Shown: positions 1-64,000 of the stretch, piece after piece
Layout: each line of letters opens with the position of its first letter
How positions within the stretch are numbered: the first letter of the stretch is position 1
NCBI GenBank assembly: GCA_964594735.1
Contig: CAZQMS010000001.1
Coordinates: 62,523 to 126,522, forward strand
Source: an uncultured Candidatus Saccharibacteria bacterium
Lineage (GTDB): Bacteria; Patescibacteriota; Minisyncoccia; Phycocordibacterales; UBA2100
Reading direction: 5' to 3'
Length of the DNA stretch: 64,000 bases
Made by a program: the position numbers and the translations under genes
The notes under the pieces: generated by a model
What the model was told of the DNA's origin: nothing
Seen by the model: the letters and a program-made list of their open reading frames with translations, nothing else
Databases searched by the model: none

Positions 1-766
1 TGATGTGTTCGAGAGCGGAGCATTGACGTCGGAGCTTGGAGGCGAGTTCAAATTGTTCTTTCCTTGCAGCCTCTTTCATCTCTTTTGTAAGTTGTCGCTT
101 GAGTCCGCGAAAATTACCAGAGAAAAGCTGGCAGATGTGCCGCACCGTCTGGGCATACTCCGCCTTCGACGTCTCACCGCTGCAGACACCCGGGCAGAGT
201 CCAATCTGTCGATTAAAGCAGGGCTTGCACCCCTTGCCGGCCTTGGTGGTACTGCGCTTGATTTGCTCGTCGCAAGGCGTGCACTTTGAATCTCGATACG
301 GAAATATTTTGCGCACGATTTTGAGTGCGTCTTGCAGCGCGAGCCCCTGCGGAAACGGGCCAAAGAGGTGCTTGATATCTGAGTCCTTCCAATTCTGGTA
401 CAGCTCACGGCCTCGCACGACGACAACACGCGGAAAATCCTCTTTTGTAACGACGAGGTAGTTGAAACTTTTATTGTCTTTCGATGCCGCGTTGTACGGC
501 GGCATGTGCCGCTTGATGAGGTTGGCCTCAAGTATGAGCGCTTCGAGCACCGATTGTGTCGTCTCGTAGCTCACCTTGTCCGCCTCGGCGACCATTCTTT
601 CGATGTGCAGCCCGCGCGTCTCGGGCAAATCACCACTGAAATAGCTACGTACCCTGTCGCGCAGCGACGTGGCTTTGCCGATGTAGAGAATACGCCTCCC
701 CTTCTTAAAGGTGTACACGCCCGGCTCGTCGGGCAGTTTGAACTTGGCCAATTCATCGCGCTGCAT
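1..766 (-). CDS. uvrC: Excinuclease ABC subunit C (UvrC), N-terminal ~255 aa; C-terminus lies beyond the window start. Absent from the ORF track because there is no in-window stop.
   Basis: Manual minus-strand translation from ATG at 764-766 gives MQRDELAKFKLPDEPGVYTFKKGRRILYIGKATSLRDRVRSYF (GIY-YIG motif), then ...FGPFPQG..., ...CTPCDEQIKRS..CKPCFNRQIGLCPGVCSG..., ending KEQFELASKLRRQ at position 1. This is colinear with UvrC. Confidence 0.85.
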   Translation of the reverse strand, partial: MQRDELAKFKLPDEPGVYTFKKGRRILYIGKATSLRDRVRSYFSGDLPETRGLHIERMVAEADKVSYETTQSVLEALILEANLIKRHMPPYNAASKDNKSFNYLVVTKEDFPRVVVVRGRELYQNWKDSDIKHLFGPFPQGLALQDALKIVRKIFPYRDSKCTPCDEQIKRSTTKAGKGCKPCFNRQIGLCPGVCSGETSKAEYAQTVRHICQLFSGNFRGLKRQLTKEMKEAARKEQFELASKLRRQCSALEHI

Positions 767-817
767 TGACACGTGATACCACAAGACATACCGTGACGAT
801 AGCCGAGGGAGGTCACC

Positions 818-995
818 ATGCGTTCGACGAGCGAGTGGGCAATTCCCCTGTACGCCCTTATCGTCCCGATCACCATCCTTGTTCTCATTGCCGCAATGAC
901 GTGTGCAAGACTATTCGCGAGGTCAGGTAAGGACTCGACGGCAGAGCACGACGAGCAGACGCGCGACCTGTCGATATTCGACAGGGGGTTCTAAG
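818..995 (+). CDS. Small hypothetical membrane peptide (58 aa), MRSTSEWAIPLYALIVPITILVLIAAMTCARLF...; below the ORF-track length cutoff.
   Basis: ATG is preceded by GAGGGAGG (805-812) at 5-nt spacing; a hydrophobic helix follows; an intrinsic terminator sits 9 nt after the TAA. Confidence 0.35.
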
Positions 996-1003
996 CTCAA
1001 TAT

Positions 1004-1043
1004 CTGACCGGGTGCTTCGTGCGCCCGGTCAGTACTGTTTTCC
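1004..1043 (+). terminator. Rho-independent terminator (ctgaccggg...cccggtcag stem followed by tactgttttcc)
   Basis: 9-bp GC stem plus T-tract directly after the small ORF at 818..995. Confidence 0.5.
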
Positions 1044-1058
1044 ACAGGTCATGAAGAT

Positions 1059-1086
1059 TTGACCCCCGCTCGCATGCATCTATACT
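1059..1086 (+). promoter_or_regulatory. Sigma70-like promoter for carAB: TTGACC, 16-nt spacer, TATACT
   Basis: Hexamers read directly at 1059-1064 and 1081-1086; about 100 nt upstream of the carA ATG. Confidence 0.45.
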
Positions 1087-1126
1087 GAGGCTTTAATGGC
1101 TCGGCTGATGGTTGCACAGGTTCACT

Positions 1127-1186
1127 CCCCGCTCGGGGATATTTTGTTGTCCGACTATTCACCCGCTGCTGGCGGGCTTTTTCTTG
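1127..1186 (+). promoter_or_regulatory. carA leader with two tandem hairpin plus T-tract elements (ccccgctcgggg+atattttgttg; cccgctgctggcggg+ctttttctt). Candidate transcription attenuator.
   Basis: Both hairpins lie between the -10 box and the carA ATG; the second T-tract ends 5 nt before the ATG. Confidence 0.35.
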
Positions 1187-1190
1187 CCAT

Positions 1191-2246
1191 ATGAGGCTCA
1201 TCTTGCAAGACGGCTCAGTGCTTGAAGGCGTGAGCTTCGGCGCCGACAAAGAAATGACCGGTGAAGTCGTCTTCTCGACGGGCATGACAGGGTACGTCGA
1301 ATCGCTTACCGATCCGTCTTTCGCAGGGCAAATTCTCGTCTGCACGTACCCGCTTATTGGCAACTACGGCGTTCCCAGCCCGGAACACTTTGAATCTGAC
1401 CGCATGCACATTTCCGGGCTCATCGTTACCGAGTATTCTGAAGTGTACTCTCACCACGAGGCTACCCGCTCGCTTTCCGCGTGGCTCAAAGAGAGTGGCG
1501 TGCCTGCACTCTCTGGCATCGACACGCGCGCACTCACAAAGAAGCTCCGCGAGCGTGGCGTCTTGCTCGGGCAGATAGTACGCGACGAGTCACGCGAATT
1601 CCTCGACCCCAACAGGGAAAACCTCGTCGCAAAGGTGTCGCCAAAGGAGGTGCGTCAGTATGGCGAGGGGCCAATACGCATAATCGCCGTCGACTGCGGC
1701 ATGAAAGAAAACATCGTCCGCTCGCTCGTGGGCAAAGAGACATCGGTGATGCGCGTACCCTGGAACTACGACTTTACAGAAGAGCAGTACGACGCCCTCG
1801 TCCTCTCCAACGGTCCAGGTGACCCACAGATGTGCGATGTGACGATACACCACATCCGCAAGGCGATGCGCGATGGCAAGCCCATCCTCGGCGTGTGCCT
1901 CGGCAACCAGCTTCTTGCGATTGCCGCGGGCGCGTCGACATACAAGCTCAAGTACGGACACCGTGGTCAGAATCAGCCGTGCATCGAGGCTGATTCCGGC
2001 CGGTGCTACATCACGTCGCAGAATCACGGCTTTGCAGTGGATGCATCTACACTCTCATCGAGCTGGAACGTGTGGTTTACCAATGCCAACGACGGCTCCG
2101 TAGAGGGTATCCGCCACGTGTCGAGGCCGTGGGCCTCTGTGCAGTTTCACCCAGAGGCCTCGCCGGGACCGACAGATACCGCCTGGATTTTTGAGGAATT
2201 TCTTGACTACCTCGTTGCACACCGGCGCTCCAAAACACGCGTATGA
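1191..2246 (+). CDS. carA: Carbamoyl-phosphate synthase small (glutamine amidotransferase) subunit
   Basis: 351 aa; CPSase small-chain N-domain plus class-I GATase (GVCLGNQLL, HGHRG, FHPE motifs); stop overlaps the carB start (ATGA). Confidence 0.95.
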   Translation: MRLILQDGSVLEGVSFGADKEMTGEVVFSTGMTGYVESLTDPSFAGQILVCTYPLIGNYGVPSPEHFESDRMHISGLIVTEYSEVYSHHEATRSLSAWLKESGVPALSGIDTRALTKKLRERGVLLGQIVRDESREFLDPNRENLVAKVSPKEVRQYGEGPIRIIAVDCGMKENIVRSLVGKETSVMRVPWNYDFTEEQYDALVLSNGPGDPQMCDVTIHHIRKAMRDGKPILGVCLGNQLLAIAAGASTYKLKYGHRGQNQPCIEADSGRCYITSQNHGFAVDASTLSSSWNVWFTNANDGSVEGIRHVSRPWASVQFHPEASPGPTDTAWIFEEFLDYLVAHRRSKTRV

Positions 2247-5200
2247 CGACTGGCACATTCAAGAAGCCGAAGAAAGTCCTACTGCTCGGTTCGGGCGGTC
2301 TGCGCATAGGACAGGCAGGTGAGTTTGATTACTCGGGCTCGCAAGCTATCAAGGCGATGAAAGAAGAGGGCATCGAGATCGTTCTTATGAATCCCAACAT
2401 CGCGACGGTGCAGACAGACACCGGACTTGCTGACAAAGTCTATTTTCTCCCGCTCACGCTCCCCTTCGCGACGGATGTGATTGCCAAAGAAAAACCGGAT
2501 GCAATATTCCTCTCCTTCGGCGGCCAGACGGCCCTCAATCTCGGACTCGAGCTCGAGGAGAAAGGTGTGCTCGAGAAACATGGCGTGCGTGTCCTTGGCA
2601 CACTCGTCAAAACAATTCGCGACACCGAAGACCGCGACCTATTTGTGGATCGCCTCAAAGAGATAGGAGTATTCACCGCCAAGAGTCGCGCCGCTCGCAC
2701 GGTCGAAGACGCGGCGCGCGCTGCAAAAGACATAGGCTACCCGGTCATGGTGCGCGCGGGATTTGCACTCGGCGGCGAGGGCTCTGGCATGGTCGCGTCG
2801 GAAAAAGAGCTGAGGGCGAAGCTCGGCGAGGTTTTCCGCAACGTGCCACAGGTGCTGATAGAAGAGTACCTCGGTGGATGGAAAGAGGTGGAATACGAGG
2901 TCGTACGCGACAGCGCCGACAACTGCATTACCGTCTGTAACATGGAGAACATCGACCCAATGGGCATCCACACGGGCGAGAGCATCGTGGTCGCCCCATC
3001 GCAGACACTTTCCAATCGCGACTACCACATGCTCCGCGAAGTTGCTCTCAAGACTATTCGGCACCTCGGCATCATCGGTGAGTGCAACATCCAGTATGCG
3101 CTGCATCCCACGACCGGCGAGTACCGCGTCATCGAGGTCAACGCCCGCCTCTCCCGCTCATCCGCTCTCGCATCAAAAGCCACGGGGTATCCACTCGCCT
3201 TCGTCGCCGCAAAGCTCGGCCTCGGCTACAACCTGACCGATATCAAAAACTCGGTGACAAAGAAGACAATTGCGTGCTTCGAGCCGGCACTCGACTATGT
3301 CGCGCTCAAAATGCCGCGCTGGGACTTGGCGAAGTTCGATCCGCCGACTGGCGGACGCGCACTTGACCGCATCGGCACGGAGATGAAAAGTGTCGGCGAG
3401 GTCATGGCTATAGGCCGCAGCTTCGAGGAGGCGCTCCAAAAGGCTATTCGTATGCTCAATACGGGCGCGACAGGATTTACCGCCCAGAAGAACGGTAACT
3501 TCAATCTCAAGAATCCTCGCAAAGAGATTCACGAGCCGACGACGCGCCGCATTTTTGCTATCGCGCAAGCGATGCGCGAAGGAGTCTCATCGAAACGCAT
3601 TCACGAGCTATCGCGCATAGACATGTGGTTTCTCGCGAAAATGGAGCGCATCATACGCCTCGAGAAGCAACTTCGTCGCGGTGCGCTCACGCGCGAGCGC
3701 ATGCTCGAGGCCAAGCGGGCCGGTTTTTCTGACCTACAGTTGGCGCTCATCACTCGTTCTACCGAGCACAAGGTGCGAGCGCTTCGCAAAAAACTCGGCG
3801 TACTGCCGTCGGTCAAGCAGATAGACACGCTCGCCGGTGAATTCCCCGCCAAGACCAATTACCTCTACCTCACCTACCACGGGAGCGAAAACGACACGGT
3901 GCGGGGCGAGAACCAGATGATGGTGCTTGGCTCCGGCCCGTACTGCATTGGCTCATCAGTAGAGTTCGACTGGTCGTGCGTTCAAGCCCTCAAGACATTG
4001 AAAAAGGAAGGGTACGGCACAATCATGATCAACTCGAATCCTGAGACAGTCTCGACAGACTACGACATGTCAGACCGACTCTACTTCGACGAGCTCTCGC
4101 TGGAACGCATTCTCGACATCATCGAATTCGAGAAGCCGAAATCCGTCGTCGTCTCGACCGGCGGTCAGATTCCCAACAACCTTGCGCTGCAGCTCCATAA
4201 GGCGGATGTCTCCATACTCGGCACGTCGCCTGAGAACATCAATCGTGCCGAGGACAGGCACGTGTTTTCTAAGATGCTCGACAAGCTGAGTGTCGACCAG
4301 CCCGGCTGGGCAGAGCTCTCGACACAGGGCGCGGCTCGCAAGACGGCACAAAGCCTGGGCTACCCTGTGCTCGTGCGCCCGTCGTACGTGCTTTCAGGTG
4401 CAGCAATGCGCGTAGCCTATGATGAAAAGGAGTTGCTTCAATTCCTCAAGAAGGCGGCGAGCATATCTGATGACCATCCCGTAGTCATATCGAAGTTTAT
4501 CGAGAACGCCCGGGAAATTGAAATCGACGGCGTCGCCAAGAAGGGAAAGCTCGTCGTCTATGCGATTACAGAGCATGTGGAGAACGCGGGTACGCACTCG
4601 GGAGATGCGACAGTCGTGCTCCCGCCTCAGCGTACGTACCTCGAAACTATTCGGCGCGCCAAAGAGACGGCAAAGCTCATCATCAAGGAGCTCGACATCA
4701 CGGGGCCCTTCAACATCCAATTCCTCGCCAAAGACAACAAAATCCAGGTCATCGAATGCAACCTCCGCGCATCGCGCAGCTTCCCCTTCGTCTCAAAAGT
4801 CACTGGCTACAACTTTATCGACATAGCGCTCAGAGCTATGCTCGGGCGTGATGTATCCGGCGAGTACCGCACACTAGAACTCGATACCGTCGCAGTGAAA
4901 TCGCCGCAATTTTCTTTCAATCGCATCAAGGGCGCAGACCCGCGCACCTCTGTAGAGATGGCGTCGACAGGCGAAGTCGCGTGCTTTGGCGATTCGTACG
5001 CCGAAGCGCTCATCAACTCTATGATGGCGGCCGGTTTCAGATTGCCCAAGAAGCACGTACTCGTCTCTCTCGGCGGAGTTGAAAACAAGGTGAAGCTCCT
5101 GCCCGCTATTGAGAAGCTGCGCGACATGGGCTTTGTGTTCTACGCCACGGAGCACACCGCGGATTTCCTCGCGAAGCATCGCATCAAGAGCAAAAAAGTA

Positions 5201-5455
5201 TTTAAGCTGCACCAGCGCAAGAAGCCCAACGTGCTCGACTTACTGAACTCCGGGGAACTTGACCTCATTATCAACATTCAGGAGCGCGCACTCAAGCCTA
5301 CCGAAGACGGGTTCGCCGTGAGGCGTAAAGCGGTCGATATGAACATCCCGCTTATCACGAATCGCCAACTTGCTGAGGCCTTTGTGATGGCGCTCGCGGA
5401 GCGAAACCACTCGGGAACTATAAAAACGTGGGATGAGTACCGTGCGGAAAATTAA
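2243..5455 (+). CDS. carB: Carbamoyl-phosphate synthase large subunit
   Basis: 1070 aa; two ATP-grasp halves, oligomerisation domain and a C-terminal MGS-like domain; N-terminus KVLLLGSGGLRIGQAGEFDYSGSQA is canonical. Confidence 0.97.
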   Translation: MTTGTFKKPKKVLLLGSGGLRIGQAGEFDYSGSQAIKAMKEEGIEIVLMNPNIATVQTDTGLADKVYFLPLTLPFATDVIAKEKPDAIFLSFGGQTALNLGLELEEKGVLEKHGVRVLGTLVKTIRDTEDRDLFVDRLKEIGVFTAKSRAARTVEDAARAAKDIGYPVMVRAGFALGGEGSGMVASEKELRAKLGEVFRNVPQVLIEEYLGGWKEVEYEVVRDSADNCITVCNMENIDPMGIHTGESIVVAPSQTLSNRDYHMLREVALKTIRHLGIIGECNIQYALHPTTGEYRVIEVNARLSRSSALASKATGYPLAFVAAKLGLGYNLTDIKNSVTKKTIACFEPALDYVALKMPRWDLAKFDPPTGGRALDRIGTEMKSVGEVMAIGRSFEEALQKAIRMLNTGATGFTAQKNGNFNLKNPRKEIHEPTTRRIFAIAQAMREGVSSKRIHELSRIDMWFLAKMERIIRLEKQLRRGALTRERMLEAKRAGFSDLQLALITRSTEHKVRALRKKLGVLPSVKQIDTLAGEFPAKTNYLYLTYHGSENDTVRGENQMMVLGSGPYCIGSSVEFDWSCVQALKTLKKEGYGTIMINSNPETVSTDYDMSDRLYFDELSLERILDIIEFEKPKSVVVSTGGQIPNNLALQLHKADVSILGTSPENINRAEDRHVFSKMLDKLSVDQPGWAELSTQGAARKTAQSLGYPVLVRPSYVLSGAAMRVAYDEKELLQFLKKAASISDDHPVVISKFIENAREIEIDGVAKKGKLVVYAITEHVENAGTHSGDATVVLPPQRTYLETIRRAKETAKLIIKELDITGPFNIQFLAKDNKIQVIECNLRASRSFPFVSKVTGYNFIDIALRAMLGRDVSGEYRTLELDTVAVKSPQFSFNRIKGADPRTSVEMASTGEVACFGDSYAEALINSMMAAGFRLPKKHVLVSLGGVENKVKLLPAIEKLRDMGFVFYATEHTADFLAKHRIKSKKVFKLHQRKKPNVLDLLNSGELDLIINIQERALKPTEDGFAVRRKAVDMNIPLITNRQLAEAFVMALAERNHSGTIKTWDEYRAEN

Positions 5456-5648
5456 AACCCCCGGGACTCAATTTCAGCGTACACATACGCGTGAAATTCC
5501 CGGGGGTACACAAACTCTGTACTCAACACACTGGCCGATACACTACGCGGCCTCGGAGCGCACGATTCCCATGCGCTCCCTAACGGACCCCTGGCGTGGA
5601 CGGTGTCCGTCGATACCTATTTCTATTATAGCACATCTGCGCCACAAA

Positions 5649-8327
5649 TCAAGACTTGAACGCTTTCCCCTTCTTGAGCACTTTCTTCAAATAGTAGCCC
5701 GTGTGTGAGCCGTCGGTTTTTGAGACTTCCTCCGGTGTGCCGGTCGCGACTATCTGACCGCCACGCTCTCCACCTTCCGGCCCCATATCGACGAGGTAAT
5801 CGGCGCACTTGAGTACGTCGAGGTTGTGCTCGATAACCACCACAGTGTTTCCCCTCTCGACAAGCTTTTGCAGAATCTGAACGAGTTTCGCAACATCGTC
5901 GTAGTGGAGTCCGACCGTCGGCTCATCGAGCAGGTAGATGCTTTTTGAGATGTGCGGTCGATAGAGCTCCGAAGCAATTTTCACGCGCTGCGCTTCGCCA
6001 CCCGAAAGCGTCGTCGCACTCTGGCCGAGTTCGAGGTACGAGAGCCCTACGTCGGCGAGCGACTCGAGTCTATCCGCGATGGCAGGGATGTCTTCGAAGA
6101 ATTTGAGGGCCTCCTCGACGGTCATCGAGAGCACGTCGTGAATGCTCTTCTTTCGGTACTTCACCTCGAGCGTCTCTTTCATAAAGCGCTTGCCATTGCA
6201 GACATCACAGGTCACATACACAGTCGGAAGGAAGTGCATCTCGACGGCGACAAGCCCGTTGCCTTGGCACGCCTCGCACCGCCCGCCCTTTACGTTGAAT
6301 GAGAATCGCCCCGGTCCCCACCCGCGTGCGCGCGCCTCTTCACTCATCGCAAAGAGGTCGCGGATGTGCGTCCATGCACCCGTGTACGTCGCAGGGTTCG
6401 AGCGCGGCGTGCGGCCGATGGGCGACTGATCAATAAGGATGGCACGACCGAGGTATTCGGTACCGGTAAACTCTTTGACATTGTAAATCTTCGCGGTGCG
6501 GAAACGCTTATCGAAACGCGCCTGTAGATTGCGATGGAGCATCTCGTAGAGAAATGTCGATTTACCCGAGCCGGAGACACCCGTGATGCCGACGAGCTTG
6601 CCGAGTGGGATGTCCACATTGAGATTCTTGATGTTGAATTTGTTACCACCGCGAATCTTTATCTTTCCTTTATCAGATGTGCGGCGATTCTCGGGCACCT
6701 CTATCGCTGCTTCCTCGCGCAAGTATGCGAGCGTGCGCGAGCCAGACTTGTTGGTCTTTGCAGTGAGCAAGTCATCGAGCCACCCCTGTGCCACGATGTG
6801 GCCACCATGCGTACCAGCTCCCGGGCCGATGTCTACGATGTAATCGGCGGCGTATATCGTGTCTTCGTCGTGCTCGACGACGAGCACTGTGTTGCCGAGG
6901 TCTCGGAGGTGCTTGAGCGTCTCAATGAGCTTGTCGTTGTCGCGCTGGTGTAGACCGATGGTCGGCTCGTCGAGCACGTAGAGTGCACCCACAAGACCGC
7001 TCCCCAGCTGCGATGCGAGGCGAATGCGCTGCGCTTCACCACCGGAAAGCGTGTTGGCCTTTCTGTCGAGCGTGAGGTATTCGATGCCCACATTGAGCAT
7101 GAACTGCAATCGATTCGTGATTTCCTTGATGACGGTACGCGAAATCTCCTGCTCCTTTTTCGTGAGCTTGAGGTCTTCGAAAAACTTCATCGCATCCTCG
7201 ATGGAAAGCGACGCAAGTTTGACGATGTTTGTGCCCGTAGCGGGTCCATTGTGCGCTGTGGCTCCGACAGCTGGCGGATGTACCTTACCGAGAAACACAT
7301 TAAGCGCTTCCGGCCGGAGGCGCGCACCGGAGCACACCGGACAGGCCTCGTCGCTCCAGAGGTACCGTGTACCGAGGCCGTTGCACTCCGGGCATGCTCC
7401 GTATGGGGAATTGAATGAAAAAAGGCGCGGCTCTACTTCTGGGAACGAGAAGCCGTCGTACGCGCACATAAATTTGGCCGATACGATATGCGCTTCGCCG
7501 CTCGGCTCGGTAATACGGACGAGGCCGTCGCTCTCATGCAGTGCACGCTCTATCGCTTCCGAAGCGCGCTCGAGCGAGCCCTTGGCGTCGTCGTTGAACT
7601 CCGAGACAAAAATTTCATCGACAATGATGTCAATATCATGCCGGTCGTTTTTCGAGAGCACGATACGATCACGAAGCGACTTCTCTTCGCCGTCTATCAC
7701 CGCCCTTTCGAAGCCTTTGTTCAGCATGTCGTAGAGCAGCTGGTAGTATTCGCCTTTACGACCCACGACCATAGGAGCCGAGATGCGCACTTTATCGGTC
7801 GAAATACTTGCAGTAAGTTTCCCTGGCCGGGCAGGCTTCCCTGTCACCTTTTTTAATTTGCTCGCCTCCTCCACAACCTCGAGTACTCGCTCGAGTATCT
7901 CTTCGTTGGTAAGCTTCTTGACCTCACGACCGCACTGTGGACAGTGTGGGTGGCCGACACGCGCGTAGAGGACGCGGAGGTAGTCGTATATTTCGGTGAT
8001 GGTCGCCACTGTGGAGCGTGGATTGTTGGAGCGACTCTTTTGGTCGATCGAAATGGCGGGAGAGAGCCCTGATATCTCGTCTACATCTGGCTTTTGCATT
8101 TGACGGAGAAATTGGCGTGCGTACGCGGAAAGCGATTCTACGTACTTGCGCTGACCTTCGGCAAATATGGTGTCGAAAGCGAGCGACGACTTGCCGCTTC
8201 CCGAAAGCCCCGTAAAAACCACCATCTTCCCGCGCGGCATCTCGACCGTCACGTTCTTGAGGTTGTGCGTCCGAGCACCTTTTACGATGATTTTTCCCGC
8301 ATCGAAGTTGTTTTTGTCGTCTGCCAT
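5649..8327 (-). CDS. uvrA: Excinuclease ABC subunit A (UvrA)
   Basis: Two ABC ATPase modules (GLSGSGKSS, GVSGSGKST, LSGGEAQR x2) and zinc-finger Cys clusters. ATG at 8327 (MADDKNNFDAGKIIVKGARTHNLKN) is the canonical UvrA N-terminus; the ORF track extends it to 8405. Confidence 0.95.
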   Translation of the reverse strand: MADDKNNFDAGKIIVKGARTHNLKNVTVEMPRGKMVVFTGLSGSGKSSLAFDTIFAEGQRKYVESLSAYARQFLRQMQKPDVDEISGLSPAISIDQKSRSNNPRSTVATITEIYDYLRVLYARVGHPHCPQCGREVKKLTNEEILERVLEVVEEASKLKKVTGKPARPGKLTASISTDKVRISAPMVVGRKGEYYQLLYDMLNKGFERAVIDGEEKSLRDRIVLSKNDRHDIDIIVDEIFVSEFNDDAKGSLERASEAIERALHESDGLVRITEPSGEAHIVSAKFMCAYDGFSFPEVEPRLFSFNSPYGACPECNGLGTRYLWSDEACPVCSGARLRPEALNVFLGKVHPPAVGATAHNGPATGTNIVKLASLSIEDAMKFFEDLKLTKKEQEISRTVIKEITNRLQFMLNVGIEYLTLDRKANTLSGGEAQRIRLASQLGSGLVGALYVLDEPTIGLHQRDNDKLIETLKHLRDLGNTVLVVEHDEDTIYAADYIVDIGPGAGTHGGHIVAQGWLDDLLTAKTNKSGSRTLAYLREEAAIEVPENRRTSDKGKIKIRGGNKFNIKNLNVDIPLGKLVGITGVSGSGKSTFLYEMLHRNLQARFDKRFRTAKIYNVKEFTGTEYLGRAILIDQSPIGRTPRSNPATYTGAWTHIRDLFAMSEEARARGWGPGRFSFNVKGGRCEACQGNGLVAVEMHFLPTVYVTCDVCNGKRFMKETLEVKYRKKSIHDVLSMTVEEALKFFEDIPAIADRLESLADVGLSYLELGQSATTLSGGEAQRVKIASELYRPHISKSIYLLDEPTVGLHYDDVAKLVQILQKLVERGNTVVVIEHNLDVLKCADYLVDMGPEGGERGGQIVATGTPEEVSKTDGSHTGYYLKKVLKKGKAFKS

Positions 8328-8419
8328 ATCAATGGTTTTGACCCCCGCGCTGGCGCAAGGGGTTGTATAGCCCCGCAGAGTTTTACTCTGGCTGGGCAGA
8401 GGCACTATATCGCATTTTG

Positions 8420-8448
8420 TTGACTGTATCCATTTGCACCGGTATCGT
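8420..8448 (+). promoter_or_regulatory. Candidate sigma70 promoter (TTGACT, 17-nt spacer, TATCGT) in the uvrA-divergent region, driving ORF 8471..8788
   Basis: Hexamers read directly; GGAGG RBS at 8461-8465 precedes the ATG at 8471. Confidence 0.4.
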
Positions 8449-8470
8449 CCTTTCAGCAGCGGAGGTATCT

Positions 8471-8788
8471 ATGAAAGCTATATATGTGTCTCGCGTGGAG
8501 AGCCGGGACGGCGATTTCGCCGTGTTCCATGAACATCCGTTGCCGGTCGATGAGGAGTGGGACGCGCAGGTCTGTCGAAGGCACTACCGAGCCTTTGAAC
8601 TCTCGCTGAGCGATGAGGGCGAGAACGTTCGTGGCCCCAATTGGTACGTCCTGACAGGCGTGCCGTTTGGGCTTCGCACCGCCGATCTGTTCTTCGTCGC
8701 CCCATCTGACCACGCAGCGAAAGACTTAGCAGTGAAGCAGGAGTGGGCGGCCTGTCGACTCTACCGGTGTGAAGAGTGCGCACCATGA
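8471..8788 (+). CDS. Hypothetical protein (105 aa) with C-terminal CxxxxxCEEC motif
   Basis: Good SD (GGAGG, 5-nt spacer). Sits in the gap between divergent uvrA and convergent murB. No family recognised. Confidence 0.5.
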   Translation: MKAIYVSRVESRDGDFAVFHEHPLPVDEEWDAQVCRRHYRAFELSLSDEGENVRGPNWYVLTGVPFGLRTADLFFVAPSDHAAKDLAVKQEWAACRLYRCEECAP

Positions 8789-8827
8789 ACATTCCCGAGG
8801 GCGGGCAGCTTCGCTGCCCGCCTTTGA

Positions 8828-9748
8828 CTATAGGAGCGCGGCTTCTTCCTGCAGCTCAATACCGAACTGGTTGAATACTTCCATCTTAATTTGCTGCGCG
8901 AGGTTGCGGACATCGTGCGCAGTCGCAGTGCCTTCGTTGACGATATAGTTGGGGTGTTGCAAGCTCGCTATCGCGCCGCCCACGCGCGCGCCCTTCATTC
9001 CCGCTTTTTCGATAAGCCACCCGGCAGGTACCCTGCCCTCTCGAGACTTCACACCCTTTTCTGCTTCAAACAGTGCAACTATTTCATCTGGCGCTACCGG
9101 GTTCATAAAAAATGAGCCTGCAGCCTGCACGTTCTGCAAGTGGCGGCGCTCGCGCTCCGCAATTGTCTCTGCTATTGACGCCGCAATCTTTTCAGGTTGT
9201 CCTTGTGCAAGTCTGACTTGCACACGAGTGATAATCCATTCACGATTGTCTTTGAAAAAGCTGTGTCTGTATGAAAAGTCGCACTCGGTATTCACAAACT
9301 CTTTCGTTTCACCGGTCTTGCTGTGTATTGCGCGCACGGCGACTACGAAATCTTTTATCTCCGGTCCAAATGCCCCCGCATTCCCTCTCGCTGCACCACC
9401 AACAGAGCCGGGAATACCTGCAAGCTTCTCCCAGCCGCCGTACCCCAATCGTCCCATCGCCTGTATGAGCGCAAGAAGATTGGTACCCGCCCACGCATCC
9501 ACAATGCCGTCGGTGCATTCGTAGACGTCGCCCGACATGCGCATCACGAGGGCGTCGAGTCCCCCGTCGGGCACAAGCACATTGCTACCACCAGAGAGGA
9601 CTACGAGCCGCACTTCGCGCTCCTTCGCCCACGCAATTGCTTCATGCACCTCTGACTCGCTTCGGACGTCCACGAAGTACTGCGCCTCGCCACCAATCTT
9701 GAACGTGGTTGTCGGAGCGAGCGGTAGATTTTCTTGTACATCTTGCAT
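8828..9748 (-). CDS. murB: UDP-N-acetylenolpyruvoylglucosamine reductase (MurB)
   Basis: 306 aa; FAD-binding PCMH N-terminus (TTFKIGGEAQYFVDV.S..EV.EA, LVLSGGSNVLV) plus MurB C-domain. Start lies 2 nt after the uvrB stop. Confidence 0.9.
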   Translation of the reverse strand: MQDVQENLPLAPTTTFKIGGEAQYFVDVRSESEVHEAIAWAKEREVRLVVLSGGSNVLVPDGGLDALVMRMSGDVYECTDGIVDAWAGTNLLALIQAMGRLGYGGWEKLAGIPGSVGGAARGNAGAFGPEIKDFVVAVRAIHSKTGETKEFVNTECDFSYRHSFFKDNREWIITRVQVRLAQGQPEKIAASIAETIAERERRHLQNVQAAGSFFMNPVAPDEIVALFEAEKGVKSREGRVPAGWLIEKAGMKGARVGGAIASLQHPNYIVNEGTATAHDVRNLAQQIKMEVFNQFGIELQEEAALL

Positions 9749-9750
9749 AC

Positions 9751-11796
9751 TTATTGCGCCTGCGCTGCTTTTGCCGACTTGCGTGCTTTAGACTTAAGCA
9801 GCTTCTCGAGCTCTTGAATCTCGTCGCGTATGAGCGCTGCCGTCTCGAAGTCAAGATTGTCCGCTGCCTCATGCATCTGCTGCCGCTTGTCCCGCATGAG
9901 CTTCACCGGGTCGACGCTTTCTGCCGACATGTCGAGCTGTGCAAGCTCGCGCACTGTCGCCTGCCTTGATTTCTGAATATCGCCCATGATATCGAAAATC
10001 TTTTTCTTGATGGTCTGCGGAGTGATGCCATGCTTCTCGTTGTACGCCACCTGCACCGCGCGGCGGCGATTGGTTTCGCTTATGGCGCGCTCCATAGAGC
10101 CCGTGATGCTATCTGCGTAGAGGATGACGCGTCCGTGTACATTGCGCGCAGCTCGTCCGATAGTCTGAATCAAAGACGTCTCACTGCGGAGGAATCCTTC
10201 TTTGTCCGCGTCGAGAATGCCCACAAGTTCGACTTCCGGCAAATCAAGTCCTTCGCGCAGGAGGTTGACGCCGACAAGTACGTCGAACACGCCCTTGCGG
10301 AAATCCGTGAGAATCTCAATGCGGTCAATCGTTTTCACATCCGAGTGAATGTACCGCACTTTTATCTTCTTCTCTTCAAGAAATGTTGCGAGGTCCTCGG
10401 CCATCTTCTTGGTGAGTACCGTGACCATCGAGCGTACGCCACGCTTTGTAATGGCTTCTGCCTCTTGGATGAAATCGCGCACCTGCCCCTCGTATCCCTC
10501 ACTCGATATAATTGGCCGGATAACTATCTCCGGGTCGATAAGGCCTGTCGGGCGAATCACCTGCTCAATGGGCTTTCCCGAGCGCGCAGTCTCGTACGCA
10601 CCAGGAGTAGCCGAAGTGTAGATAACCTGGCCGATGCTTCGCTCGAATTCGTCGAATTTCAGTGGCCTGTTGTCGAGCGCGCTCGGCAGTCGGAAACCGT
10701 GCTCGATGAGCGTCTCTTTGCGCGCCTTGTCGCCCGCGTACATCGCGCCAATCTGCGGGATAGTGACGTGCGACTCGTCGACTACAGTGAGAAAATCGGG
10801 TGAGCCATCGGCCTTGTGCGGGAAGTACGAGAGCAACGAATACGATGGCTCTCCTGGCGAGCGCCTGTCAAAATGCCGCGAGTAGTTCTCGATCCCGTTG
10901 CAGTATCCAAACTCCTTAATCATCGCGAGGTCTTGGCGCGTACGGCGTTTCAGTCGCTCTGCCTCGAGAATCTTTCCACTTTCGTTTAGTACCTTAAGCC
11001 GCTCTTTGAGCTCGGTCTCGATATCGGCCACTGCTGCCTCTTTTACATCGTCGGGCGTGACATAGTGCTTGTGCGGAAAGAGGTACGCCGTCTCTACTTG
11101 GCGACGTATCTCGCGAGTGATGGGGTCCATTTCCTCAATTGTCCTGATAGTGCCGCCCGCAAGGTCGATGCGATACACGACGCGCTCCTGCGCGGGCATG
11201 ACTTCCACAAGGGAGCCAAGCGGTCGGAACGTGCCAGGAGAGAGGTCTCCTGCCGTTCTATCGAAGTACATCGAGATAAGCGTGCGCGTGAGCGATGCGC
11301 GCGTGTACGCCGCACCCGTATTGAGGTGGAGAATTGCCTTACCGTATTGCACGGGACTGCCGAGGCCGTATATGCACGAAACCGAGGCGACCACGATGAC
11401 GTCTTGGCGCGTGAGAAGTGCCTGAGTGGTCGCATGGCGAAGGCGCTCGATGTCCTCGTTTATCATTGCCTCCTTTTCGATATAGGTGTCCGATACGGCG
11501 ACGTACGCCTCTGGCTGATAGTAGTCGTAGTACGAGACGAAGTAGTGCACCGCAGCGTCAGGGAAGAACTCGCGGTACTCGCTCGCGAGCTGTGCTGCGA
11601 GCGTCTTGTTGTGGGCAATCACGAGCGTCGGCTTCTGAATCCGGTCTATCACATTGGCGACCGTGAATGTCTTGCCTGAGCCCGTGACACCGAGAAGCGT
11701 CTGGTCTCGCTTTCCCTCCCTGAGGCCTTGCACGAGTGCCTCTATAGCTTTGGGTTGGTCGCCTGCTGGAGTATATGTAGACTGGATTTTCAACAT
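9751..11796 (-). CDS. uvrB: Excinuclease ABC subunit B (UvrB)
   Basis: 681 aa; helicase motifs (GVTGSGKTF), beta-hairpin region (YFVSYYDYYQPEAY) and a C-terminal UVR domain (DFETAALIRDEIQEL). Confidence 0.97.
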   Translation of the reverse strand: MLKIQSTYTPAGDQPKAIEALVQGLREGKRDQTLLGVTGSGKTFTVANVIDRIQKPTLVIAHNKTLAAQLASEYREFFPDAAVHYFVSYYDYYQPEAYVAVSDTYIEKEAMINEDIERLRHATTQALLTRQDVIVVASVSCIYGLGSPVQYGKAILHLNTGAAYTRASLTRTLISMYFDRTAGDLSPGTFRPLGSLVEVMPAQERVVYRIDLAGGTIRTIEEMDPITREIRRQVETAYLFPHKHYVTPDDVKEAAVADIETELKERLKVLNESGKILEAERLKRRTRQDLAMIKEFGYCNGIENYSRHFDRRSPGEPSYSLLSYFPHKADGSPDFLTVVDESHVTIPQIGAMYAGDKARKETLIEHGFRLPSALDNRPLKFDEFERSIGQVIYTSATPGAYETARSGKPIEQVIRPTGLIDPEIVIRPIISSEGYEGQVRDFIQEAEAITKRGVRSMVTVLTKKMAEDLATFLEEKKIKVRYIHSDVKTIDRIEILTDFRKGVFDVLVGVNLLREGLDLPEVELVGILDADKEGFLRSETSLIQTIGRAARNVHGRVILYADSITGSMERAISETNRRRAVQVAYNEKHGITPQTIKKKIFDIMGDIQKSRQATVRELAQLDMSAESVDPVKLMRDKRQQMHEAADNLDFETAALIRDEIQELEKLLKSKARKSAKAAQAQ

Positions 11797-11811
11797 GAAC
11801 TACACACTCTA

Positions 11812-11850
11812 CCAAAAAGAAATCAGGCCGGCACCTCGCGGTGCCGGCCT
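11812..11850 (-). terminator. Strong rho-independent terminator on the minus strand, 15 nt upstream of the uvrB ATG
   Basis: Minus strand reads aggccggcacc-gcga-ggtgccggcct followed by GATTTCTTTTTGG; an 11-bp GC stem with a U-tract. Confidence 0.7.
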
Positions 11851-12296
11851 GTCTGTGCGCCATTTTGGCGCTTATCGCGCTCCTTGTCTTCCTCCACACG
11901 CTACGCGTCTCCGAAGAGGTACCTGAATTCGCGCGCGACGCGCTTCATCAGCTCTGCGTCCTGCGTCGAGTCTCCGGTATCCCGTACCTCTGCCCGGTAG
12001 CACACCATGCAGATAAACGAGTCGATAGAGCACGACGCCCGCCGCATCGCTTGGCCACAGCATCGTGGCACTTCCGAGCGAACGTATCCTTCGGTCCTTT
12101 GCTGCTCGTGCAACACCCTCTCCCCCATATGCAGAATCAGCGTACTCGGTGGAGCGATCAATCAAACGCGCGTTTGTACACGACCGCTGCGCGTGACTAT
12201 ACAGGTACATTTCTGTATGAATGATGAAGATCGGCATTTTGCGCTTATATGCGTCATGGGGTAATGTGGTCGCGGCATCACCACCGAGGAGGGTAC

Positions 12297-12590
12297 ATGT
12301 CTCCAGATACAAAGCGCTCTCGAAAGCATCCCGAACGCAAGGACGTCTTGCGACTTGTCCGTAAAAGCGGCAGAGACAAAGTCCGCAAGGCGCGTGAGGA
12401 GGCCGCTCGTCGACAGCACGAAAAGCAGGCTCCGGGGTTTGCAATCGCGGAGTCGCTTGTGGCAGGAATTCTTCGCGCTCGCAAGCTGGCCAACGGCCAT
12501 TCGATATCAAAAATTGCTGATGACCCAGAGAAGCTCGCGGAGTATATCCTCAAGACATCATTGCGAATACACGACGAGCTCGGTCTCTGA
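12297..12590 (+). CDS. Hypothetical small basic protein (97 aa; MSPDTKRSRKHPERKDVLRLVRK...)
   Basis: GGAGGG RBS 6 nt upstream of the ATG; followed by terminator 12613..12644. No family recognised. Confidence 0.5.
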   Translation: MSPDTKRSRKHPERKDVLRLVRKSGRDKVRKAREEAARRQHEKQAPGFAIAESLVAGILRARKLANGHSISKIADDPEKLAEYILKTSLRIHDELGL

Positions 12591-12612
12591 CGGGCATCCG
12601 CAGATTGCGCTA

Positions 12613-13866
<1,254 letters not shown>

Positions 13867-14041
13867 CTATAGCACCGCTATCGGTGCAGTCTATTTGCTG
13901 CGCGGTATTGAGCGCCTTCCCTTTCCTCCTGCACCGAACTGGCCTGCGCGCGATGGCATTCTCACTGGTGTCGATTGACGCGACTGCGGCTTATCGAAAT
14001 GCGGCTTATTGTTCTTTTTATTGAATCCTCCTCCTTTCATA

Positions 14042-15280
14042 TTAGTCAAATCGTAGCACGGCGACGTGCCTTTTGCCTCGCTTTAGTATCGCGCCGGGCG
14101 TGAGCGTCGCCTCAGTAAGCTTAGTATCTGCAGTTACCTTGGCGCCGTTGAGCGAAATCGCACCGTCGTCGAGAAATTGACGCGCTTCACGCTTTGATGC
14201 AGCGAGCCTCGTGTTCACAAGTACGTCCACAAGCGACTCACCAGGGCTTACAGCCGTCGCGGCGGCGGATTCGACTATCATGCGCATCGTTTTGTCATCC
14301 AATTGCTTTGCATCGCCAAACAGAAGCTCGGTCACGCGCTGTGCACGTCCCGATTCCTCCTTGCCGTGTACGAGCGCCGTGACTTCCTCCGCGAGCTTGC
14401 GCTGAGCGAAGCGCGCACCCGGATTCTTGGCGTGGTCCATTACCACGTCGTCAATGGTGACTTTCGAAAGAAGTGTGAGCTTGAGCAGCAGCTCGCCGAC
14501 AGACTCGTCGTCGACATTGAGAAAAAATTGGTACATCTGGTAGGCAGAGGTCTTCTTTGCGTCGAGCCACACAGCCCCGCCCTCACTCTTACCGAATTTT
14601 TTGCCAGTCGCCTTGTTGACGATAAGCGGCCAGGTAAGAGCATACACGGTCTTCTCCTCTTTTCTGCGAATGAATTCCACACCGGCGAGTATGTTGCTCC
14701 ACTGATCTGAGCCGCCCACCTGCACATCGCATCCGTACTCAGCATTGAGGTGCAAGTAATCGTAGCCCTGGAGGAGTGAGTAGCTGAATTCTGTAAACGA
14801 TATCGGCGACTCCTTTTCGAGCCGGTCTCGCACGATGTCCTTCTTTATCATTGCATTGACCGTGAAGTACTTGCCGACGTCGCGAAGGAATTCGACGAGG
14901 TTGAGCTTGGAGAGCCACTTGGCATTGTTCTCCTCGACAAAATCTTTGTCGCCGAAGACTTTGCGTATTTGCGCCGCTACAGCTTTGGAATTTTTCGCCA
15001 CCGTCTCCTCGTCGAGCAAATTGCGTTCTTCGCTTTTTCCGCCCGGGTCTCCTATCATTCCCGTCCCGCCCCCGGTCAGGATGATGACCTTGTGACCGTT
15101 CTCAATAAAATGTCGGAGCACGAGAAGACCTACAAGATTTCCCACATGCAGCGAGTCTGCGGAGGGGTCGATACCGAGATAGACGGTGCGCTTCGCGCCA
15201 TCGGTGATCTCCTCGAGCGTTTCCGACGAGTGCTGGTGTACGTACCCCCGCTCGCGCAGCGTGTCCGAGAGCTTCTCCAT
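14042..15280 (-). CDS. tyrS: Tyrosyl-tRNA synthetase (with C-terminal S4 domain)
   Basis: 412 aa; class I HIGH-type motif (HVGNL) and KFGKS (KMSKS) motif; S4-like C-terminus. Confidence 0.95.
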   Translation of the reverse strand: MEKLSDTLRERGYVHQHSSETLEEITDGAKRTVYLGIDPSADSLHVGNLVGLLVLRHFIENGHKVIILTGGGTGMIGDPGGKSEERNLLDEETVAKNSKAVAAQIRKVFGDKDFVEENNAKWLSKLNLVEFLRDVGKYFTVNAMIKKDIVRDRLEKESPISFTEFSYSLLQGYDYLHLNAEYGCDVQVGGSDQWSNILAGVEFIRRKEEKTVYALTWPLIVNKATGKKFGKSEGGAVWLDAKKTSAYQMYQFFLNVDDESVGELLLKLTLLSKVTIDDVVMDHAKNPGARFAQRKLAEEVTALVHGKEESGRAQRVTELLFGDAKQLDDKTMRMIVESAAATAVSPGESLVDVLVNTRLAASKREARQFLDDGAISLNGAKVTADTKLTEATLTPGAILKRGKRHVAVLRFD

Positions 15281-15306
15281 ATCAATGACACAACTATATC
15301 ACGCAG

Positions 15307-15696
15307 CTACTTTCCATCCCTCTGCCGCTCGCGAAACTGCACCTCGTGCTCGTTCATACCAAAGTGGTGCGCGAACTCGTGCCAGATTGTTTCGGCGATT
15401 ACCTGCGCCACCGGCAGCCCGTCGTCTAGCGCAGCCTGTTCTATCGGCCACTTGTAAAGCGTAATGGTGTCGGGCATCGTGATGCCAACGCCGTAGTGCT
15501 CACCGCGCTCCGTGAGTGGGATGCCTTGATAGTATCCTAGGAGCGTCTCATGCTCGCCGAGACCTTCCCTCTCTCGCACCTCCTCACTCGGTTCGTCCTC
15601 AGCAAGAATGGCAACATTCTGAATCTTCTCTCGCACCCACGCAGGCAGTTTCTCAAACCCCTCTTCAATGAGCTTCTCAAATTCGTCGTCCGGCAT
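15307..15696 (-). CDS. Small zincin-like metallopeptidase (HEFAHH; DUF1025/Zincin_1-like)
   Basis: HExxH motif (WHEFAHHFGMNE) in a ~130-aa protein. ATG at 15696 is preceded by TATAGT at 6-nt spacing (leaderless-type). The ORF track starts at a TTG at 15711. Confidence 0.7.
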   Translation of the reverse strand: MPDDEFEKLIEEGFEKLPAWVREKIQNVAILAEDEPSEEVREREGLGEHETLLGYYQGIPLTERGEHYGVGITMPDTITLYKWPIEQAALDDGLPVAQVIAETIWHEFAHHFGMNEHEVQFRERQRDGK

Positions 15697-15705
15697 GACA
15701 CTACT

Positions 15706-15745
15706 ATACAAAAAATGGATGAGCCCGGCATCATGCCGGGCTCAT
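15706..15745 (-). terminator. Intrinsic terminator (25-nt perfect palindrome tgagcccggcat-c-atgccgggctca followed by TTTTTTG on the minus strand)
   Basis: Sits between the methyltransferase stop (15751) and the metallopeptidase start. Confidence 0.5.
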
Positions 15746-15750
15746 GGAAG

Positions 15751-16452
15751 CTATACGGCCATAGCGCGAATGGCGAGCCGTACGGCAGGACACTTCATAT
15801 ACCGCTCGCGAGTTTGTTGGTCAACGTCATCAAGGGGTAGGGCCAGCTCCTCCATGGTGTCGATGTGAAATCTGGCAGCGTGGGTGATATCAACGAAGTC
15901 ACTCAGCGGCCTATGATAATCAGTCAGACGTGAACCCCACGGCGCCGTCACCGACATCCATCGCCTCTTCAGATAGTCGAACCCGGGCTCAAAATTGCGT
16001 AACGGATGCGTCACGACGTACACCAGCCGCGAACCGGATTTCAGTTGCTCGCGAAGTTTCGCAATTGCCAAGAAGAGCTGTTCGTTGTCGAAGCATTCAA
16101 ACAACATGTTCGCGGTCACGAGGTCGTAGCCCCCTGGCAGATCGAGATGGCGAACGTCTTGCTCCTTAAACGTTGCGCCTGGAAGCTTCGCGCAAGCAAT
16201 GGAAAGCATCTTTTCGCTTACGTCCACGCCAGTGACGTTGGCCGGATTCAGTCCGCACTCAACAAGCCATCGCGTCAGGCGACCGGTGCCACAGCCCGCG
16301 TCCAGCAACTTCGCTGACTCGTGGATGAACGGAAGTAGCAATCGGCGAAAAGCTGGGGCTTCTACGTATGTCCACGTCGGCGAACTAGCGGCGAAGGCAT
16401 CGAATGCCTCAGCTTCAGCGTTGTACAGATCACTTTGAACTGTGTGTTGCAT
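15751..16452 (-). CDS. Class I SAM-dependent methyltransferase
   Basis: LDAGCGTGRLT motif I; ATG at 16452 is preceded by AAGGAGG at 6-nt spacing. The ORF track extends to a GTG at 16476. Confidence 0.8.
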   Translation of the reverse strand: MQHTVQSDLYNAEAEAFDAFAASSPTWTYVEAPAFRRLLLPFIHESAKLLDAGCGTGRLTRWLVECGLNPANVTGVDVSEKMLSIACAKLPGATFKEQDVRHLDLPGGYDLVTANMLFECFDNEQLFLAIAKLREQLKSGSRLVYVVTHPLRNFEPGFDYLKRRWMSVTAPWGSRLTDYHRPLSDFVDITHAARFHIDTMEELALPLDDVDQQTRERYMKCPAVRLAIRAMAV

Positions 16453-16513
16453 GTGCGCCCTCCTTGCTAGCAGCACACTACCCTCAATTTCTTACCCTCA
16501 CAAGTCGCCGCCT

Positions 16514-16545
16514 CTATTACAGTGTTTTGCAAAACACTGTAATAG
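16514..16545. promoter_or_regulatory. 32-bp perfect palindrome ctattacagtgttttgcaaaacactgtaatag; candidate operator upstream of the methyltransferase promoter
   Basis: Perfect dyad, checked base by base. Core TTTTGCAAAACACT is shared with the site at 17482-17503. It lies ~11 nt upstream of a candidate TTGTGA, 17-nt spacer, TAGTGT promoter. Confidence 0.5.
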
Positions 16546-16590
16546 CAATTGGCGCACGAGTTCCGCGAAACGTGCACACCTCTAGTGTGC

Positions 16591-16629
16591 ATAAAAAGTT
16601 AACGGCCGGCTTCCCGAAAGAAGCCGGCC
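16591..16629 (-). terminator. Intrinsic terminator after the secreted-protein gene (ggccggcttc-ccgaaa-gaagccggcc + TTAACTTTTTAT on the minus strand)
   Basis: 10-bp GC stem plus U-tract, 22 nt downstream of the stop at 16652. Confidence 0.6.
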
Positions 16630-16651
16630 GATTTCGCGTCCGTGCTGGCAA

Positions 16652-17383
16652 CTACCAGCGCAACGTCGGACCTGTCCACGCGACGAAGCCCGTGTAGCGC
16701 TGGTCGCCAGCCGCGTAGCTCGTGTGGTGCATGAAATATCGCGCGCCAAGGTTCCACGTGAGCTCTTTCGTGACTGTCCACGAGCCAACCACGTCGAACC
16801 GCGTGTTCCACCCAGCACTGTTGCCGTACAGCGGCGTGGCATAGACCGTCCGCACGGCAGACGAGAGCGTAAAAGTCTCGTCGACCTTCCACGCGTGACG
16901 CAGTCCGAGCTCAAACACCGTGCCAGGATCAGCGTTGAACGGCACCACCTGCTTGAGAGACGCGTAAGGCGTGATTGTGTGAGCGCCGTGCTTGATGTCG
17001 TAGCTGACCGTCACAAACGGCTGCACCACGTCATCGTAACTGCGCGCCTGCGGCGGCAGGCTGAAGTACGATATGCCCGCCGTTACATTGACCAGAGCTG
17101 CACGGAAATCACAGGCCGCCGTAAGGTCGATCTCGGAGTAGTTACCCCCGAGGTGGTCATTGAAGGCGCGCCAGCCCCAGACATTACCCCAGCACCCACT
17201 CGGCGTATGACGCCCTGTGAAGCTGGCCTGATGACCAGCACCGTCGTGCACCTTTTTGCCGAGATCGCCGAGCACATAGCTCGACCAGGTGCTGGTCTCG
17301 AGCGTATGGTTGAACTGCGCAGTCGCCGGCGACACGCCGAGCATCAGCGCGACGAGCGGGAGAATCAATTGAATGGCTGCCAC
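16652..17383 (-). CDS. Secreted beta-strand-rich Trp/Tyr-rich protein with signal peptide; possible beta-barrel (MipA/OmpV- or CopB-like?); ends ...GFVAWTGPTLRW
   Basis: GTG at 17383 is preceded by AGAGGGGG at 6-nt spacing and gives the signal peptide MAAIQLILPLVALMLGVSPATA/QF. Alternative ATG at 17428. The track starts at a TTG at 17440. Alternating hydrophobic pattern with an aromatic C-terminus. Confidence 0.55.
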   Translation of the reverse strand: MAAIQLILPLVALMLGVSPATAQFNHTLETSTWSSYVLGDLGKKVHDGAGHQASFTGRHTPSGCWGNVWGWRAFNDHLGGNYSEIDLTAACDFRAALVNVTAGISYFSLPPQARSYDDVVQPFVTVSYDIKHGAHTITPYASLKQVVPFNADPGTVFELGLRHAWKVDETFTLSSAVRTVYATPLYGNSAGWNTRFDVVGSWTVTKELTWNLGARYFMHHTSYAAGDQRYTGFVAWTGPTLRW

Positions 17384-17481
17384 GGCAACCCCCTCTTTTA
17401 TCTGCGGCTCATGACCGCACTGCGGCATACCGTGCCACAATGTCCATATATAGTCAACCTCATGTCCCTCGCGTATCTATA

Positions 17482-17503
17482 CTAGTCTTTTGCAAAACAC
17501 TAG
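17482..17503. promoter_or_regulatory. 22-bp near-perfect palindrome ctagtcttttgcaaaacactag (1 mismatch); second copy of the TTTTGCAAAACACT operator motif
   Basis: Lies between the msrA stop and the start of secreted-protein gene 16652..17383; shares a 14-nt core with 16514-16545. Confidence 0.4.
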
Positions 17504-17509
17504 AATGGA

Positions 17510-18052
17510 TTATTGCCTTACAAGCTCCGCGAAGCGTTTCCGAACTTTCTCCACTTTGGGCTCAATAACGAGCTGGCAATATGGCGCACTTGCGTTGTTC
17601 TTGAAGTAGTCTTTGTGGTAGTCCTCGGCGGGATAGAAAGTATCAAGTGGCAGAATCTGTGTAACGACGCGCGTGCCATCGGTAAGCGAATCTTGAATAC
17701 CTTTGGACACACGCTCGGCCGTCGCCTTCTCTTCGTCAGTCGAGTACAGAATTACTGAGCGATACTGCTCCCCCACATCGGCACCTTGCCTGTTCGGCGT
17801 CGTCGGGTCATGCGAGCCGAAAAAAACTGTGAGCAGGTCCTCGTACGAAATTACCGCCGGGTCGTAGGTCACGCGTATCACCTCAGCGTGCCCTGTTGCT
17901 CCTGTACTAACTTGTTCATACGTTGGTGCGGCTTGTAGTGAGCTTGTCGAACCACCGGCATATCCCGGCTCTACCTTGCTCACGCCCTTCAACATCGCAA
18001 ACACCGCCTCCGTGCACCAGAAGCATCCACCACCGAAAACTGCCGTCTGCAT
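17510..18052 (-). CDS. msrA: Peptide methionine sulfoxide reductase MsrA
   Basis: 180 aa; GGGCFWC active site at the N-terminus. Confidence 0.95.
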   Translation of the reverse strand: MQTAVFGGGCFWCTEAVFAMLKGVSKVEPGYAGGSTSSLQAAPTYEQVSTGATGHAEVIRVTYDPAVISYEDLLTVFFGSHDPTTPNRQGADVGEQYRSVILYSTDEEKATAERVSKGIQDSLTDGTRVVTQILPLDTFYPAEDYHKDYFKNNASAPYCQLVIEPKVEKVRKRFAELVRQ

Positions 18053-18058
18053 CCAGTC

Positions 18059-18095
18059 ATTATACAGAAACGGCTCAACACGTGTTGAGCCGTTT
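18059..18095 (-). promoter_or_regulatory. msrA promoter/operator: TATAAT located 6 nt upstream of the ATG (leaderless-type), plus a 28-bp perfect palindrome aaacggctcaacacgtgttgagccgttt (18068-18095) over the -35 region
   Basis: Minus strand reads ...aaacggctcaacacgtgttgagccgttt-ctg-TATAAT-gactgg-ATG. The palindrome was checked base by base. Confidence 0.45.
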
Positions 18096-18239
18096 AGCCA
18101 TTCAATGGGACGGACTTCAGCGAGATTTAACCTTGCTGGATTTTACAACTTCGAGACCACGGGCTATAGAATATGGTTGCGATGGTAAACGGCTCACACC
18201 ATCAAGACCGCGCGGGCGCGCGACTTTGATGGGTAGAGC

Positions 18240-18272
18240 GAAGCCGCGGCGAGGTAAGCCTCGCCGCGGCTA
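18240..18272 (-). terminator. GC-rich hairpin (agccgcggcgagg-taag-cctcgccgcggct) immediately downstream of the 76-aa ORF; putative terminator lacking a clear U-tract
   Basis: 13-bp perfect stem, 6 nt after the stop at 18278. Confidence 0.4.
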
Positions 18273-18277
18273 CTTCT

Positions 18278-18508
18278 TTATCGATTGCGATTGTAATAGC
18301 ACGCACAGTTGTTCAGAAACTCCTCGCGAGGTAAGGAAAGGGGTTTAATGGATTTCCCCTCCGGCAACGCGCGCAGAAGATTCACCCAGCATCGTCTGTT
18401 GCCCGAATTGTTCAACTCGAGCCTAAACGCGTTGCGTAGTCGCATAATCTCCTGTCTCAACTGCCCAGGAGTCATGGACTTCAAATCATCGTCAATCTTT
18501 CGGGTCAT
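18278..18508 (-). CDS. Hypothetical protein (76 aa) downstream of lysS
   Basis: GGAGGTG RBS 4 nt before the ATG; followed by the hairpin at 18240-18272. No family recognised. Confidence 0.5.
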   Translation of the reverse strand: MTRKIDDDLKSMTPGQLRQEIMRLRNAFRLELNNSGNRRCWVNLLRALPEGKSIKPLSLPREEFLNNCACYYNRNR

Positions 18509-18532
18509 CGGACACCTCCGTTGAGACTATAC

Positions 18533-19984
18533 TCATTCGTTCTTTGGCCGCAACAGCGGGAATATCTGCGCTTCGTGTGCGGGGCGATTCTCGAGGAACG
18601 CAAATAGTCGCTCCGAGAAACCGAAGCCGAATGCCGGAGGCATACCGTATTCCATCGCGCGGACATATTCTTCGTCGAGCCTCTGCGCTTCATCGTCACC
18701 TCCCTCGCGGAGCTTTTCCTGCTCTTCGAATCGCGCACGCTGGTCTTGCGGATCGTTGAGTTCGCCGTATCCATTGCCGACTTCCGAGCCAGCAATAAGC
18801 ACCTGAATGCGGTACACGAGCTCAGGATTCTCGGGTCGTCGCTTTGCGAGGGGTGTAAGGTACGCAGGCGTATTCACCAGGAATGCGGGGCCCGAGATTG
18901 TCTTGCGTATCGCCTTCCACAGATGATCGATAGCGCGGGGCTTGTTGAGCTCTTCTCCTACCTGTATCTGCGCGTCGCGCACGGCCTGAATCGCCTCTTC
19001 TTCGGAGCACGTAAGTGCGTCCACACCGTATCGTTCCAAGATGATTTGGCAAAAATCCACTTCCTGCCAATCTTCCGCGAGGTCGACCGTGTGCCCATGA
19101 ATTTCAAATGTATACTTTCCGTACGTCTCTTTTGCGATGTAGCGGTACAAATCCTGCACAAACCGTTTACCCTTTTCAATATCGCTGTATGCCTCGTACA
19201 TCTCGAGCATCGTGTAGTCCTGCAAATGCTCGCGCGACTGACCTTCGTTGCGGAACACGCGTCCAATTTCGAATACCTTCGGGAAACCTGCGACGAGTAG
19301 CCGCTTGAGCCAGAGCTCAAGAGAGATGCGCAGCGAGGCGTCGATATCGAGTGCATTGTGGTGTGTCTCAAAGGGCCGCGCATCCGCTCCGCCCGGCGTA
19401 AGTTCTATGACAGGAGTCTCCACTTCAAGAAATCCCTTTTCGGCGAGAAAACCGCGAACTGCATTCCAGAATTTCGCACGGCGCTTAAACATCTCGCGCA
19501 CTTCCGGATTCATCAGTATGTCGAGGTAGCGTTCGCGCAAAATCTTCTCCTCGTCCTTGAGACCAAACCAGCTATCCGGTATTGGAGCGAGCGACTTCGA
19601 AAGCATCTTCCACTTTGCTGCGAGCAGCGACTTCTCACCCCGCTTTGTGGTATAGGCCTTGCCGGTGACTGCGACGAAATCGCCCACGTCTACAGTCTCT
19701 TGAAATAGTGCGAGCAGCGCGTCATCCGTCTCACCTTTTTGAAGTACTGCCTGCGCCTTTGCCTTGCCCTCAAAGAGATCCGCGAAGACGATACCGCCCT
19801 GCCCGCGGAGCGACATGACCCGGCCAGCGATTGTTACCTCTCGGTCACCAAGTGTGTCGAATTCCTTGAGAAAATCCTCATTGCAAAATGTCCGGCCCGT
19901 TTCTGCCGGGTACGGGTCCATGCCCGCGTCCTGTAGTCTCTGGAGCTTTTTGAGCCTTTCAGCCCGGATGTCTTCACCGCTCAT
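18533..19984 (-). CDS. lysS: Lysyl-tRNA synthetase, class II
   Basis: 483 aa; N-terminal OB anticodon-binding domain plus class II catalytic core (motifs 1-3, e.g. FRNEG, GLGIDR-like). TATTAT sits 7 nt upstream of the ATG. Confidence 0.95.
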   Translation of the reverse strand: MSGEDIRAERLKKLQRLQDAGMDPYPAETGRTFCNEDFLKEFDTLGDREVTIAGRVMSLRGQGGIVFADLFEGKAKAQAVLQKGETDDALLALFQETVDVGDFVAVTGKAYTTKRGEKSLLAAKWKMLSKSLAPIPDSWFGLKDEEKILRERYLDILMNPEVREMFKRRAKFWNAVRGFLAEKGFLEVETPVIELTPGGADARPFETHHNALDIDASLRISLELWLKRLLVAGFPKVFEIGRVFRNEGQSREHLQDYTMLEMYEAYSDIEKGKRFVQDLYRYIAKETYGKYTFEIHGHTVDLAEDWQEVDFCQIILERYGVDALTCSEEEAIQAVRDAQIQVGEELNKPRAIDHLWKAIRKTISGPAFLVNTPAYLTPLAKRRPENPELVYRIQVLIAGSEVGNGYGELNDPQDQRARFEEQEKLREGGDDEAQRLDEEYVRAMEYGMPPAFGFGFSERLFAFLENRPAHEAQIFPLLRPKNE

Positions 19985-20020
19985 GCGGGCAATAATAGCA
20001 GAAAACGGCGCCGGAGCAGC

Positions 20021-21136
20021 CTACACGTACGTGTGTGTATGAGCGTGCGTCACTGTACCCCGTCCCGTGAGCAGCCATACCGAAATAAGCGTGGTGATGG
20101 GGACTGCGAGCACCAGGCCGATGGAGCCGACCATGGTGCGCACAATTTCCGTCGCAAAAATCTCGCGATTCATGTTGAGCAAGATGCTGTCCGTCCCGGT
20201 GTTGTAAAAGAGGAGGAGAAGCGGCAGCGACACGCCCACGTATGCGATGGCAAGCGAGTTCACCAGCGCACCTGTGTGTTCCCGCCCAATGCGAAGTGCA
20301 CGCAGGTAGACCTCACGCGGCTCTAGGTGCTGCCCCGCCCTTTTGATTTCCTCCACGCTCACCGCTTGGCCGATGGCAATGTCGTACAAGACGCCGAGAA
20401 GTCCGATGAGGACTCCCGCGAGGAGGAGTCCCGCAAAATCTATCGAACCACTTGTGTTGAAATGCAGGTACACGGCTTCTTCGGATTCAAAGCCCGTGAG
20501 GCGACCGAAGTGAATAGAAGCCCACGCGAGCGCGCTCGTAAATGATATCGTCGCAATCATGCCGAGCACTGCCGCCGATGTCGTCCTATTGAAACCGTGT
20601 GTAATGTACGAGCCCACACCAATGATGAGCGATGCGACCGCGATAGCGATGAGTACGGGAGAGTAGCCCGCGAGAATACCGGGCAAAAGCAGGTAGACAA
20701 TAAGCAAAAGCCCACCGATAAGCGACACAAGCCCGCGGATGCCTTGCATGCCGCCAAAGAGCGCGACGACGGCTACAAAAAGTGCGATGAGCCCCCAGAG
20801 CATAGGGAGCCTATAGGGATCTGAAACACTGAAATACGAGGTGCCGTCGATGTCGGTGAGTATGCGCAGGTAAAATGTCTCGCCTTCTTTGAGGCGAATG
20901 TAATCGTTTTCGACGGTGACAATCTGTCCCGCCATGTCACCCTCAATAATTTCTGCACGTATCGATTGATTGAGCGCAGAGACATCAGTCCCCTCGATGA
21001 TTTTGTTGTCCTGGGCTGTAATGGCGACCACTTTCGCGCGGACAATCGACTCCTGCTCAGGCACGAGCTCCTGAGCCACTGCCCCGAGTGGTATAAGGGA
21101 GAGCGTCAGGATTGCGGCAACGGCTCCCCACTTCAT
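20021..21136 (-). CDS. YibE/F family membrane protein (signal peptide, extracytoplasmic N-domain, polytopic TM region)
   Basis: 371 aa; Gly/Leu-rich TM core typical of YibE/F (…GLLLAGVLIGLLGVLYDIAIGQAVSVEE…). Confidence 0.75.
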   Translation of the reverse strand: MKWGAVAAILTLSLIPLGAVAQELVPEQESIVRAKVVAITAQDNKIIEGTDVSALNQSIRAEIIEGDMAGQIVTVENDYIRLKEGETFYLRILTDIDGTSYFSVSDPYRLPMLWGLIALFVAVVALFGGMQGIRGLVSLIGGLLLIVYLLLPGILAGYSPVLIAIAVASLIIGVGSYITHGFNRTTSAAVLGMIATISFTSALAWASIHFGRLTGFESEEAVYLHFNTSGSIDFAGLLLAGVLIGLLGVLYDIAIGQAVSVEEIKRAGQHLEPREVYLRALRIGREHTGALVNSLAIAYVGVSLPLLLLFYNTGTDSILLNMNREIFATEIVRTMVGSIGLVLAVPITTLISVWLLTGRGTVTHAHTHTYV

Positions 21137-21143
21137 GCGGTGA

Positions 21144-21962
21144 TTATACCAAAATCACCTGCTCGACCTTCGCGACGTGATCGTCGTCCTCGCCCTCATG
21201 TCCGTGACCAAAGTACGTCGTAAGTGTAGCCATCAGGGCGAGACCGAGGAAAAACCATGCGAGATGTTTTACGTAATCAATCCTCCTCACAGAAGAACGG
21301 ATAGAATGCGGAATGAGGTCGTGGAAGACGACGATGAGATACGAACCTGCGGCAAGTCCGAGCATGGGCAGCTCGAGCGCTTCAAACTGCTCGATAAGAA
21401 AGTACCCACCAAGCGCTCCGATAAGTATCGTGCCGGATGCAATAAAGTTGTAGACAAGTGCGCGACGCGTCGAAAGCCCGGCCTGACGTAACACAAAAAA
21501 CTCGGAAACCTCTTGAAGTAGTTCGTGGAAGAGCACGCTCACCGTGGCAAAAAGACCGAGAACGGGCGAGGCTGAAAAGGCGGCTGCGAGCAAGATACCG
21601 TCCGTCGTGTTGTGGATAGCGTCGCTCGCGAGTACCCGATTGGCATCGATACGGTCGTGCGAGTGCCCACCCGCATGTTCATCGTGGTGGTGGTGAAAGC
21701 CGGGGATGTACCGAAATACGACGAGAATAAAAAGTGCTCCCGCGACAATCCATGGCAAACCGGCTGTGAGCGACCCCGTGTGCTCAATACTTTCTTGAAT
21801 CAGACCAAACACAATTACGAGAAGCACGCCGGAGGCAAAGCTCACGAGGAAGGAAAGGTTGCGCTCGATAATTGGTCCTAGGTAGCGCACCGTCACGAGC
21901 TTGCCACTGAGTGACGAGAGCATGACCGCCAAGCACCCGAGAAGGAGGTAGATGAGTGTCAT
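21144..21962 (-). CDS. ZIP family metal (zinc) transporter
   Basis: 272 aa; His-rich loop (HHHHDEHAGGHSHD); HNxxDG and HELxxE(xxEF) ZIP motifs; directly downstream of the Fur-family regulator. Confidence 0.85.
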   Translation of the reverse strand: MTLIYLLLGCLAVMLSSLSGKLVTVRYLGPIIERNLSFLVSFASGVLLVIVFGLIQESIEHTGSLTAGLPWIVAGALFILVVFRYIPGFHHHHDEHAGGHSHDRIDANRVLASDAIHNTTDGILLAAAFSASPVLGLFATVSVLFHELLQEVSEFFVLRQAGLSTRRALVYNFIASGTILIGALGGYFLIEQFEALELPMLGLAAGSYLIVVFHDLIPHSIRSSVRRIDYVKHLAWFFLGLALMATLTTYFGHGHEGEDDDHVAKVEQVILV

Positions 21963-21963
21963 G

Positions 21964-22392
21964 CTAGGCGCTTTTTACACAATCCTTGCAATCGCCGAAG
22001 AACTCGAGTGCGTGCGAAGCAACCGACGCAAAGTTTTTCGACTGTTTGATGACTTTCTTTTCAATTGCGTCCATGCCACATTCTTCGACATCCTCCACGC
22101 GACCGCATCCACGGCACACGAGATGGTGATGGTGTCCTCGTGTAGCCAATTCGAAAAAGCTGCGGCCTTGGTGCAATTCCACATGATTCACGAGCCCAGC
22201 CTGGACGAATGTTTCAAGCGTACGGTAGATGGTGACCTGGTCGACTTTGGGGCGCTTAAGCATCGATTCGATGTCTGCAACGCTGAGCGGATATTCCGAT
22301 TGCTCAAGCACGGCGAGAACCCGCACACGAGGCTGCGTAGCGCGGAGGCTACTGCTGCGCAATAACGCCAAAAGCGGCTGCGTCTGATCCAT
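21964..22392 (-). CDS. zur: Fur-family transcriptional regulator, probably zinc uptake regulator Zur
   Basis: 142 aa; winged-helix N-domain; HHHHLVCRGCGRVEDVEEC metal site. Assignment to Zur rather than Fur/PerR is inferred from the 1-nt spacing to the ZIP transporter. Confidence 0.75.
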   Translation of the reverse strand: MDQTQPLLALLRSSSLRATQPRVRVLAVLEQSEYPLSVADIESMLKRPKVDQVTIYRTLETFVQAGLVNHVELHQGRSFFELATRGHHHHLVCRGCGRVEDVEECGMDAIEKKVIKQSKNFASVASHALEFFGDCKDCVKSA

Positions 22393-22398
22393 ATGTCA

Positions 22399-22427
22399 AC
22401 CATACACCAGATGCAAGTCGATTGCAA
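22399..22427 (-). promoter_or_regulatory. Putative zur promoter: TTGCAA, 17-nt spacer, TATGGT, then 6 nt to the ATG (leaderless-type)
   Basis: Minus strand reads ...TTGCAAtcgacttgcatctggtgTATGGTtgacatATG. Confidence 0.4.
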
Positions 22428-22510
22428 TTCCGATGCAGCAGCACAGCGTACACCAAGGCGGCTCGGTCACCCCGGACTGCAAGCAAACCTAGCCACGCAT
22501 GGACGCAGCG

Positions 22511-23422
22511 CTATATGACCGATTTGCCACCGAGCAGCATCGAGAGAAGTGCCATTCGCACACTGAGACCATACCCGACTTGCTTGAAATAGACTGCGTG
22601 CGGAGAGTCATCGACTTCGGGCGTAATCTCCCCGACGCGCGGAAGCGGATGAATGATGATGCCACCGTCTTTCATGGAATCAGCAAGCCGCCTATCGATG
22701 ATGTAGCGCCCCTTAGCGCGCTGGTATGCCTCTGGCGATAGTCGCTCTTTCTGAATACGCGTCTGGTACACGACATCCGCCTGCGCCATCGCGTCATCGA
22801 GTGAGTCAGTCCCTACATACTCAATGCCTTTCTCGTCGAGATACTCTTTGAGCTCATCGCTTATCGCGAGATCTGGGTCGGTCACGCCCGTGATGCGCAC
22901 CTTGTCGAATTTGCCGAGCAGGTACGCGAGCGAACGAGCTGCACGGTAGTACCGCATATCGCCGATGATGACGACATGGATGTCGTCGAGTCGGCCAAGC
23001 TCACGCTCAATCGTGTAGATATCGAGGAGCGCCTGCGTCGGGTGCTGCCCGGCCCCGTCACCCGCGTTGATTATGGGCACATCTGATACTGCTGCCGCTC
23101 GCTCCGCCGCCCCGGTTTCAGGGTGCCGGATGACGATTGCGTCGGCATAGCTGTTCATAACACGTATCGTATCTTCGAGCGTCTCACCCTTTGTCGATGA
23201 CGATGCTTCGGTCGCGTTCTCCGCGGTGATTACGTGCCCGCCAAGGCGGTACATGGCCGATTCAAATGAAAAACGCGTCCTGGTGGACGGCTCATAAAAT
23301 AAAGTGGCAAGTACTTTGCCGTGGAGTGAATCGTCGCGGTAGTTTTCAAACCGAGCTGCCAAATCAAACACACGACGCAGCAAATCCCTATCGAATTGCT
23401 GCGTCTCGAGCAAGTGATGCAT
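22511..23422 (-). CDS. pyrB: Aspartate carbamoyltransferase catalytic subunit
   Basis: 303 aa; STRTR, HPTQ and HPLP motifs (ATCase rather than OTCase). Confidence 0.9.
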   Translation of the reverse strand: MHHLLETQQFDRDLLRRVFDLAARFENYRDDSLHGKVLATLFYEPSTRTRFSFESAMYRLGGHVITAENATEASSSTKGETLEDTIRVMNSYADAIVIRHPETGAAERAAAVSDVPIINAGDGAGQHPTQALLDIYTIERELGRLDDIHVVIIGDMRYYRAARSLAYLLGKFDKVRITGVTDPDLAISDELKEYLDEKGIEYVGTDSLDDAMAQADVVYQTRIQKERLSPEAYQRAKGRYIIDRRLADSMKDGGIIIHPLPRVGEITPEVDDSPHAVYFKQVGYGLSVRMALLSMLLGGKSVI

Positions 23423-23424
23423 AG

Positions 23425-23946
23425 CTAATTCGCCTTAGTTGGCGCTAGTGCCGGCGCGTGCGACTCCTGCAGCCATGTATAGAGAAGCGGGCTGGCTACT
23501 GCGGCGAAGACGACTGCTCCGAGGAGGTGCAGCACGGTAAACGGAATCTGCCCGAGGAGCGCGGCCGAGAATGACTGACCGTACGCAAGCGGGCCGACTG
23601 TGAGACCTGTCACGACGTCGTACGCGAGGACCGCTACGATACTGAATCGTACAAAATTGCCGCGAGAAGGCTTACGCGTCTTGAAGTACACATGCGCACC
23701 AATTGCGAGAGAGCCGTATGCCGCAGCAGTGACGAGCGTCCAGATGCCAAAGCCGGCGGTAAACGCGTCGTAGACGACTATTGAGAGCACCGCGAAGGCA
23801 AAGCCTTCCACAGCACCAAAGCGCTTGGTGAGCGGCATGACTGCCGCGAGGAGTGGCTCGACGTTGGGGGCACGGAAAGGAATGAGGCGAATGAGCAGCA
23901 CGCCAAGGAACACTATTGCGTACTTAAGCCATGCGCCGCTCGTCAT
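23425..23946 (-). CDS. Hypothetical polytopic membrane protein (173 aa, ~5 TM helices), 2 nt upstream of pyrB; possibly an ECF-type S-component-like transporter subunit
   Basis: Hydrophobicity pattern; co-oriented and nearly overlapping with pyrB. The family assignment is tentative. Confidence 0.5.
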   Translation of the reverse strand: MTSGAWLKYAIVFLGVLLIRLIPFRAPNVEPLLAAVMPLTKRFGAVEGFAFAVLSIVVYDAFTAGFGIWTLVTAAAYGSLAIGAHVYFKTRKPSRGNFVRFSIVAVLAYDVVTGLTVGPLAYGQSFSAALLGQIPFTVLHLLGAVVFAAVASPLLYTWLQESHAPALAPTKAN

Positions 23947-23998
23947 AGGGATTTAGAGTATACTCCCCGTCCTCGTCAAACAAAAGTGGACAACTCGC

Positions 23999-24038
23999 GA
24001 TACACACATACCGGCCGACCGGTCGCTATGTGTGTATC
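23999..24038. promoter_or_regulatory. Nested palindrome (12-bp arms gatacacacata/tatgtgtgtatc around a 16-nt loop that itself contains the palindrome cgaccggtcg), upstream of the membrane-protein/pyrB operon and downstream of gene 24098..24841
   Basis: Read directly. May act as a terminator for the upstream gene and/or a leader element for the pyrB operon. Confidence 0.35.
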
Positions 24039-24097
24039 CGGGTACTGCAACTACAATACTCAAAGTAGCTGTATCGCGGTCGGATTCCGCTCGCTAA

Positions 24098-24841
24098 CTA
24101 GCGCACCGAGAGTATTCCTCTACTGCCCTTGAGCCAGCCAATAAATGACGAAAGCACATTTTCGCTGGCCATTTCGGGCAATTCTTCCTCAATGGGCGCA
24201 TTCTCCACTTCCGGAGTTACTACCGTGACGCGGCTCGCGCGGAGAATTGACTGGGCTGTATCGAGCGTGCCCGTCGCTTTGGCTGAGTCGCCTACTTGGA
24301 TGTTGGCAACACGCGCATAGTTGCCATCACGTGACATGAGCGCGCCGACCGGTACGAGTATCGTCGTCACCGCATCCGACTGCTCGAGGACAAATGTCCC
24401 GCTTTCCTCGTCGACACTTCGTACGGTCCCGACGACAGAGACGGCTTCTTTCAGTAGCTCCGCGTCCCTAAGCACTGTGGCGACAACGGTGGGCTTCGCA
24501 ATCGTGCCGCTCAAAGTACCGGTAAACGATATCGTGTGACCTTTTTTTATAGCGCGGAGTGCCTCTGAGCTTCCAAGGTCTGGCATGAAGCGGGTCGAAC
24601 CGGTCGTTTGCACGACAAACGCGATTTGCGCCGCCCCCCACTCCGCTTCTGCATGGATACTATTGCCTGATACACTCGTGACCCTTGCGCCCTTAACGAT
24701 GACCTGTCCTGTCGGCGCGATTGTAATTGAGGAGGCCGATTCATCCGCGTGGACCGCATTAACGCCCCACGTCGCAAAAAGAATCATTGCGATGCACGCA
24801 AAGACGATTCGTATGTACCAGGCAGTGTGTGATGTATTCAT
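24098..24841 (-). CDS. Secreted protein with signal peptide and repeated beta-domains (DUF5666-like)
   Basis: 247 aa; N-terminal signal peptide; repeated ~60-aa modules (…VKGARVTSVSGNSIHAEA…, …GTVRSVDEESGTFVLEQSD…, …ILRASRVTVV…). A paralogue lies at 47735..48430. Confidence 0.55.
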   Translation of the reverse strand: MNTSHTAWYIRIVFACIAMILFATWGVNAVHADESASSITIAPTGQVIVKGARVTSVSGNSIHAEAEWGAAQIAFVVQTTGSTRFMPDLGSSEALRAIKKGHTISFTGTLSGTIAKPTVVATVLRDAELLKEAVSVVGTVRSVDEESGTFVLEQSDAVTTILVPVGALMSRDGNYARVANIQVGDSAKATGTLDTAQSILRASRVTVVTPEVENAPIEEELPEMASENVLSSFIGWLKGSRGILSVR

Positions 24842-24906
24842 AGATGTCTGTTCGAGTGATGCAAGCAGTTACAAGACGTGCCCACTCATCATTCCTTACG
24901 GCAACG

Positions 24907-25065
24907 CTACGATTGCTTCTCTCCCCACACGAGCGCCGCGAGCACAATAAGAATCGAAAACACCAAAAAGAGGTGTAAGAAACCTCCGAGCTCGCGTGAA
25001 GTTGCGAGTCCTGCTATCCAGAGGATAACAAGAATTCCCGAAGCCGCGTAAAGCATTGTCGTCAT
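24907..25065 (-). CDS. lmo0937-family small membrane protein (~50 aa)
   Basis: MTTMLYAASGILVILWIAGLATSRELGGFLHLFLVFSILIVLAALVWGEKQS matches the LWIxG...GGxLHLLLV signature of this family. The ORF track extends upstream without support. Confidence 0.55.
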   Translation of the reverse strand: MTTMLYAASGILVILWIAGLATSRELGGFLHLFLVFSILIVLAALVWGEKQS

Positions 25066-25138
25066 AAATAAGATATCGACCGGACGCGATGTCCGATACA
25101 CATACTGCCCCGCTCCGACTGAAGCGCTTATGAAGTTG

Positions 25139-25777
25139 CTAGCCGAGATGCGCGTGGTCGTTCCAGACGAGCATCCACCATGCACGATGCGCATCTGATG
25201 GGTCATGCCGCAAAACCGTAATGCCCGTATTCTTTGTTCGCATTCCCCAAACGAATGGAGCGAACTCTTCGGCGCTCAATTCCTTGCCATACCACATGTA
25301 GCAAATCAGCATTCGAGTAAAAAAGCCGTGGCCAACAACCATAATGCTCTTCTCCGGTCTCTTCTCGAGGTACTCCAGCGCCTTTTCTGCCCTAACCTTC
25401 AGTTCAGCAAACGTCTCCGTGTTCTCCACCTTGTCGCCAAGTCCTTCCGATGCTCGAACCGCGGCATCGGCCGTGAGCTTCGCGGCAGTGTCACTTTTGA
25501 GTTTCCCGTATACGGACCGCGGCATTTCGCGTTCTACAAACAAATCAGAGTACTCTACCTTGTGACCGGTAGCCTGCGATATCAGTTCTGCAGTCTCCCT
25601 GGTGCGCGCGAATGGGCTCGATACAAGTGCCTCAAATGACAGATTCTTTGCCCGCTCCGCCGTATATGCGGCTTGTTCACGTCCAAGCTGCGTAAGGGGA
25701 GGCTCCCTATCGTCCATGAATGCATCGCTGACATTGATTTCACTCTCCCCGTGGCGCACGAGATATATTGTTTTCAT
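25139..25777 (-). CDS. Histidine phosphatase family protein (phosphoglycerate mutase-like)
   Basis: 212 aa; RHGES catalytic motif at the N-terminus; overlaps the folB stop by 4 nt. Confidence 0.8.
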   Translation of the reverse strand: MKTIYLVRHGESEINVSDAFMDDREPPLTQLGREQAAYTAERAKNLSFEALVSSPFARTRETAELISQATGHKVEYSDLFVEREMPRSVYGKLKSDTAAKLTADAAVRASEGLGDKVENTETFAELKVRAEKALEYLEKRPEKSIMVVGHGFFTRMLICYMWYGKELSAEEFAPFVWGMRTKNTGITVLRHDPSDAHRAWWMLVWNDHAHLG

Positions 25778-26127
25778 ACCCTCTTTCTTTCGATACTAAC
25801 ACCCGGTATACCACTTTTTAATGCGGCGGGTTTCTGGATAGTCACGCGCACCGATGCGAGCCGATCATCTTTTCTCAGCAACTCGTGAGCTATGGTGTCG
25901 GCGAGGCGCTCGATGAGATAGAACGAATTCTTCTTTACGATATCTTGCGCCACTTGTGCAAATGCGTCGTAATCCACGGTATCTTCGAGCTTGTCAGAAG
26001 CGGCCGCAGGCTTTGTGTCAAAAACCGCCTCTATGTCGATGAGAAATTCCTGTTCGCCGGTGCGCTCGTGCTCATAGACACCATGCTTTCCGTGCACTGA
26101 GAGATTGCGAATGAATACCGTGTCCAT
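25774..26127 (-). CDS. folB: Dihydroneopterin aldolase
   Basis: MDTVFIRNLSVHGKHGVYEHERTGEQEFLIDIEA is a typical FolB N-terminus. The ORF track adds 5 residues upstream. Confidence 0.85.
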   Translation of the reverse strand: MDTVFIRNLSVHGKHGVYEHERTGEQEFLIDIEAVFDTKPAAASDKLEDTVDYDAFAQVAQDIVKKNSFYLIERLADTIAHELLRKDDRLASVRVTIQKPAALKSGIPGVSIERKRV

Positions 26128-26131
26128 GCGC

Positions 26132-27370
26132 TTAGAGCACAAACTCGCCGTCTTTGTAGATGATTTTGGTCGATCCGTCTTTGAGGTGGGCGGTCACCGT
26201 GCGGCGAGTCGTCGAGATAATGTCGGTGTGTACCGAGGAGTCGTTGAAGCCGAGCTTCTCTGCCTCTTTCGTCGTGAGCTTGCTCACATCGCCCGAATAC
26301 GTGTCGCGGTACGACATGCCGAGCGCGAGGTGCGTGTTGCCATAACGGCCACCCATGTTTTCATCGAAGAGCGTCTCCGCCATAAATTTCGTGATGCGGG
26401 AGTGCCGTCTGTCGGTGAGTGAGTATTCACCTATCTTGTTCGCCCCCTTCGTCGCAATCATTTCCTTGAGCAGTTTTTCGTTCTGTTTCGCCTTCGCCTT
26501 GACGACAAGACCGTTCTTGAACTCGAGCTCGATACCCGTCACCTTGTTGCCATAGCGATAGAGCGGCTGGTTGAACCGTATCCAGCCCTCGGTACCACGC
26601 CAATCCGGCGATGTGAATATTTCGAACGACGGGATGTTGCGACCGCTCCCCGCGTGCCACGCACGCTTCTCGCCGAGACGTACCCAGAGGTCCATGTCGG
26701 GCCCCACCGCATGCAGCCTATCGATTTTTGGACTGAGCTTGTTGAGACGCGAGCGGTACTTTTCGATATCACGATACACTTCGCGCCACTTTTTTATGGG
26801 GTCCTTCTCGTCGAGGAAACACGCCCTGATTATTTGGTTCCAGTATTCTTTCTCGCTGAGTCCCGCCTCCTTCGCCATCGCGGGCGTGCCATAGAGGCCG
26901 ATAGTCCACGTGAACTTTCCTTTCCACTCCTTTTGATTCAGCCAGTCCTTAAAGGGCTTGAGCGACACGCCGCGCTGCATGATTTTCTTGGGCTCGACTC
27001 CCTTGAGCGCATGGGGGTCGGCATCCGAGAGGATGTATATCGAGTGGTCTATCGTGTCGGCGAGGCCCTTGAGGTACTTCTCGGGAAAATAGGAAATCTG
27101 GTGCGGCTGAGCCTTCTCATAAAAGTAGCGCGAGAAGCTCTCATTGCGGCGCTTGTCCCCCTTCTCGTCGTCGGGCGCGTAATTAGATATCACATGTCCA
27201 CCTGCATCGACTATCGCTTTGCAGACAGCCACATAGAGCGGCTTCGCACTCTCGGCGCTCGATACTCGCACCACCTCGCCCCTTTTCATACCCTTGCCGC
27301 CCCCGAGCGCGAAATTGACGAGTACGTCAGCGTATTTCTTGAGTAATGCATCCGAAGGTGTGTAGGCCAT
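26132..27370 (-). CDS. M29-family aminopeptidase (AmpS/PepS-like)
   Basis: ATG at 27370 (MAYTPSDALLKKYADVLVNFAL...) matches M29 N-termini. The track's longer form (to 27502) adds a non-conserved Ser/Arg-rich extension. Confidence 0.8.
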   Translation of the reverse strand: MAYTPSDALLKKYADVLVNFALGGGKGMKRGEVVRVSSAESAKPLYVAVCKAIVDAGGHVISNYAPDDEKGDKRRNESFSRYFYEKAQPHQISYFPEKYLKGLADTIDHSIYILSDADPHALKGVEPKKIMQRGVSLKPFKDWLNQKEWKGKFTWTIGLYGTPAMAKEAGLSEKEYWNQIIRACFLDEKDPIKKWREVYRDIEKYRSRLNKLSPKIDRLHAVGPDMDLWVRLGEKRAWHAGSGRNIPSFEIFTSPDWRGTEGWIRFNQPLYRYGNKVTGIELEFKNGLVVKAKAKQNEKLLKEMIATKGANKIGEYSLTDRRHSRITKFMAETLFDENMGGRYGNTHLALGMSYRDTYSGDVSKLTTKEAEKLGFNDSSVHTDIISTTRRTVTAHLKDGSTKIIYKDGEFVL

Positions 27371-27534
27371 AGAGTCACAGGGTACGCGCCACAGGCTGGT
27401 TTGTCTAGAAATGCTGCAACCCCAGGAGACGGAGCCCCGGCGGACTCCGTATTCTGGGGTTGAGCTGCTTCTTTCGGGATGCTCTGTCATGAAGACGGGC
27501 ACGCTATCCGCTTCTTACAGACCCACGCAGCTCT

Positions 27535-29019
27535 CTAGCCCAGCATCTTGACCTCTTTCGCACGCGCGCCGATATCTATCGGATACTTTCCGGTAAAGCA
27601 CGAGGTGCAGAATTGCTCTTCAAGCAACCCCGTAGCGCGAATCATGCCTTCGTAGGAGAGATACGCGAGCGATGTGGCGCCAAGAAACTCGCGCATCTCA
27701 GAGACACTCTTCACCGCACCGAGCAAATCGGCTTGCTTCGGCGTATCGATGCCGTAAAAGTCGGGGTACCGCACCGGAGGTGATGAGGAGAGGAAGTGCA
27801 CTTCCTTTGCGCCACTTTCAAAAAGCATCGCGATAATTTTCTTGGAGGTCGTGCCGCGCACGATGGAATCATCAAGAATTATAAGCTTCTTTCCGCGGAT
27901 GATTTCGCCAATCGGCGTCAGCTTTGCTTTGACACCCTGGTCGCGTATGTGCTGCTCTGGCTGAATAAATGTCCGGTGGATATACCGATTCTTCGTAAGT
28001 GCCATTTCAAAAGGTATGCCGCTTTCCTGAGCGAAACCAATGGCAGCGGGCACCGCCGTTTCGGGGACAGGTATGACGATGTCGGCATCTATCGTGTTCT
28101 CGCGCGCCAGTTCGACTCCGAACTGTTTGCGCACTTCATACACCGAGCGGCCGAGCAGCGTGCTGTCGGGACGGGCAAAATAGACAAACTCGAAGATGTC
28201 GAGCTTCTGCGACGCAGGAGCGAGCTGTTCGCTCCTTGTGCCACTCTCATCGATGACGAGCATCTCTCCCGGCATAATGTCCCGCACAAATTCCGCACCG
28301 ATAGGATGGAAGGCGCACGTCTCAGACGCGAGGACGTAGCCACCGTTGAGTTTTGCGAGCGAAAGCGGCCGGATGCCGCAGCTGTCTCTCAGCGCGATGA
28401 GCTTTTTCTCCGTCATTATCAGAATTGAGAATGCGCCTGTCATAAGCGGGAAAACGCTGCGCACCGCATCTTCTAGTATTGCGCCGCCGCGCATGTGACC
28501 AGCGATTGCCTCTACTATCATGCGCGAATCGGAGAACTCCGCATGCACTATCCCCTCTGCGTCCAGATATGCGGCCAGCTGCGCCGTGTCTGGGAGGTTG
28601 CCATTGTGCACGAGTGCGATCGCTTCATCGCCCGGCGCGGAGCAGAGCGAGACCGATGCATTGAGCGATGGATTGGGGTCATCGTACGTGACCTTCTGAA
28701 GCGCACCCGCGCCTGCGGCGAGCATCGGCTGCGCGTGCTTCACCTTGGAGCCACCCGTGGTCGAGTAGCGATTGTGGCCGACCGCGATGTGCCCCTTCAG
28801 ATTCTGTATGAGCTCTTCCGAGAACACCTGTGAGACGAGACCCATGCCCTTGTGCAAAGTAAGACTTTCGCCGTCGGCACAGGCGATTCCCGCGCTCTCC
28901 TGACCGCGGTGCTGCAGCGCATAGAGGCCGAAAAATGAAAGGCGGCTCACATCGAGCCCCTTGCCATACACGCCAAAGACTGCGCACTTCTCTCCCAGTC
29001 GCTCCTCCATGCGAGGCAT
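27535..29019 (-). CDS. purF: Amidophosphoribosyltransferase (glutamine-PRPP amidotransferase)
   Basis: 494 aa; 11-residue propeptide before catalytic Cys (MPRMEERLGEK-CAVFG) as in B. subtilis-type PurF; C-terminal Cys cluster consistent with an Fe-S site. Confidence 0.95.
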   Translation of the reverse strand: MPRMEERLGEKCAVFGVYGKGLDVSRLSFFGLYALQHRGQESAGIACADGESLTLHKGMGLVSQVFSEELIQNLKGHIAVGHNRYSTTGGSKVKHAQPMLAAGAGALQKVTYDDPNPSLNASVSLCSAPGDEAIALVHNGNLPDTAQLAAYLDAEGIVHAEFSDSRMIVEAIAGHMRGGAILEDAVRSVFPLMTGAFSILIMTEKKLIALRDSCGIRPLSLAKLNGGYVLASETCAFHPIGAEFVRDIMPGEMLVIDESGTRSEQLAPASQKLDIFEFVYFARPDSTLLGRSVYEVRKQFGVELARENTIDADIVIPVPETAVPAAIGFAQESGIPFEMALTKNRYIHRTFIQPEQHIRDQGVKAKLTPIGEIIRGKKLIILDDSIVRGTTSKKIIAMLFESGAKEVHFLSSSPPVRYPDFYGIDTPKQADLLGAVKSVSEMREFLGATSLAYLSYEGMIRATGLLEEQFCTSCFTGKYPIDIGARAKEVKMLG

Positions 29020-29037
29020 TGTAACAGACCGAAATAA

Positions 29038-29484
29038 TCAGATTGTGCGCAGAAGCTCTCGCAGTTCTGCAATCGAATGCACGGTGTATTGAGGCAAGCA
29101 TGGCGGAGTGCCGTCGGCAATCGCACCGAATCGAGACTGCTGGAACCACACCGTCTTCATGCCGAGTTCTCCGCCGACACAAATTTCATCGCTCAGCATA
29201 TCGCCCACTATGACGCATTCCTTGGGATCGAGATTGTGGGAGTCGAGTATGTGCCTCAAATTCTCGGGCGTCTTTTTTTCTACAAAGTGCGCGTCGGCAA
29301 AATAGTCGCTAATACCGAGCTGGTCGAGCAGGGCCTTTCTGTCCCAGCTTTTCCTACTAAAGAGGATAAGCGGCCTGTCCCGCTGAAGCTCTTCAAGCAT
29401 CGGTGTAACACCTTGGTAGAGCGCGTATATCGTCGGATCGAAGAGCGTCCGATTAAAATCAAAAATTACAGCGCCTTTTGCCAT
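29038..29484 (-). CDS. HAD-superfamily hydrolase (small, ~148 aa)
   Basis: VIFDFNRTLFD motif I; GDMLSDE motif IV region. Confidence 0.7.
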   Translation of the reverse strand: MAKGAVIFDFNRTLFDPTIYALYQGVTPMLEELQRDRPLILFSRKSWDRKALLDQLGISDYFADAHFVEKKTPENLRHILDSHNLDPKECVIVGDMLSDEICVGGELGMKTVWFQQSRFGAIADGTPPCLPQYTVHSIAELRELLRTI

Positions 29485-29543
29485 ACGGATAATTCTTATT
29501 GAAAGTGCTGCAAGTATGAAGACGTTTGAACACTACACGTCTG

Positions 29544-29918
29544 TCATGGAATTTGTGGTGAAGTATTTCCCCTGTTTACGTGCATAAGCGCGAGTGCGAG
29601 CGCCGCAGCGGCGATAGAGACATCTCGGAAGAGCACCTCAAAGGTGTAGAAATCGACAATGACTATGGCGAGGAGCATCACAGCAGCAGCAATGGACGGC
29701 CAAAAAATACGCCAACCAGAGAGAATCCAGAGCGCTATCACGACTTCAATCACCCCAAAGCCATGCAAAAGCACTTCGTCGGGTACGTAGCCAAAGGCCC
29801 ACGCGGGAAAGTACCCCAGCCAGGAGTACGGGTTCCAGATAGCGTTGATGGGCGGGTAGAGGAAAGCAAACGCGACTCCGCCTCGCAAAAGAAGATCCGC
29901 CATCCTGTGCGTGTCCAT
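29544..29918 (-). CDS. DoxX-like membrane protein
   Basis: 124 aa; 3-4 TM helices; LLLRGGVAFAFLY... pattern. Confidence 0.5.
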   Translation of the reverse strand: MDTHRMADLLLRGGVAFAFLYPPINAIWNPYSWLGYFPAWAFGYVPDEVLLHGFGVIEVVIALWILSGWRIFWPSIAAAVMLLAIVIVDFYTFEVLFRDVSIAAAALALALMHVNRGNTSPQIP

Positions 29919-29930
29919 GCCAAAAGTATA

Positions 29931-30911
29931 TCAAAGCAGTGCCGACACGCTCGCTGCCTGCGAAGGCGCTGGGACTTCGCCCGTACCACGAGATGCATTG
30001 TATGCGAGGATACCGAGACCCATGACAAGAATGATAATGCCACCCAAGAGTATCTCAGTATGCAGATACTTGTTGCGTGCATGCGCAAGGACAGTAATCG
30101 AGTAGAGTACTGCGACGAGCGCAGTAAATGCAGTAACCATGTACCACACCAGTTGCGATGGCGACGTCGCAAGTACCGCGACGCTGTTCATTGCCGCTGC
30201 ATGAGAGGGCGAAGGTCGCGACTCATCGCCGAGGACTTGTGGCTGCGCGTCGCTTTGAACAATGATAGCGGGCTCTCGCGTCGGTACCTCTAAAATCTTT
30301 TCCTCGACAGGCACGCGAGACTCGCCCGCCCTTGGCTTTGCCGCAAGGAACTGCGCAATAAACGTAACCTCCCTGCCCTGGTACACACCTCTCGCAATTC
30401 CGAACCCGACATGCGTGTATTCGGACTTCAGAATATTTGCGCGGTGCGTTGGTGAATTCATCCAGGCGCGCTCCACATCAACCGATTCCTCAAAATCGAC
30501 CGCAAGATTCTCTCCAGCGTATGTATACGAGTACCCGGCACCATCTAGTATCTGCCGAAATGTCGTCCCATCAGGTGAGACGTGGGCGAAATATCCCCCA
30601 CGAGCCATGTCGTCTGCCTTTGCCTGGGCAGCTCTGGCGAGAGACGGGTCCTCTGTGAGCGTACTGAGCGCGTACGCAGCCCTGTCCGCGTTTGTGAGCG
30701 TGTAGAGAGCCGAGGGCAGCACCGATGCGGCAAATCCTTCACTCAGCATCACCACCTTGAGCTGCACGAGGTACGCGACCTCCACGAGAAGCAGCGCTAT
30801 GGCTATGGCTGCCACCGACTGCTTCGCAAACATTTTCGGACGGAACCCGTTGCCCGCATTCGGTAGGAAGAATTGCTTCGCGCGATGCGTGAGCTTTCTG
30901 CGCTTTGCCAT
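29931..30911 (-). CDS. CAP/SCP (PR-1-like) domain membrane protein
   Basis: N-terminal TM anchor, a CAP domain (…YAGENLAVDFEESVDVERAWMNSPTHRANILKSEYTHVGFGI…) and two C-terminal TM helices. ATG at 30911 is preferred over the track start at 30968. Confidence 0.7.
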   Translation of the reverse strand: MAKRRKLTHRAKQFFLPNAGNGFRPKMFAKQSVAAIAIALLLVEVAYLVQLKVVMLSEGFAASVLPSALYTLTNADRAAYALSTLTEDPSLARAAQAKADDMARGGYFAHVSPDGTTFRQILDGAGYSYTYAGENLAVDFEESVDVERAWMNSPTHRANILKSEYTHVGFGIARGVYQGREVTFIAQFLAAKPRAGESRVPVEEKILEVPTREPAIIVQSDAQPQVLGDESRPSPSHAAAMNSVAVLATSPSQLVWYMVTAFTALVAVLYSITVLAHARNKYLHTEILLGGIIILVMGLGILAYNASRGTGEVPAPSQAASVSALL

Positions 30912-30986
30912 CGGTTTTATGATAGCACCGCGAAGAGACCGTCCCGCTTCAAGCGGGGCCGTCTCCATGCTGACTCAAGTACCTCC

Positions 30987-31712
30987 CTATATTCTGCCGC
31001 GGCGAATGTACAGCCACGCAGCGAGCGCAGCAAGCACAACAAGTCCCAACACAACGTACAGCCAGTTGCTCTCAAGCAAGCCCGCCGCGGCAATCTGTTC
31101 AGTCGCAGTGGCATCGGACTCAGCTATGACGACGGGGGTTGAGGTCGACTCAGTGTCTGTGGGTTCTTCCTCGGCGACAGCCGTGCTTGCGGCCACCTGG
31201 GGTCGTACAGGTGCAGCCTCTTCCTCTGCGACCACGGGCGCAGGTGCTGGCGTAGCAATGGTCACTTGCGAAGCGCCTTGTGTCCCTGCAATTTTGTTAA
31301 CGCTCTGAGCGTCGTACGCTGCAGATCCAGACACAACTGAAATCGTTGCACTTCCGGCAGATTTTGCCCGGAACGTCATCGTACCGAATCGCTTTGTCTC
31401 AGTGAATCCTCCAGTAAAACCCGCTGACTGCGTCACCTTGCCGGAAGCATTATCTATCGAGTTCCCCGGCGGAGTAAGGGGCCAAGACGAGTCAATCGAG
31501 AAGTTCGTGACTTCTAACAGATTCGCTGGGTAGTTTACAATCGCCTTAACTGTGTAGATTTTGACTCCCTCAGGGTTCGCATTCACCGTCACCGAAAATG
31601 TCTGCCCCGGGGTCACACTCACCACTGTGGGAGCGAGTTGTATCGATGCCGCAGCTGCAGGGTGTGCGATGAGCAGAGCCGCGATTGCAAGAATGCTTAT
31701 CAAGGATTTCAT
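30987..31712 (-). CDS. Membrane-anchored cohesin-like domain protein (signal peptide, ~140-aa cohesin-like beta-sandwich, Ala/Glu/Pro-rich linker, C-terminal TM helix and RRGRI tail)
   Basis: Pattern GQTFSVTVNANPEGVKIYTVKAIVNYPANLLEV....GTMTFRAKSAGSATISVVSGSAAYD resembles cohesin domains. C-terminal TM helix WLYVVLGLVVLAALAAWLYI. Confidence 0.45.
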   Translation of the reverse strand: MKSLISILAIAALLIAHPAAAASIQLAPTVVSVTPGQTFSVTVNANPEGVKIYTVKAIVNYPANLLEVTNFSIDSSWPLTPPGNSIDNASGKVTQSAGFTGGFTETKRFGTMTFRAKSAGSATISVVSGSAAYDAQSVNKIAGTQGASQVTIATPAPAPVVAEEEAAPVRPQVAASTAVAEEEPTDTESTSTPVVIAESDATATEQIAAAGLLESNWLYVVLGLVVLAALAAWLYIRRGRI

Positions 31713-31714
31713 AG

Positions 31715-32338
31715 TTAGACGGTCCAGTTGACTACTAAGATGTTGAAGTCGAGGAGGTCGACGACACCGTCGTGATTTAGGTCTGAAGCCAAGCTCGAGC
31801 CTGTGCTACCCCACGCGACCACGAGCGCGTTGAAGTCGAGGAGGTCAACGATTCCGTCCGGCGTACCTGACGGACCAGTGAGGTCTCCGTTGGATTGTGC
31901 TGGTGTTGATGGCGGCAAAATCCCTCCACCACCACCACCGCCACCGCCTCCTCCGCCTCCGCCTCCGCCTCCGCTCGGTGCAGTGACGTTGATTCCATAG
32001 GCGAACGTACCTACCGTAGAAGCAACTGCGCTGTAACAGCCGACTGCGCGTATCGTGGCCGATGCGGAGACGCTAATCGCGCCAGAGTAGAGCGTCCCAG
32101 TAGAGCAAGTCGGAGCCGAGCTATCAATTGTGTAGCGAATAGAATCCGCATTCGGCGCCGAGAGTGTCACATTCTGTGCTTCGCTGTACGTGCCCGGTGC
32201 AGGCGACGCTGACGGCGTCGTCGCGACCGTCGCCTCAATCCCTGTCGAGACACCCGTCGATATCGTACCCGTGACCTCTGAGGCCGCTACAGGGAGCGCT
32301 AACCCGAGAGTGAGAATTACTGCAATGAATTGCTTCAT
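31715..32338 (-). CDS. Secreted protein: signal peptide, CHB_HEX_C-like (Fn3-like) domain, 17-Gly linker, C-terminal dockerin-like double repeat
   Basis: …GTYSEAQNVTLSAPNADSIRYTIDSSAPTCSTGTLYSGAISVSASATIRAVG… (CHB_HEX_C_1-like); G17; PDGIVDLLDFNALVVAW and DLNHDGVVDLLDFNILVVNW (DxNxDGxVDxxDxxxL calcium-loop repeats). Confidence 0.5.
   Translation of the reverse strand: MKQFIAVILTLGLALPVAASEVTGTISTGVSTGIEATVATTPSASPAPGTYSEAQNVTLSAPNADSIRYTIDSSAPTCSTGTLYSGAISVSASATIRAVGCYSAVASTVGTFAYGINVTAPSGGGGGGGGGGGGGGGGGILPPSTPAQSNGDLTGPSGTPDGIVDLLDFNALVVAWGSTGSSLASDLNHDGVVDLLDFNILVVNWTV
31922..31972 (-). repeat. Perfect tract of 17 consecutive glycine codons (GGN)17; simple-sequence repeat encoding the poly-Gly linker
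   Basis: Plus strand reads ccctccaccaccaccaccgccaccgcctcctccgcctccgcctccgcctcc; the antisense frame reads as poly-Pro (track ORF 31803..32000). Confidence 0.9.
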
Positions 32339-32357
32339 AGAATTCGTACGTTACTAG

Positions 32358-35300
32358 CTAGAACGGGTCAGGTCCACTGCCATCGTCCGATGCGACGCCG
32401 TAGCTCGCTGAGTATGAGCCGCCCGTGGTGCCAACCGGCACCTTCATTTCGACCGTGACCGCAATCTGCCTGCCCGCTGTACCACTGTCGAGATCGCTGT
32501 CGAGCTCAATGGCACCAGGGTACGTATCAGCACCTGCAATCGTGACAGCCTCAGTGTCATCCTCCGCTTCGCTCGATTGCGCTGTGTAGTAGCGGATGTT
32601 GTCGGCAGCATCTATGGTGTTGCCACCGCTGATGAAGTCTGCGAATTTCATCGCGAAGTCCGTTTCATCCGTCGGGACGGTGATGTAGAAGATCCAACTC
32701 CAGCCGTTCTCGAACGTATCGTCCGCTGTCGCGAATGTCTTGATTGCACTGATTCCGGTTACTTCGAGTATCGCCGTCGAATCATCGAACGTCGTCTCGA
32801 AAGTATTGTCACCAGAAGTCGTGGTATTGCCCGATGCATCCGTCGAGAGGACTCGGAAGTGGTACGTTGTCGAGCTATCGAGGCCGGTAATCGTTACCGA
32901 GTGGTTCAATACCCCGTCTGTAGCTACCGGAGTATCCGCGAGAACTGTGAGTGTGCCGTAGCCAGATGTTGGACCATATTCAACCTGTGAATCCGCACTC
33001 TCGTCTGTAACCCACTCAATCGTGACGCTCTCGTGATCAATCGACACAGCCTGAATGCCTTGGATAACAGGACCAGTACTATCATTGGAATCCGTTGTGA
33101 ATTCTACCTGGACTGCTTCCGAGGTGTTACCCGCCGCATCCTGACAGCGCACGAAGAAGTCGTACTCGGTGCCGTCACTGAGACCAGTAAGCTCGTACAG
33201 ATGGCCTGTATCCGGCGAGCCACCAGACAACTCCGTCGGCAGCGAGCCGAAGGCGGCATCGGTAGGACCCACGCGGCATACCGCGCTCTCGTTCACCGTT
33301 ATCTCAATATCCGCTTCAGTGTCTGTTACGTTGTTCGCGACGGCTGACACGACAGGCGCTGTCGAGTCGCTCGGTGTCTCGGTAATCGTCACTGAAGTAC
33401 TTTCGTCGCTGAGGTTACCTGAAATATCCATCGATCGCGCCGTGAACTCGTTGGCTCCATTCTGACTCAAGAGCGCGCTGATTGACCAATCAGTCTCTCC
33501 GGCACCAAGAATGTCAGTCCCTGCAGTGAGCCCGTTGTTGTAGAGCTTCACGAAGCGGACACTACCATCGTCTGCGAGCGTGCCGTAGACGTTGTAGACA
33601 TCAGCATCCAGAGAATCCGGCGCAATTCCGAGCGCGGGTACTGCTGGCGCCGTCAGGTCGAGACTCGCTGACTCGTTGTCACCGATATCAACACTGTTGC
33701 TCGCGACGCTTTCGTTTCCATTTGTGTCCTTCGACGTCGCTGTGAACGTGGATGTAGCGTTTTGTGTCAGTGGCACTACGACTGCCCAACTCGTCTGTCC
33801 TGTCGCGATAGTTACATCTCCGACAACATTAGCGCCGTTGAATACAGTAATTGTCCGAGGACCGTTGACCGGAGTATCTGCACCGGCGGTACCTGCAATG
33901 ACGTAGCTGTCGGCGTTGACCGTGGCCTCTACTGTTGTGATGACCGGTGCAGGTGGCGCGACCGTGTCGCTCAGGAGTGTCGTGAAGTTCACGCTCGCCT
34001 GCGAACTTTCGTTCGTTGCAGCGTCGCGGCAGCGGACATACATCGTGTATGCGGTGTTTTCTGTAAGGCCATCAACGTTGACGAGGTGCGTTGTGCTACC
34101 GCTGTCAAACGGATCCATATCGCCGTACGCCTCAGGTGTGTCGCTAATGCGGCAGACCGCGGGCTCGTTGGTTGTCACCGTAATGTCGGCTGAATCCGAG
34201 TCCACGTTGCTTGCGAGTATCGAGAGAATGAGCGGTGCGACAGTATCAATCTCTGTGGTGAAGCAGCGTACCTCAGTATCCTGCGTCGTTGTGTTGCCCG
34301 CCGCGTCGCGCACCGATCCCGAGAGAATCGTAAGGCAGTATGTCGTCCCGCCCGCGAGGCCTGCGTACGGCACCTCAAGGATGCGTGAGCTGTCGTTGCC
34401 GCCTTGCACTGCTATTGAGCCGGTCGTCTGGTAGTCAGTGCCGTCTGCCTGATCCTCCACGAAGACGCCATTCTGGTCGAGAAGCGTAATCATGTCTGAG
34501 CCCGCACCGTTGAACTGACGGAAGTGAGCAAAGAGAGTGCCGTCGCTGGTTGAGACTCCGGTCGAGAGGTGCGGCGGGTTGATGAATTCCAATACTGGTG
34601 CGCGTGTGTCCCAGATGAGGTTCATCGTGTCCGTGGCACTGTTCCCGGCTTCGTCTTCAGCGAAAAGCTGCAGCTCGTACACTCCATCCTGGTTTGTAGA
34701 GATGAGCGCCTGGATTGTCGCGGTTGTCGTGAACGAGACGGTGCCAGGACCGGTCACTTTAGACCACGTCACAAAGTCGAGTCCGCTACCGGCGTCGCTC
34801 GCCGAAGCAGTCGTCTGTGTGAAGGCTGCATTGATTTCATTGTCATCGCCGGCGCTCACTGAGGGATTAGTCCTGTCGTAGGTGATGTTGGTCCCCCCCG
34901 TAATCGCGGTGACTTGTGTACCGACGTTATGCGTCGGCGTAGCAACATCTTCAAAGTCGATGGCGAAAGCAATCTGCCCTTCAGGATCGTCGCCGTCCAT
35001 CACGAGGGTCGCCTGCCAGTTGTTGCTACCAAGGTCGCTGACTGTTGCCGATTCGCCCGCAATAGTGACCACAGGATCAACAGCGAGTTGTTCTGAGCCA
35101 GTGAACAGCAGTGTTACCGTGTTCCCCTCCTTGGCCCAGAGCGCGCCGTCCTTGGCATTGTTCGAAGAAATCGTGACCGATGTGAGTACCGGTGCGACAC
35201 CGTCAACAGCTTCGACAGTGACGGGCGTGACAGCAGTATTCGGAACGGCTGCGAGGTCATCGAGCTGGTCGACTTGTGTGTACGTCACGTCTGGAGTCGC

Positions 35301-37784
35301 ATCAGTGGGCATTGTTGCGACGGTAAGTGTAATGACTCCTGGAGCCGATTCTGTCGCGGCAGAGACGGCGAAGCCCGTTACCGTGAACTCGTTGCCGCTA
35401 CCATTGACCGTAGCCCCATTGAGGTCTTCGGAGAAGTGCGCATTGATTGTCGTCACCGATGTCGTGATAGCCGAAATAAGTACCGGCTTTGCAACGTCAG
35501 TTGAAGCAAACGAGAAGTTGGCAATTGTATTCCCCGCGAGATCGAGTGCACCTCCCTGCGTGTACGCTACTGTTTTCGATTCGGTGCCGGCGACCTGGGT
35601 TCCCATCGTGAGGACGATGGTGTTGTCATCCGGTGTACCGCCTGTTCCTATTGCAGTAGGCACAACGCCTCCAACTGTGAAATCAGCAGCCGAAAAAGTG
35701 GAGTCATCCACAGGATCATCAAAGACGATGGTCACCGTGTCGATGCTGCCGTTGAGGTCAACGTCGGCAGTCGTGATACCCGCCGTGTTGGTGAAGGCCG
35801 GCACAGTATCAACCTCAAAGTCGTTAATCTCGAGTACAGCACTAGCATTGCCCGCGAAGTCCGTAACGGTGATATCGCAGTCTGTGTACGTTGCATCACC
35901 AAGCGGGCCCGTGAACGTAATTACGTTGTTGCCATCTAGCGCGGCACTAGGCGTCCACGCCCCGCAGGAGCCAACGATGTTGATAGTCCCAGTGTTGCCA
36001 GGAAGCCACGCTGCCTTGTCGACGCTAAATGTGTAGCCCGGTGTCGTGTCATTTGTCGGAGTCGGGACGAGCGTGACTGCCGCGAGATTCGGCGCAGTCG
36101 TGTCGCGCACGAACGTCGCTTCATCGAAAGTGCTGTTGCCGGCCGTGTCGAAGACCGTAAGTCGGATGACGTAAGTATCATCGGCATTTGCATCTACTGT
36201 CGTATCCTCTGCGGCTGCAGTACCAAACGTAACGGTTCCGCTACCGCTCTCTTTAGTCCACGCATAGCTTGCGATTCCTGAGCCGCCGCCGTCAGAAACT
36301 GTTGCATCCTGGTTGATCAGCACGTTATCTTCCTGGTCTACGCCCGCATTTACGGCAGGAGCTTCTTGGTCGACATCGAGATCGCTCGCACTCACGGGCG
36401 CACCGGTCGTCGAGTTCTCAGCAATGTCAGTGATAATCGCAGTAAAGGTGATGTTGTCGCCGTCGCTGAAGCCAGCGAGACCTTCCAGCTCCGCGGCGAT
36501 AAACGAAAGTGTCTTATTGCCGTTGATGTCACCCAGCAGAATCGTATAGGCGCTCCCAAGATTCTCCATCGCCCCGTCTGCCTCTGCCTGTACTTGAATC
36601 GTTCCTCCGACGAGTGAGGCATCGTTATCAAGGGAAATGGTCACGTCGACACCAGTATTCGTATTGTTCCACCATCCCGCAACCACATTGCCTCCGGTCG
36701 TGGTCACCGCTCCTACCTGAAATGCGATAGGTGCCGTGGTATCGATGACGATGTTGCTCGTAGCAGCGAGGTTTGATGTCGGGACGAGTGTCGAATCATT
36801 CCCGGCGATGTCTTCGACTACACCTGAGTTGGGGACAATCGATGTGACGGTCAAATCTGCTGAATTGTGTCCGCCAGCGACAGTGTAAGTGCACGTTCCC
36901 ACGTTCGTATTCGCCAATCCCCCTATCACACAGCTACCACCAGAATCCAGATTCACTGTGAGGAAATCTGTTGACGAGACGTTTTCAGAGAATGTAAGAG
37001 TGACGTTGATAAGGTCCCCAGCGTTGTATGCGCCATCAACCGTCGTTGAGGTGACCGCGACGGTGGGAGCGATAGTATCAACACTGATGGTCTGCGACTG
37101 TATGGCTTCGACGTTGTGAGCACCGAGCGCATCCACAGCCTCGTCTTGAGAGCGCCATTCAAGGAGATTCGACCCCTCGAGCGCCGCAAATGGAGCCGCA
37201 TACGGCGTCCACGCACCGCCATTCCACCGATATTCAGTGCTACCGGCGAGACAACCGCTGTTCCCGGTGGCACTGTCGTCGCACGTGAGCGTGATGGTCG
37301 GAACAGTTATATACCACCCGTTTAGGCCGTTGGGAGCCGCAGGTGCAAGTGAGATAGACGTAACGGGCGCTGTGTTATCAACGAGAAAGTCGGTGATGCT
37401 CGCTCCATCGAGGCCGGTACCGGGGTCGAACACGCGAATCCTGTATGTCGCTCCATCGGGAAGCACTCCGACACCGCTCATCGTCGTGTCCCATGAGTAC
37501 GTACCGTCTGCAGACGAAATCGAATTCACGAGATTAGAGTACGAACCACCACTGTTCGTTGAAAGCAAAATAGAAATATTGTTCGGCGTGCCGTTGTCTG
37601 TCGCTGTCCACGTGATGTCCTGTAGGCCGCGCCACTCTTCACCGCCTGTGGGGTCCGTGAGCGTGAGGCTTGTAATCAACGCCTCAGCGTGAGAAACAAA
37701 AAAACCGCTAACGAGTGCGGCGCCGAGAACGACAGCAAGTGTCGCGCGAACTTTTGAGGAAAACAGGTTTTGTAAAGAATTCAT
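32358..37784 (-). CDS. Giant secreted surface protein (~1809 aa) with signal peptide and many tandem Ig-like/Fn3 domains (including purple-acid-phosphatase-N-type Fn3)
   Basis: ATG at 37784 gives the signal peptide MNSLQNLFSSKVRATLAVVLGAALVSGFFVSHAEA. Repeated D(T/S)TAP(V/I) domain boundaries; Fn3 modules (…VEYGPTSGYGTLTV…TYHFRVLSTDASGN…). No TM or LPXTG motif found. The track extends to 37844. Confidence 0.85.
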   Translation of the reverse strand: MNSLQNLFSSKVRATLAVVLGAALVSGFFVSHAEALITSLTLTDPTGGEEWRGLQDITWTATDNGTPNNISILLSTNSGGSYSNLVNSISSADGTYSWDTTMSGVGVLPDGATYRIRVFDPGTGLDGASITDFLVDNTAPVTSISLAPAAPNGLNGWYITVPTITLTCDDSATGNSGCLAGSTEYRWNGGAWTPYAAPFAALEGSNLLEWRSQDEAVDALGAHNVEAIQSQTISVDTIAPTVAVTSTTVDGAYNAGDLINVTLTFSENVSSTDFLTVNLDSGGSCVIGGLANTNVGTCTYTVAGGHNSADLTVTSIVPNSGVVEDIAGNDSTLVPTSNLAATSNIVIDTTAPIAFQVGAVTTTGGNVVAGWWNNTNTGVDVTISLDNDASLVGGTIQVQAEADGAMENLGSAYTILLGDINGNKTLSFIAAELEGLAGFSDGDNITFTAIITDIAENSTTGAPVSASDLDVDQEAPAVNAGVDQEDNVLINQDATVSDGGGSGIASYAWTKESGSGTVTFGTAAAEDTTVDANADDTYVIRLTVFDTAGNSTFDEATFVRDTTAPNLAAVTLVPTPTNDTTPGYTFSVDKAAWLPGNTGTINIVGSCGAWTPSAALDGNNVITFTGPLGDATYTDCDITVTDFAGNASAVLEINDFEVDTVPAFTNTAGITTADVDLNGSIDTVTIVFDDPVDDSTFSAADFTVGGVVPTAIGTGGTPDDNTIVLTMGTQVAGTESKTVAYTQGGALDLAGNTIANFSFASTDVAKPVLISAITTSVTTINAHFSEDLNGATVNGSGNEFTVTGFAVSAATESAPGVITLTVATMPTDATPDVTYTQVDQLDDLAAVPNTAVTPVTVEAVDGVAPVLTSVTISSNNAKDGALWAKEGNTVTLLFTGSEQLAVDPVVTIAGESATVSDLGSNNWQATLVMDGDDPEGQIAFAIDFEDVATPTHNVGTQVTAITGGTNITYDRTNPSVSAGDDNEINAAFTQTTASASDAGSGLDFVTWSKVTGPGTVSFTTTATIQALISTNQDGVYELQLFAEDEAGNSATDTMNLIWDTRAPVLEFINPPHLSTGVSTSDGTLFAHFRQFNGAGSDMITLLDQNGVFVEDQADGTDYQTTGSIAVQGGNDSSRILEVPYAGLAGGTTYCLTILSGSVRDAAGNTTTQDTEVRCFTTEIDTVAPLILSILASNVDSDSADITVTTNEPAVCRISDTPEAYGDMDPFDSGSTTHLVNVDGLTENTAYTMYVRCRDAATNESSQASVNFTTLLSDTVAPPAPVITTVEATVNADSYVIAGTAGADTPVNGPRTITVFNGANVVGDVTIATGQTSWAVVVPLTQNATSTFTATSKDTNGNESVASNSVDIGDNESASLDLTAPAVPALGIAPDSLDADVYNVYGTLADDGSVRFVKLYNNGLTAGTDILGAGETDWSISALLSQNGANEFTARSMDISGNLSDESTSVTITETPSDSTAPVVSAVANNVTDTEADIEITVNESAVCRVGPTDAAFGSLPTELSGGSPDTGHLYELTGLSDGTEYDFFVRCQDAAGNTSEAVQVEFTTDSNDSTGPVIQGIQAVSIDHESVTIEWVTDESADSQVEYGPTSGYGTLTVLADTPVATDGVLNHSVTITGLDSSTTYHFRVLSTDASGNTTTSGDNTFETTFDDSTAILEVTGISAIKTFATADDTFENGWSWIFYITVPTDETDFAMKFADFISGGNTIDAADNIRYYTAQSSEAEDDTEAVTIAGADTYPGAIELDSDLDSGTAGRQIAVTVEMKVPVGTTGGSYSASYGVASDDGSGPDPF

Positions 37785-37911
37785 ATAAAAATCGAACAAT
37801 GATAAACGAGTAATGCCGCGCACGCGGATACCGCAACCGTACACTTTTCATGAATCCCGTCTAGTTGACAGTCCAACGCCAACTGTGTTCTCTCATGAAT
37901 TTTTCGTGTGC

Positions 37912-39147
37912 TTACGCTGACTTACCCTGTGCCAAACGCCGGAGAGCCACGATGTATGCAGCTTCGCGGAGTGTTAGAGAATCTTTTTTTGCCTCTGTAA
38001 AGACCGCGCGAGCTGCCGACCGCATCTTGTCCTCGAGCTTTCTAAAGACGTCGTCCTTCCCCCATTTCTCGTCGTGTACGTTTTGATACCACTCAAAGTA
38101 CGACACCGCGACACCGCCCGCGTTGGCCAAGATGTCTGGAATCACAGTGACACCGCGCTCGCGCAATATTTCGTCTGCTTCCGGCGTTGTCGGGCCGTTG
38201 GCCATTTCTAAAATCGTTTTAGCGCGAATGTTTTGCGCATTTGCACTCGTTATCGAGTTCTCGAGAGCAGCGGGAACTGCGATATCGACATCGAGCGTCA
38301 GGACTTCGGATGCATCCAGTGCCTCCGTGCCACCAAAACCCGCTAGTGACCCGGTCGCCTTTTTGTGCGCTTCAAGTGAGTCGATATTCGATATGCCATT
38401 TTCGCTGCGAATCGCGCTGCGCGAGTCCGATATCGCGAGGATGCGTGCACCGGAAGCGAGCAAAAACCGGGCCAAATAGCTCCCCACGTTGCCAAACCCT
38501 TGAATCGCCACCCGCTTCCCCTCCAAGGGGACACCTTGGAGTGCGAGGATTTCAGAGAGTACGTAGCTCCCGCCGAGGCCTGTGGCCTCTGTGCGGCCCT
38601 CAGAGCCTCCCAGGGCGACGGGCTTGCCCGTCACAACGCCAGGCGCCGCCTTACCGACTACTTTTTCATATTCTTCCCGAATCCAAGCCATAATTTGGCC
38701 ATTGGTATTCACATCGGGCGCGGGGACATCGATTTCAGGCCCTATGTACGGCGCTAGCTGCCGGGCGAACTCCCGCGTGAGGCGCTCGAGCTCCCCCACG
38801 GAGAGCGACTTCGGGTCTACCTTCACGCCGCCCTTGCCGCCCCCGAAAGGCACATCGACGAGCGCATTCTTCATCGTCATCCAAAACGAAAGCGCCTTCA
38901 CCTCGTCCATGTCCACATGCGGATGGTAGCGGAGGCCTCCCTTGTAGGGCCCGAGGATGTTGTTGTGCTGGACGCGGTACCCTTCGAAGACGACGCGTGG
39001 ACCCTCGTCCATTTGTAGCGCCACGGGCACCTCGACGATGCGGTCGGGCGCTGTGAGACGCTGGTAGAGCGAGTCGCTGACGCCAGAGCGCGCCCGCGCT
39101 TTTTCGAGCTGCGCGAGTGCAGATTGCCAGGGATTTGCGGCAGACAT
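37912..39147 (-). CDS. gdhA: NAD(P)-dependent glutamate dehydrogenase
   Basis: GGLRYHPHVDMDEVKALSFWMTMKNALVDVPFGGGKGG signature; Rossmann GFGNVGS. ATG at 39147 is preceded by TAGGAT at 7-nt spacing. The track starts at a GTG at 39153. Confidence 0.92.
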   Translation of the reverse strand: MSAANPWQSALAQLEKARARSGVSDSLYQRLTAPDRIVEVPVALQMDEGPRVVFEGYRVQHNNILGPYKGGLRYHPHVDMDEVKALSFWMTMKNALVDVPFGGGKGGVKVDPKSLSVGELERLTREFARQLAPYIGPEIDVPAPDVNTNGQIMAWIREEYEKVVGKAAPGVVTGKPVALGGSEGRTEATGLGGSYVLSEILALQGVPLEGKRVAIQGFGNVGSYLARFLLASGARILAISDSRSAIRSENGISNIDSLEAHKKATGSLAGFGGTEALDASEVLTLDVDIAVPAALENSITSANAQNIRAKTILEMANGPTTPEADEILRERGVTVIPDILANAGGVAVSYFEWYQNVHDEKWGKDDVFRKLEDKMRSAARAVFTEAKKDSLTLREAAYIVALRRLAQGKSA

Positions 39148-39166
39148 GGGCACTATCCTAGCACCC

Positions 39167-39748
39167 TTATGGGAGGCGGACGGTGTCGAGCAGCTGCTCG
39201 AAATCTTCGATGATGTCGTCCTCTCGCGTTATCCATGCGACAGAGAAATGATACGCCCTGCCACCTTGCAGAAGAACGACGTTGTTGGTCGAGTAGAGAC
39301 CATCAGACTGGTACGAGAGCGCCGGCATACCATTCACCGTCATGCTCGAGAGCGTAGTAGTCGCAGCGAGTGCGAAATTTGAGACGCTCGACGTCCGTAT
39401 CCAGCTTTCAGTCGACGTAGCCGTGGTCGAAGAGATGCTTACATTTATAGATGGCGGCCCTTCACCATTGAGCGGTGCTTGTGCAAGCGCCTCTGTGTCC
39501 GAAAGCGTAACGACATGGATAGACGTGCCCTGGAAAGTCGCATCATCTTCTCGCAGTGTGTACGAAGCCGGGTACTGGAAGGAAATGCCGTAGGTCGTGC
39601 TCGTAAACGTGCGCGCCTGCGTACCTGGGGTGCTTGTAGAAACCGTGGTCGTCCCATTGTCCGGCAAGCCGCCAAATGCACCTGGCATGAAGTAGTAGAC
39701 GCCGAGCAGCGCAAGGATGAGTAGCGCGAGTATCACGAAATATCGCAT
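39167..39748 (-). CDS. Hypothetical membrane-anchored/secreted protein (193 aa, N-terminal TM, Ser/Thr-rich)
   Basis: TACAAT lies 8 nt upstream of the ATG. No family recognised. Confidence 0.5.
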   Translation of the reverse strand: MRYFVILALLILALLGVYYFMPGAFGGLPDNGTTTVSTSTPGTQARTFTSTTYGISFQYPASYTLREDDATFQGTSIHVVTLSDTEALAQAPLNGEGPPSINVSISSTTATSTESWIRTSSVSNFALAATTTLSSMTVNGMPALSYQSDGLYSTNNVVLLQGGRAYHFSVAWITREDDIIEDFEQLLDTVRLP

Positions 39749-39791
39749 AGGTGTGCATTGTACACCGTGGGCACCTGAATTTTCTATGAGG

Positions 39792-40502
39792 CTAGATCTC
39801 CTGCTTCGCTTCCCTCAGCGTCGGGTCTTTCACGACACTCACAATACGTCCGTCGTCGAGATGGACGAGCCGCTCTGCCATCTGCGCGTACTCAGGTTCG
39901 TGCGTCACCATGATGATGGTCTGGCCTTTTTTGTGCAGCTCGAGAAATATATCCATTACGGTGTGCGACGAGTGGTTGTCGAGGTTGGCCGTCGGCTCGT
40001 CGGCGAACAGAATTTTGGGCTCGTGGCCGATGGCACGCGCGATAGATACGCGCTGCTGCTCGCCGCCCGACATCTGACTCGGGAGGTTGTGCAGACGGTG
40101 TCCGAGCCCCACGCGCTCGAGCGCCTTTGCAGCCTTCTTCGATGCATCGCTCTTGGTAAGGCCCTGCATCATGAGGGGAAGCGCCACGTTTTCGAGCGCG
40201 GTGAGCTCGGGGAGGAGTGCGTAGTCTTGAAACACGTAGCCAAACTTCGAAAGGCGGAAGTTCATCTTCTCATCGGCACTCATCGTGTGTGTTTTCTGCC
40301 CGTCGATAACAATCTCCCCGCTCGTCGGTTCATCGAGGAGGCTTATCTGGTAGAGAAAAGTGCTCTTGCCGGCTCCCGAGCGCCCCATGATTGCGATGAA
40401 CTCTCCATTCTTCGCCTCAAAATCGATACCCTTGAGGACTTCGGTAATCATATCCCCGTTCTTAAACGACCTTCGCAATTCTTTTGTGCTGATGATGTTC
40501 AT
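39792..40502 (-). CDS. ABC transporter ATP-binding protein (MacB/LolD/FtsE-like)
   Basis: Walker A GRSGAGKST, LSGGEQQRVSIARA signature, Walker B ILFADEPT. ATG at 40502 is 3 nt from the permease stop. Confidence 0.9.
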   Translation of the reverse strand: MNIISTKELRRSFKNGDMITEVLKGIDFEAKNGEFIAIMGRSGAGKSTFLYQISLLDEPTSGEIVIDGQKTHTMSADEKMNFRLSKFGYVFQDYALLPELTALENVALPLMMQGLTKSDASKKAAKALERVGLGHRLHNLPSQMSGGEQQRVSIARAIGHEPKILFADEPTANLDNHSSHTVMDIFLELHKKGQTIIMVTHEPEYAQMAERLVHLDDGRIVSVVKDPTLREAKQEI

Positions 40503-40504
40503 AG

Positions 40505-41758
40505 TTAGTTTCTGCCGAGGATTGAATCGAGTGTATTTTTTCGGACTATCATCCACGCCGGGACGTATCCTGCGATGACGGTAGAGACCACCAGAAGCCC
40601 GACACGGAAGAGCGTCTCGCCAAGGTTCGCAACCAAGATGCCGTCGCTAAACGGGAAGTCGATCGGATTGGCGGCAAAGGTGGGTACGAGGAGGCCGTAC
40701 ACGAGCGCAAGGCCTATGCCCGAGCCGATGACCGCATAAAAGATGGATTGAAAAACGTACGAAATCTCAATCGCTTTACCGTGGATGCCTATGCCCTTGA
40801 GAATGCCGATGAATTTACGGCGCGTGAGTGCGTTGATGAATATGACAATAAATATCGTAATTGATGAGACCACGAGACCGAAGCTCGAGAAGCCCGCTCC
40901 AAGCATATTGAATGTCTGGATCATGTCTTTGAGGAATTTCGGCTGACCGTCTTCAAATGTCTGCACCTTCGCGTACTGGTCCACGCCCCGCAGCTTGATC
41001 GCATCGCGCACCTTTGCAGGATCTATTCCGGGGGCAAGTTTTATCGAGATTTCGTCGACGTTGCCATCTGCGCGCCCTATCATGCTGCGAAACTGCGTCT
41101 GGTCCATAAAGACGCGGAGCGCTATTTCATCCACCTTGCTCTTGAGAATTCCTTTGACAGTGACTTCGCGCGTCACATCACCGACTTTCATACGGATCTT
41201 TGTGCCTATTCCGACATCCTCCAGGGTAGAAAAACCCGGTGTTTCCACGGGAAAATACTGTTTGAGGAGGTAGTTGCCGACAACGACCTTGTCGTAATCT
41301 CCAGGCACCAGAAATTCACCCTCAATAAGGTCGCCGCCGATACCGGTAACAGCGTGCTCTGCCACCGGGTCGATACCGACGACTTGCGCGCCGACAATGT
41401 TTGCTTTGTCGGATTCCTTTCGCGTCTTGTAGTTGGCCTCGAGTGTGCCGGATTCCCGATACCGTGCCGTGTAGGTATCCACCCCCTCGAGAAGCTCGAT
41501 GATGGCAATGATGTTTTGGCTGTTCTCGATGTAGGTCTTGTCATCGAGCGTCGAGACGATAACATCGCTCGTGTATTTTGTTCTCACCGCTTCGACAGCC
41601 CCCTGGATGAGACCCACTAGAATGCCCGAGACCACAACGAGGTTGAGGAATGTGAGCACCATTATGAAAATGATGAGGCTGGTCGTCCAGAGAGACGCAC
41701 GGCGAATCTGACGAATTGCCAGATAGAAACCTATCCGGATATTGAGCGGAGAAAACAT
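40505..41758 (-). CDS. ABC transporter permease, FtsX/MacB-like (4 TM helices with a large extracytoplasmic domain)
   Basis: 417 aa; N-terminal TM, ~200-aa periplasmic-type domain, C-terminal FtsX 3-TM bundle. Confidence 0.85.
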   Translation of the reverse strand: MFSPLNIRIGFYLAIRQIRRASLWTTSLIIFIMVLTFLNLVVVSGILVGLIQGAVEAVRTKYTSDVIVSTLDDKTYIENSQNIIAIIELLEGVDTYTARYRESGTLEANYKTRKESDKANIVGAQVVGIDPVAEHAVTGIGGDLIEGEFLVPGDYDKVVVGNYLLKQYFPVETPGFSTLEDVGIGTKIRMKVGDVTREVTVKGILKSKVDEIALRVFMDQTQFRSMIGRADGNVDEISIKLAPGIDPAKVRDAIKLRGVDQYAKVQTFEDGQPKFLKDMIQTFNMLGAGFSSFGLVVSSITIFIVIFINALTRRKFIGILKGIGIHGKAIEISYVFQSIFYAVIGSGIGLALVYGLLVPTFAANPIDFPFSDGILVANLGETLFRVGLLVVSTVIAGYVPAWMIVRKNTLDSILGRN

Positions 41759-41764
41759 ATCCGC

Positions 41765-43336
41765 CTACCTCAGCTCGGAGACAATGACCACGTCCCCCTC
41801 TCCCAATCCGGTGAGAACCTCAATGTTGCCGAGACTCGATACCGCGCCCGTCGAAACTTCGCGCTCTACCACTATCTTACCGTCGGCTTCGAGCACTTTC
41901 ACGTACTTCTTACCGTTGCGCTCGGTCACGAGTCCTTGCGGGATGCTCACGACACCGCTTTTCTCCTCGGTCGTGACAACAATGTTGGCCGTCATACCCG
42001 AGCGGATGCGCACATCCTCGACATCAAACTGCAAGATTGCCCGGTAGGTCGGCACACCATCGCGAATCGTCTCCGCCGGGTCGATAGATACCACTTTCGC
42101 TGCGAAAGGAACGTCACTTCCGTACGCATCGAGCGTCACGACCGCAGTGTTACCCACTTGTACGTACGCGATGTTGACCTCTGGGACATAGCTCTCTATC
42201 TGGAATGCAGACGCTGTGTTTACTGTAATCTCTGGTGTGTTGGGCGATACGATCTTGCCCGCCTTCGCATCGACTTTTGTCACGACACCCGAAAAAGGCG
42301 CCGCAATTACGGTCTTTGAGAGCATGGCGCGCGCATTTGCGACATCAGCTTCGGCGGCTTTTACCTGTGCGGCCTGTGCAGCAATGTCAGCGGGCACCGT
42401 ACCAGCCTTTTTGAGTGCGAGCGTATTTTGCGACGATGCAAGAGCTGCTGCGGCGCTCTTTTGAGCTGTGACGGCAGATGTCAGCGCCGAAGACGCCGTG
42501 CTCACGTTGGTGCGCGCTGTCGCAATCGACGCGATGTATGCATCGAGCGTGGTCTGCGTGATATTGGTAAGCGCTGTGCTACCGAGCACGCGACTCACGG
42601 TGCTCAAAAGCGCAGTGACCTGACTCATGTGCTGTTGCGCGCGAAATACATGACCCGAGAGGTCGGTCTCGCCGACGAGCGTCGCATTGTCGGCCGCCCA
42701 TGCAGCAAGCACGGCTTCTACCACGGTAACGCCGGCGTTGGCATCGACGACCGCCTGCGTATCGGATGACACGATATTTATCTGGGGGTTCGTCCGCGGA
42801 TTGCTGACAAACTGGTAGAGCTTGTTGCGTATTGCATCGTCGGTCTTGATGTACGCATCGCGGAGCGCATCGGCAAGCGCCATGTTGGCTTGCATCAGGG
42901 CTGCAGTGTCTCGCTCTACATTGCCCTCTGCGACGAGGATTTCCTCCGGCCGCGTACCCTGCTGGAGTGAGAGGAGCTTTGCTCTTTGCACCTCAAGCGC
43001 CGCTTCACGCTGCAGGAGCTGTGCGTACAAATCCCCGCTGTCGATTTCTGCGAGCACCCTTCCTGCAATGACGCGGTCACCCACTTTCACATTGACCCGT
43101 GCGATGCGACCGCTTTGGGTAAAACCGAGGTCCACCTCTTGAGCGGGCACTACGGTGCCCGAAACAGACACCTGCTGAACGAATGCATCGGCTTTCACTG
43201 TGAGCGTCTCAAACTCCGGTCCACTGTCGGAAAAGATGATGTAGGCACCACCTCCTACGATGACAATCGCAGCGACCGCGATACCCGCTTTTGTTTTCAG
43301 AAATGCAATTATTTTTGACATAGAGAAATGAGACAT
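41765..43336 (-). CDS. HlyD/MacA-family membrane-fusion (periplasmic adaptor) protein
   Basis: N-terminal TM, biotinyl/lipoyl-like hairpin (VKVGDRVIAGRVLAEID), a long coiled-coil and C-terminal beta-barrel domains. TAGAGT lies 7 nt upstream of the ATG. Confidence 0.8.
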   Translation of the reverse strand: MSHFSMSKIIAFLKTKAGIAVAAIVIVGGGAYIIFSDSGPEFETLTVKADAFVQQVSVSGTVVPAQEVDLGFTQSGRIARVNVKVGDRVIAGRVLAEIDSGDLYAQLLQREAALEVQRAKLLSLQQGTRPEEILVAEGNVERDTAALMQANMALADALRDAYIKTDDAIRNKLYQFVSNPRTNPQINIVSSDTQAVVDANAGVTVVEAVLAAWAADNATLVGETDLSGHVFRAQQHMSQVTALLSTVSRVLGSTALTNITQTTLDAYIASIATARTNVSTASSALTSAVTAQKSAAAALASSQNTLALKKAGTVPADIAAQAAQVKAAEADVANARAMLSKTVIAAPFSGVVTKVDAKAGKIVSPNTPEITVNTASAFQIESYVPEVNIAYVQVGNTAVVTLDAYGSDVPFAAKVVSIDPAETIRDGVPTYRAILQFDVEDVRIRSGMTANIVVTTEEKSGVVSIPQGLVTERNGKKYVKVLEADGKIVVEREVSTGAVSSLGNIEVLTGLGEGDVVIVSELR

Positions 43337-43365
43337 CGGTACTACTCTAGCACGCGAAAAAAATG

Positions 43366-44412
43366 CTATTCAGCGCGCCGATACACGTCTCGATAAATTG
43401 AAAGCAGTACGAAAAGCAGACTCATCGAAAGCGGGCCGAGGAAGAGGCCTATCGGACCAAACAGCATGATGCCGCCGATGACTGCCAGAATGACGATGAG
43501 CGGATGCAGGTGAAGTCCGGAGCTCATAAATTTCGGACCGAGGATATTGTCTACGAGTCCCACCGCAACAGCACCCCACGCACCGAGTCCTATGGCAGCT
43601 CCGAGAGAACCGGTGAGTGCGAGATATGCCACCGCGGGCGCGATGACGAGTGCGGTTCCAAGCGACGGCACGAGCGCCGCGACCGCAGCTACCACGCCCC
43701 ACAAGACCGCATTGGGAATACCGAAGAGGAAAAAGCCGATACCCGTGAGCGTACCTTGGATGAGCGCCACAAAGAGCTGACCCTTGATGACCGAATCAAT
43801 CGCCTTGCCAAGTCTGTCGAAAATCGTGGTGTCGTCACGGTCGGAGAGCGGACTGAGGTCGACGAGCCTGCGCACGACGAGGTGACCATCGCGGATGAGG
43901 TAGTACAGCGCCACGTAGAAAATGAACAAGGCGAGGAGAAATGTCGCCACGCCAGAGAATGCGGTGCCGATGTTGCGGATTATCCAATCAAGTCCCTGCC
44001 TCGCATACACGTCGATGTTGGCGACAAATGCATCCATGCGCTCTGCTGCGTCAGGTACGAACGGCGTGAGCAGCGATTCTGCCGCACTGAGCATAATGCC
44101 GAAGGTCTCCTCTGCGCCACGCTCGGAAACAGATGTGTACAGCTCCTGCGCCTCAAAAACGAGCTGGCTCGCGACAAAGGTAGCGGGCACGAGCAAGCAG
44201 ACCGTGAATATGAGGATGGTGAGGAGCGATGCGATTGACTCGTATCCGCCGAGGCGCCTGCCGACAAAGCGATACACGGGCTGTAGAACCACGGCAAAAA
44301 TCACCGCCAGAAGAAGCGGCGCGAGAAAGGGCTTCAGAATATTGAATGCGAGGAGGGTGGCTCCCACGAGAAGCGCGAGAAGAAAGTAGGGCTGGAGCGT
44401 CTTACTTTGCAT
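43366..44412 (-). CDS. AI-2E family transporter (PerM/YhhT-like)
   Basis: 348 aa; 8 TM helices; conserved …IIRNIGTAFSGVATFLLALFIFYVALYYLIRDG… region. TATACT lies 6 nt upstream of the ATG. Confidence 0.85.
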   Translation of the reverse strand: MQSKTLQPYFLLALLVGATLLAFNILKPFLAPLLLAVIFAVVLQPVYRFVGRRLGGYESIASLLTILIFTVCLLVPATFVASQLVFEAQELYTSVSERGAEETFGIMLSAAESLLTPFVPDAAERMDAFVANIDVYARQGLDWIIRNIGTAFSGVATFLLALFIFYVALYYLIRDGHLVVRRLVDLSPLSDRDDTTIFDRLGKAIDSVIKGQLFVALIQGTLTGIGFFLFGIPNAVLWGVVAAVAALVPSLGTALVIAPAVAYLALTGSLGAAIGLGAWGAVAVGLVDNILGPKFMSSGLHLHPLIVILAVIGGIMLFGPIGLFLGPLSMSLLFVLLSIYRDVYRRAE

Positions 44413-44465
44413 ATGTATAGTATACCATAAAACGAGGTAGCTAGCAACGAGTTGCCAGGGGATGA

Positions 44466-45434
44466 CTACGCCTGAAGCTCCTTTTGTATGCCGTTGAGGA
44501 CTTTCTGTACCTTTTCCATACTATCCGGCTCAAGAATGGAAATCGGCGTCGCCTTCACCTTGATTTTCTTGAGAGCGGCAAGCTTTTCTTTTACCGCTTT
44601 CGCATCGACTTCGTCGCACTTCGTGAGGAAGACGTACTCCTCCTTTTCCGCGAGTAGGTCGCTGTACTTTTCGAGCTCGCCGCGGATAGTGCGGTAATCG
44701 CGCACCGGATCATCGGACTCCGCAGAGATAAGATGAAACAGCACGCGCGTGCGCTCAATGTGTTTGAGGAATTTTACGCCAAGACCTTTCCCCTCTGATG
44801 CACCTTCGATAATGCCCGGAATGTCGGCGATGATGAGTTTGTAGTAGGCGCCAAGATGTGGCTCGAGCGTGGTAAACGCGTAGCTCGCCACGCGCGAGCG
44901 CGCACGAGTAAGCTCATTAAGCAGGCTCGACTTCCCCGCATTGGGAAGTCCGACAAGTCCCACATCGGCGATAAGTCGCAGTTCGAGATGATAGTTCGCG
45001 ACATCTCCAGGCCGCCCCTCCTCGAATTCTTTCGGGCTCGTGTTCGTAGAGGAGCGGAATTTGAAGTTCCCTCTGCCGCCCGTGCCGCCTCCCGCCGCAA
45101 GAATGCGCTGGCCGCTCTCGAGCATCTCCTGCACGTAGCCAGTGTCCAGATTCGTGATGCGCGTGCCCGTTGGGATTTTCAGCACGAGGTCCGCGCCGTC
45201 GCGCCCGTCGATGAATTGCCCGCGGCCGTTCTTGCCATCTTCCGCCTGCATTTCCTTCCTGCTCGCGTAGTTTTGGAGCGCGGCAATATCATGCACACCC
45301 TCAAAATAGACACTGCCGCCCCTGCCTCCGTCGCCTCCTACGGGACCGAGGTTCATGCGCACCTTGTTGAATGCTGCAGCGCCACGCCCGCCATTTCCGG
45401 CGAGGAGTCGAATCCTGATGTCATCGATAAGCAT
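44466..45434 (-). CDS. obg: GTPase Obg (short form, no C-terminal TGS/OCT domain)
   Basis: Gly-rich Obg fold (GNGGRGAAAF…GGDGGRGGSVYF), then the G-domain (GLPNAGKSSLLN, DIPGIIEGAS, TKCD). 322 aa ends right after the G-domain. Confidence 0.92.
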   Translation of the reverse strand: MLIDDIRIRLLAGNGGRGAAAFNKVRMNLGPVGGDGGRGGSVYFEGVHDIAALQNYASRKEMQAEDGKNGRGQFIDGRDGADLVLKIPTGTRITNLDTGYVQEMLESGQRILAAGGGTGGRGNFKFRSSTNTSPKEFEEGRPGDVANYHLELRLIADVGLVGLPNAGKSSLLNELTRARSRVASYAFTTLEPHLGAYYKLIIADIPGIIEGASEGKGLGVKFLKHIERTRVLFHLISAESDDPVRDYRTIRGELEKYSDLLAEKEEYVFLTKCDEVDAKAVKEKLAALKKIKVKATPISILEPDSMEKVQKVLNGIQKELQA

Positions 45435-45464
45435 GGCCTGATACTAGCACAAAGTCACTTTTTA

Positions 45465-46217
45465 ATGTCTTATATGCGGATGGACGTCCCCATTCGTATC
45501 AACAAGTACCTCTCCGAGAAAGGCTACGCTACGCGCCGTGGTGCCGACGAGCTCATTGAAAGGGGCCTCGTAACGGTCAACGGCACGCGCGCCGTTATCG
45601 GTCAGAAGGTCACCGCCGCCGACACCGTGGAGGTGCGCGGAAAGCAGAAGACGTATCGGTACTTCGCGTACAACAAGCCGCGGCACGTCATCACCCATTC
45701 TCCGCAAGAAGGCGAAGCCGACATCGCGAGCATCTCCGGCCTCAGCGGTGTCTTCCCTATCGGCCGACTCGACAAGGACTCGCACGGACTCATAATCCTC
45801 ACCGACGACGGACGCGTCACCGACAGACTTCTCAATCCCGACTCGGAACACGAGAAAGAATACCGTGTGACGACCGTGCAAAAACTCCGTCCATCATTTG
45901 CGATGCATATGGAGAAAGGCGTAAAACTTGAAGACGGCTACGTGACGCGTCCGTGCAAAGTAAAAGTGGAGGGCGACCGGACTTTTTTCATTGTGCTATC
46001 AGAAGGAAAGAAGCATCAGATACGACGCATGTGTGCAGCGCTTCACACCGATGTCGTGGGACTTGAGCGCATCCGCATTATGAATGTGCGGCTCGGTCGG
46101 CTGAGAGAAGGTGAGCACCGCGCCCTCGAGGGCGCCGAGCTCGACGGATTCCTACAAAGCCTCGATCTCAGCGCCGCACCACGTCAAAAACAAACACGTA
46201 GTCGGGTTCGGCGATAG
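45465..46217 (+). CDS. Pseudouridine synthase, RsuA/RluB family (S4 domain plus PseudoU_synth_2)
   Basis: INKYLSEKGYATRRGADELIERGLVTVNG (S4); PIGRLDKDSHGLIILTDDG catalytic Asp motif. The track's 453-aa form extends antisense through obg and is rejected. Start at 45465, or at 45474. Confidence 0.85.
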   Translation: MSYMRMDVPIRINKYLSEKGYATRRGADELIERGLVTVNGTRAVIGQKVTAADTVEVRGKQKTYRYFAYNKPRHVITHSPQEGEADIASISGLSGVFPIGRLDKDSHGLIILTDDGRVTDRLLNPDSEHEKEYRVTTVQKLRPSFAMHMEKGVKLEDGYVTRPCKVKVEGDRTFFIVLSEGKKHQIRRMCAALHTDVVGLERIRIMNVRLGRLREGEHRALEGAELDGFLQSLDLSAAPRQKQTRSRVRR

Positions 46218-46590
46218 ACTCTCCGGCCCGCGCATCGGGTCGTACCTCGACAAGCGTAAACGCGTTGACTTCAGACGTATTGGTAGTGCCGAGCTCAAAT
46301 GTAAGTTGCCCCAGCCCCATCCCGCCGAGGACTGTGCCGGCGGCACGCACCGTGCCTGCCTGGATACACTGCACATCGAGTGGGCAGCGACTGTCTTCGA
46401 GCACCCGGAGCACCGTAATCGTCTCCCCAAGAGCCTGCACGCCTTGTCCGAGCCTCGCTTCCACACGGATGCTCTGACCCTGCGTTGGCACTTCCTGGCT
46501 CGTCTCGGGACTGGGCGAAATCGAGTACCATACGGCGCCCACAACGATGACAAGGACAGCAACAATGAATGCGATGTATATTCTGTTCAT
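46168..46590 (-). CDS. Hypothetical membrane-anchored protein (~141 aa; N-terminal TM, Cys pair CPLDVQC)
   Basis: Starts with a TM helix (MNRIYIAFIVAVLVIVVGAVWY). Its 3' end overlaps the convergent pseudouridine synthase gene by ~50 nt, which lowers confidence. Confidence 0.4.
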   Translation of the reverse strand: MNRIYIAFIVAVLVIVVGAVWYSISPSPETSQEVPTQGQSIRVEARLGQGVQALGETITVLRVLEDSRCPLDVQCIQAGTVRAAGTVLGGMGLGQLTFELGTTNTSEVNAFTLVEVRPDARAGESIAEPDYVFVFDVVRR

Positions 46591-46621
46591 AGAGGAAAGT
46601 ATCTCACGTACGAATGCACTC

Positions 46622-46879
46622 TCAAAGACGCTCCTCTTCTTCGTCATCTTTCACATCTGCGCGCCCTAAGCGCATTCTCGCCCACCTGACGAGCCTCCGC
46701 CAGGCGAGGAGTCGGATGCCGATAAATTCGAGGCCGATAAAGACGAGCCAGGAGCCCGGGGTCAGTGGCGTCACGAGCGCGAGAAGCCCCAGCGCGATAA
46801 AGAGAATGCCGATAAGCATCTTCAGTCGCGAATCGAGCGACCTGAGCCATGCGAGCAGACGTGTCATGAGCTTTGTCAT
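46622..46879 (-). CDS. Small two-TM membrane protein, PGPGW-like
   Basis: 85 aa; …LVTPLTPGSWLVFIGLEFIGIRLL… and an acidic C-tail. Confidence 0.45.
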   Translation of the reverse strand: MTKLMTRLLAWLRSLDSRLKMLIGILFIALGLLALVTPLTPGSWLVFIGLEFIGIRLLAWRRLVRWARMRLGRADVKDDEEEERL

Positions 46880-46947
46880 AAAGTGGCGCGCATTATTTCA
46901 TGAATCTTGGACACACAAAATGAAGTCGCTTACGATTCAATACGTTC

Positions 46948-47673
46948 ATGCAAAAAACATTGTTCGCCGGCGCGACCATAGCAATCGCACTCATCGGGTT
47001 TGATACGACAATCTTTGTTTCTCCGCAGTTGCGCATTGAGCCCAGTATAGCCTCTGCACGAGAACTTCTCCCTATCCCTCTCGCGACGACAACGCTCGCC
47101 GTGGCGCCCCTCGAAGCGTGGCAATCGCCGCAAGACGAGGGCCTCTTCGACGATGAATTGCAGAGTGAAGCACAGCCCGCCCCTACTAAGGCAGCTGCTG
47201 AGAGCGCAACGATGAAGCAAAAGAACGCATTGCCCCCACCCGCGGAGACTCCGGCGCGCGTTTCCATCGCCTCGATTGGACTCAGCACCAGCGTCATTCC
47301 CGTCGGTATTAACAAAAAGGGTGAAATGGATGTGCCCGACGGATCGACAATGAACGTCGGCTGGTACCGCGGTGGTCCCAAGCCCGGAGAAGTCGGCAGC
47401 GCCGTCCTCGATGCGCACGTCTTTGCCGCGTTTAAAAATCTGCGTTATGTAAAAGTTGGCGAAGAGATTGTTGTAGAGACCACAGAGGGGACGCGACTTC
47501 GCTTTGTTGTTGAAGACTCACGGGTGTATAAGCTCAGCGAGCTGACACCGCAGATGCTCTTTGGGCAAAACGACGGAAGACGCCTGCACCTCATTACATG
47601 CGCCGGTACACCTGTCGGTGATACGTATTCGCATCGGCTCGTCGTATACGCACGGTACGTGGGAGAAGCATAA
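46948..47673 (+). CDS. Sortase (class E/F-like transpeptidase)
   Basis: N-terminal TM anchor; …VLDAHVF…GEEIVVETTEGTRLRFVVE…LHLITCAG (TLxTC catalytic Cys motif) …R. Confidence 0.8.
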   Translation: MQKTLFAGATIAIALIGFDTTIFVSPQLRIEPSIASARELLPIPLATTTLAVAPLEAWQSPQDEGLFDDELQSEAQPAPTKAAAESATMKQKNALPPPAETPARVSIASIGLSTSVIPVGINKKGEMDVPDGSTMNVGWYRGGPKPGEVGSAVLDAHVFAAFKNLRYVKVGEEIVVETTEGTRLRFVVEDSRVYKLSELTPQMLFGQNDGRRLHLITCAGTPVGDTYSHRLVVYARYVGEA

Positions 47674-47734
47674 CGAGAAGAGGCACTGCTCTGCCAGCTG
47701 ACAGAGCAGTGCTTCTTACAAGGCCGCACGCTGC

Positions 47735-48430
47735 TTATGAGCGCACGAGGAAGTGCTTCAGCCAGCCAAATCCTTTCGTGATGACGTGTATCACGCCCCC
47801 GACGACGGTATCAGGGCTCGTGGTACCACTCGTGCCGAGCACCACGACTGCAGAGCCGGGCGTTATTGCCGCAGTCGTAGTGGCCTTACCGTTTATCTTC
47901 ACCGTCGTCGACGCGTTCGTCGTGACAGACGCTGTTGTACCGGTCCCGAAGCGCGTGAGCGTGACGACACCATTCGCCACAGAGGTCACGATGCCCGCGC
48001 GAAGATTGTCGAGCTGCGCCCGCGTCTCGCGTCTTCCCACGTGCTTGTCGTCGATGCGTGTCGCGACAATCATCGTGCCGTTTACAGTCCCCTTCACCTT
48101 GACCGTGTCGCCGACTGCGATGTCGCTGAGTACCCCATCGTCGATAGTCGCGTTTGCAGCCTGTACGGTGTAAACCGCCGCGTTTTTGCCGACGATGCTG
48201 AGAATGCTGCCGTTTATAGCGCTTACTGTCCCCCTAATTGATACGGTGCCCTCAGTTTGTGTGGATTCACTCCGCTTTTCCTCGCGCCTCTCATCACCGA
48301 GCAACTTGACGATGCCGCCCAAATGTAAGTCGAGACCCTCACCGTGTCCCTTATCAGAGTCCGCATACGCGGGCGCTGCCGCTAGGACGGTACCGAGAAC
48401 GAGTGCTGCTATTGAATATGTCTTGTGCAT
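47735..48430 (-). CDS. Secreted DUF5666-like repeat protein (paralogue of 24098..24841)
   Basis: Signal peptide MHKTYSIAALVLGTVLAAAPAYA; repeated modules (GTVSAINGSILSIVGKNAAVYTVQAANATI; GTVNGTMIVATRIDD; GIVTSVANGVVTLTRFGTGTTASVTTNASTTVKINGKATTTAAITPGSAVVV). Confidence 0.55.
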   Translation of the reverse strand: MHKTYSIAALVLGTVLAAAPAYADSDKGHGEGLDLHLGGIVKLLGDERREEKRSESTQTEGTVSIRGTVSAINGSILSIVGKNAAVYTVQAANATIDDGVLSDIAVGDTVKVKGTVNGTMIVATRIDDKHVGRRETRAQLDNLRAGIVTSVANGVVTLTRFGTGTTASVTTNASTTVKINGKATTTAAITPGSAVVVLGTSGTTSPDTVVGGVIHVITKGFGWLKHFLVRS

Positions 48431-48547
48431 GATGTGTGCGTTATACCTTTTGTAAGTGTCGCTCTAGATGCGACACAGATATAGACGGCCACGGCGCCGC
48501 TTCTTTACCGCGTATAGACTACGCGTCATTACTCACATATATGCAAG

Positions 48548-49303
48548 TCACCCCTGCTTTGCCGTTTTGAGAAATCCTTCAAATGCTTTTATCGTCTCGA
48601 GCGGTACGGTGAAGACGACTGTGTTGGACTGGTCACTTGAGAGGTCGTTGATGGACTGTAGTGTGCGCAAATGCAGAGCACCGGGCACCGCAGAGAGCAT
48701 CTCGGCAGCGCGCGCCATATTCTGCGCCGCAGCGAGCTCGCCTTCTGAATTGATGATGACGGCGCGCTTTTCGCGTTCGGCCTCTGCTTGCTTGGCGATA
48801 GTGCGTTCCATGTCGGCCGGGAGACTCACATCTTTGAGTTCGACGTTGTTGACCTTGAGACCCCACGCATCTGTCTCTTTGTCGACTATCTCGCGTATTC
48901 TGTCGGCGAGCTTGTCGCGATTGGCGAGCACTTCGTCGAGCGTCGCTTCACCCACGATGTTGCGCATCGTGGTCTGCGCATACTGCGAAATAGCGTATCG
49001 AAAATCTTCCACTTCGAGTATCGCTTTCTCGGCAGATTCAACGCGGTAGTAAATGACGGCGTTGACCGTGACGGAGACGTTGTCTCGCGTGATGGCTCTC
49101 TGGTCCGGCACATCGACTGCTTTCACGCGCATGTCGACCTTGCTGTATCCTTGGAAAATCGGAATCACGAGCCGCCAACCAGGATTCATCATCCCGGTAA
49201 ATCGCCCGAGAGTAAATTTGAGACCGCGCTCGTATTGGTTGATCTGTTTGATGCTAAGCACGAGCACGATAAAAGCGAGTGCACCGAGAATGATGTACGT
49301 CAT
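48548..49303 (-). CDS. SPFH/Band-7 (stomatin/prohibitin-like) membrane protein
   Basis: ATG at 49303 (MTYIILGALAFIVLVLSIKQINQYERGLKFTLGRF...) is a typical SPFH start. The track's N-terminal His/Arg-rich extension is rejected. Confidence 0.85.
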   Translation of the reverse strand: MTYIILGALAFIVLVLSIKQINQYERGLKFTLGRFTGMMNPGWRLVIPIFQGYSKVDMRVKAVDVPDQRAITRDNVSVTVNAVIYYRVESAEKAILEVEDFRYAISQYAQTTMRNIVGEATLDEVLANRDKLADRIREIVDKETDAWGLKVNNVELKDVSLPADMERTIAKQAEAEREKRAVIINSEGELAAAQNMARAAEMLSAVPGALHLRTLQSINDLSSDQSNTVVFTVPLETIKAFEGFLKTAKQG

Positions 49304-49344
49304 GACCCCATTGTAGATGGGAGATGCGGGAAGTCCAGGTGAAG

Positions 49345-49608
49345 TCAGAAGCTGCGCACTTCCACGGCAACGCGACGGAAATAGTCGATGAGGTCTGAGA
49401 GCCCCGGGATGATGCCGAGGATTGAAAGCGCCCAGCCGAGCAAGACCGCAGCGAGTATCGTGCCGATGATGATGCCGGCACCCTGGAGTATGCCGCGAAC
49501 AAACCACCCCTTCCAACTGCCGCTGTTTTCCTTTATCTCCGTGAGCTCCCCCTCTATCCTCTCGAGGTGCTTGAGTCCCTCTTGTTCAAACTGTGTGTCT
49601 GCCATCTG
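49345..49608 (-). CDS. Small hypothetical membrane protein (~88 aa; amphipathic N-terminus then a TM hairpin)
   Basis: MADTQFEQEGLKHLERIEGELTEIKEN… then two hydrophobic helices. Confidence 0.4.
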   Translation of the reverse strand, partial: QMADTQFEQEGLKHLERIEGELTEIKENSGSWKGWFVRGILQGAGIIIGTILAAVLLGWALSILGIIPGLSDLIDYFRRVAVEVRSF

Positions 49609-49672
49609 GAGATTATACCTAACGCAAGACGCCCCGCAGGGTGCGGGGCGCTTCGGCAATGCGAGGGGGCTT

Positions 49673-50101
49673 TTACGCTCGCTTCATCTTGCCGTCGAGC
49701 GAGTACGCACCTGCGCCAGAGATCATGAGCGAGATACTCGCGGCAAGTAGTACCAGAATGAATTCAATGCCGCCCTCAGAGATAAAGAAGCCGTTGCTCG
49801 CGTGCACGGTGAGGAGCGCGACGAGCGCCACGACCGCTGTGAGCTTGGCTGCCCAATGGGTGAAGAGGCCGAGGATAAGCGCGATGCCGCCGAGAAGTTC
49901 CACAGCGATAAGTATCGCAGCGAACAGTGTCGCGAGCGGGAATCCAAGCGTCGCGAGGAAGCCCGCGACACCCTCGACGCCCATTTGGGTGAGCTTCTGG
50001 TAACCGTGCATCGCGAAGACGAGGCCGGTGGCCACGCGCAAGACGAGCGGCGCGTATGCACCCCATCCGCCTGAGCAGTCACAATAGAGTAATGCTTTCA
50101 T
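49673..50101 (-). CDS. DoxX family membrane protein
   Basis: …LVLRVATGLVFAMHGYQKL…G…G…LGGIALILGLFT… is the typical DoxX pattern. Start at the internal Met of the track ORF. Confidence 0.7.
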   Translation of the reverse strand: MKALLYCDCSGGWGAYAPLVLRVATGLVFAMHGYQKLTQMGVEGVAGFLATLGFPLATLFAAILIAVELLGGIALILGLFTHWAAKLTAVVALVALLTVHASNGFFISEGGIEFILVLLAASISLMISGAGAYSLDGKMKRA

Positions 50102-50228
50102 ATGAATAGATACTGTCTCAATGAATAATGCATACATCGTAGCGCTCTTAGGCGTGCTGCATAGTGGATAGCCGTGTACGAGAATCGGCCCCATAGGGGC
50201 CGATTCTCAAGAAATACTGATTGTGAAG

Positions 50229-50480
50229 CTAGGCTCCGCGGAAAATGCGGACGAGCCAGAGGAGCACTATTGCGCCGAGGGTCGCTACAGCAAGGCTGTA
50301 GATATTGAACCCCGTCACCCCGGCCGAGCCAAAGGTGTTGAACAGCATGCCTCCGACAAACGCACCTATGACGCCGACAACAACATTGAGGAATATTCCC
50401 TGCGATGCGTCGGTTCCCATGATAAGGGATGCAATCCACCCGGCGAGACCGCCGAGTACGAGAAATGCGATGATTTCCAT
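50229..50480 (-). CDS. GlsB/YeaQ/YmgE family stress-response membrane protein
   Basis: 83 aa; MEIIAFLVLGGLAGWIASLIMG…GIFLNVVVGVIGAFVGG… matches the family. Confidence 0.8.
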   Translation of the reverse strand: MEIIAFLVLGGLAGWIASLIMGTDASQGIFLNVVVGVIGAFVGGMLFNTFGSAGVTGFNIYSLAVATLGAIVLLWLVRIFRGA

Positions 50481-50523
50481 ACTAAGTATTTAAGCGGATA
50501 ATTCCGTATGTAAGCGTACCGCT

Positions 50524-51093
50524 CTATACGTGTACTGTAGATGAAGAGCTATCGAGCTTCGCCAAGAATACAATCATGTTCGCAATGTGCTCGTCGAGAG
50601 GGACCCCAAGCGCCTCACATCCCCGATCTATCACCTTCCTGTCGATTTTCGCAGCGAAGCGCGACTCCCCGTACCGCTTTTTGATGGAACTCGCCTTCAT
50701 GTCCCTGTACGGTATTGGATTGATTTGCTTGTAGGCGTAGAAGATTCCGCACATTTCATCGCATGCGATGAGCGCAGCAGCGAGCTTTGTCTGCGGCAAT
50801 GTCGTGAAGCCGTTGTAGCCGTATGCATGTGCCTCTACTGCGTGGATGAGTTCCTGCGGGTATCCCCACTCAGCAAACCATTTGAGCGACTCCCCAGGAT
50901 GCTCGTGAGGGTGCTTCTCAAAGTCTATATCGTGCAAGAGCCCTGTGATGTACCAGAGGTCTATGTCCTCCCCGAGCTTCTCCGCATATCCCTCCATTGC
51001 CGCCCCAACCATACGCGCGTGATGACGCTGGTATGTGTCGACGACATGCTCGTCTAACAATGTGTGAGCCTGTTCTCTTGTCGGGAGTCCCAT
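50524..51093 (-). CDS. HD-domain phosphohydrolase
   Basis: H…HD…H…H…D metal-binding pattern (GLLHDIDFEKHPHEHP…). Confidence 0.75.
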   Translation of the reverse strand: MGLPTREQAHTLLDEHVVDTYQRHHARMVGAAMEGYAEKLGEDIDLWYITGLLHDIDFEKHPHEHPGESLKWFAEWGYPQELIHAVEAHAYGYNGFTTLPQTKLAAALIACDEMCGIFYAYKQINPIPYRDMKASSIKKRYGESRFAAKIDRKVIDRGCEALGVPLDEHIANMIVFLAKLDSSSSTVHV

Positions 51094-51144
51094 GTTGGTA
51101 GATGCCGAAGATACCCACTATTGAAATCCAGTATACACCGCCGT

Positions 51145-53817
51145 CTACCGCCGCCCACCGCGTCGTGCAAATGCTTTGCGCACCTCTTCCACGACCACGA
51201 TGCTCGCCGCTACCGGCATAAGAATGAGCCAGTCCACCAAAGAGAGCGGCGCAGTATGCAAGATGCTCTGGAGTACGGGCGTATAGACAGCGAGAAGCTG
51301 TAACCCCACGACGAGGCCGGTCGCCGCGAGCAGGTATGCATTGCCGCCCCGCCATGCAAAAACAGATTCAGTTTCCGAGCGACAGTTCCACGCGTTGAAC
51401 CACTGGAAGACGGCGAGCACCGTAAGAGACATCGTAAGCGCTTTCGCCATGTCTGATTCATAGTGCAGACTAAAGACAAAGAGCGTGCCGAGCGCCATCG
51501 TGATCGCCATTGGCATCATGCGCGTCGCCATCGCACGGTCGATGAGATACTTTTTTGGCTTCTCAAATTTCTTCTTGAGCAAATCTTTCTCCTTGGGCTC
51601 CATCGCGAGTGCCACAGTGAGAAAACCGTCGGTGACGAAGTTGAGCCAGATAATCTGCGAAGCAAGCAGCGGCAGCGGGAAGCCAAGCACGAGTGCGCCG
51701 GAAATCGTGAGCACTTCTCCGAGACTCGTGGAGAATAAGTAGAGAATCACTTTCTTGATGGTCTTATAGATGCTACGACCCTCCTCTACCGCCGAGACAA
51801 TGCTGCCAAAATTGTCATCGAGCAGTACGATGTCTGCGGCCTCCTTCGCCACTTCAGTACCGATGGTGCCCATCGCCACACCGAGATCCGCAGCGACGAG
51901 CGGCGGCGCGTCGTTGACACCATCGCCCGTCATCGCGATGGTGTCACCCCTGCGCTTGTACGCCTCCACAATGCGGAGCTTGTCTTCCGGCGTGACCCGT
52001 GCAAATACAGACACTCGCGCGAGCGCCTCCGTGAGCTGCAGCTCCGACATGCTTCCTATTTCCTCTCCGGTGACAACCCTATCGCCGTCACGCCATATGC
52101 CCGCTTCGCGTGCGATAGCGCGTGCCGTGACTTTGTGATCCCCCGTTATCATAACGACGCGAATACCCGCGGCTTTCGCCTTTTCGAGCGCAGCGTGCAC
52201 TTCCGGCCGAAGCACATCCTGCATTCCATACAGCCCGACAAAGACAAGATCTCCGACGTCCTCTGCGGTGAGTGAATCGTGCTCGTACGGTGCGTACGCT
52301 CCTGCGATAACACGAAGTCCCTTTTCCGACATGCTTTCCTGCGCAGCTGCGACGAGCGCAGAATCTTCTGCAGACATCGAGCGCACGACACCATTGTGCA
52401 AAATGTGCGTACACAGTGGGAGCGTTTTTTCGGGCGCACCGAGCACGCTCAAAACGCGCGAGCCGGCCGCGCCATGGACTGTCGCGTGATACTTGAGCCG
52501 ATAGTCGAATGGTATCTCTGCTACAAGCGGCATGCCGCGCTCGAGCTCGGCGCGTTCGAGCCCGAGCTTTTCCCCAAAAACGCCGAGGGCAGCTTCGGTG
52601 GGGTCACCCGTGACTCTCCAACGCTTCTCACTCTCGATATATGCAGCAGTTGCACTCGCACAAAGCCCCGCGATTCGCGCAAGCTGCGCGAGATCCGGCT
52701 CCCGCTCGAGATGTATCGCGGCCGCGTTCTTTAAGACTCGTCCGACCGGTTCGTAGCCGTCGCCCGAAACTGAGAAGTACGACCCCATCGTCCAGGCCTT
52801 CCTGACTACGAGCTCGTTCTTCGTAATCGTGCCGGTCTTGTCGACAGCAATGACACTCGCTTGGCCAAGCGCCTCCACCGCCTGGAGTTTTTTCACGAGC
52901 GCGTGCCGCTTTGACATGCGCCACACACCTGTCGCGAGGACGAGCGTTATCACGATGGGCAAACCTTCGGGAATGACAGACACCGCGAGCGAGACAACAG
53001 TCACAAATATGTCGCGCAGTGGGACTCCGCGAAACATGCCGAGCGCGAAAATGGCGACCGAGATGAGAGCAACGACGGCGATTATCGCGTGAGAGAGATG
53101 CCGGATGCTCGCCTTGAGCGGAATTTCAGATTCTATCCCTGAGAGCGTCTCGGCGATGCCGCCGATTACTGTCGAACTTCCCGTCGCGACGACGATTGCA
53201 CGACCTCTTCCGGATACGACCGTCGTGCCTTTAAAGAGCATGTTGCGCTGCTCCGCCGGCTGTAGCTTGTCTCTATCGATTAACTCCACCGACTTGCTCA
53301 CGGGTTCGGATTCACCCGTAAGCGACGACTCGTCGGTCTTGAGGCCGCGCACATCGAGAAGCCTCGCATCCGCCGGGACTTTCTCGCCCTCTTGCAGCAC
53401 GATGATGTCGCCACGCACCACATCGGTGTCGGGTATGACGTGCTCTGCCCCATCGCGCATCACGGTCGCGCTGGTAGCAACAAAGTTTTTGAGCGCACGT
53501 AGTGTGTTCTGCGCACGGCCCTCCTGTATCGATCCCACCACCGCATTGAAAAAAAGAACCGCAAAAATGATGGCAGCATCGACAGACTCACCGAGGGCAA
53601 AGACGACGGCGCACGCGACAAGCAGTAGGTAGATGAGCGGGCTTTCAAACTGACGCAGGAATATGCGCAGCGTAGAATCGGCCTTCGTCTCAGGAAGCGT
53701 GTTGCGACCATCACGCGCAAGTCGCTCGCGTGCCGCGGCATACGAAAGGCCGTGCTCGCCCGATGCGAGCTCGTCGAAAATCGCGTGAGCGTCTTCTCTG
53801 TACCAAAAACGTATCAC
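51145..53817 (-). CDS. P2-type cation-transporting P-type ATPase (Ca2+-ATPase-like)
   Basis: 890 aa; cation-ATPase N-terminal domain, TGES actuator motif, DKTGTIT phosphorylation site, PEGL in TM4 (P2-type, not CPC), TGDGVNDAP hinge. GTG start. Confidence 0.92.
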   Translation of the reverse strand: MIRFWYREDAHAIFDELASGEHGLSYAAARERLARDGRNTLPETKADSTLRIFLRQFESPLIYLLLVACAVVFALGESVDAAIIFAVLFFNAVVGSIQEGRAQNTLRALKNFVATSATVMRDGAEHVIPDTDVVRGDIIVLQEGEKVPADARLLDVRGLKTDESSLTGESEPVSKSVELIDRDKLQPAEQRNMLFKGTTVVSGRGRAIVVATGSSTVIGGIAETLSGIESEIPLKASIRHLSHAIIAVVALISVAIFALGMFRGVPLRDIFVTVVSLAVSVIPEGLPIVITLVLATGVWRMSKRHALVKKLQAVEALGQASVIAVDKTGTITKNELVVRKAWTMGSYFSVSGDGYEPVGRVLKNAAAIHLEREPDLAQLARIAGLCASATAAYIESEKRWRVTGDPTEAALGVFGEKLGLERAELERGMPLVAEIPFDYRLKYHATVHGAAGSRVLSVLGAPEKTLPLCTHILHNGVVRSMSAEDSALVAAAQESMSEKGLRVIAGAYAPYEHDSLTAEDVGDLVFVGLYGMQDVLRPEVHAALEKAKAAGIRVVMITGDHKVTARAIAREAGIWRDGDRVVTGEEIGSMSELQLTEALARVSVFARVTPEDKLRIVEAYKRRGDTIAMTGDGVNDAPPLVAADLGVAMGTIGTEVAKEAADIVLLDDNFGSIVSAVEEGRSIYKTIKKVILYLFSTSLGEVLTISGALVLGFPLPLLASQIIWLNFVTDGFLTVALAMEPKEKDLLKKKFEKPKKYLIDRAMATRMMPMAITMALGTLFVFSLHYESDMAKALTMSLTVLAVFQWFNAWNCRSETESVFAWRGGNAYLLAATGLVVGLQLLAVYTPVLQSILHTAPLSLVDWLILMPVAASIVVVEEVRKAFARRGGRR

Positions 53818-53856
53818 TGTGACTACAGTGTAATACGGAATCCAAGCTTCGTAGCG

Positions 53857-54234
53857 TTACTCCACCTCTACAGTGAATCCGCCGGACGAGAAACGCTTCA
53901 TGTCCATCGGCATTGGCATGGTCTGCCATTTCGGGTCGTTCATGGCCGGATCGCTCATGACCTTTTTGTTGACCTGGTCGCGATGCTTCTTGTTCTTGTA
54001 CACGATAAAGGAGAACCACACCGTCTCACCAGCTTTAGCTTTCGCGGCATCGATGAATGAGCGAGCCTTGTGTCCACCCATCGGCTTAATGCGCAAGTCA
54101 TCGCCCTTGCATTCCTTGTAGTCGAGTGCGCCGTACTTCATCCAAATCTTTTTTCCGAGCTGCGCCATCTTTTTGTACTCCCCAGCCTTATTCTTCGGGA
54201 CCACGAGTAAAAATCCGTCAACATATTTAGCCAT
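53857..54234 (-). CDS. DUF1428 family protein
   Basis: 125 aa; MAKYVDGFLLVVPKNKAGEYKKMA… N-terminus typical of DUF1428. Confidence 0.65.
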   Translation of the reverse strand: MAKYVDGFLLVVPKNKAGEYKKMAQLGKKIWMKYGALDYKECKGDDLRIKPMGGHKARSFIDAAKAKAGETVWFSFIVYKNKKHRDQVNKKVMSDPAMNDPKWQTMPMPMDMKRFSSGGFTVEVE

Positions 54235-54293
54235 ACGTGTTCTGCTACGTGATATCGACGCATCATATCAGGCGTCGTGAAAAATCATATGAA

Positions 54294-54566
54294 CTATTTT
54301 TCGTCTTTCGGCTCTCCCCATTGCCAGCGCGGAGGCTCGCCATGGCGGTAGCAGATACCTATGAGCGCCGCGACAAGCATGAGCGTGTAGAGGAAAAAGT
54401 ACACGAAAATCTCTGGTGCAGGATTCTCATCGAGCCTTGAGAAGAATTCAAGTTCTCCCGCGATAAAAAGCCCGAGCCACACGAGGATAACAAGCCACCC
54501 TTGCCACGACGATGGGTACCATCCCCATCCGTAGCGCTTTCTCTTAAACCAGATTTCTCGCTCCAT
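54294..54566 (-). CDS. Small Trp-rich membrane protein (hypothetical)
   Basis: MEREIWFKRKRYGWGWYPSSWQGWLVILVWLGLFIAGE…; two TM helices. Confidence 0.4.
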   Translation of the reverse strand: MEREIWFKRKRYGWGWYPSSWQGWLVILVWLGLFIAGELEFFSRLDENPAPEIFVYFFLYTLMLVAALIGICYRHGEPPRWQWGEPKDEK

Positions 54567-54567
54567 T

Positions 54568-54903
54568 CTAGTGACCAAACCATTCGTTCATCCACTGACG
54601 CATCTGTGCAATCTCCGAAGTTTGAGCTGCGATGATATCTTCGGCGAGCTTTCGTAATTCAGCTCTTTGCGACTTCTCGAGCACTTGTTCAGCCATCGCA
54701 ACAGCCCCCTCGTGGTGCACAACCATTTCCATAAGAAACGCGTGCTCAAAATCAGCTCCCTGTTTCGGTTCGAGCGTCGCGGTCATCGCATCCATCGCAC
54801 CATGCATCTCCATCTCTGAAACGCTGTTCGTTCCGTACGCCAATCCTACGATGACGGCACCGATCACAACCCCGACGAGCCCGAATGCTATCTCTTTTCT
54901 CAT
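54568..54903 (-). CDS. DUF305 family protein (four-helix bundle, metal-resistance associated)
   Basis: …FEHAFLMEMVVHHEGAVAMAEQVL… and …LAEDIIAAQTSEIAQMRQWMNEWFG… are the DUF305 HH / Q..EI..M..W motifs. Confidence 0.7.
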   Translation of the reverse strand: MRKEIAFGLVGVVIGAVIVGLAYGTNSVSEMEMHGAMDAMTATLEPKQGADFEHAFLMEMVVHHEGAVAMAEQVLEKSQRAELRKLAEDIIAAQTSEIAQMRQWMNEWFGH

Positions 54904-54904
54904 G

Positions 54905-55510
54905 TTACCCATTGTACCCTACAAAGGGTTCCCCTTTGTAGTCCATTGCTCGTATCTCGTCGCGACTATACAGACTCGATTCCAAAAGACGACTTTCCGG
55001 TCGCGCAAACTCAAAATAATCGACATAACTAGTGTACCTGCGATGCTTCCGATCAACAGGATTTCCGTGAATGTAGGAAAACAACCAGCGCAAGTAGTCA
55101 TCATCATCGATATGGCGCGATCGGAATGGGCGCGTAAAAAGTGGACCGCTCCGCTCGTACCGAGTATTGAAGTACATAGAGTATGCGGTCATAAGTTTTA
55201 GCATAAATCGGGAGACCCCGTCGTCTATCTTTTCGCGCAGTAAAAGATGCAAATGATTCGGCATCAACGCATACGCCGCTATCTCGACAAGCGTTTCCTT
55301 TCGCTGATGTTCGAATAATTTCACCAAGGGTTCCCCTTTGTATTTTGAGAGCAACTCCCTCATATTCACCGGGGTCGTGCTGTTGCACAGATATAGCAGC
55401 AACTGCAGTCGCCCAAAATCAGATTCACCTTTGCACACAACCATTTTGTCCACTCCGCGGGTATAGATGTGATAGTGCTCACCGACTACGAATGGCACCT
55501 TTCTCTCCAT
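54905..55510 (-). CDS. IS200/IS605-family Y1 (HUH) transposase-like protein / REP-associated tyrosine transposase (RAYT)-like
   Basis: ~201 aa; HYHIYTRG, HUH motif MPNHLHLLL, catalytic Tyr region YIHGNPV. Start at 55510 (MERKVPFVVGEHYHIY). No tnpB partner. Confidence 0.75.
   Translation of the reverse strand: MERKVPFVVGEHYHIYTRGVDKMVVCKGESDFGRLQLLLYLCNSTTPVNMRELLSKYKGEPLVKLFEHQRKETLVEIAAYALMPNHLHLLLREKIDDGVSRFMLKLMTAYSMYFNTRYERSGPLFTRPFRSRHIDDDDYLRWLFSYIHGNPVDRKHRRYTSYVDYFEFARPESRLLESSLYSRDEIRAMDYKGEPFVGYNG
54920..54940. repeat. REP-like imperfect palindrome caaagggTTCCCctttg (copy 1, overlaps the transposase 3' end)
   Basis: Read directly. Confidence 0.8.
55324..55342. repeat. REP-like palindrome ccaagggttcccctttgta (copy 2, inside the transposase ORF)
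   Basis: Read directly. Confidence 0.8.
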
Positions 55511-55524
55511 CGCATCATTGTCGT

Positions 55525-55545
55525 GCAAAGGGGAACCCTTTGCAA
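55525..55545. repeat. REP-like palindrome tgcaaaggggaaccctttgca (copy 3, inverted orientation, 15 nt upstream of the transposase ATG)
   Basis: Read directly. Confidence 0.8.
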
Positions 55546-55629
55546 TGGGAATACTGCGCAAACGCAGGCCCTGCATCCTGTCAGGGTTGCTTCGCGACGC
55601 AGGAGGTAGCGGCGCGTCATCGAGATGCA

Positions 55630-55962
55630 CTACTTGAGCTTGACCGCTGTGCCGTATGCAAGAATCTCAGCGCCGCCGTTCATTATTTGCGAAGTCGAGT
55701 ACCTGGTGCATATGATTGCATCCGCACCCATCGTGTGCGCCTCTTCTATCATGCGCGAAGTCGCTTCCTCGCGAGCTTTCTTCACGGCCTTTACGTAGCC
55801 GCGCACTTCGCCTCCGACGATTGTCATCAGACCTGCGAGGATATGGCTCCCGATGTGACGCGTCTGTATCGTGCTTCCCTCGACGAGTCCGAGGACTTGC
55901 GAAATCTCTCGCCCTGCAATCTGCTCGGTTGTTGTAATGATGATGTCGTGGTGCATATACAT
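55630..55962 (-). CDS. YbjQ/UPF0145 family protein (putative heavy-metal-binding)
   Basis: ~110 aa from the internal Met (MYMHHDIIITTTEQIAGREISQVLGLVEGSTIQTRHIG…). The track's upstream extension would overlap the next gene and is rejected. Confidence 0.75.
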   Translation of the reverse strand: MYMHHDIIITTTEQIAGREISQVLGLVEGSTIQTRHIGSHILAGLMTIVGGEVRGYVKAVKKAREEATSRMIEEAHTMGADAIICTRYSTSQIMNGGAEILAYGTAVKLK

Positions 55963-55970
55963 GCAGTATA

Positions 55971-57218
55971 TCAAACAGCGTCTCTTTCTTCCCAACGCGC
56001 GAGCATATCGACGACGAGCCCGCCCCACGTAAAGTCCCGTGCACCGAGACCCGCGCCTGTCTCCGGATGGTAGTACTCGCGAAATCCCGAAAGTTCGAGC
56101 AGCCGAAGTGATTGCTCGAGGATGCGCCCCGCGACATCCGTATACCCATAATTGAGGAGGCCCTGGAAAACGAACCAGTTTACCCCTATCCACACGGGCC
56201 CGCGCCAGAAGCCCTCCGGGTCGTAGGTCGCCTCGTCTGCGGATACCGTCGGCACCATGAAGTGCGTGCGAAATTCGTGCGGATTGAGGAGGTGCTTGTC
56301 GACGAGCACCCGCGCTTCGTCTTGCGAAAGCAGCTTCGCATATAGTGGCGCGAAGATGTGCCAGGTCTTGAGCTTCACCTTGAGGTACCCTTCGCTATAC
56401 GTCGGCCAATACAGCTCTCCGTCGTACATACGCTCGCGCATCGCCATCGCCACATGCATCGCCTGGTCGGTATATTTCGCGGCGTCCGCGTGCTCTTCGA
56501 GCGTCTCGGCGATGCGCGAGAGCGCGCGCAATTCCTCGACGAGAATGGCGTTGAACGGCACGTCTTTGACCCAAAAGTATTGCTTCATAAAGGGCGCGTC
56601 GAAGTGCCCTGCACGCAGAGCCTCCACGAGCTTCAGCCGGCTCTCAAAATTTTGCTGCAGCGATTGCACAGGCGGTAGTCCCAAGACACCGTCGAATCGG
56701 GGACTGTTGTCTTCCCCGCTCTCATCGGGATTGATAATGCCGGCAAGGTGATTCCCCCTCGGATCGCGAGCACTGAGGAGGTACGCCATGCATTCGCAAA
56801 GGTCTTTGTAGACTTCCCGCAAAAATGCTTTGTCACCATCTTTGCGGTAGATGCGCCACGCTGCCTCTGCGATAAGTGGCGGCTGCGTGATAGTGCTCGT
56901 CGTCTCTTTGCCCCAGTCGATTTTCACAAACCCGTCGCCGAGTTTCATCAAATCACCCTCGCCTCGATAAATCATGTGCGGCACCATCCCGTTGTCGAAC
57001 TGTGCCGAGAGGAGCGAGCGCAGCTCTTCCTTTGCATCGTTAGGAGAAAAATGATTGAGTACTATCGCGTGAAAGCACGAATCCCACATCCACTGAAATG
57101 GGTACGACATCGGCGATGGCACCGTAAACTGATGCCCGTCGACCACGCGACGATTGCGCAGAAGGAGTTCGTGCGAGAGCTCGCGAATATTTTGAATCCG
57201 TTCGCGAGCGATATCCAT
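55971..57218 (-). CDS. (alpha/alpha)6-barrel glycoside hydrolase, GH63/MGH1-like (mannosyl-/glucosyl-glycerate hydrolase- or trehalase-like)
   Basis: …FQWMWDSCFHAIVL…, …FWRGPVWIGVNWFVFQGL…, …GFREYYHPETG… are typical of GH63/GH37-type six-hairpin hydrolases. The exact family is uncertain. Confidence 0.65.
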   Translation of the reverse strand: MDIARERIQNIRELSHELLLRNRRVVDGHQFTVPSPMSYPFQWMWDSCFHAIVLNHFSPNDAKEELRSLLSAQFDNGMVPHMIYRGEGDLMKLGDGFVKIDWGKETTSTITQPPLIAEAAWRIYRKDGDKAFLREVYKDLCECMAYLLSARDPRGNHLAGIINPDESGEDNSPRFDGVLGLPPVQSLQQNFESRLKLVEALRAGHFDAPFMKQYFWVKDVPFNAILVEELRALSRIAETLEEHADAAKYTDQAMHVAMAMRERMYDGELYWPTYSEGYLKVKLKTWHIFAPLYAKLLSQDEARVLVDKHLLNPHEFRTHFMVPTVSADEATYDPEGFWRGPVWIGVNWFVFQGLLNYGYTDVAGRILEQSLRLLELSGFREYYHPETGAGLGARDFTWGGLVVDMLARWEERDAV

Positions 57219-57291
57219 TGCCCTAGCATACCAAAACGATGCGCGCGCCCCTCCCGGGGCGCGCGCTCGCAAGAGAGACGTTCACACAATC

Positions 57292-57675
57292 TTACACAAA
57301 GTACCCGAGCCAGGAGAGGTACGCGCCGATAAGCAACACAACCGCACCAGCAGCGGGGATGACTTTCGAGTCCACGGCAAAGTCGGCGCCCTTGTCAGCG
57401 ATGCTAGGCGCGACCGTGCAGACGATGCCTTTGAGGAGGAGCCCCCAACCGAGCAGAGACACGATGACCTGCGGCAGTGTTTCCCAGGCATTGTGCGCGA
57501 GGACTTGCGCGATGCCAGCAGCCATCGCCGCCATTCCAAAGAAGAGCACCGCAAAGGGCGCCTTCTCAAGGTCGCGATATATCTTCAAATAAAAACTCTT
57601 GCTCCAGAAGAAACCGACACCCACGGCGAAAAGGACTGGTCCCCAGAGCTGGGCGAGGAACATCGTTGTTTCCAT
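57292..57675 (-). CDS. Hypothetical 4-TM membrane protein
   Basis: 127 aa, hydrophobic throughout. No family recognised. Confidence 0.5.
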   Translation of the reverse strand: METTMFLAQLWGPVLFAVGVGFFWSKSFYLKIYRDLEKAPFAVLFFGMAAMAAGIAQVLAHNAWETLPQVIVSLLGWGLLLKGIVCTVAPSIADKGADFAVDSKVIPAAGAVVLLIGAYLSWLGYFV

Positions 57676-57789
57676 ATCTCGTCAAAAAGTTAGAGAGTAA
57701 TCGCTTTCGTAATTGTACCAACGTCGTCGCCCTCGGAGTACCTCTGCAGTGTATAACCCAACTACGCAGAATGTACTGTCGCTATGGTG

Positions 57790-59718
57790 CTAGTCAGTGA
57801 GTTCAATAACTTTCTTTCTCGATAGCTGTGCGAAAACGCCCGTACCCTTTTCCAAACCAATTGGAAACAATACGTCAGCTGCGTGCGCCTCTTGAAAACG
57901 TATGAGTGCTGCCTGTGTTCTATCCGCAAAGAGATTCGTTTCATTGCCGGGAGATCCTGGCCCATCCTCAGCGAGCGCGAAGCCAAGACAATTCAGAATC
58001 CGCTGTAGTGCACGAATGTCCTCCCCCACCATTCTGATTCTGATCGTTCGTACAAACGAAAACGGCGCACATGACGGAGTGCTCAAAACAGGTGCCGCGG
58101 CAAGAACACACCCACCTCCCGGAAGACCTGCGTTCCAACCGGGGGCATTCGGGCTTGAACACCACGGCAAGCTTGCGCTCGATGTGAACGAGCCTGAAGA
58201 ACTGCTCGACGCGGGTGCTGTGCCAAATATGGCGAATACTGAGAAATGCGGCGCTTCACAGGTAATAGTGTTCGCAGCTGTATCTACTGTGCAATCGTCA
58301 AGCTCTGTCCAAGAACCGCTCGCATAGTGATACATAGAAAGCGTGCTCTCATCGAGACCGCTTACATCGGCATCAGTGTACGTGTACGTTACAGTCACCG
58401 GCGAAGCAAATGAGTCGAGCTCGGTCACGTTGTTGATGAGTGCTTTCACGTCGAAGACGATACTGGCTCCACTCTGCAAAGTACTGTTTGGCTTCCCGAT
58501 GGAATCGAGCACCGTACTCGCAGTCAAACCTTTTATCTGTATGACGACGGTGGACGATGTCGCAGTAAAGTTGGCGGGTGTTACCACTTGGAGACTTCGG
58601 TTCGCATCAGTGAGTGTCGTTGTAGCCGCGGAGCTCACAGTGACCGGCGTCGTGGTCGCTGAAGACGGCGAAGCACTGCCCGCACAACCAGTTGTCGTGA
58701 ACGAGCTGGAGGTCGACGTTGCAGCATTCCCCGCAGCATCTCTCGAAACAACCTTGAAGTTGTAGATGGTACACGAGAGAAGCCCGGAAAGTGCCTGACT
58801 ATGGCTCGTGACACGAGTGCTCGTGTCAGTCTCTGTGGTCGTCGACGCGAAATTCAAATCCGCGGAATATACCACCTTAGTCGACGCTTCTTCGTTGCTT
58901 GTCCATGAAATCGTCGCGCCCGAAGTCGTGATACTTGAAGTCGCTATTGCGGATAGCGTAGGAGCAGTTTCGTCCGGCGGTGTGTCCGGGTCATCGGAAC
59001 CAGCCGTGAGGTTTTCTATCTGTTCAAACGTGAGCGCATGATCATAGACCTTTACGTCGTCGATGATGCCGTTGATGCCCTCATTCACCTCCCAACGCAC
59101 ACCGATGTACATATTGCCACTCTGATCACGACCGCCGAGTGTGCCCGAGAATTTCTCATCCGTATCGACATACAGTTTTACGTTGGTTCCGTCGTACGTA
59201 AACGTAATGTTGTACCATGTACCGACCGTCAAATTGTAGCCCGTATCGCGCCATGACCCGTCATAGAATGCGAGGCGATGTACCGCAACATCGCCCAAAG
59301 TTCCTGCGATTTCAAAAGCGTCGCTTGTCCAACTCATGATACGGTCGTAATTGCCCGCGGCTGTTTCCCCGTCTGCAGTCGGCTTGTACCAGAATGAGAA
59401 CGAGCGCGGTGCCGTTCCAGAAAAATTGAGCGCGGACGGCCACGCGATTTGCACGCCGTCCTGCAAACCTGCAAAGCTGAGCGCGTACGGGTTTGAGTAT
59501 GCGACAGGAGGTGTGTCGGCAGTCCAACTAGGATACGCGGAACCACCTGCGCTCCCTTTGATGAAAATGCCCGAGATCTCGTCGACAGTATCTACGGTGG
59601 TTGAGCCCGTGCCTTCGTCAAACTTCCACCTCGCTACGAGTTCCGCGTGAGCGCCCGCAGGAACAAAGAAAGCGAGCACCACGAAACTCGCAAAGAAGAC
59701 TTTGCTCATATCACGCAT
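57790..59718 (-). CDS. Secreted multidomain protein: signal peptide, LamG/concanavalin-A-like lectin domain, Fn3 domain, Thr/Ser-rich linker, C-terminal peptidoglycan-binding (PG_binding_1) domain
   Basis: ATG at 59718 (MRDMSKVFFASFVVLAFFVPAGAHA/ELVARWKFDEGTG… LamG_3 start); …TLSAIATSSITTSGATISWTSNEEASTKVVYS… (Fn3); …GEDIRALQRILNCLGFALAEDGPGSPGNETNLFADRTQAALIRFQEAH… (PGBD). The track extends to 59901. Confidence 0.75.
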   Translation of the reverse strand: MRDMSKVFFASFVVLAFFVPAGAHAELVARWKFDEGTGSTTVDTVDEISGIFIKGSAGGSAYPSWTADTPPVAYSNPYALSFAGLQDGVQIAWPSALNFSGTAPRSFSFWYKPTADGETAAGNYDRIMSWTSDAFEIAGTLGDVAVHRLAFYDGSWRDTGYNLTVGTWYNITFTYDGTNVKLYVDTDEKFSGTLGGRDQSGNMYIGVRWEVNEGINGIIDDVKVYDHALTFEQIENLTAGSDDPDTPPDETAPTLSAIATSSITTSGATISWTSNEEASTKVVYSADLNFASTTTETDTSTRVTSHSQALSGLLSCTIYNFKVVSRDAAGNAATSTSSSFTTTGCAGSASPSSATTTPVTVSSAATTTLTDANRSLQVVTPANFTATSSTVVIQIKGLTASTVLDSIGKPNSTLQSGASIVFDVKALINNVTELDSFASPVTVTYTYTDADVSGLDESTLSMYHYASGSWTELDDCTVDTAANTITCEAPHFSVFAIFGTAPASSSSSGSFTSSASLPWCSSPNAPGWNAGLPGGGCVLAAAPVLSTPSCAPFSFVRTIRIRMVGEDIRALQRILNCLGFALAEDGPGSPGNETNLFADRTQAALIRFQEAHAADVLFPIGLEKGTGVFAQLSRKKVIELTD

Positions 59719-59774
59719 ATTGTACCAACAGACGAAGCCAGCCGAACGGCCGTCTGTTGAAAGATTCGGACCTG

Positions 59775-60023
59775 TTACCGATGTGGGCAGCCGGCCCAGC
59801 AGCACGGGCGGCGCATGCCTCCACTGAGCTTGGACAGCGCTTTCTTGATGCGGATGCCGCGCGTCTCCGCCTTTTTGCCGGATGTCACCCAGCAAATCCA
59901 CTCACTCCTCGCAAGCGGCGTTATGTCCTCCCATATGGCTCGTGCCTTGGGAGCCGCCGCGATTGCGGCGCGTAAATCCGCGGGGAGCTTGTGTACTGAG
60001 CCGCCTGCAAGCGTAGTAGTCAT
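59775..60023 (-). CDS. YdeI/OmpD-associated (OmdA) family protein (short)
   Basis: …LPADLRAAIAAAPKARAIWEDITPLARSEWICWVTSGKKAETRGIRIKKALSKLSGG… matches the OmdA domain. Confidence 0.55.
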   Translation of the reverse strand: MTTTLAGGSVHKLPADLRAAIAAAPKARAIWEDITPLARSEWICWVTSGKKAETRGIRIKKALSKLSGGMRRPCCWAGCPHR

Positions 60024-60067
60024 GCAGCTATCTTAGCAAATCACTCCTGTGCCCCCATGCTGCGCGG

Positions 60068-60096
60068 TTGACAAGCAAAACGGGACATGATATTAT
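60068..60096 (+). promoter_or_regulatory. Near-consensus sigma70 promoter for the cold-shock gene: TTGACA, 17-nt spacer, TATTAT; ~130-nt 5' UTR
   Basis: Hexamers read directly. A long leader is typical of csp genes. Confidence 0.6.
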
Positions 60097-60233
60097 TGAT
60101 ATATCAAACCGGGGCCTGATCCAGTTAAGTGAGGATCGAGCTTCAACTCCAGACTCCTGTCTTGATGCCAACCGAAAGAAAAATCATTTCATTCGGAGGA
60201 ATTAGTAAAGACAACCATTGATTTCTCATTGCT

Positions 60234-60434
60234 ATGCAAGAAGGAACTATCGCCCGTCTCACCGACAAGGGTTTCGGGTTCATCAAAGTTGACGGTCAGG
60301 AAAAGGATCTCTTTTTCCACTCCAACGAGCTCCAGAACGTAAAGTTCGACGAGCTTCGCGAAGGCGACAAGGTCACCTTTGAGGTCGCGGAAAGTCCCAA
60401 GGGACCGAACGCCATCAAGGTCAACCGCGCATAA
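60234..60434 (+). CDS. Cold-shock protein (CspA family)
   Basis: 66 aa; RNP1 KGFGFI and RNP2 FFHSN-like motifs. Confidence 0.95.
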   Translation: MQEGTIARLTDKGFGFIKVDGQEKDLFFHSNELQNVKFDELREGDKVTFEVAESPKGPNAIKVNRA

Positions 60435-60447
60435 ACTGCCGGTTCAA

Positions 60448-60481
60448 GCAAAAGCGCCCCTCACGGGGCGCTTTTGCTTTG
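60448..60481 (+). terminator. Intrinsic terminator (gcaaaagcgcccc-tcac-ggggcgcttttgc + tttg); palindromic, probably bidirectional for convergent csp and the DUF2200 gene
   Basis: 13-bp stem with U-tract, 13 nt after the csp stop. Confidence 0.7.
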
Positions 60482-60492
60482 TACGAACAGTT

Positions 60493-60858
60493 CTACTTCC
60501 GCAGAATTGTCTCCATCGCTTTCCCTCTCGCAAGTTCGTCTATCAATTTATCCAAATACCGGATTTCCCGCATGAGCGGTTCCTTGATGTCTTCGACGCG
60601 CACGCCACACACGACGCCCGTGATACGGCGCCGCGCAGGATTCTTCTTGGGCGCTTTCGAGAAGAAGGCCTCGATATCCGACTCCTTTTTCAGTTGCGCT
60701 TCTAGACCTTTCGGCGTGTACCCAGTGAGCCAGCGGATGATTTCATCCACCTCCTTTTTTGTCCTACCCTTTCGTTCTGCTTTTGTGATGTAAAGCGGAT
60801 ACACTCGCGCAAAACTCATGCTGTAGATCCGCTGTACATTTCTCCTTTTCGCATCCAT
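60493..60858 (-). CDS. DUF2200 family protein
   Basis: …[38 protein letters not shown]…[41 protein letters not shown] matches DUF2200. Confidence 0.7.
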
Positions 60859-60876
60859 ACGAACATTCTAGCAGGT

Positions 60877-60911
60877 ACTAAAAAGTGCAGGCCCCGCCGA
60901 CTGGCGAGGCC
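60877..60911 (-). terminator. Intrinsic terminator on the minus strand after ORF 60941..61324 (ggcctcgcc…ggcggggcc stem + CACTTTTTAG)
   Basis: 9-bp stem (1 mismatch) followed by a U-tract in the minus-strand reading. Confidence 0.5.
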
Positions 60912-60940
60912 TTGAATAGATTTGGGGATTAATTGTTCGG

Positions 60941-61324
60941 CTACGATTTCCGTCCCTTACCCCACCGACTCTCCGATATTGGTATGACCTCTTCGCCGCG
61001 CGCTTCGGCCTGAATGGTATCTAGTGACCGTATGAGCTCCTGCGCAAACGCGAGCACGAACGCGGCCTGGGCGCTCTTTTCATTCAGGCCAATTTTGTCG
61101 CAATATTTTCTCAAGTCTTTTGTGATGTGCGGTATCGAGTCACTACGTACGATTCCAACTCGCTCTACAGCGAACGAATCGGTGATCTCCGGCATAGCGA
61201 GCGCTCTCTTCAGGGCGACTCCGTTGGTTCCCACATTTTGAATGATGCACACAATCTCTACTTTGAGCGGATGCCGCGTTTCCATGCCGAGCACGAAACG
61301 CATCTGGCTTCTGTCATATGGCAT
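60941..61324 (-). CDS. Hypothetical protein (127 aa)
   Basis: ORF bounded by the terminator and a TauE/SafE gene. No family recognised. Confidence 0.45.
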   Translation of the reverse strand: MPYDRSQMRFVLGMETRHPLKVEIVCIIQNVGTNGVALKRALAMPEITDSFAVERVGIVRSDSIPHITKDLRKYCDKIGLNEKSAQAAFVLAFAQELIRSLDTIQAEARGEEVIPISESRWGKGRKS

Positions 61325-61404
61325 GGCCTGCCACCTCCCACGCGGTTATATCACGCTGGGAAGACCTCTGCACGTGACGTCAGCGCGAGTACATCGCGCT
61401 ACGT

Positions 61405-62160
61405 CTAAAAGAACAAAAGCTTAACCCCCGCTGCGACCACCATCACGACGAAGAGCCTCTTGATCCACACCGATCCCTTCACGATGGCCACGTGCGCGCC
61501 CAAATACCCGCCGAGCCCGTTGCCCGCGAGGAGCAGGAGACCTGCCTTGTAGTCGATGAGCCCGTGCATCGCAAACACAATGGTCGACGACACTGCGAGG
61601 ACGAGGTACGGGAGCATCTGCGTCGCCACAGCTTCGACGATCGTGAGTCCGAAACCGATGACGAGCGTGTAGTACTTCAGGGGCCCTGTCCCAGCCGCGA
61701 AAAACCCCGTCACCGTCTCAATGAGGAGGAACAGCGACGCAGCTATTCCTTTCGAAAGCCGTCCCACCTCACGCCGCACCGTGCCGAGTTCTTTTTTGAA
61801 GAGGACGACTGGCAGCAGCGCAAACAAAAGTACGGCCGCCACTTTGCGAAGCGAATCCGCCTCGATAGCAAGCAATATATTGGCGCCGACGAGCGAGCCC
61901 CCGAGGCTCAAGACCGCAAGCAGCGGTACGTATCGCCACACAATACTGCCTTCTCGCCAATACTTGTACGACGAGACAACTCCCATCCCAATGTCACCGA
62001 ATCGCGCAGAAGCGACAGCCACCTGCGGCGCGAGTCCCGTGAACATCAGGTATGGAATCATGATGAGTCCGCCCCCGCCCACGGTAGCGCCCAGAAATCC
62101 GCCGAGTGCGCCCAGTGCAAAGTACGAAACCAGTGTGAGAATTTCCATCGGTACATCCAT
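61405..62160 (-). CDS. TauE/SafE (DUF81) family sulfite-exporter-like membrane protein
   Basis: ~251 aa; two internally repeated 4-TM halves with GxGGG motifs (LGALGGFLGATVGGGGLIMIPYL; TGFFAAGTGPLK). Confidence 0.8.
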   Translation of the reverse strand: MDVPMEILTLVSYFALGALGGFLGATVGGGGLIMIPYLMFTGLAPQVAVASARFGDIGMGVVSSYKYWREGSIVWRYVPLLAVLSLGGSLVGANILLAIEADSLRKVAAVLLFALLPVVLFKKELGTVRREVGRLSKGIAASLFLLIETVTGFFAAGTGPLKYYTLVIGFGLTIVEAVATQMLPYLVLAVSSTIVFAMHGLIDYKAGLLLLAGNGLGGYLGAHVAIVKGSVWIKRLFVVMVVAAGVKLLFF

Positions 62161-62284
62161 TGTATCCCCGTTTGCGAACAAGATTGGTCAAACACTGCGG
62201 CATGTATGCCAGGGTTTCCCAGCCGCGTCAACCCGCAAGACCAGGATGCGATTTCTACTCCTTGGCGAGCTCTACATTCATTTC

Positions 62285-62818
62285 TCAAAAATGGTCAGGG
62301 TTCTCAAGATGCATGAGCGCCATGATGACCGCGCCCTTGTTGTATTCAGTGCGATTCGTTCTGCCCTTCGCAAATACCCCGACAAAGCCTTCGTGCTCGC
62401 CTAGCTTCTCGTGCTGAGTGAGACCCGCCGCTTTCATGGCCTGACTTCCGTCCATGCCATTTTTCAAAATTGCTTCTATAACTTTCTTAGGCCACTCGTA
62501 CGCCTGCGAAAGACCCATGTGAATCTGCGCGCCGTCATAAATCGCACACACGGCCACTTCCATGTATCCGCTTTTCGTTTGAGGCACCGACATGAGCCCG
62601 CTTTCTATTCCAAAGCCGTAGTCGTTGCCAACAAACGCCTGCTTCGCCCTGTCGACAGCTCCGGCCACAGTTTCTTCGAGACTTTTTGGATGACCAAACT
62701 GGTCAATCTGTACATCGACACCGTACACCTCCGCTCCCTCGAACATGGGATAGTCTCGCAATATCTCGGCGACGGCGTTCACCTTTGTTCGATTCTTGGA
62801 ACCAACCCCGACTTTCAT
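62285..62818 (-). CDS. Inosine/xanthosine triphosphatase, YjjX/DUF84 family (non-canonical purine NTPase)
   Basis: 177 aa; MKVGVGSKNRTKVNAVAEIL… N-terminus and …GFGIESGL… are typical of YjjX. Confidence 0.7.
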   Translation of the reverse strand: MKVGVGSKNRTKVNAVAEILRDYPMFEGAEVYGVDVQIDQFGHPKSLEETVAGAVDRAKQAFVGNDYGFGIESGLMSVPQTKSGYMEVAVCAIYDGAQIHMGLSQAYEWPKKVIEAILKNGMDGSQAMKAAGLTQHEKLGEHEGFVGVFAKGRTNRTEYNKGAVIMALMHLENPDHF

Positions 62819-62830
62819 ACCGCGAGTATA

Positions 62831-63079
62831 TCAACGGCTTACGCGCCCCACGAGATTGAGCTTCTTCTCTCGTGCCCATCCCTTTATCTCCGCTTCTCGC
62901 TTTGAGGCCGACGAGCGGTCGGGGTGTTTCTCTGTGTAGAGGACGCGCTTCGCGCCTTTTGCACGAGTGTAGTGGCTCGCCGTGCCATCTTTGTGCCGCG
63001 CAAGGCGTTTCTGCATGTCGGTCGTGATGCCGGTGTAGATTGAACCGTCTGTGCATTCGAGGAGGTAGACGAAATACAT
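62831..63079 (-). CDS. Small GIY-YIG nuclease-family protein (UPF0213/YhbQ-YazA-like)
   Basis: MYFVYLLECTDGSIYTGITTDMQKRLARHKDG…YTEKHPDRSSASKREAEIKGW… (GIY…YIG…R…E core). Start at internal ATG 63079. Confidence 0.7.
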   Translation of the reverse strand: MYFVYLLECTDGSIYTGITTDMQKRLARHKDGTASHYTRAKGAKRVLYTEKHPDRSSASKREAEIKGWAREKKLNLVGRVSR

Positions 63080-63099
63080 ACGCTGCAGCATCTCGGGCT

Positions 63100-63972
63100 T
63101 CACAAGACAAGAGTGGGTATCTCCCCTTCTAAACGCAGAATCACTGCGATATCCTCTGCAGTTCTCTTTTCGGGCCACAGAGCGAGTCGCACCGCGCCAA
63201 TCACGTAGTTGCGGAAAAATATAATGTCACGAAGAATTGCTCGCTCTATCTGCGCGAGCGGACGTACCTTCTCGTACGTCGCAAGATAGTGCCGCATCGC
63301 GTCAACTCCCACATCGCTTAAAACGCTCCAAAGACTGTACCCGAGACAGACCACTGTGGGTGAAAACTGGAGGTCATCGAAATCGATTATTGCCTTTACA
63401 CGCCGTCCATCTGTAATGACGTTTCCATCGAAGTCGACATCCAAATGGTTGTAGCTATGGGGCAAAGAGGTTGGTAGCAAAAAGCGGTACGATGCGACTC
63501 TTTTGATAAAATCTACAACCTCTGCATCGGCAATTGAACCGCACTCAATCTCTGCCGCAAATGAATCGCGCAAATCTACCCACTTCGCGCTGGAAGGCTC
63601 CGCGCCTTTGCCCAATTCTGCACCAAGCATGTGCATCCGTGCATGAATCGTCGCCAAGTCTTCAATGAGTTCATGGCTTGGCTTCTCCGTGACACTGCTC
63701 CCCTCCACGTACTCCATCAGAATAGATTGCCAGCGCTTACCATGTATCTCTGTAACGCCAAGCTTTTTCCCGTCTTTATTCGCAATAATCTGAGGTATCG
63801 GAATACCATGCAATCTCAAGTAATCCTGGAACGATAATTCAAATTGTATCGATTCGTCACTCTTTCTTTCCTGTGAATACACGCGCAGTGCGTACGTCGA
63901 ATCCGCGGTTTGGACGCGAAAGGACGAGTTCTCTATGCCGTTATGAATCGGCTGGAATGCAAACTTGAACAC
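63100..63972 (-). CDS. Phosphotransferase (APH/choline-kinase/homoserine-kinase-II-like) family protein
   Basis: 290 aa; Brenner motif YNHLDVDFDGNVI and IDFDD (DFG-like). Confidence 0.75.
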   Translation of the reverse strand: MFKFAFQPIHNGIENSSFRVQTADSTYALRVYSQERKSDESIQFELSFQDYLRLHGIPIPQIIANKDGKKLGVTEIHGKRWQSILMEYVEGSSVTEKPSHELIEDLATIHARMHMLGAELGKGAEPSSAKWVDLRDSFAAEIECGSIADAEVVDFIKRVASYRFLLPTSLPHSYNHLDVDFDGNVITDGRRVKAIIDFDDLQFSPTVVCLGYSLWSVLSDVGVDAMRHYLATYEKVRPLAQIERAILRDIIFFRNYVIGAVRLALWPEKRTAEDIAVILRLEGEIPTLVL

Positions 63973-64000
63973 TCCGTACTGACTGAGAATCTGCGCGAGC

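Follow-up and report, generated by a model that had tools for sequence, protein, structure and literature searches.

The leaderless mRNAs of Actinobacteria and Deinococcus are transcribed from promoters in which the −10 box lies about 6–7 nt ahead of the start codon. Intrinsic terminators are recognised by a stable, G+C-rich stem of 5–14 bp, a loop of 3–8 nt and a U-rich tract right behind the stem; A-tract and T-tract flanks are typical of them. Sites of SoxR/MerR-type activators usually adjoin the gene of a MerR-family regulator. Among palindromic recombination sites, attC sites are imperfect palindromes of at least 55 bp that carry extrahelical bases and are accompanied by an integrase, and dif sites have an asymmetric centre and are present as a single copy. 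Operators of oxidative-stress regulators are represented by the SoxR boxes of Stenotrophomonas maltophilia (CCTCAACTGCAGTTGAGG) and E. coli (CCTCAAGTTAACTTGAGG), and SoxR/MerR boxes sit inside the 19–20-bp spacer between the −35 and −10 elements (PMC4411124).

We analysed the region between lysS and msrA in a 64-kb stretch of DNA (the window, meaning this whole stretch) from an uncultured Paceibacterota genome. As in the leaderless promoters of Actinobacteria and Deinococcus, msrA has TATAAT, 6 nt and ATG without a Shine-Dalgarno sequence, and this pattern is enriched genome-wide; unlike those cases, the host here belongs to the Patescibacteria (CPR) and the promoters are predicted from sequence. 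A literature search for leaderless transcription in CPR bacteria yielded no description of it. Directly upstream of the promoter is a perfect 28-bp palindrome that resembles intrinsic terminators, including bidirectional ones, in its stable G+C stem, 4-nt loop, A/T flanks that extend the pairing and position after a transcription unit. It differs from usual intrinsic terminators in that its U-tract (UUUCUGUAU) is short and interrupted, another strong hairpin precedes it, and its stem is a perfect 28-bp palindrome common to a distant lineage. Our preferred reading, to which we assign a probability of about 0.58, is that, in a very compact CPR genome, an ordinary terminator-type hairpin is packed against an extended −10 leaderless promoter, and that both derive from an insertion that split an ancestral lysS-msrA pair. 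The features referred to below are the following:

17510..18052, minus strand: msrA, peptide methionine sulfoxide reductase A of 180 aa (PF01625, E = 1.3e-59)
18064..18059, minus strand: −10 hexamer TATAAT of the predicted leaderless promoter of msrA, identified by direct reading and by a promoter scan
18065..18074, minus strand: T-rich stretch plus TG, GCCGTTTCTG, just upstream of the −10 box, both 3' tail of the hairpin and promoter-proximal element
18068-18095: perfect 28-bp palindrome AAACGGCTCAACAC/GTGTTGAGCCGTTT, with a 12-bp stem and the loop ACGU
18082..18101: proximal arm of a 20-nt inverted repeat, overlapping the msrA-distal arm of the palindrome (the 5' arm in msrA-sense RNA)
18180..18199: distal arm of the 20-nt inverted repeat, a near-copy of the putative terminator's 3' arm in msrA-sense RNA that can pair with the 5' arm
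18096..18241: hairpin-rich spacer, unique in the window and with no Rfam match
18242..18271: G+C-rich hairpin with a 13-bp stem, 6 nt past the orf76 stop, with a T-run on the plus (antisense) strand only
18278..18508, minus strand: orf76, conserved 76-aa protein with a strong Shine-Dalgarno sequence (GGAGGTG) and 39 homologues at 60–79% identity
18533..19984, minus strand: lysS, lysyl-tRNA synthetase (PF00152 and PF01336)
21964..22392: Fur-family gene, adjoining a ZIP transporter gene

The start codon of msrA was assessed by comparison with its orthologues. In a tblastn search, 80 of them aligned with the N-terminus of MsrA (MQTAVFGGGCFWC) from query residue 1–2, and the conserved motif GGGCFWC begins at residue 7; because the alignments begin at residue 1–2, the ATG at 18052 is the real start of msrA. 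The nearest relatives of this MsrA all come from Patescibacteria (CPR) metagenome-assembled genomes of Paceibacterota, Kaiserbacteria or Nomurabacteria type. Read on the minus strand, the order of elements is the palindrome (18095..18068), CTG, TATAAT, the 6 nt GACTGG and the msrA ATG, and no Shine-Dalgarno sequence precedes this ATG. Direct reading of the sequence thus agreed with an initial sequence-only reading of this DNA, which had placed TATAAT exactly 6 nt before the start codon. That reading had also predicted a leaderless msrA promoter, a prediction strengthened by the orthologue-confirmed start and by the enrichment of the same geometry in the window and among CPR msrA orthologues. 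We observed TAnnnT exactly at −12..−7 in 7 of the 68 crude ORFs of the window, where about 1 would be expected, and when spacings of 5–9 nt and alternative in-frame starts were allowed, the number of leaderless-type starts reached 17, msrA included. The extended −10 motif TGn is present in roughly half of these 17, agreement at −35 is poor (typically 2–3 of 6), and Shine-Dalgarno motifs are rare in the window. Among the 31 CPR msrA orthologues that have a start codon at the expected position, TAnnnT was found 5–8 nt before the start in 15, against an expectation of about 2, and in 11 of these 15 the distance is exactly 6 nt. The leaderless promoter predicted for msrA is the ordinary, default design in this genome and no peculiarity of msrA.

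The sequence immediately ahead of the −10 boxes also follows a common pattern. At lysS, GCCGTTTTCTGC precedes TATTAT, as GCCGTTTCTG precedes TATAAT at msrA, and other promoters of the window have TTTTGG, TTTTATGG or GCTTTGA ahead of TAnnnT; a T-rich stretch followed by TG is present even at promoters that have no hairpin. The best −35 match at msrA is TCAACA, similar to TCACA, which is separated from the −10 box by an 18-bp spacer and lies within the palindrome. It had been suggested that the palindrome overlaps the −35 box, a claim that carries little weight given that the promoters of the window belong to the extended −10 type and match poorly at −35. With such weak −35 elements in this genome, the location of the palindrome at this position says little, and nothing need be read there.

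The palindrome itself was confirmed as perfect over 28 bp, and about 2e-4 such occurrences would be expected by chance in 64 kb. Counted from a transcription start at the A of the ATG, it would span −16 to −43. Its predicted folding energy is −19.6 kcal/mol in a 41-nt context (18060-18100; z = −5.3) and −18.2 kcal/mol for the bare 28-mer, and −14.7 kcal/mol for the core hairpin, whose G+C-rich stem has 9 bp with 6 G-C pairs. A 26-mer search of the 64-kb window with up to 3 mismatches gave no second match, and matches in the window to the 10-mer half-site were confined to this locus. The half-site that had been reported to recur about 100 bp upstream does so, as AAACGGCTCA at 18187-18196, within gatggt...accatc (18181-18203); the end coordinate that had been given, 18200, is slightly short. 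This copy forms part of an imperfect inverted repeat in which 18082-18101 and 18180-18199 agree at 18 of 20 bases, with two 1-nt gaps. The anatomy of the locus is real and non-random.

A further assertion, that no U-tract follows the stem on either strand, turned out to be half true: the msrA-sense strand has UUUCUGUAUAAU after the G+C-rich core stem, the three outer pairs being A-U. If these three pairs are counted as tail, the tail contains 6 U in 9 positions and is short and interrupted. With UUU counted in the tail, its score was −3.2, at least as good as the −1.0 to −2.5 of the accepted terminators of the window (scores come from a re-implementation of the TransTermHP scheme), and a simple terminator scan made no call at the palindrome, likely because the scan counts the A-U pairs as stem.

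The arrangement of a hairpin next to a promoter recurs in the window. At 5 of the 17 leaderless-type promoters, a strong hairpin, defined by a z of −3 or lower against shuffled sequences, ends 3–21 nt upstream of the −10 box. In addition to msrA, these junctions precede:

uvrB (11796): hairpin 11824-11851, then ATTTCTTTTTGG-TAGAGT
a zincin gene (15696): hairpin 15719-15745, then CCATTTTTTG-TATAGT, 6 nt and ATG
a glycoside hydrolase ORF (start 57218)
a DUF2200 gene (60858)

All five stems are unrelated in sequence. Apart from that of msrA, the hairpins end in clear T-runs, and these four evidently terminate the genes that come before them. The msrA gene of an independent lineage (L018) is again preceded by TATAAT and 6 nt, and here the box is abutted by an unrelated hairpin whose arms measure 22 bp. 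The palindrome of the window fits this class of hairpin-promoter junctions, from which it differs only by its shorter, interrupted U-tract.

Comparison with the nearest genomes bears on the origin of the junction at msrA. In the two nearest ones, L002 (MsrA 88% identical) and L003 (82%), msrA begins 2–5 nt past the lysS stop. Since lysS and msrA adjoin there, the 480-bp block of the window that comprises orf76, the hairpin at 18242-18271, the hairpin-rich spacer, the palindrome and TATAAT is an insertion, and the hairpin and the msrA promoter came with it. The first element of this block, orf76, is a real gene, judging by its strong Shine-Dalgarno sequence and its 39 homologues; these occur in many unrelated genomic contexts, once in the middle of a ribosomal protein operon, and what normally comes after them is a plain terminator with a long T-run and no such palindrome. 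Searches of Pfam, NCBIfam, PHROG and PDB gave no match for orf76, and its AlphaFold model is helical and of low confidence (pLDDT 67). A role of orf76 as the regulator was considered and dropped, as it has no family match or PDB relative and its homologues lack the palindrome.

The palindrome follows lysS-orf76 on the strand of these genes, at a distance of 183 nt from the orf76 stop. In this region the scan made a single terminator-like call, that of the 18242-18271 hairpin on the plus strand. Another hairpin with a T-run on the plus strand only is the one behind tgt (12611-12636). The stretch 18053-18280, which includes both the palindrome and the 18242-18271 hairpin, folds with z values of −7.3 (minus strand) and −8.3 (plus strand). 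BLAST and scans of viral contigs detected no further copy of the 18096-18241 spacer in the window and no relatives elsewhere. Nothing credible was found among known RNA families, either at the Rfam gathering threshold over the whole window, with E values up to 10 over 17900-18600, or in a tRNA/tmRNA search.

To place the palindrome in a wider context, 241 million JGI metagenome records were scanned for its 22-nt core, which was found in just one other locus lineage. This lineage is made up of two Doudnabacteria-like genomes, L091 and L092, about 88% identical to each other. Their palindrome matches that of the window at 28 of 28 positions, though they belong to a different CPR class, and it is perfectly conserved between the two while the flanks are only about 82% identical. 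In both genomes it is located 3' of ndk, where A/T flanks lengthen the paired region, 125–170 nt ahead of the next promoter-like site. A sister lineage (L096-L103; Ndk 93% identity) is without the palindrome and has only a simple terminator, GGGCTCAAATTTGAGCCC followed by six T. In L092 the older ndk terminator has lost its 3' arm, a decay that fits the palindrome having taken over the terminator role. At 343-378 the same genome has another copy, identical in its 13-nt arms and with the loop TTAC instead of ACGT; this copy lies between convergent ORFs, has T-runs on both sides, as bidirectional terminators do, and was called a bidirectional terminator by the scan. The two copies of L092 are 2.6 kb apart within 7.8 kb. 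No palindrome site in L091 or L092 overlaps a promoter, no Rfam family was detected in either genome, and all four copies, that of the window included, have identical stems, which leaves a covariation analysis nothing to work on. Since the information in a palindrome is only half that in a random sequence of equal length, and since palindromes are common among terminators, the identity of the window's copy with that of the L091/L092 lineage could be the result of convergence rather than of common descent. A search of viral contigs with three patterns gave one chance match, inside a coding region of a contig of 60% G+C, and nothing else. Counts of GGCTCAA arms among the hairpins of the fetched loci were dominated by redundant loci.

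Taken together as a mechanism, the palindrome would form an intrinsic-terminator-type RNA hairpin that closes or insulates the lysS-orf76 transcription unit and directly abuts the msrA promoter. TATAAT would place the start of transcription at the A of the msrA ATG, giving rise to a leaderless mRNA, and the T-rich 3' side of the hairpin (GCCGTTTCTG) would double as the T-rich/TG stretch seen before most −10 boxes here. In the nearest relatives, the adjacent lysS and msrA are presumably co-transcribed; the hairpin-plus-promoter end of the insert would now provide msrA with independent expression. Actual termination and leaderless initiation at the msrA locus are what we infer from these features. 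The terminator reading draws on the T-runs of the other junction hairpins, on the gene 3'-end positions in L091 and L092 and on the L018 parallel. Several observations speak against it. The short U-tract is interrupted, and no call came from the simple scan; a much stronger hairpin, at 18242-18271, already follows orf76, so that the palindrome would end a 3' UTR of about 190 nt; the 28/28 identity and the conservation between L091 and L092 indicate a constraint at the level of sequence, which would also fit a protein-binding site; and a plain terminator leaves the nearby 20-nt inverted repeat unaccounted for.

The sequence-only reading had instead proposed an oxidative-stress operator, that is, a dimeric transcription factor, with a SoxR/MerR-like or other redox regulator as candidate, that would bind the palindrome at −16 to −43 and repress or activate the leaderless msrA promoter. 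We consider this unlikely. In its favour, the palindrome is perfect and covers the region that RNA polymerase must contact, a third partial copy is close by, and the sequence is strictly conserved between L091 and L092 despite differing flanks. Like SoxR/MerR operators, the palindrome is built on the inverted half-sites CTCAA(C)...(G)TTGAG, and the gene downstream of it serves the repair of oxidative damage; its core, GCTCAAC-N4-GTTGAGC (GCTCAACACGTGTTGAGC), agrees with the SoxR boxes at 12 of 18 positions for S. maltophilia and 10 of 18 for E. coli; unlike the box CCTCAAGTTAACTTGAGG, its outer positions have G instead of C. However, this 18-bp core spans −38 to −21 with the dyad centre at −29.5, which for a SoxR/MerR site is too far upstream by about 6 bp, or some half a helical turn. 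The palindrome is also absent upstream of all 31 orthologous msrA genes examined, the nearest two of which have no intergenic region at all, and in L091 and L092 it occupies gene 3' ends, once between convergent ORFs. A search for further sites, for example in front of msrB, trx or ahpC, had been proposed: the 64-kb window contains none, and these three genes did not turn up in the Pfam scans. These scans took in about 55 of the window's 68 crude ORFs, carA/carB and several short ones not being among them; the sole regulator that they detected is of the Fur family, and neither a MerR/SoxR-type nor any other redox regulator came up. The A-tract and T-tract flanks and the stable stem point to a terminator, and four other leaderless promoters of the window have unrelated T-run hairpins in the same position. 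The oxidative-stress operator is not supported, given the lack of a second site in the window, the lack of sharing among orthologues and the 3'-end positions elsewhere, and nothing positive supports a generic repressor at the palindrome.

Two other explanations bring in the inverted repeat. One, which we regard as distinctly unlikely, is that the palindrome is what is left of a mobile palindromic element or of the boundary of a cassette (MITE/REP-like, or a recombination site) and regulates nothing at present; together with the 20-nt repeat it would represent terminal repeats that stayed behind when the orf76 block was inserted. This explanation agrees with the block being an insertion relative to L002 and L003, with the unrelated contexts of orf76 homologues, including the ribosomal protein operon, with the presence of the palindrome at the ndk locus of L091 and L092 and its absence from the sister lineage, and with the two same-arm copies 2.6 kb apart in L092. 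As in REP/BIME palindromes and MITEs, the site is intergenic, varies in presence between close lineages and recurs within L092; unlike them, it has a very low copy number, no conserved REP-type head and no linked transposase. Just one copy is present in the window, its spacer is not repeated, target-site duplications are lacking, plain terminators and no such palindrome are seen at the other orf76 loci, and among 241 million metagenome records and the viral contigs the only further occurrence is one locus lineage in the former. The finding of one copy plus a partial arm in 64 kb speaks against a REP/MITE-type repeat, and a DNA-uptake sequence was rejected because the arm is confined to this locus in 64 kb. 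The Y1 (IS200/RAYT-like) transposase of the window (54905..55630) is flanked by different hairpins (CAAAGGGGAACCCTTTG), unrelated to the palindrome, and was discarded as mobiliser. The arms do fit the integron attC core RYYYAAC/GTTRRRY (GCTCAAC/GTTGAGC) in an 11-6-11 layout, but a symmetric centre is unsuited to a directional recombination site. An integron attC or Xer/dif site is not supported, given the 28-bp perfect palindrome with its symmetric centre, the absence of an integrase domain in the Pfam scans and the two copies in L092. The other explanation, which appears quite improbable, is an attenuator or riboregulator in which the distal arm (18180-18199) would act as an antiterminator by pairing with the 5' arm of the terminator, would be sequestered by the upstream GCUCUACC and would thereby switch lysS-orf76 read-through into msrA; in a variant of this idea, the terminator arm would be targeted by a small RNA from the plus strand that ends at the 18242-18271 hairpin and has AAACGGCUCAC in a loop. 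In favour of the attenuator, when the transcript is cut short ahead of the 3' arm, the two repeat arms are predicted to pair over a long range as an 18-bp helix, whose complementarity runs 5–6 nt past the palindrome, and the minimum-energy fold at full length has the terminator formed and the distal arm paired with GCUCUACC; the spacer region is unusually structured (z = −7 to −8). On the other hand, three copies of any arm yield alternative pairings automatically, and the forced antiterminator, at −87.3 kcal/mol against −99.2 kcal/mol for the terminator state, is 12 kcal/mol worse. No Rfam match was obtained and no homologous spacer was found in the window, the metagenome or the viral contigs, so that covariation support is missing; the 'third arm' of L091 and L092 has a different layout and is simply the old ndk terminator; and msrA has its own predicted promoter downstream of the switch. 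The small RNA is conceivable in view of the plus-strand T-run and the single terminator-like call, at 18242-18271, although its promoter match is weak. It is improbable that the palindrome is either the terminator arm of an undescribed Patescibacteria cis-regulatory switch gating lysS-orf76 read-through or a protein-bound palindrome conserved across CPR classes. If the alternative-pairing switch were true, it would be among the first cis-regulatory RNAs proposed for the CPR group; the present evidence for it is weak.

Under the preferred reading of a terminator-type hairpin set against a leaderless promoter, the msrA site itself matters little, since terminator-promoter junctions of this kind are found repeatedly in this genome. 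The evidence at the level of sequence suggests that an uncultured Paceibacterota genome begins many genes leaderless, from extended −10 promoters, and that such promoters are often packed directly against the terminator of the preceding gene. The lysS-msrA operon offers a clean example of an insertion that brings its own putative terminator together with an outward promoter, so that the downstream gene would stay expressed. These features are relevant to gene calling, to the choice of start codons and to the prediction of operons in CPR genomes.

Two AT-rich palindromes located around a 262-aa ORF, which have the core GTnTTTTGCAAAACAC in common, are better candidate operators than the perfect 28-bp palindrome upstream of msrA. 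The corresponding features are:

16514-16545, perfect AT-rich palindrome of 32 bp
17475-17510, AT-rich palindrome whose start coincides with the stop codon of msrA and which lies upstream of the 262-aa ORF
16652-17440, minus strand, 262-aa ORF

The first palindrome lies beyond the canonical terminator of the 262-aa ORF (16630-16603), and a methyltransferase gene is found approximately 40-60 nt downstream of it. A Fur-family gene is present 4-5 kb from the two palindromes. The product of the 262-aa ORF, which had no match in Pfam or NCBIfam, has a hydrophobic, signal-like N-terminal segment and the C-terminal end ...TGPTLRW, and resembles an outer-membrane beta-barrel protein. This is odd here because Patescibacteria are thought to be without an outer membrane.

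The promoters across the window follow the pattern TGn-TAnnnT, separated from the ATG by 6-7 nt and immediately preceded by a T-rich stretch, with weak matches to the −35 box and few Shine-Dalgarno motifs. Examples of starts with this pattern are:

21136
22392
29918
44412
60858
62818

Several of the start codons in the longest-ORF calls of the window are probably wrong; for the zincin gene, for example, the most likely start is ATG 15696 and not TTG 15711. Additionally, strong hairpins were observed directly 3′ of two minus-strand genes, tgt (hairpin at 12611-12636) and orf76 (hairpin at 18242-18271); in both hairpins, the T-run is confined to the plus (antisense) strand, with an A-rich stretch on the sense side. 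They may serve to terminate antisense transcripts or form the 3′ ends of plus-strand RNAs that are not annotated.

Regarding the GGCTCAA/TTGAGCC core of the msrA palindrome, the msrA locus of a Kaiserbacteria genome (L007, 2950-2998) carries three arms with this core, TTTGAGTCC, GGCTCAAA and TTTGAGCC, in the last codons of the gene preceding msrA, stopping 3 nt short of the msrA ATG. The common core may be a coincidence. The two Doudnabacteria-like contigs with the 28-bp msrA palindrome 3′ of ndk, L091 and L092, revealed a further element:

L091, 1260-1560, promoter and conserved region downstream of the ndk terminator
L092, 2400-2800, promoter and conserved region downstream of the ndk terminator

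In both, a near-consensus promoter (TTGACA, 17 nt, TATACT) drives a conserved stretch of approximately 300 nt, in which no ORF of at least 50 aa on the strand of the promoter and no Rfam match were found. This region may represent an undescribed non-coding RNA of Doudnabacteria-like genomes.

The 76-aa protein encoded by orf76 was compared across the window (18278-18508, minus strand) and the loci L082-L090, L094 and L095. The family shows the invariant motifs GNRRCW, LPEG and F..NC..Y..RN and two conserved cysteines; no known domain was found in it. Its gene neighbourhoods differ strongly between loci, and in L095 the gene and three other small ORFs are inserted between rplE (ribosomal protein L5) and rpsN (S14), in the ribosomal protein operon. 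This gene behaves like a small mobile gene.

Another unit in the window contains a Y1 transposase:

54905-55630, minus strand, Y1 transposase ORF of 241 aa with a PF01797 match (IS200/RAYT-like)
55526-55542, hairpin of the unit
55323-55342, hairpin of the unit
54920-54939, hairpin of the unit

Inverted copies of the palindrome CAAAGGGGAACCCTTTG flank the ORF, and one imperfect copy lies within the gene; no further copies were found in the window. Together, the transposase and its palindromes have the appearance of a unit of the IS200 or REP/RAYT type, here in the genome of a CPR bacterium.

Follow-up and report, generated by a model that had tools for sequence, protein, structure and literature searches.

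A putative cohesin-dockerin cassette for anchoring a giant surface protein in Patescibacteria

The locus described here raises the question of how a very large secreted protein that carries no recognizable anchor could be held at the bacterial surface. The window, a 64-kb stretch of DNA from a small-genome member of the Patescibacteria (CPR) of the Paceibacteria/Minisyncoccia type, contains on its minus strand four closely packed genes, which encode in order the giant protein, a small adaptor, a cohesin protein, and a CAP-domain protein. An earlier note on this DNA had described four co-oriented genes separated by 2-19 nt, and the open reading frames bear this out, with gaps of 19, 2, and 18 nt. 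The span that it gave, 30987-37784, does include the giant, adaptor, and cohesin genes, but the CAP gene (29931..30968) falls outside it. Scans for promoters and terminators at the locus yielded signals no higher than background.

The giant (32358..37784, minus strand) comprises 1808 amino acids when counted from its ATG, a length shared by the representative P0114, and the reading frame itself reaches further, to a GTG at 37844. The protein is acidic and threonine-rich. Its signal peptide is accompanied by a Kre9/KNH-like Ig domain, by numerous Ig-, PKD-, and fn3-like modules, and by a conserved C-terminal domain, here termed gterm. Its Pfam matches are confined to PKD, fn3, Pur_ac_phosph_N, and Big_13, with no enzyme domain among them. 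The N-terminal signal peptide is the only segment of its kind in a hydropathy scan; this and a motif scan reveal neither a transmembrane (TM) helix or hydrophobic segment at the C-terminus nor an LPXTG motif near the end, and the giant is thus not an LPXTG sortase-anchored protein. Together with Pfam, the same scans also detect no recognized wall-binding module. These results agree with the earlier description of a secreted Ig/Fn3-repeat protein of approximately 1809 residues without an anchor motif.

The gterm domain (residues 1668-1800; 32385..32783, minus strand) is a conserved terminal β-sandwich of approximately 135 residues, which has no relative by sequence in Pfam or the PDB. It is common to all of the giants, whose middle domains differ, and was detected in 728 protein clusters (clustering at 50% identity). 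In 108 cases it forms the very C-terminal end of the protein, and in 36 it directly follows the signal peptide. Gterm is the proposed docking module for the adaptor, and hence a candidate answer to the question of the giant's attachment.

The 207-residue adaptor (31715..32338, minus strand) consists of a signal peptide, a module termed adN, a poly-glycine linker, and a dockerin. The adN module (residues 20-120; 31979..32281) combines a conserved mature N-terminus, SEVTGTISTGVSTGIEATV, with a β-sandwich of the CHB_HEX_C_1/Fn3_assoc type, and alignment of the adaptors shows two invariant cysteines within it, C78 and C101. Residues 46-114 match both CHB_HEX_C_1 (PF13290; 53.4 bits against a gathering threshold (GA) of 22) and Fn3_assoc (PF13287; 36.5 bits against 23), and these models are matched by 34 of 36 adaptor homologues. 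The linker (residues 123-139; 31922..31972) contains exactly 17 glycines, and such a run, of 4-17 residues, is kept throughout the adaptor family. The secreted adaptor with a CHB_HEX_C-like domain and Gly17 linker was therefore correctly recognized from the outset.

The dockerin follows at residues ~150-207 (31718..31891, minus strand). By definition, a dockerin possesses two tandem segments of approximately 22 residues, each with an EF-hand-like calcium loop (Asp or Asn at positions 1, 3, 5, 9, and 12) and a helix. Two DxNxDGxVDxxDxxxL repeats had been reported in the earlier note. The second, DLNHDGVVDLLDFNILVVNW, is indeed canonical: it contains the sole full motif in the adaptor (residues 186-201), and its calcium loop, DLNHDGVVDLLD (residues 186-197), is canonical as well. 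The first repeat, GDLTGPSGTPDGIVDLLDFNALVVAWG, however, is only partial (DGIVDLLDFNAL, residues 161-172), with its calcium loop interrupted by a five-residue insertion. The window adaptor has this insertion (GDLTGPSGTPDGIVDLLD) in common with P0008 and P0020, while in most homologues in the alignment both loops are canonical. Because the insertion breaks the first loop, the window protein scores below the gathering threshold of Dockerin_1 (PF00404; 17.1 bits against 22.9); it also lies under the cut-off of the NCBIfam model dockerin_GC (27.7 bits against 29). In the Pfam search proposed in the earlier note, the window protein itself thus stays under the threshold, while all 36 aligned homologues match Dockerin_1 at E<=0.01, with a best E-value of 2.2e-9. 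Furthermore, when the family profile is compared with the PDB, the solved structures that it matches are dockerins only (2jnk, 5lxv_B, 2y3n_B, and 1daq), its best sequence match being the dockerin of C. perfringens NagH.

The third gene (30987..31712, minus strand) encodes a 241-residue protein comprising a signal peptide, a cohesin (residues 23-150), a P/A/E/T-rich linker (residues 151-208), and a TM helix with a basic tail (residues 209-241), the helix itself spanning residues 209-239. Residues 25-149 cover positions 2-138 of the 139 in the Pfam Cohesin model (PF00963), at 35.1 bits against a gathering threshold of 24.1. The AF2 model is all-β (pLDDT 90.4) and adopts the flattened β-sandwich, or jelly-roll, of approximately 140 residues that characterizes cohesins; in a Foldseek search of the PDB its best 27 matches are all cohesins (TM 0.6-0.71, E down to 2.4e-7), including cohesins solved bound to dockerins. 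Both the TM-anchored, cohesin-like β-sandwich that had been proposed and the profile and structure-prediction checks suggested for it are therefore upheld. Despite the TM helix and basic tail, there is no LPXTG motif in this protein, and TIGR01167 scores 14.9 against a cut-off of 15.9.

The order giant, adaptor, cohesin-TM recurs between unrelated flanking genes across Patescibacteria metagenomes, where it was found in 45 further loci; the question of whether homologous neighborhoods recur, posed in the earlier note, is thereby answered. A facultative neighbor, which may be counted as the fourth gene of this cassette, is the CAP gene: it is immediately downstream in the window, L015, L018, L027, L029, and L053, and missing elsewhere. 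It had been listed as the fourth member, and it does encode a membrane-bound CAP/SCP (YkwD-like) protein in the window (345 residues, 3 TM segments, minus strand; CAP PF00188, 66 bits against a threshold of 21.1), but it is not constant in other cassettes. Since its scores lie under the NCBIfam cut-offs for YkwD (102.9 against 171) and DalA (52 against 200), the protein can be assigned to the superfamily only.

The putative pairing of cohesin with dockerin is reflected in the distribution of the genes. A cohesin-TM gene follows the adaptor in 28 of 28 clusters in which the adaptor bears a dockerin, and in none of the 6 in which it does not (Fisher p=7.4e-7). Moreover, the two modules co-vary. 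A mirror-tree test gives r=0.79 for dockerin and cohesin, and when the effect of adN is removed in a partial Mantel test, r=0.60 (p=2e-4). This is the highest value among all domain pairs and higher than that between dockerin and adN, even though the latter two share one polypeptide. In the loci without a dockerin, the C-terminal module of the adaptor is of another kind: PG_binding_1 in six adaptors (L018, L028, L047, L053, L054, and P0072), three SLH repeats in P0083, or, in L019, a Ser/Thr linker and TM helix of the adaptor's own. As adN and the poly-glycine run are constant across all of these variants, the exchange of the C-terminal module suggests that the adaptor is a carrier of exchangeable envelope anchors.

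Together, these observations lead to a model in which the three genes probably, though by no means certainly, form a cell-surface anchoring cassette, with the TM-cohesin holding the dockerin adaptor and the adaptor holding the giant. All of the products would be exported via Sec signal peptides. The helix of the 241-residue protein would reside in the membrane and raise its type-I-like cohesin on a Pro/Ala/Glu-rich stalk of ~60 residues, and this cohesin would receive the C-terminal dockerin of the adaptor. This binding is proposed from knowledge of the two families and from comparative genomics; the joint would be expected to depend on calcium, and the near-symmetric dockerin repeats suggest a dual binding mode. 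At the other end of the adaptor, adN, set apart from the dockerin by a flexible poly-glycine tether, would bind gterm, so that the Ig/Fn3 array of the giant would extend away from the cell, probably as an adhesin or surface fiber, which may serve in attachment to a host cell. The plug and socket known from the cellulosome appears here to keep a probable adhesin at the cell surface rather than to degrade plant fiber. The non-cellulosomal "plug and socket" for surface proteins envisaged in the earlier note is supported by the Pfam and Foldseek matches of the cohesin, the family-wide dockerin matches, the gene contingency, and the co-variation.

The putative contact between gterm and adN is suggested by gene adjacency, and an alternative exists for this part of the model. 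A genuine cohesin-dockerin pair might tether only the small CHB_HEX_C protein, for example as a glycan- or host-binding lectin, while the giant is attached separately or self-assembles in an S-layer-like manner, with gterm binding the wall or itself; the neighboring giant and adaptor genes would then simply be co-expressed. Adjacency is the one line of evidence for the gterm-adN link, as the partial correlation between these domains (0.32-0.36) does not exceed that of other residual pairs in the partial Mantel analysis. In addition, the best fold matches of gterm are generic sandwiches of glycosidases and CBM-like domains, and CHB_HEX_C domains are known in carbohydrate-active enzymes. Conversely, the adN gene directly follows the gterm gene in 43 of 43 cases that have downstream sequence, across lineages with unrelated flanks and irrespective of whether gterm lies at the N- or the C-terminal end of the giant, and a custom HMM places adN beside gterm genes in every lineage. 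Gterm and adN with its poly-glycine run are also the only invariant parts of a system in which the middle of the giant and the anchor of the adaptor vary, and the giant has no recognized wall-binding module of its own. Separate attachment of the giant is therefore conceivable but rather unlikely.

A variant of the anchoring model, which we regard as improbable, concerns the nature of the same contact. Here, gterm would resemble a pilin in having an incomplete sandwich. The segment SEVTGTISTGVSTGIEATV would enter this sandwich and act as its donor strand, so that a non-covalent but very stable joint, or else a short fiber, would result. The segment does rank among the most conserved parts of the adaptor in the alignment. 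Yet gterm is predicted to fold alone (pLDDT 93), there are no chaperone or usher genes nearby in the window or the related loci, and the segment displays a period-4 hydrophobic/Gly pattern rather than the period-2 pattern of a β-strand.

It is more doubtful still that the adaptor merely carries generic EF-hand-like calcium loops and the third gene a generic Ig-like membrane protein, with no specific plug and socket between them. The sub-threshold Pfam and NCBIfam scores of the window dockerin would fit this explanation, as would the matches of EF-hand and FG-GAP models to some adaptor homologues and the lack of any genuine match when the cohesin profile is searched against PDB sequences. However, generic modules would account neither for the 28/28 versus 0/6 contingency nor for a dockerin-cohesin co-variation that exceeds that of every other domain pair, and the fold of the third protein matches cohesins solved in dockerin complexes, just as the adaptor profile matches dockerins alone among solved structures. 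Furthermore, the "VDKYDF" dockerins of L012 and L016 are both paired with a divergent cohesin subtype, although the third genes of these loci match the cohesin profile only weakly (hhalign probability 80% and 19%, respectively). Finally, a cellulosome is defined by carbohydrate-active enzymes that bear dockerins and by a scaffoldin with several cohesins, usually also with a CBM. Although a cohesin, a dockerin, and a CHB_HEX_C domain are all present, along with a partial NCBIfam match to CbhB, an exoglucanase, at 54 bits where the cut-off is 1950, a minimal cellulosome-like complex degrading polysaccharide is extremely improbable, as the earlier note also held, since the CbhB match spans fn3-type linker modules only, GH, CE, PL, and CBM domains are absent from the cassette proteins here and in related loci (with no GH or CBM among the scanned proteins of the window), and there is a single dockerin motif in the 64 kb and a single cohesin per anchor protein by Pfam.

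Returning to the anchoring model, a broader reading is tentative, and perhaps somewhat less probable than its negation: that the cassette represents a widespread, undescribed mounting system of Patescibacteria, in which gterm and adN/poly-Gly are combined with swappable anchors, host-attachment giants, and orthogonal paralogues. If so, the mounted giants would be host-attachment organelles of episymbiotic Patescibacteria, paralogous cassettes would maintain orthogonal cohesin-dockerin specificities, and gterm, which has 728 clusters and lacks a Pfam entry, would represent a new type of terminal docking domain read by a dedicated adaptor module.

Among known systems, a close parallel is that of Ruminococcus flavefaciens, in which the type III cohesin of the sortase-anchored ScaE binds the X-dockerin of CttA or ScaB (4iu2/4iu3, 2zf9); both structures occur among the Foldseek matches of the cohesin model. 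As in ScaE-CttA, a single cell-bound cohesin is the socket and the dockerin plug holds a non-enzymatic adhesin. Unlike ScaE, the window cohesin lacks an LPXTG motif and is anchored through a TM helix at its C-terminus. The dockerin has no X-module and belongs to a small adaptor, whereas the displayed protein itself carries a different, unannotated docking domain; the organism, moreover, is a non-cellulolytic Patescibacterium. Envelope-fixed cohesins that bind dockerin partners are likewise found in Clostridium thermocellum, in OlpA and OlpC (type I with SLH) and in SdbA and OlpB (type II), and the top structural matches include the cohesins of OlpA and OlpC (3ul4, 4dh2). In that organism the partners are enzymes or the CipA scaffoldin and SLH attaches to wall polymers, whereas the window cassette relies on a TM helix and includes neither enzymes nor a multi-cohesin scaffoldin; SLH is used directly by the adaptor variant P0083.

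Cohesin-dockerin pairs outside cellulose degradation occur in Archaeoglobus fulgidus (2xdh) and Clostridium perfringens (2jh2, 2vo8, 2ozn/2jnk), whose cohesins are also among the fold matches. Those pairs join enzymes or toxins, or have no known function, and none is known to form a conserved giant/adaptor/TM-cohesin operon or to contain gterm or adN. A survey of non-cellulosomal cohesin and dockerin modules is said to have been given by Peer et al. 2009. The family NF041540, "GC-type dockerin domain-anchored protein," similarly embodies the idea that bacteria which do not degrade cellulose can anchor surface proteins by a C-terminal dockerin; the adaptor, at 27.7 against 29, is not a member, and its domain partners and taxon differ.

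Within the Patescibacteria, the Saccharibacterium Southlakia epibionticum possesses a dockerin-domain protein, SEML1_0315, that is reported to be essential for epibiotic growth, which indicates that dockerins matter to the lifestyle of this group; a cohesin partner, adaptor, or giant protein is not described for it (Wang et al. 2023, PMC10633639). By its description, SEML1_0315 resembles the adaptor in being a dockerin-bearing envelope protein, although it belongs to a different class, the Saccharibacteria.

The cassette in the window comprises the genes for the giant repeat protein (32358..37784 (-), 1808 aa from the ATG that agrees with homologues), the adaptor (31715..32338 (-), 207 aa), the cohesin protein (30987..31712 (-), 241 aa) and the CAP protein (29931..30968 (-), 345 aa). 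The earlier note had described four co-oriented genes with gaps of 2-19 nt; the gaps are indeed 19, 2 and 18 nt, and it is because of this spacing that the genes are called an operon. A promoter and terminator scan of the cassette returned nothing above the shuffled background. The 127-nt spacer 5' of the giant's ATG (37785-37911 (-)) is without a clear Shine-Dalgarno sequence or an above-background promoter match. An in-frame GTG at 37844 gives 20 extra residues, and one assembly calls a 1821-aa product; homologues favour the ATG. At the other end, 12 nt past the CAP gene and on the same strand, a gene for a 124-aa DoxX-like membrane protein (29544-29918 (-); 20.5 bits, below GA) may share the cassette transcript. 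Upstream on the same strand, and separated from the giant gene by gdh (37912-39153), lie a secreted 193-aa PsbP_2-like protein (39167-39748 (-); below GA) and a MacAB-like exporter set of ABC ATPase, FtsX-type permease and HlyD-family protein (39792-43336 (-)), for which no tie to the cassette was seen in other loci.

By hydropathy, the signal peptide is the sole hydrophobic segment of both the giant and the adaptor, the cohesin protein combines a signal peptide with the expected C-terminal TM helix (residues 209-239), and the CAP protein (Pfam CAP, 66 bits) has three TM segments, in keeping with its description as membrane-anchored. The giant is acidic and Thr-rich, with Pfam matches limited to PKD, fn3, Pur_ac_phosph_N and Big-type domains. 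Hydropathy and a motif scan revealed neither a C-terminal TM helix nor LPXTG, as the portrayal of a secreted repeat protein without an anchor motif had it, and sortase anchoring was therefore rejected.

Gene order was compared across contigs on which the cohesin protein or the adaptor has a homologue. A giant of 1452-2105 aa is followed by an adaptor of about 200 aa and then by a protein of about 245 aa with a signal peptide, beta-domain, linker and TM helix; this order, whose recurrence in related genomes the earlier note had proposed to check, is kept in lineages with unrelated flanking genes, while the middle domains of the giants vary (beta-helix/NosD, Big_5, PKD, fn3, HYR). The taxonomic range is known only through scattered source names of homologues, which read Candidatus Paceibacterota, Minisyncoccia and Minisyncoccota and assign the window to Patescibacteria. 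The CAP gene, previously counted as a cassette member, is present in the window cluster but missing from most related loci. In at least six lineages, the gene directly 3' of the cassette encodes a CAP/YkwD-like protein that has one TM segment at the N-terminal end and two at the C-terminal end (29931-30968 (-) in the window; L015:12592-13689, L018:8847-9887, L027:9793-10842, L029:6580-7368 and L053:1307-1486 among homologous loci). This recurrent optional fourth gene trails dockerin-type and PG_binding-type cassettes alike.

A terminal domain of about 135 aa, gterm, is common to all giants. With one representative taken per cluster at 50% identity, its profile matches 728 proteins at E<=1e-3, of which 356 remain at E<=1e-30. 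No Pfam match was obtained even at E<=10, nor any PDB sequence relative, and the model, a beta-sandwich with a pLDDT of 93, retrieved nothing below 1e-3 with Foldseek; gterm is therefore regarded as an unclassified module, and a large domain family without annotation is now flagged. Among the top 148 representatives it occupies the extreme C-terminus in 108, the position right behind the signal peptide in 36 and an internal position in 4. Its occurrence at either end of the giant fits a non-covalent docking module rather than a sortase-type signal, and the cassette possibly contains a new docking domain.

HMMs were built for the dockerin, for two cohesin subtypes, for gterm and for adN (residues 20-120 of the adaptor), and were run over every retrieved locus, among them 45 metagenome loci that the gterm profile alone had brought in; these are partly redundant, and adaptors were clustered at 90% identity. 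Wherever the sequence continues for 300 nt or more past the gterm gene, an adN gene comes immediately next (43/43). Dockerins are present in 30 of the 41 adaptor clusters and absent from 11; adaptors of the second kind keep a signal peptide, the conserved N-terminal segment, CHB_HEX_C and poly-Gly. In place of the dockerin they carry PG_binding_1 (loci L018, L028, L047, L053 and L054, and protein P0072), three SLH repeats (protein P0083, 95 bits), other repeats (L014, L015) or a Ser/Thr-rich linker with its own TM helix (L019). In this last case the adaptor is in effect fused with the stalk and helix contributed in the window by the cohesin protein. All identifiable replacements are envelope-anchoring modules, and these natural swaps back an anchoring role for the adaptor.

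The Gly17 linker reported earlier is exactly 17 residues long and is encoded by mixed GGN codons (GGA, GGC, GGT; 31922-31972 (-)). Runs of 4-17 glycines occupy the same adaptor position family-wide, independent of the anchor behind, and may change in length by slippage; they may serve as a tether or as a cleavage site. The mature N-terminus, SEVTGTISTGVSTGIEATV (adaptor aa 20-38; 32224-32281 (-)), is highly conserved, with a period-4 pattern (V/L/I-x-T/S-G repeated) untypical of strand or helix; this segment is slightly longer in adaptors that partner giants with an N-terminal gterm.

Because the anchors swap while gterm on the giant and adN plus poly-Gly on the adaptor stay constant, a mechanism can be proposed in which the adaptor's C-terminal module would fix it to the envelope, in the window via dockerin, cohesin and TM helix, and its N-terminal module would grip the giant by gterm. 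On balance, adN appears to bind gterm, such that the giant would be displayed via the adaptor. Natural gterm-adN fusions (Rosetta stones) number 0 among the 148 representatives, and the mirror-tree residual correlation of about 0.3 for this pair is no higher than for other pairs and does not stand out from residual phylogenetic signal. That the adaptor instead acts independently of the giant is unlikely, though it keeps some weight beside the unbroken gterm-adN adjacency; a donor-strand variant of the grip is more doubtful still.

For the adaptor's other end, the cohesin claim of the earlier note held under both HMM and structural comparison. The protein scores 35.1 bits against Pfam Cohesin (GA 24.1), with nearly the whole model covered. 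A PDB sequence search with its profile gave nothing but spurious matches of the signal peptide to Fab light chains, and a fold search was therefore needed: the model of the domain (all-beta, pLDDT 90.4, seven sequences as input) has cohesins as its best 27 Foldseek PDB matches, most of them type I and many determined in complex with a dockerin, and non-cellulosomal cohesins of A. fulgidus and C. perfringens are among the matches. In the adaptor, the suspected CHB_HEX_C-like domain scores 53.4 bits (CHB_HEX_C_1), alongside Fn3_assoc. The two predicted dockerin motifs stood in part, as the second repeat contains the full DxNxDGxVDxxDxxxL but in the first an insertion of 5 residues interrupts the calcium loop. 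Because of this insertion the window protein reaches just 17.1 bits against Dockerin_1 (GA 22.9); with NCBIfam dockerin_GC it comes near the cut-off of 29, at 27.7. Full-length homologues number about 75, and in the adaptor alignment Dockerin_1 is found in 36/36 (best E 2.2e-9) and CHB_HEX_C_1 in 34/36. The family profile matches solved dockerins, best the non-cellulosomal NagH dockerin of C. perfringens. The repeats are nearly symmetric, with VDLLDF in both, which suggests a dual binding mode as in type I dockerins.

A cohesin-TM gene comes next after the adaptor in 28/28 dockerin-bearing clusters with downstream sequence, whereas it does so in 0/6 clusters without a dockerin (Fisher p=7.4e-7). 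Across 25 non-redundant cassettes, the dockerin-cohesin distance correlation (r=0.79) is the highest of all domain pairs and persists when adN is controlled (partial Mantel r=0.60, p=2e-4); it exceeds that of dockerin and adN, although the latter two share a polypeptide. L012 and L016, the two lineages with VDKYDF in both dockerin repeats, each pair with a divergent cohesin subtype. The dockerin very probably binds the neighbouring cohesin. That the repeats are generic calcium loops without a binding partner is very improbable beside this co-variation.

One locus (L048:25-13005) contains two full cassettes in tandem, each with giant, dockerin adaptor and cohesin-TM genes in that order; their cohesin domains are 32% and their dockerins 52% identical, and the linker and TM tails of the cohesin proteins hardly differ. 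Diversification to orthogonal plug-socket pairs in one genome could be the cause, or partial gene conversion. Another patescibacterial locus (L020:7248-11826) has a different layout and encodes, in order, a 303-aa Big_6 and Dockerin_1 protein (42 bits), a 412-aa Cohesin protein (30 bits) and an 839-aa protein whose N-terminal domain is cohesin-like and which also has CarboxypepD_reg domains; cohesin-dockerin pairs therefore seem to be in wider use on Patescibacteria surfaces.

A minimal cellulosome is hardly credible and was rejected, since the CbhB match (NCBIfam) covers fn3-like linker modules only and no glycoside hydrolase or CBM (of which the earlier note had seen none in the cluster), nor a second dockerin, was found among the scanned proteins of the 64-kb window. 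The other genes are housekeeping (carAB, uvrAB, purF, gdh, MacAB-like exporter, Obg, P-type ATPase), and an Rfam scan of the window gave nothing. A 703-aa protein with Laminin_G_3 (68.7 bits) and a C-terminal PG_binding_1 (57790-59901 (-)) is a further surface protein of the organism; its anchor module is the one that replaces the dockerin in some adaptors.

A large share of bacterial diversity belongs to the Patescibacteria (CPR), whose usual way of life is attachment to other cells, and to our knowledge almost nothing is known of how they display giant surface proteins. The cassette offers a testable model in which a giant, through its terminal domain, a dockerin adaptor and a cohesin in the membrane, would be held on the cell. 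It is speculative that the giant is a host adhesin, an idea prompted by the Paceibacteria that are attached to, and parasitize, methanogens (PMC10936435) and by a Saccharibacterium dockerin protein that is essential to epibiotic growth (PMC10633639).

Literature searches found no paper describing the giant-adaptor-cohesin cassette. Cohesin-dockerin use beyond cellulosomes is known from A. fulgidus and C. perfringens, and was reportedly surveyed by Peer and colleagues in 2009. With the cassette, this range of uses would widen to a form that is anchored by a membrane helix, has no enzymes and works via an adaptor, and the many diverged natural pairs are candidate orthogonal connectors. Functionally, the nearest system is ScaE of R. 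flavefaciens, which holds the adhesin CttA, followed by the Olp anchoring cohesins of C. thermocellum. Unlike these known systems, the cassette has a single cohesin anchored by a TM helix, places the dockerin not on the displayed protein but on a separate small, dedicated adaptor, and combines the gterm/adN pair with swappable anchors.

Follow-up and report, generated by a model that had tools for sequence, protein, structure and literature searches.

The window, by which we mean the whole 64,000-nucleotide (64 kb) stretch of DNA analysed here, from an ultra-small bacterium (Patescibacteria), carries one gene for a Y1/HUH protein, with copies of one hairpin upstream of its start codon, inside its coding sequence and at its 3' end. 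On balance, and by analogy with known systems, we favour the reading that the locus is a sedentary, largely domesticated unit of the REPtron or TIRtron type, from a Patescibacteria-specific family of RAYT-like (class 2 TnpA_Y1, HUH) proteins, whose protein would recognise the hairpins of its own gene, probably for autoregulation.

A RAYT-like Y1/HUH protein

The gene under study is located as follows.

55510 to 54905, minus strand: RAYT-like Y1/HUH gene, from the ATG at 55510 to the TAA at 54907-54905, 201 aa (defined by the open reading frame and homolog starts)

The start codon is almost certainly the ATG at 55510 (MERKVPF...), with MERK or MDRK opening every homolog. The gene had been described as a Y1/HUH transposase lacking a tnpB partner, with the motifs HYHIY, HLHLLL and YIHGNP; all three motifs are present, the protein matches the Pfam model Y1_Tnp (34.8 bits, cut-off 23), and no tnpB-like gene adjoins it, the flanking genes being YbjQ_1 and DUF305. 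The HUH motif (H86/H88) and the catalytic Tyr146 in YIHGNP are conserved in the family, and the protein is about 30 C-terminal residues shorter than most of its relatives. Searches of the PDB by sequence returned nothing for the single protein and only weak ISDra2 matches for the family profile, and the protein was therefore placed by a fold search. The top match of its AlphaFold model (pLDDT 90.8, with a C-terminal tail below 50) was 4ER8, the structure of TnpA_REP bound to a REP (E 1.9e-6), and the TnpA proteins of IS608 and ISDra2 were also among the fold matches. The NCBIfam model REP_Tyr_transpos scored 49.3 bits, which is under its equivalog cut-off of 80, and transpos_IS200 (NF033573) scored 14.1 bits against a cut-off of 55; the catalytic motif is Y-x3-NP rather than Y-x3-Q. 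The protein is thus nearer to RAYT/TnpA_REP than to IS200, yet under the NCBI cut-off for RAYTs. No known RNA families or tRNAs were detected in the 64 kb window, and a GC-skew switch of the kind that marks a replication origin or terminus was absent at the locus.

Three hairpin copies at the gene

Three copies of the 17-mer CAAAGGGTTCCCCTTTG lie within 620 bp, and with up to two mismatches allowed there are no others in the 64 kb. The 3' copy (54922-54938, plus strand) and the 5' copy (55526-55542, minus strand) are exact, and the mid-gene copy (55324-55340, plus strand) has one mismatch. The palindrome noted in three copies in the preliminary description exists essentially where it was placed, with the hairpins bracketing the gene and the mid-gene copy embedded in coding sequence; the limits needed correction, the 5' hairpin spanning 55524-55544 instead of 55525-55545 and the 3' hairpin 54919-54941. 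Chance recurrence of a short palindrome, in favour of which only the short length of the repeat can be cited, is refuted: 0.01 matches are expected per window against three within 620 bp, none of 100 shuffles reached three matches, and the architecture recurs in dozens of independent loci. The hairpins were scored with a covariance model (CM) that had been built without the window sequence.

55524-55544, minus strand: 5' hairpin, coding-strand TGCAAAGGgttccCCTTTGCA; CM 21.9 bits, E 7e-4
55319-55345, minus strand: internal in-frame copy, codons 56-62, YKGEPLV; CM 15.7 bits, E 0.067
54919-54941, minus strand: 3' hairpin, coding-strand CTACAAAGGggaacCCTTTGTAG; CM 26.9 bits, E 1.8e-5
54908-54914, no strand assigned: outer heptamer CCCATTG, inverted repeat with 55543-55549
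55543-55549, no strand assigned: inverted partner CAATGGG, just outside the 5' hairpin

The 3' hairpin has a 10-bp stem and a 3-nt loop (DNA fold -8.9/-9.3 kcal/mol, z -5.8/-4.5); it overlaps the last codons (DYKGEPFVGYNG, followed by the stop), with 12 nt left between its end and the stop codon. In the 5' hairpin the stem measures 9 bp (z about -4.1 to -4.3) and is centred 24 nt upstream of the ATG, and the loop is inverted relative to those of the internal and 3' copies. Since the true start is the ATG at 55510, the 5' copy is non-coding and its reading frame is a coincidence of the upstream extension of the ORF. The internal copy, which reads TAC AAA GGG GAA CCC TTG GTG, is the homolog of internal palindromes that are perfect in relatives, its stem being broken by one substitution (TTT to TTG); it is a decayed hairpin with a 5-bp stem, which folds no better than shuffles (z -0.8 to -1.0). 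The outer heptamers carry the inverted repeat beyond the two flanking hairpins and, judged by an identity of 8/11, may correspond, in degenerate form, to the AGTTATCCACAG motif found next to the hairpins in relatives.

Hairpin architecture across the family

The 336 homologs with a source name are labelled Patescibacteria, Paceibacterota or Kaiserbacteria, save one partial record named "Nitrososphaera". The family comprises 78 clusters at 50% identity (E ≤ 1e-30), with consensus motifs NHxH, LFTRPF and Y[IV]xLNP and lengths of 220-235 aa. Across 84 related loci, hairpins occupy two flanking positions, one some 40 nt ahead of the ATG and the other at the stop codon. Their apex, AGG-N5-CCT, is invariant across the family, while the inner stem is lineage-specific; all copies of one locus have their apex in common, and the outer stems are copy-specific yet self-complementary. 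The stems co-vary between lineages and match within each locus.

An internal copy was identified in 30 of 69 non-redundant lineages (about 45%), in frame and within codons 53-67, and in none of the 69 non-redundant loci was such a hairpin found elsewhere in the coding sequence. An upstream hairpin is present in 26 of the 30 loci with an internal copy and in 29 of the 39 without, and a hairpin at or after the stop codon in 21/30 and 28/39, respectively. One whole clade has kept the flanking hairpins while the internal copy is absent, and the internal copy is therefore not essential to the family. Where present, it sits in a 28-aa family insertion (aa 42-69) between helix A and the pre-HUH strand, a segment that is absent from the closest annotated non-CPR relatives.

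It had been proposed that all three copies lie in the reading frame of the gene; as a meaningful feature this holds for the internal copy only. The frame of the internal copy is a family property (the same in 30/31), whereas for the 3' copy there is no more than a tendency towards that frame (14/24) and the 5' copies of relatives are spread over all three frames (30/20/15), with an in-frame stop between copy and ATG for 37 of the 65. The loops of the 5' and 3' copies have the same orientation in 21 cases, are inverted in 13 and otherwise arranged in 9, a variability that is hard to reconcile with strict strand-specific recognition. Inverted hairpin doublets were observed upstream of the gene in six relatives (L006, L129, L130, L131, L134 and L136), and in some relatives (L164) the flanks form terminal inverted repeats of about 43 nt.

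The preliminary description had proposed a check for TTAC-like target-site flanks. No GTAG- or TTAC-type tetranucleotide is conserved at a fixed offset from the hairpins across loci; in the window, GTAG occurs only within the stem of the 3' copy, and a single TTAC (54905-54908) lies near the 3' hairpin with no partner at the other end. DnaA-box-like motifs adjoin hairpins in relatives. A DnaA-like C-terminal domain as the reader of TTATCCACA motifs was considered and rejected, as Pfam searches of eight full-length homologs (E ≤ 5) gave Y1_Tnp only and an hhalign comparison of the family C-terminus with E. coli DnaA gave a probability of 0.2%.

Constraint on the internal copy

Sequence comparison indicates that the synonymous sites of the internal copy in relatives are frozen. 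All 37 distinct internal hairpins have AGG and CCT. At the third codon position, the P/S/T/A codon has C in 37/37 (background 16.7%) and the K/Q/E codons have A in 37/37 (background 66%), and the Leu codon is TTR in all 22 cases (background 41%). The 10-bp stem is 85.9% paired, as compared to 67.6% in shuffles and to 35-50% in slid registers, and double-sided stem changes number 65 against 19±4 in shuffles, none of 500 of which reached 65.

A putative promoter that overlaps the 5' hairpin

Of 56 related loci, 46 have a TATAAT-like hexamer ending about 6 nt upstream of the ATG, as compared to 17 of 56 in a mirror control. In the relatives, this -10 hexamer begins at a distance of 27-28 nt from the centre of the hairpin, so that 17 nt separate it from the TTG of the 3' arm. 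The 5' hairpin of the relatives thereby appears to supply the -35 element of a promoter for a leaderless ATG. From the window sequence and by analogy with the relatives, a similar layout can be proposed for the window.

55517-55545, minus strand: putative weak promoter (window sequence, analogy with relatives)

Its parts are a -35-like TTGCAA (55545-55540) and a -10-like GACAAT (55522-55517), separated by a 17-nt spacer that contains the hairpin apex and followed by 6 nt to the ATG. The two hexamers match 8/12 positions, which is under the threshold of the consensus scan, so that this promoter was not called. Such a layout would imply a leaderless mRNA. The unit in the window looks slightly eroded, with its broken internal stem, weak promoter hexamers, 24-nt hairpin spacing as compared to about 40 nt in relatives, and shorter C-terminus.

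The preliminary description had also raised hairpins that regulate translation. Regulation as such is plausible, but the evidence points to the level of DNA and promoter. Sequestration of the ribosome binding site and ATG by the 5' hairpin in the manner of IS200 was considered and set aside; it was seen in L005 only and is inconsistent across loci.

The same data bear on the idea that the hairpins are read by the host, as operator/promoter and terminator, with the internal palindrome a mere by-product of the peptide Y-Q/K-G-E-P-L. The overlap of the 5' hairpin with the -35 element at fixed spacing, the hairpin at the stop codon, which is followed by T-rich sequence in some related loci, and the DnaA-box-like motifs abutting hairpins, which suggest input from host factors, all agree with this idea. 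A constraint on the peptide cannot, however, yield invariant synonymous positions and compensatory stem changes; in each lineage the internal sequence follows that of the flanking non-coding copies, the hairpin class is all but restricted to genes of this Y1 family, and the 3' hairpin of the window lacks a T-run. We therefore consider a purely host-read set of signals quite improbable.

Dispersal of the hairpins

Dispersal was estimated from the 64 kb window and from 673 kb of flanking sequence in relatives. In the relatives, hairpin density drops from 1.54 per kb in the ±400 nt around the gene to 0.04 per kb elsewhere (38x), and away from the gene it amounts to about one hairpin per 25-45 kb. 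The flanks contain 27 orphan hairpins in 673 kb, as compared to about 0.6 expected (about 40x). Most orphan apexes differ from the local apex, and an exact distant copy was found only in L203, 5 kb off. Over the 64 kb window, the covariance model recovered the three local copies and one orphan.

38518-38544, minus strand: orphan hairpin CTCCAAGGtgtccCCTTGGAG; CM 23.1 bits, E 2.8e-4

This orphan is in frame and encodes LQGVPLE, inside a putative glutamate-dehydrogenase-like ORF (37912-39153, identified from its translation). A scan of genome contigs with the 17-mer matched at least 117 stretches from unrelated taxa, and a Y1 homolog was present in none among the matches listed.

These densities bear on the question of whether the protein is a classical RAYT with REPs or REPINs that are abundant elsewhere in the genome and under-sampled by the window and by the ±10 kb flanks of the relatives. 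Such an interpretation fits the best fold match to TnpA_REP, the label "RayT" that JGI gives to homologs, the resemblance of the inverted upstream doublets to REPINs, an excess of orphans over chance in the flanks of relatives, and the one orphan in the window. An off-gene density of only 0.04 per kb, orphan apexes mostly unlike the local apex, with the exact distant copy restricted to L203, the lack of a GT[AG]G foot and the score below the RAYT equivalog cut-off argue against it, and we regard it as rather unlikely. The abundant REP/REPIN family envisaged in the preliminary description is likewise not supported by one extra covariance-model copy in 64 kb, by the concentration of hairpins at the gene or by the missing GTAG foot. 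That description took uniqueness of the palindrome to the locus as evidence against its reading; in this fragment the palindrome is nearly unique, and the hairpin class is nonetheless family-wide and cognate to the protein, which makes that test too narrow.

Neighbourhood and mobility

The window has one copy of the gene, as do almost all related loci, which extend over up to about 20 kb, and most protein clusters at 90% identity are found on one or two contigs. Gene and flanks diverge in parallel; in L129 and L133, for example, the gene and the upstream and downstream flanks are each about 80% identical. Among the related loci, there was no pair in which the genes were at least 90% identical and both flanks unrelated, and in some clade members the gene is about 80% identical while flank similarity is undetectable. 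From the parallel divergence of gene and flanks, we conclude that the locus is sedentary, within the limits set by contig fragments. One and the same neighbourhood is shared by at least 14 divergent loci, and the family is also found in several different neighbourhoods. Genes for a 190-aa membrane protein and a 660-aa secreted protein, without Pfam domains and absent from the window, are conserved downstream in relatives, and we treat them as vertical synteny only.

The upstream neighbourhood has its closest relative in L204, from the same sample (79% nucleotide identity), in which synteny ends exactly at the stop codon of YbjQ. Beyond that point, L204 continues with unrelated DNA in place of DUF305, and no close homolog of the DUF305 gene in the window was found. 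Given this breakpoint and the several neighbourhoods of the family, the gene may have moved in the past.

A further reading of a hairpin-bracketed Y1 gene is an autonomous, mobile, minimal insertion sequence of the IS200 type, in which the flanking hairpins would be the ends for single-strand peel-and-paste transposition and the internal copy an accident or an alternative end. The arrangement resembles the ends of IS200/IS605 elements, and the synteny breakpoint against L204, the several neighbourhoods, the clade members with similar genes in dissimilar flanks and the exact orphan hairpin near the gene in L203 can all be cited in its favour. Against these stand the low score with the IS200 model and the Y-x3-NP motif, the single copy in the window and in nearly every related locus, the restriction of most 90% clusters to one or two contigs, and flanks that are homologous wherever the genes are close. 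Furthermore, the same hairpin is present at both ends, unlike in IS608, no cleavage tetranucleotide lies at a fixed distance, and no relatives were found in 2.9 million viral contigs. We judge a mobile element of this type to be unlikely, and the minimal IS200 suggested in the preliminary description does not agree with a locus that scores so low, is single and syntenic, and shows no identical copies in other contexts among the loci examined.

Comparison with known systems

IS608 carries distinct hairpins at its left and right ends, and in many insertion sequences the promoter lies in the terminal repeat. Like IS200, the unit described here is small (about 620-700 bp), consists of a single Y1 gene flanked by perfect palindromes, and has a hairpin near the gene start that may limit expression. 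It differs from IS200 in that it is not multi-copy in the loci examined, has the same hairpin at both ends, and has a putative leaderless promoter overlapping the hairpin instead of consistent sequestration of the ribosome binding site.

REPtrons offer a parallel. They consist of a RAYT/TnpA_REP gene flanked by cognate REPs (E. coli RayT, PDB 4ER8; Nunvar 2010; Ton-Hoang 2012, PMC3333891; Messing 2012, PMC3479197; Corneloup 2021, PMC8266576). The Patescibacteria family shares with them the Y1/HUH fold, the Y-x3-NP motif, with 4ER8 as the best structural match, and a gene with copies of one hairpin on either side, the hairpin co-evolving with the protein; like theirs, the gene is single-copy, syntenic and housekeeping-like, as far as contig fragments allow. 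Unlike REPtrons, it has neither a GT[AG]G guide tetranucleotide nor high-copy dispersed hairpins, and it has a 28-aa pre-HUH insertion and a 5' hairpin that appears to be built into the promoter. Its apex AGG-N5-CCT is conserved over a phylum-level family, whereas REPs are species-specific.

A second parallel is provided by the TIRYT proteins and TIRtrons of TnpA_Y1 subclass 2.1 (Di Nocera 2013, PMC3733652; Quentin 2018, PMC6006769). The closest annotated type of relative is a "transposase" on a Sporomusa plasmid (29% identity over 78% of the query), which looks subclass 2.1-like and combines Y1_Tnp with a sub-threshold Bac_DnaA_C match. Protein length (about 225-240 aa) and the motifs NHxH, G.LF..RF and Y[IV]HLNP resemble those of subclass 2.1, as do flanking repeats that can overlap the gene ends and, in some relatives (L164), flanks that form terminal inverted repeats. 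Set side by side, subclass 2.1 has the core motifs NH[VYF]H, FQ and Y[IV]HLNP in about 238 aa, and the Patescibacteria family has NHxH, LFTRPF and Y[IV]xLNP in 220-235 aa. The C-terminal HTH of subclass 2.1 (Bac_DnaA_C, HTH_23 or HTH_28-like) was not detected in the Patescibacteria family. The flanks of subclass 2.1 are TIRs with GGGGWSAS, which GGGGAACC and GGGGAGTC from Patescibacteria do not fit, whereas the flanks here are self-complementary AGG-N5-CCT hairpins; subclass 2.1 has neither the insertion nor the internal hairpin.

Hairpins in frame within tnpA_REP have been described for TnpA_Y1 subclass 2.4 (Bertels group 4; Quentin et al. 2018, PMC6006769). There, as here, hairpins both flank the gene and sit inside it with the reading frame intact. 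The insertion in subclass 2.4 is described as a peripheral extension (PMC6006769); in Patescibacteria the hairpin lies in a family-specific insertion, N-terminal to the HuH motif. The REPs of subclass 2.4, from Cyanobacteria and Bacteroidetes, are canonical GTAG or "double-foot" REPs, whereas the Patescibacteria copies lack GTAG. The motifs differ as well, with WQ and YIxNNP in subclass 2.4 (features per PMC6006769) and LF-T and Y[IV]xLNP in Patescibacteria, where the internal copy is single, occupies one fixed site and shows compensatory changes over at least 30 lineages. In-frame REPs in RAYT genes are thus already known for subclass 2.4. The Patescibacteria family itself is large and undescribed.

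Discussion

We return to the reading favoured at the outset, a domesticated unit that acts on its own gene. E. coli TnpA_REP recognises REPs (PMC3479197, PMC8266576), and by analogy the Y1 protein would recognise the hairpins when these are extruded as single-stranded or cruciform DNA. Given the overlap between the 5' hairpin and the -35 element in the relatives, binding of the protein or extrusion of the hairpin at this site would throttle the transcription of the gene itself, which would amount to autoregulation in cis. The internal and 3' copies would be further sites for the same protein, and could serve as roadblocks, terminators, or occasional sites of cleavage and rejoining. Such cutting and joining is probably rare; it would seed a few orphans (about one per 45 kb) and would leave the gene itself in place over observable time scales.

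A more specific claim, which we put forward only tentatively, is that the intragenic hairpin is a working cis-element, such that the enzyme would find its DNA substrate or operator within its own coding sequence. This coding stretch would have been kept matched to the copies at the promoter and stop codon for as long as the phylum-wide family has existed, and the DnaA boxes that adjoin hairpins in relatives may contribute. If true, the locus would be a self-contained feedback module coupled to replication or transcription, made of an HUH nuclease and its three own hairpins, and not a transposon. The comparative data show that in-frame insertions of a REP in a RAYT gene, earlier seen as variable curiosities of one subclass, can be fixed and conserved. 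With a readable apex, a promoter copy and a frozen coding copy, the relation between protein and hairpin is directly testable, and the covariance model can be used to annotate these hairpins in Patescibacteria genomes, where the genes are labelled only "transposase". Among domesticated bacterial transposases, RAYTs are the textbook example. The family described here would represent a stripped-down RAYT in genomes of about 1 Mb, reduced to one gene and two to five hairpins with almost no dispersed repeats.

A Y1 gene with three hairpin copies

The minus-strand open reading frame at 54905-55630 (241 aa) contains the Y1/HUH motifs quoted in the preliminary description, and the three palindrome copies reported there are real: two match the 17-mer CAAAGGGTTCCCCTTTG exactly and one has a single mismatch, as compared to a chance expectation of 0.01 matches, with three matches reached in none of 100 shuffles. 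No further matches with up to two mismatches were found in the 64 kb. The copies were also folded as single strands and compared with shuffled sequence (z).

Copies of the 17-mer and hairpins at the Y1 gene
54922-54938, plus strand: 3' copy, exact
55324-55340, plus strand: mid-gene copy, one mismatch
55526-55542, minus strand: 5' copy, exact
54919-54941: 3' hairpin, 10-bp stem, 3-nt loop, z -5.8/-4.5, strong
55524-55544: 5' hairpin, 9-bp stem, z about -4.1 to -4.3, strong

The mid-gene copy folded no better than shuffled sequence because one substitution (TTT to TTG) disrupts its stem. The heptamer CCCATTG is common to the outer sides of both window hairpins. All homologs have the N-terminus MERK, so the true start of the Y1 gene is almost certainly the ATG at 55510 and the product has 201 aa; the 5' copy is therefore non-coding, 15 nt upstream of the start. 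The neighbouring genes encode YbjQ_1 and a DUF305 protein, and no TnpB was found among the neighbours, as had been stated.

A RAYT-related family in Patescibacteria

The Y1 protein matched the Pfam family Y1_Tnp with 34.8 bits (cut-off 23) and the NCBI RAYT equivalog with 49.3 bits, which is under the cut-off of 80. The PDB searched by sequence only gave nothing useful. The top solved-structure match of an AlphaFold model (pLDDT 90.8, built on 78 homologs) was 4ER8, the E. coli TnpA_REP with REP bound (E 1.9e-6), followed by the TnpA proteins of IS608 and ISDra2.

An indexed search yielded 336 homolog matches, and the few with a named source were labelled Patescibacteria, Paceibacterota or Kaiserbacteria, the exception being one partial "Nitrososphaera" record. 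A library of 1.84 billion representatives contained 78 clusters (50% identity) at E<=1e-30 and 3,025 at E<=1e-10. The nearest named relatives of the neighbouring glycosidase are likewise in Paceibacterota and other Patescibacteria, which places the window in this group. The nearest annotated relatives of the Y1 protein outside the Patescibacteria are "transposases" of subclass 2.1 type from plasmids, and one has a sub-threshold Bac_DnaA_C match. Aligned with these, the Patescibacteria family has 28 extra residues (aa 42-69), inserted between helix A and the pre-HUH strand; in the predicted model they form two short helices with a K-G-E-P loop between them. This loop is exactly what the internal hairpin encodes.

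Hairpin architecture across relatives

We fetched 84 related loci, of which 69 non-redundant loci were used for presence counts. About half of the 84 have a perfect palindrome at codons 53-67 of the coding sequence, with stems of 7 to 16 bp and a sequence that varies by lineage. These loci repeat the palindrome sequence 3-100 nt upstream of the ATG, frequently as two copies, and again at or just past the stop codon, sometimes with more copies downstream. The internal copy is present in 30 of the 69 loci and the flanking copies in most of them, with or without the internal copy; such hairpins were found nowhere else in the coding sequences of the 69. The apex AGG-N5-CCT is invariant in all copies, and within one locus the loop and the next 3-5 base pairs are also identical, while the outer stem differs copy by copy with self-complementarity retained. 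A shared apex with a copy-specific outer stem is the pattern that would be expected from structure-specific recognition with a sequence-specific apex.

The internal copy, where present, is matched to the flanking copies, which argues that it is functional or continually homogenised by the enzyme. It is missing in one clade with the insertion sequence DNFLRxxKNxLKNIFKEKRE (L147, L151-L153, L157, L160, L170-L173, L176-L179, L181, L183, L185, L188, L198, L202), where one hairpin upstream and one downstream are of the AGCAAGGactccCCTTGCT type; the family thus does not require it.

The loops of the 5' and 3' hairpins had the same orientation in 21 of 43 loci, were inverted in 13 and differed by 1-2 nt in 9, which fits either-strand recognition or palindrome-mediated flipping. 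Between close relatives with genes 75-80% identical (L129 and L133; L151/L157 and L171/L172), the asymmetric 5-nt loop is flipped with unchanged stems, which looks like a palindrome flip-flop.

A DnaA-box-like motif, (A)AGTTATCCACA(G), adjoins the flanking hairpins, or is at most about 20 nt away from them, in 13 loci (L134, L136, L141, L146, L156, L159, L164, L169, L170, L175, L190, L201, L203), and in L164 it is the outer part of terminal inverted repeats of about 43 nt. Perfect TTATCCACA occurred 19 times within 300 nt on either side of the genes (102 kb), as compared to 29 times in 687 kb elsewhere. The window has no box of this kind.

Constraint at the nucleotide level

Pairing in the 10-bp stem, taken over 37 distinct internal hairpins, was 85.9% as compared to 67.6% in column shuffles, the observed fraction being inflated by the selection of palindrome-bearing loci. 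Two-sided stem changes, which like the stem lengths are unaffected by this selection, were seen in 65 cells as compared to 19+-4 in shuffles, a value reached in 0 of 500. Stem registers slid by 1-3 nt were only 35-50% paired. Codon choice was uniform within the hairpins.

Codon choice in the internal hairpins and in the background of the same genes
Third base C in P/S/T/A codons: hairpin 37/37; background 16.7%
Third base A in K/Q/E codons: hairpin 37/37; background 66%
Leu as TTR: hairpin 22/22; background 41%

These patterns indicate that selection at the internal hairpin acts on the nucleic acid as well as on the peptide.

The preliminary description placed all three copies in one reading frame. 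The internal copy uses the same frame in 30 of 31 cases, but the 3' copy shares it in only 14 of 24, and the 5' copies use every frame, with an in-frame stop before the ATG in 37 of 65. The shared frame is therefore meaningful for the internal copy only.

A predicted promoter at the 5' hairpin

A TATAAT-like hexamer with its end about 6 nt (mode 6) before the ATG was found in 46 of 56 loci, as compared to 17 of 56 in a mirrored control on the upstream side of the hairpin. Its first base is 27-28 nt away from the hairpin centre, which puts the 3'-arm TTG (CCTTGnn) 17 nt upstream of the hexamer. In the relatives this is a predicted sigma-70-type promoter with its -35 element inside the 5' hairpin, and it would give a leaderless transcript. 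In the window, where the distance from hairpin centre to ATG is shorter (24 nt), we infer a weaker candidate that is under the scan threshold: TTGCAA (55545-55540), 17 nt, GACAAT (55522-55517), 6 nt, ATG. Translational regulation by the hairpins had also been proposed; RNA folding revealed no consistent sequestration of the start region across loci, and the regulatory idea survives at the level of promoter and DNA.

Orphan copies

Hairpins with the AGG-N5-CCT apex and at least four further pairs had a density of 1.54 per kb up to 400 nt from the genes and of 0.04 per kb farther away (673 kb). The latter is still about 40 times chance; sparse orphan hairpins therefore exist. Their apex is mostly unlike the local one, and L203 has one exact orphan 5 kb from the gene. 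Trained without window sequences, a covariance model picked out four window sites, namely the three copies at the Y1 gene (3', 26.9 bits; 5', 21.9 bits; internal, 15.7 bits) and one orphan.

38518-38544: orphan hairpin CTCCAAGGtgtccCCTTGGAG, 8-bp stem, 23.1 bits, in-frame in the minus-strand ORF 37912-39153

The orphan encodes LQGVPLE directly before the dinucleotide-binding motif GKRVAIQGFGN, in the codon register of the internal copy of the Y1 gene. We take this ORF to be glutamate-dehydrogenase-like, and the hairpin presumably adds no length relative to other such dehydrogenases; a hairpin copy may have replaced native codons. With a single orphan in the window and so low a density away from the genes, the classical REP family suggested earlier is unlikely.

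On a relative's contig (L207:1809-1870), two adjacent AGG-N5-CCT hairpins scoring about 19-22 bits separate an 85-aa ORF from a sortase gene; no Y1 gene is present in the 13 kb that we fetched. Among the matches listed, a few unrelated genomes carry many repeats of the 17-mer CAAAGGGGAACCCTTTG: the Myxococcota MAG BF4_93 (L029, L035, L045, L055, L063, L068, L073, L087, L107, L120; three copies spaced about 125 nt in L068), an Acutalibacteraceae MAG (L014, L043, L061, L079, L123) and a Treponema MAG (L023, L039, L066, L102, L110). No Y1 homologs were found in the 8-kb pieces around these repeats, which look like unrelated families sharing the palindrome by coincidence.

Mobility and neighbourhood

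A minimal IS200 element, another of the earlier proposals, is rejected: the NCBI IS200 equivalog scored 14.1 bits against a cut-off of 55, the window and nearly every related locus (up to about 20 kb) have one Y1 gene, and in pairs of Y1 genes at least 80% identical the flanks are homologous too, at similar identity. No pair at least 90% identical with both flanks unrelated was found among the compared loci. In the DNFLRxxKNxLKNIFKEKRE clade, genes about 80% identical often lack detectable flank similarity, and this clade may therefore be more mobile.

At least 14 divergent loci (L002, L005, L006, L137, L145, L159, L169, L174, L175, L192, L194, L195, L201, L203) share the gene order TPR protein, Y1, 190-aa membrane protein and 660-aa secreted protein. 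The TPR protein has about 233 aa, the second neighbour 187-196 aa with an N-terminal membrane helix, and the 660-aa protein a GHSQGG lipase-like motif. The window neighbourhood differs from this order, and none of the three neighbours was found in the window. L204, a locus from the same sample (SRR15237806), is 79% identical in nucleotides to window 55630-57723; both have a 127-aa ORF, the glycosidase and YbjQ genes, and synteny stops exactly at the YbjQ stop codon. Beyond this point, L204 has a terminator-like hairpin and, on the opposite strand, a YkuD gene; the window has the Y1 gene together with a metal-homeostasis-like cluster (DUF305/CopM-like, DUF1428, P-type ATPase). A 671-aa Laminin_G_3 gene is present in the window and not in L204. 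The Y1 gene thus marks the edge of a variable region. No clean empty site was found for the window Y1 gene; the different neighbourhood and the synteny break argue against complete immobility of the locus.

Proposed mechanism and relation to known systems

The hairpins are of cognate type and concentrated at the gene, co-vary by lineage, are identical within a locus and constrained at the nucleotide level, and one overlaps the predicted promoter. Promoters of insertion sequences are commonly placed in terminal repeats. The E. coli TnpA_REP binds, cleaves and rejoins folded single-stranded REPs (PMC3333891, PMC3479197, PMC8266576). By analogy with these precedents, the Y1 protein would bind its own hairpins once extruded, occupancy of the promoter copy would limit its own synthesis, and cleavage and joining would be rare, yielding occasional orphans.

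The layout is the same as in a REPtron or TIRtron, in which a Y1 gene is bracketed by cognate REPs or terminal inverted repeats. Subclass 2.4 is known to have REPs in frame inside tnpA_REP, placed between HuH and Y, of variable length and with GTAG feet (PMC6006769). By motifs and nearest relatives the Patescibacteria family is closest to subclass 2.1/TIRYT, in which no REPs have been found and a DnaA_C-like tail is typical (PMC6006769, PMC3733652); neither such a tail nor a DnaA-like domain was detectable in the Patescibacteria family. Full-text literature searches for RAYTs in Patescibacteria or CPR returned nothing relevant.

The Y1 hairpin system is more general than was visible in the preliminary description, and it is clean, testable and conserved. 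Two features stand out as unusual: the hairpin inside the coding sequence is frozen, and another hairpin is predicted to be embedded in the promoter of a leaderless gene. The system broadens the REPtron concept rather than overturning it.
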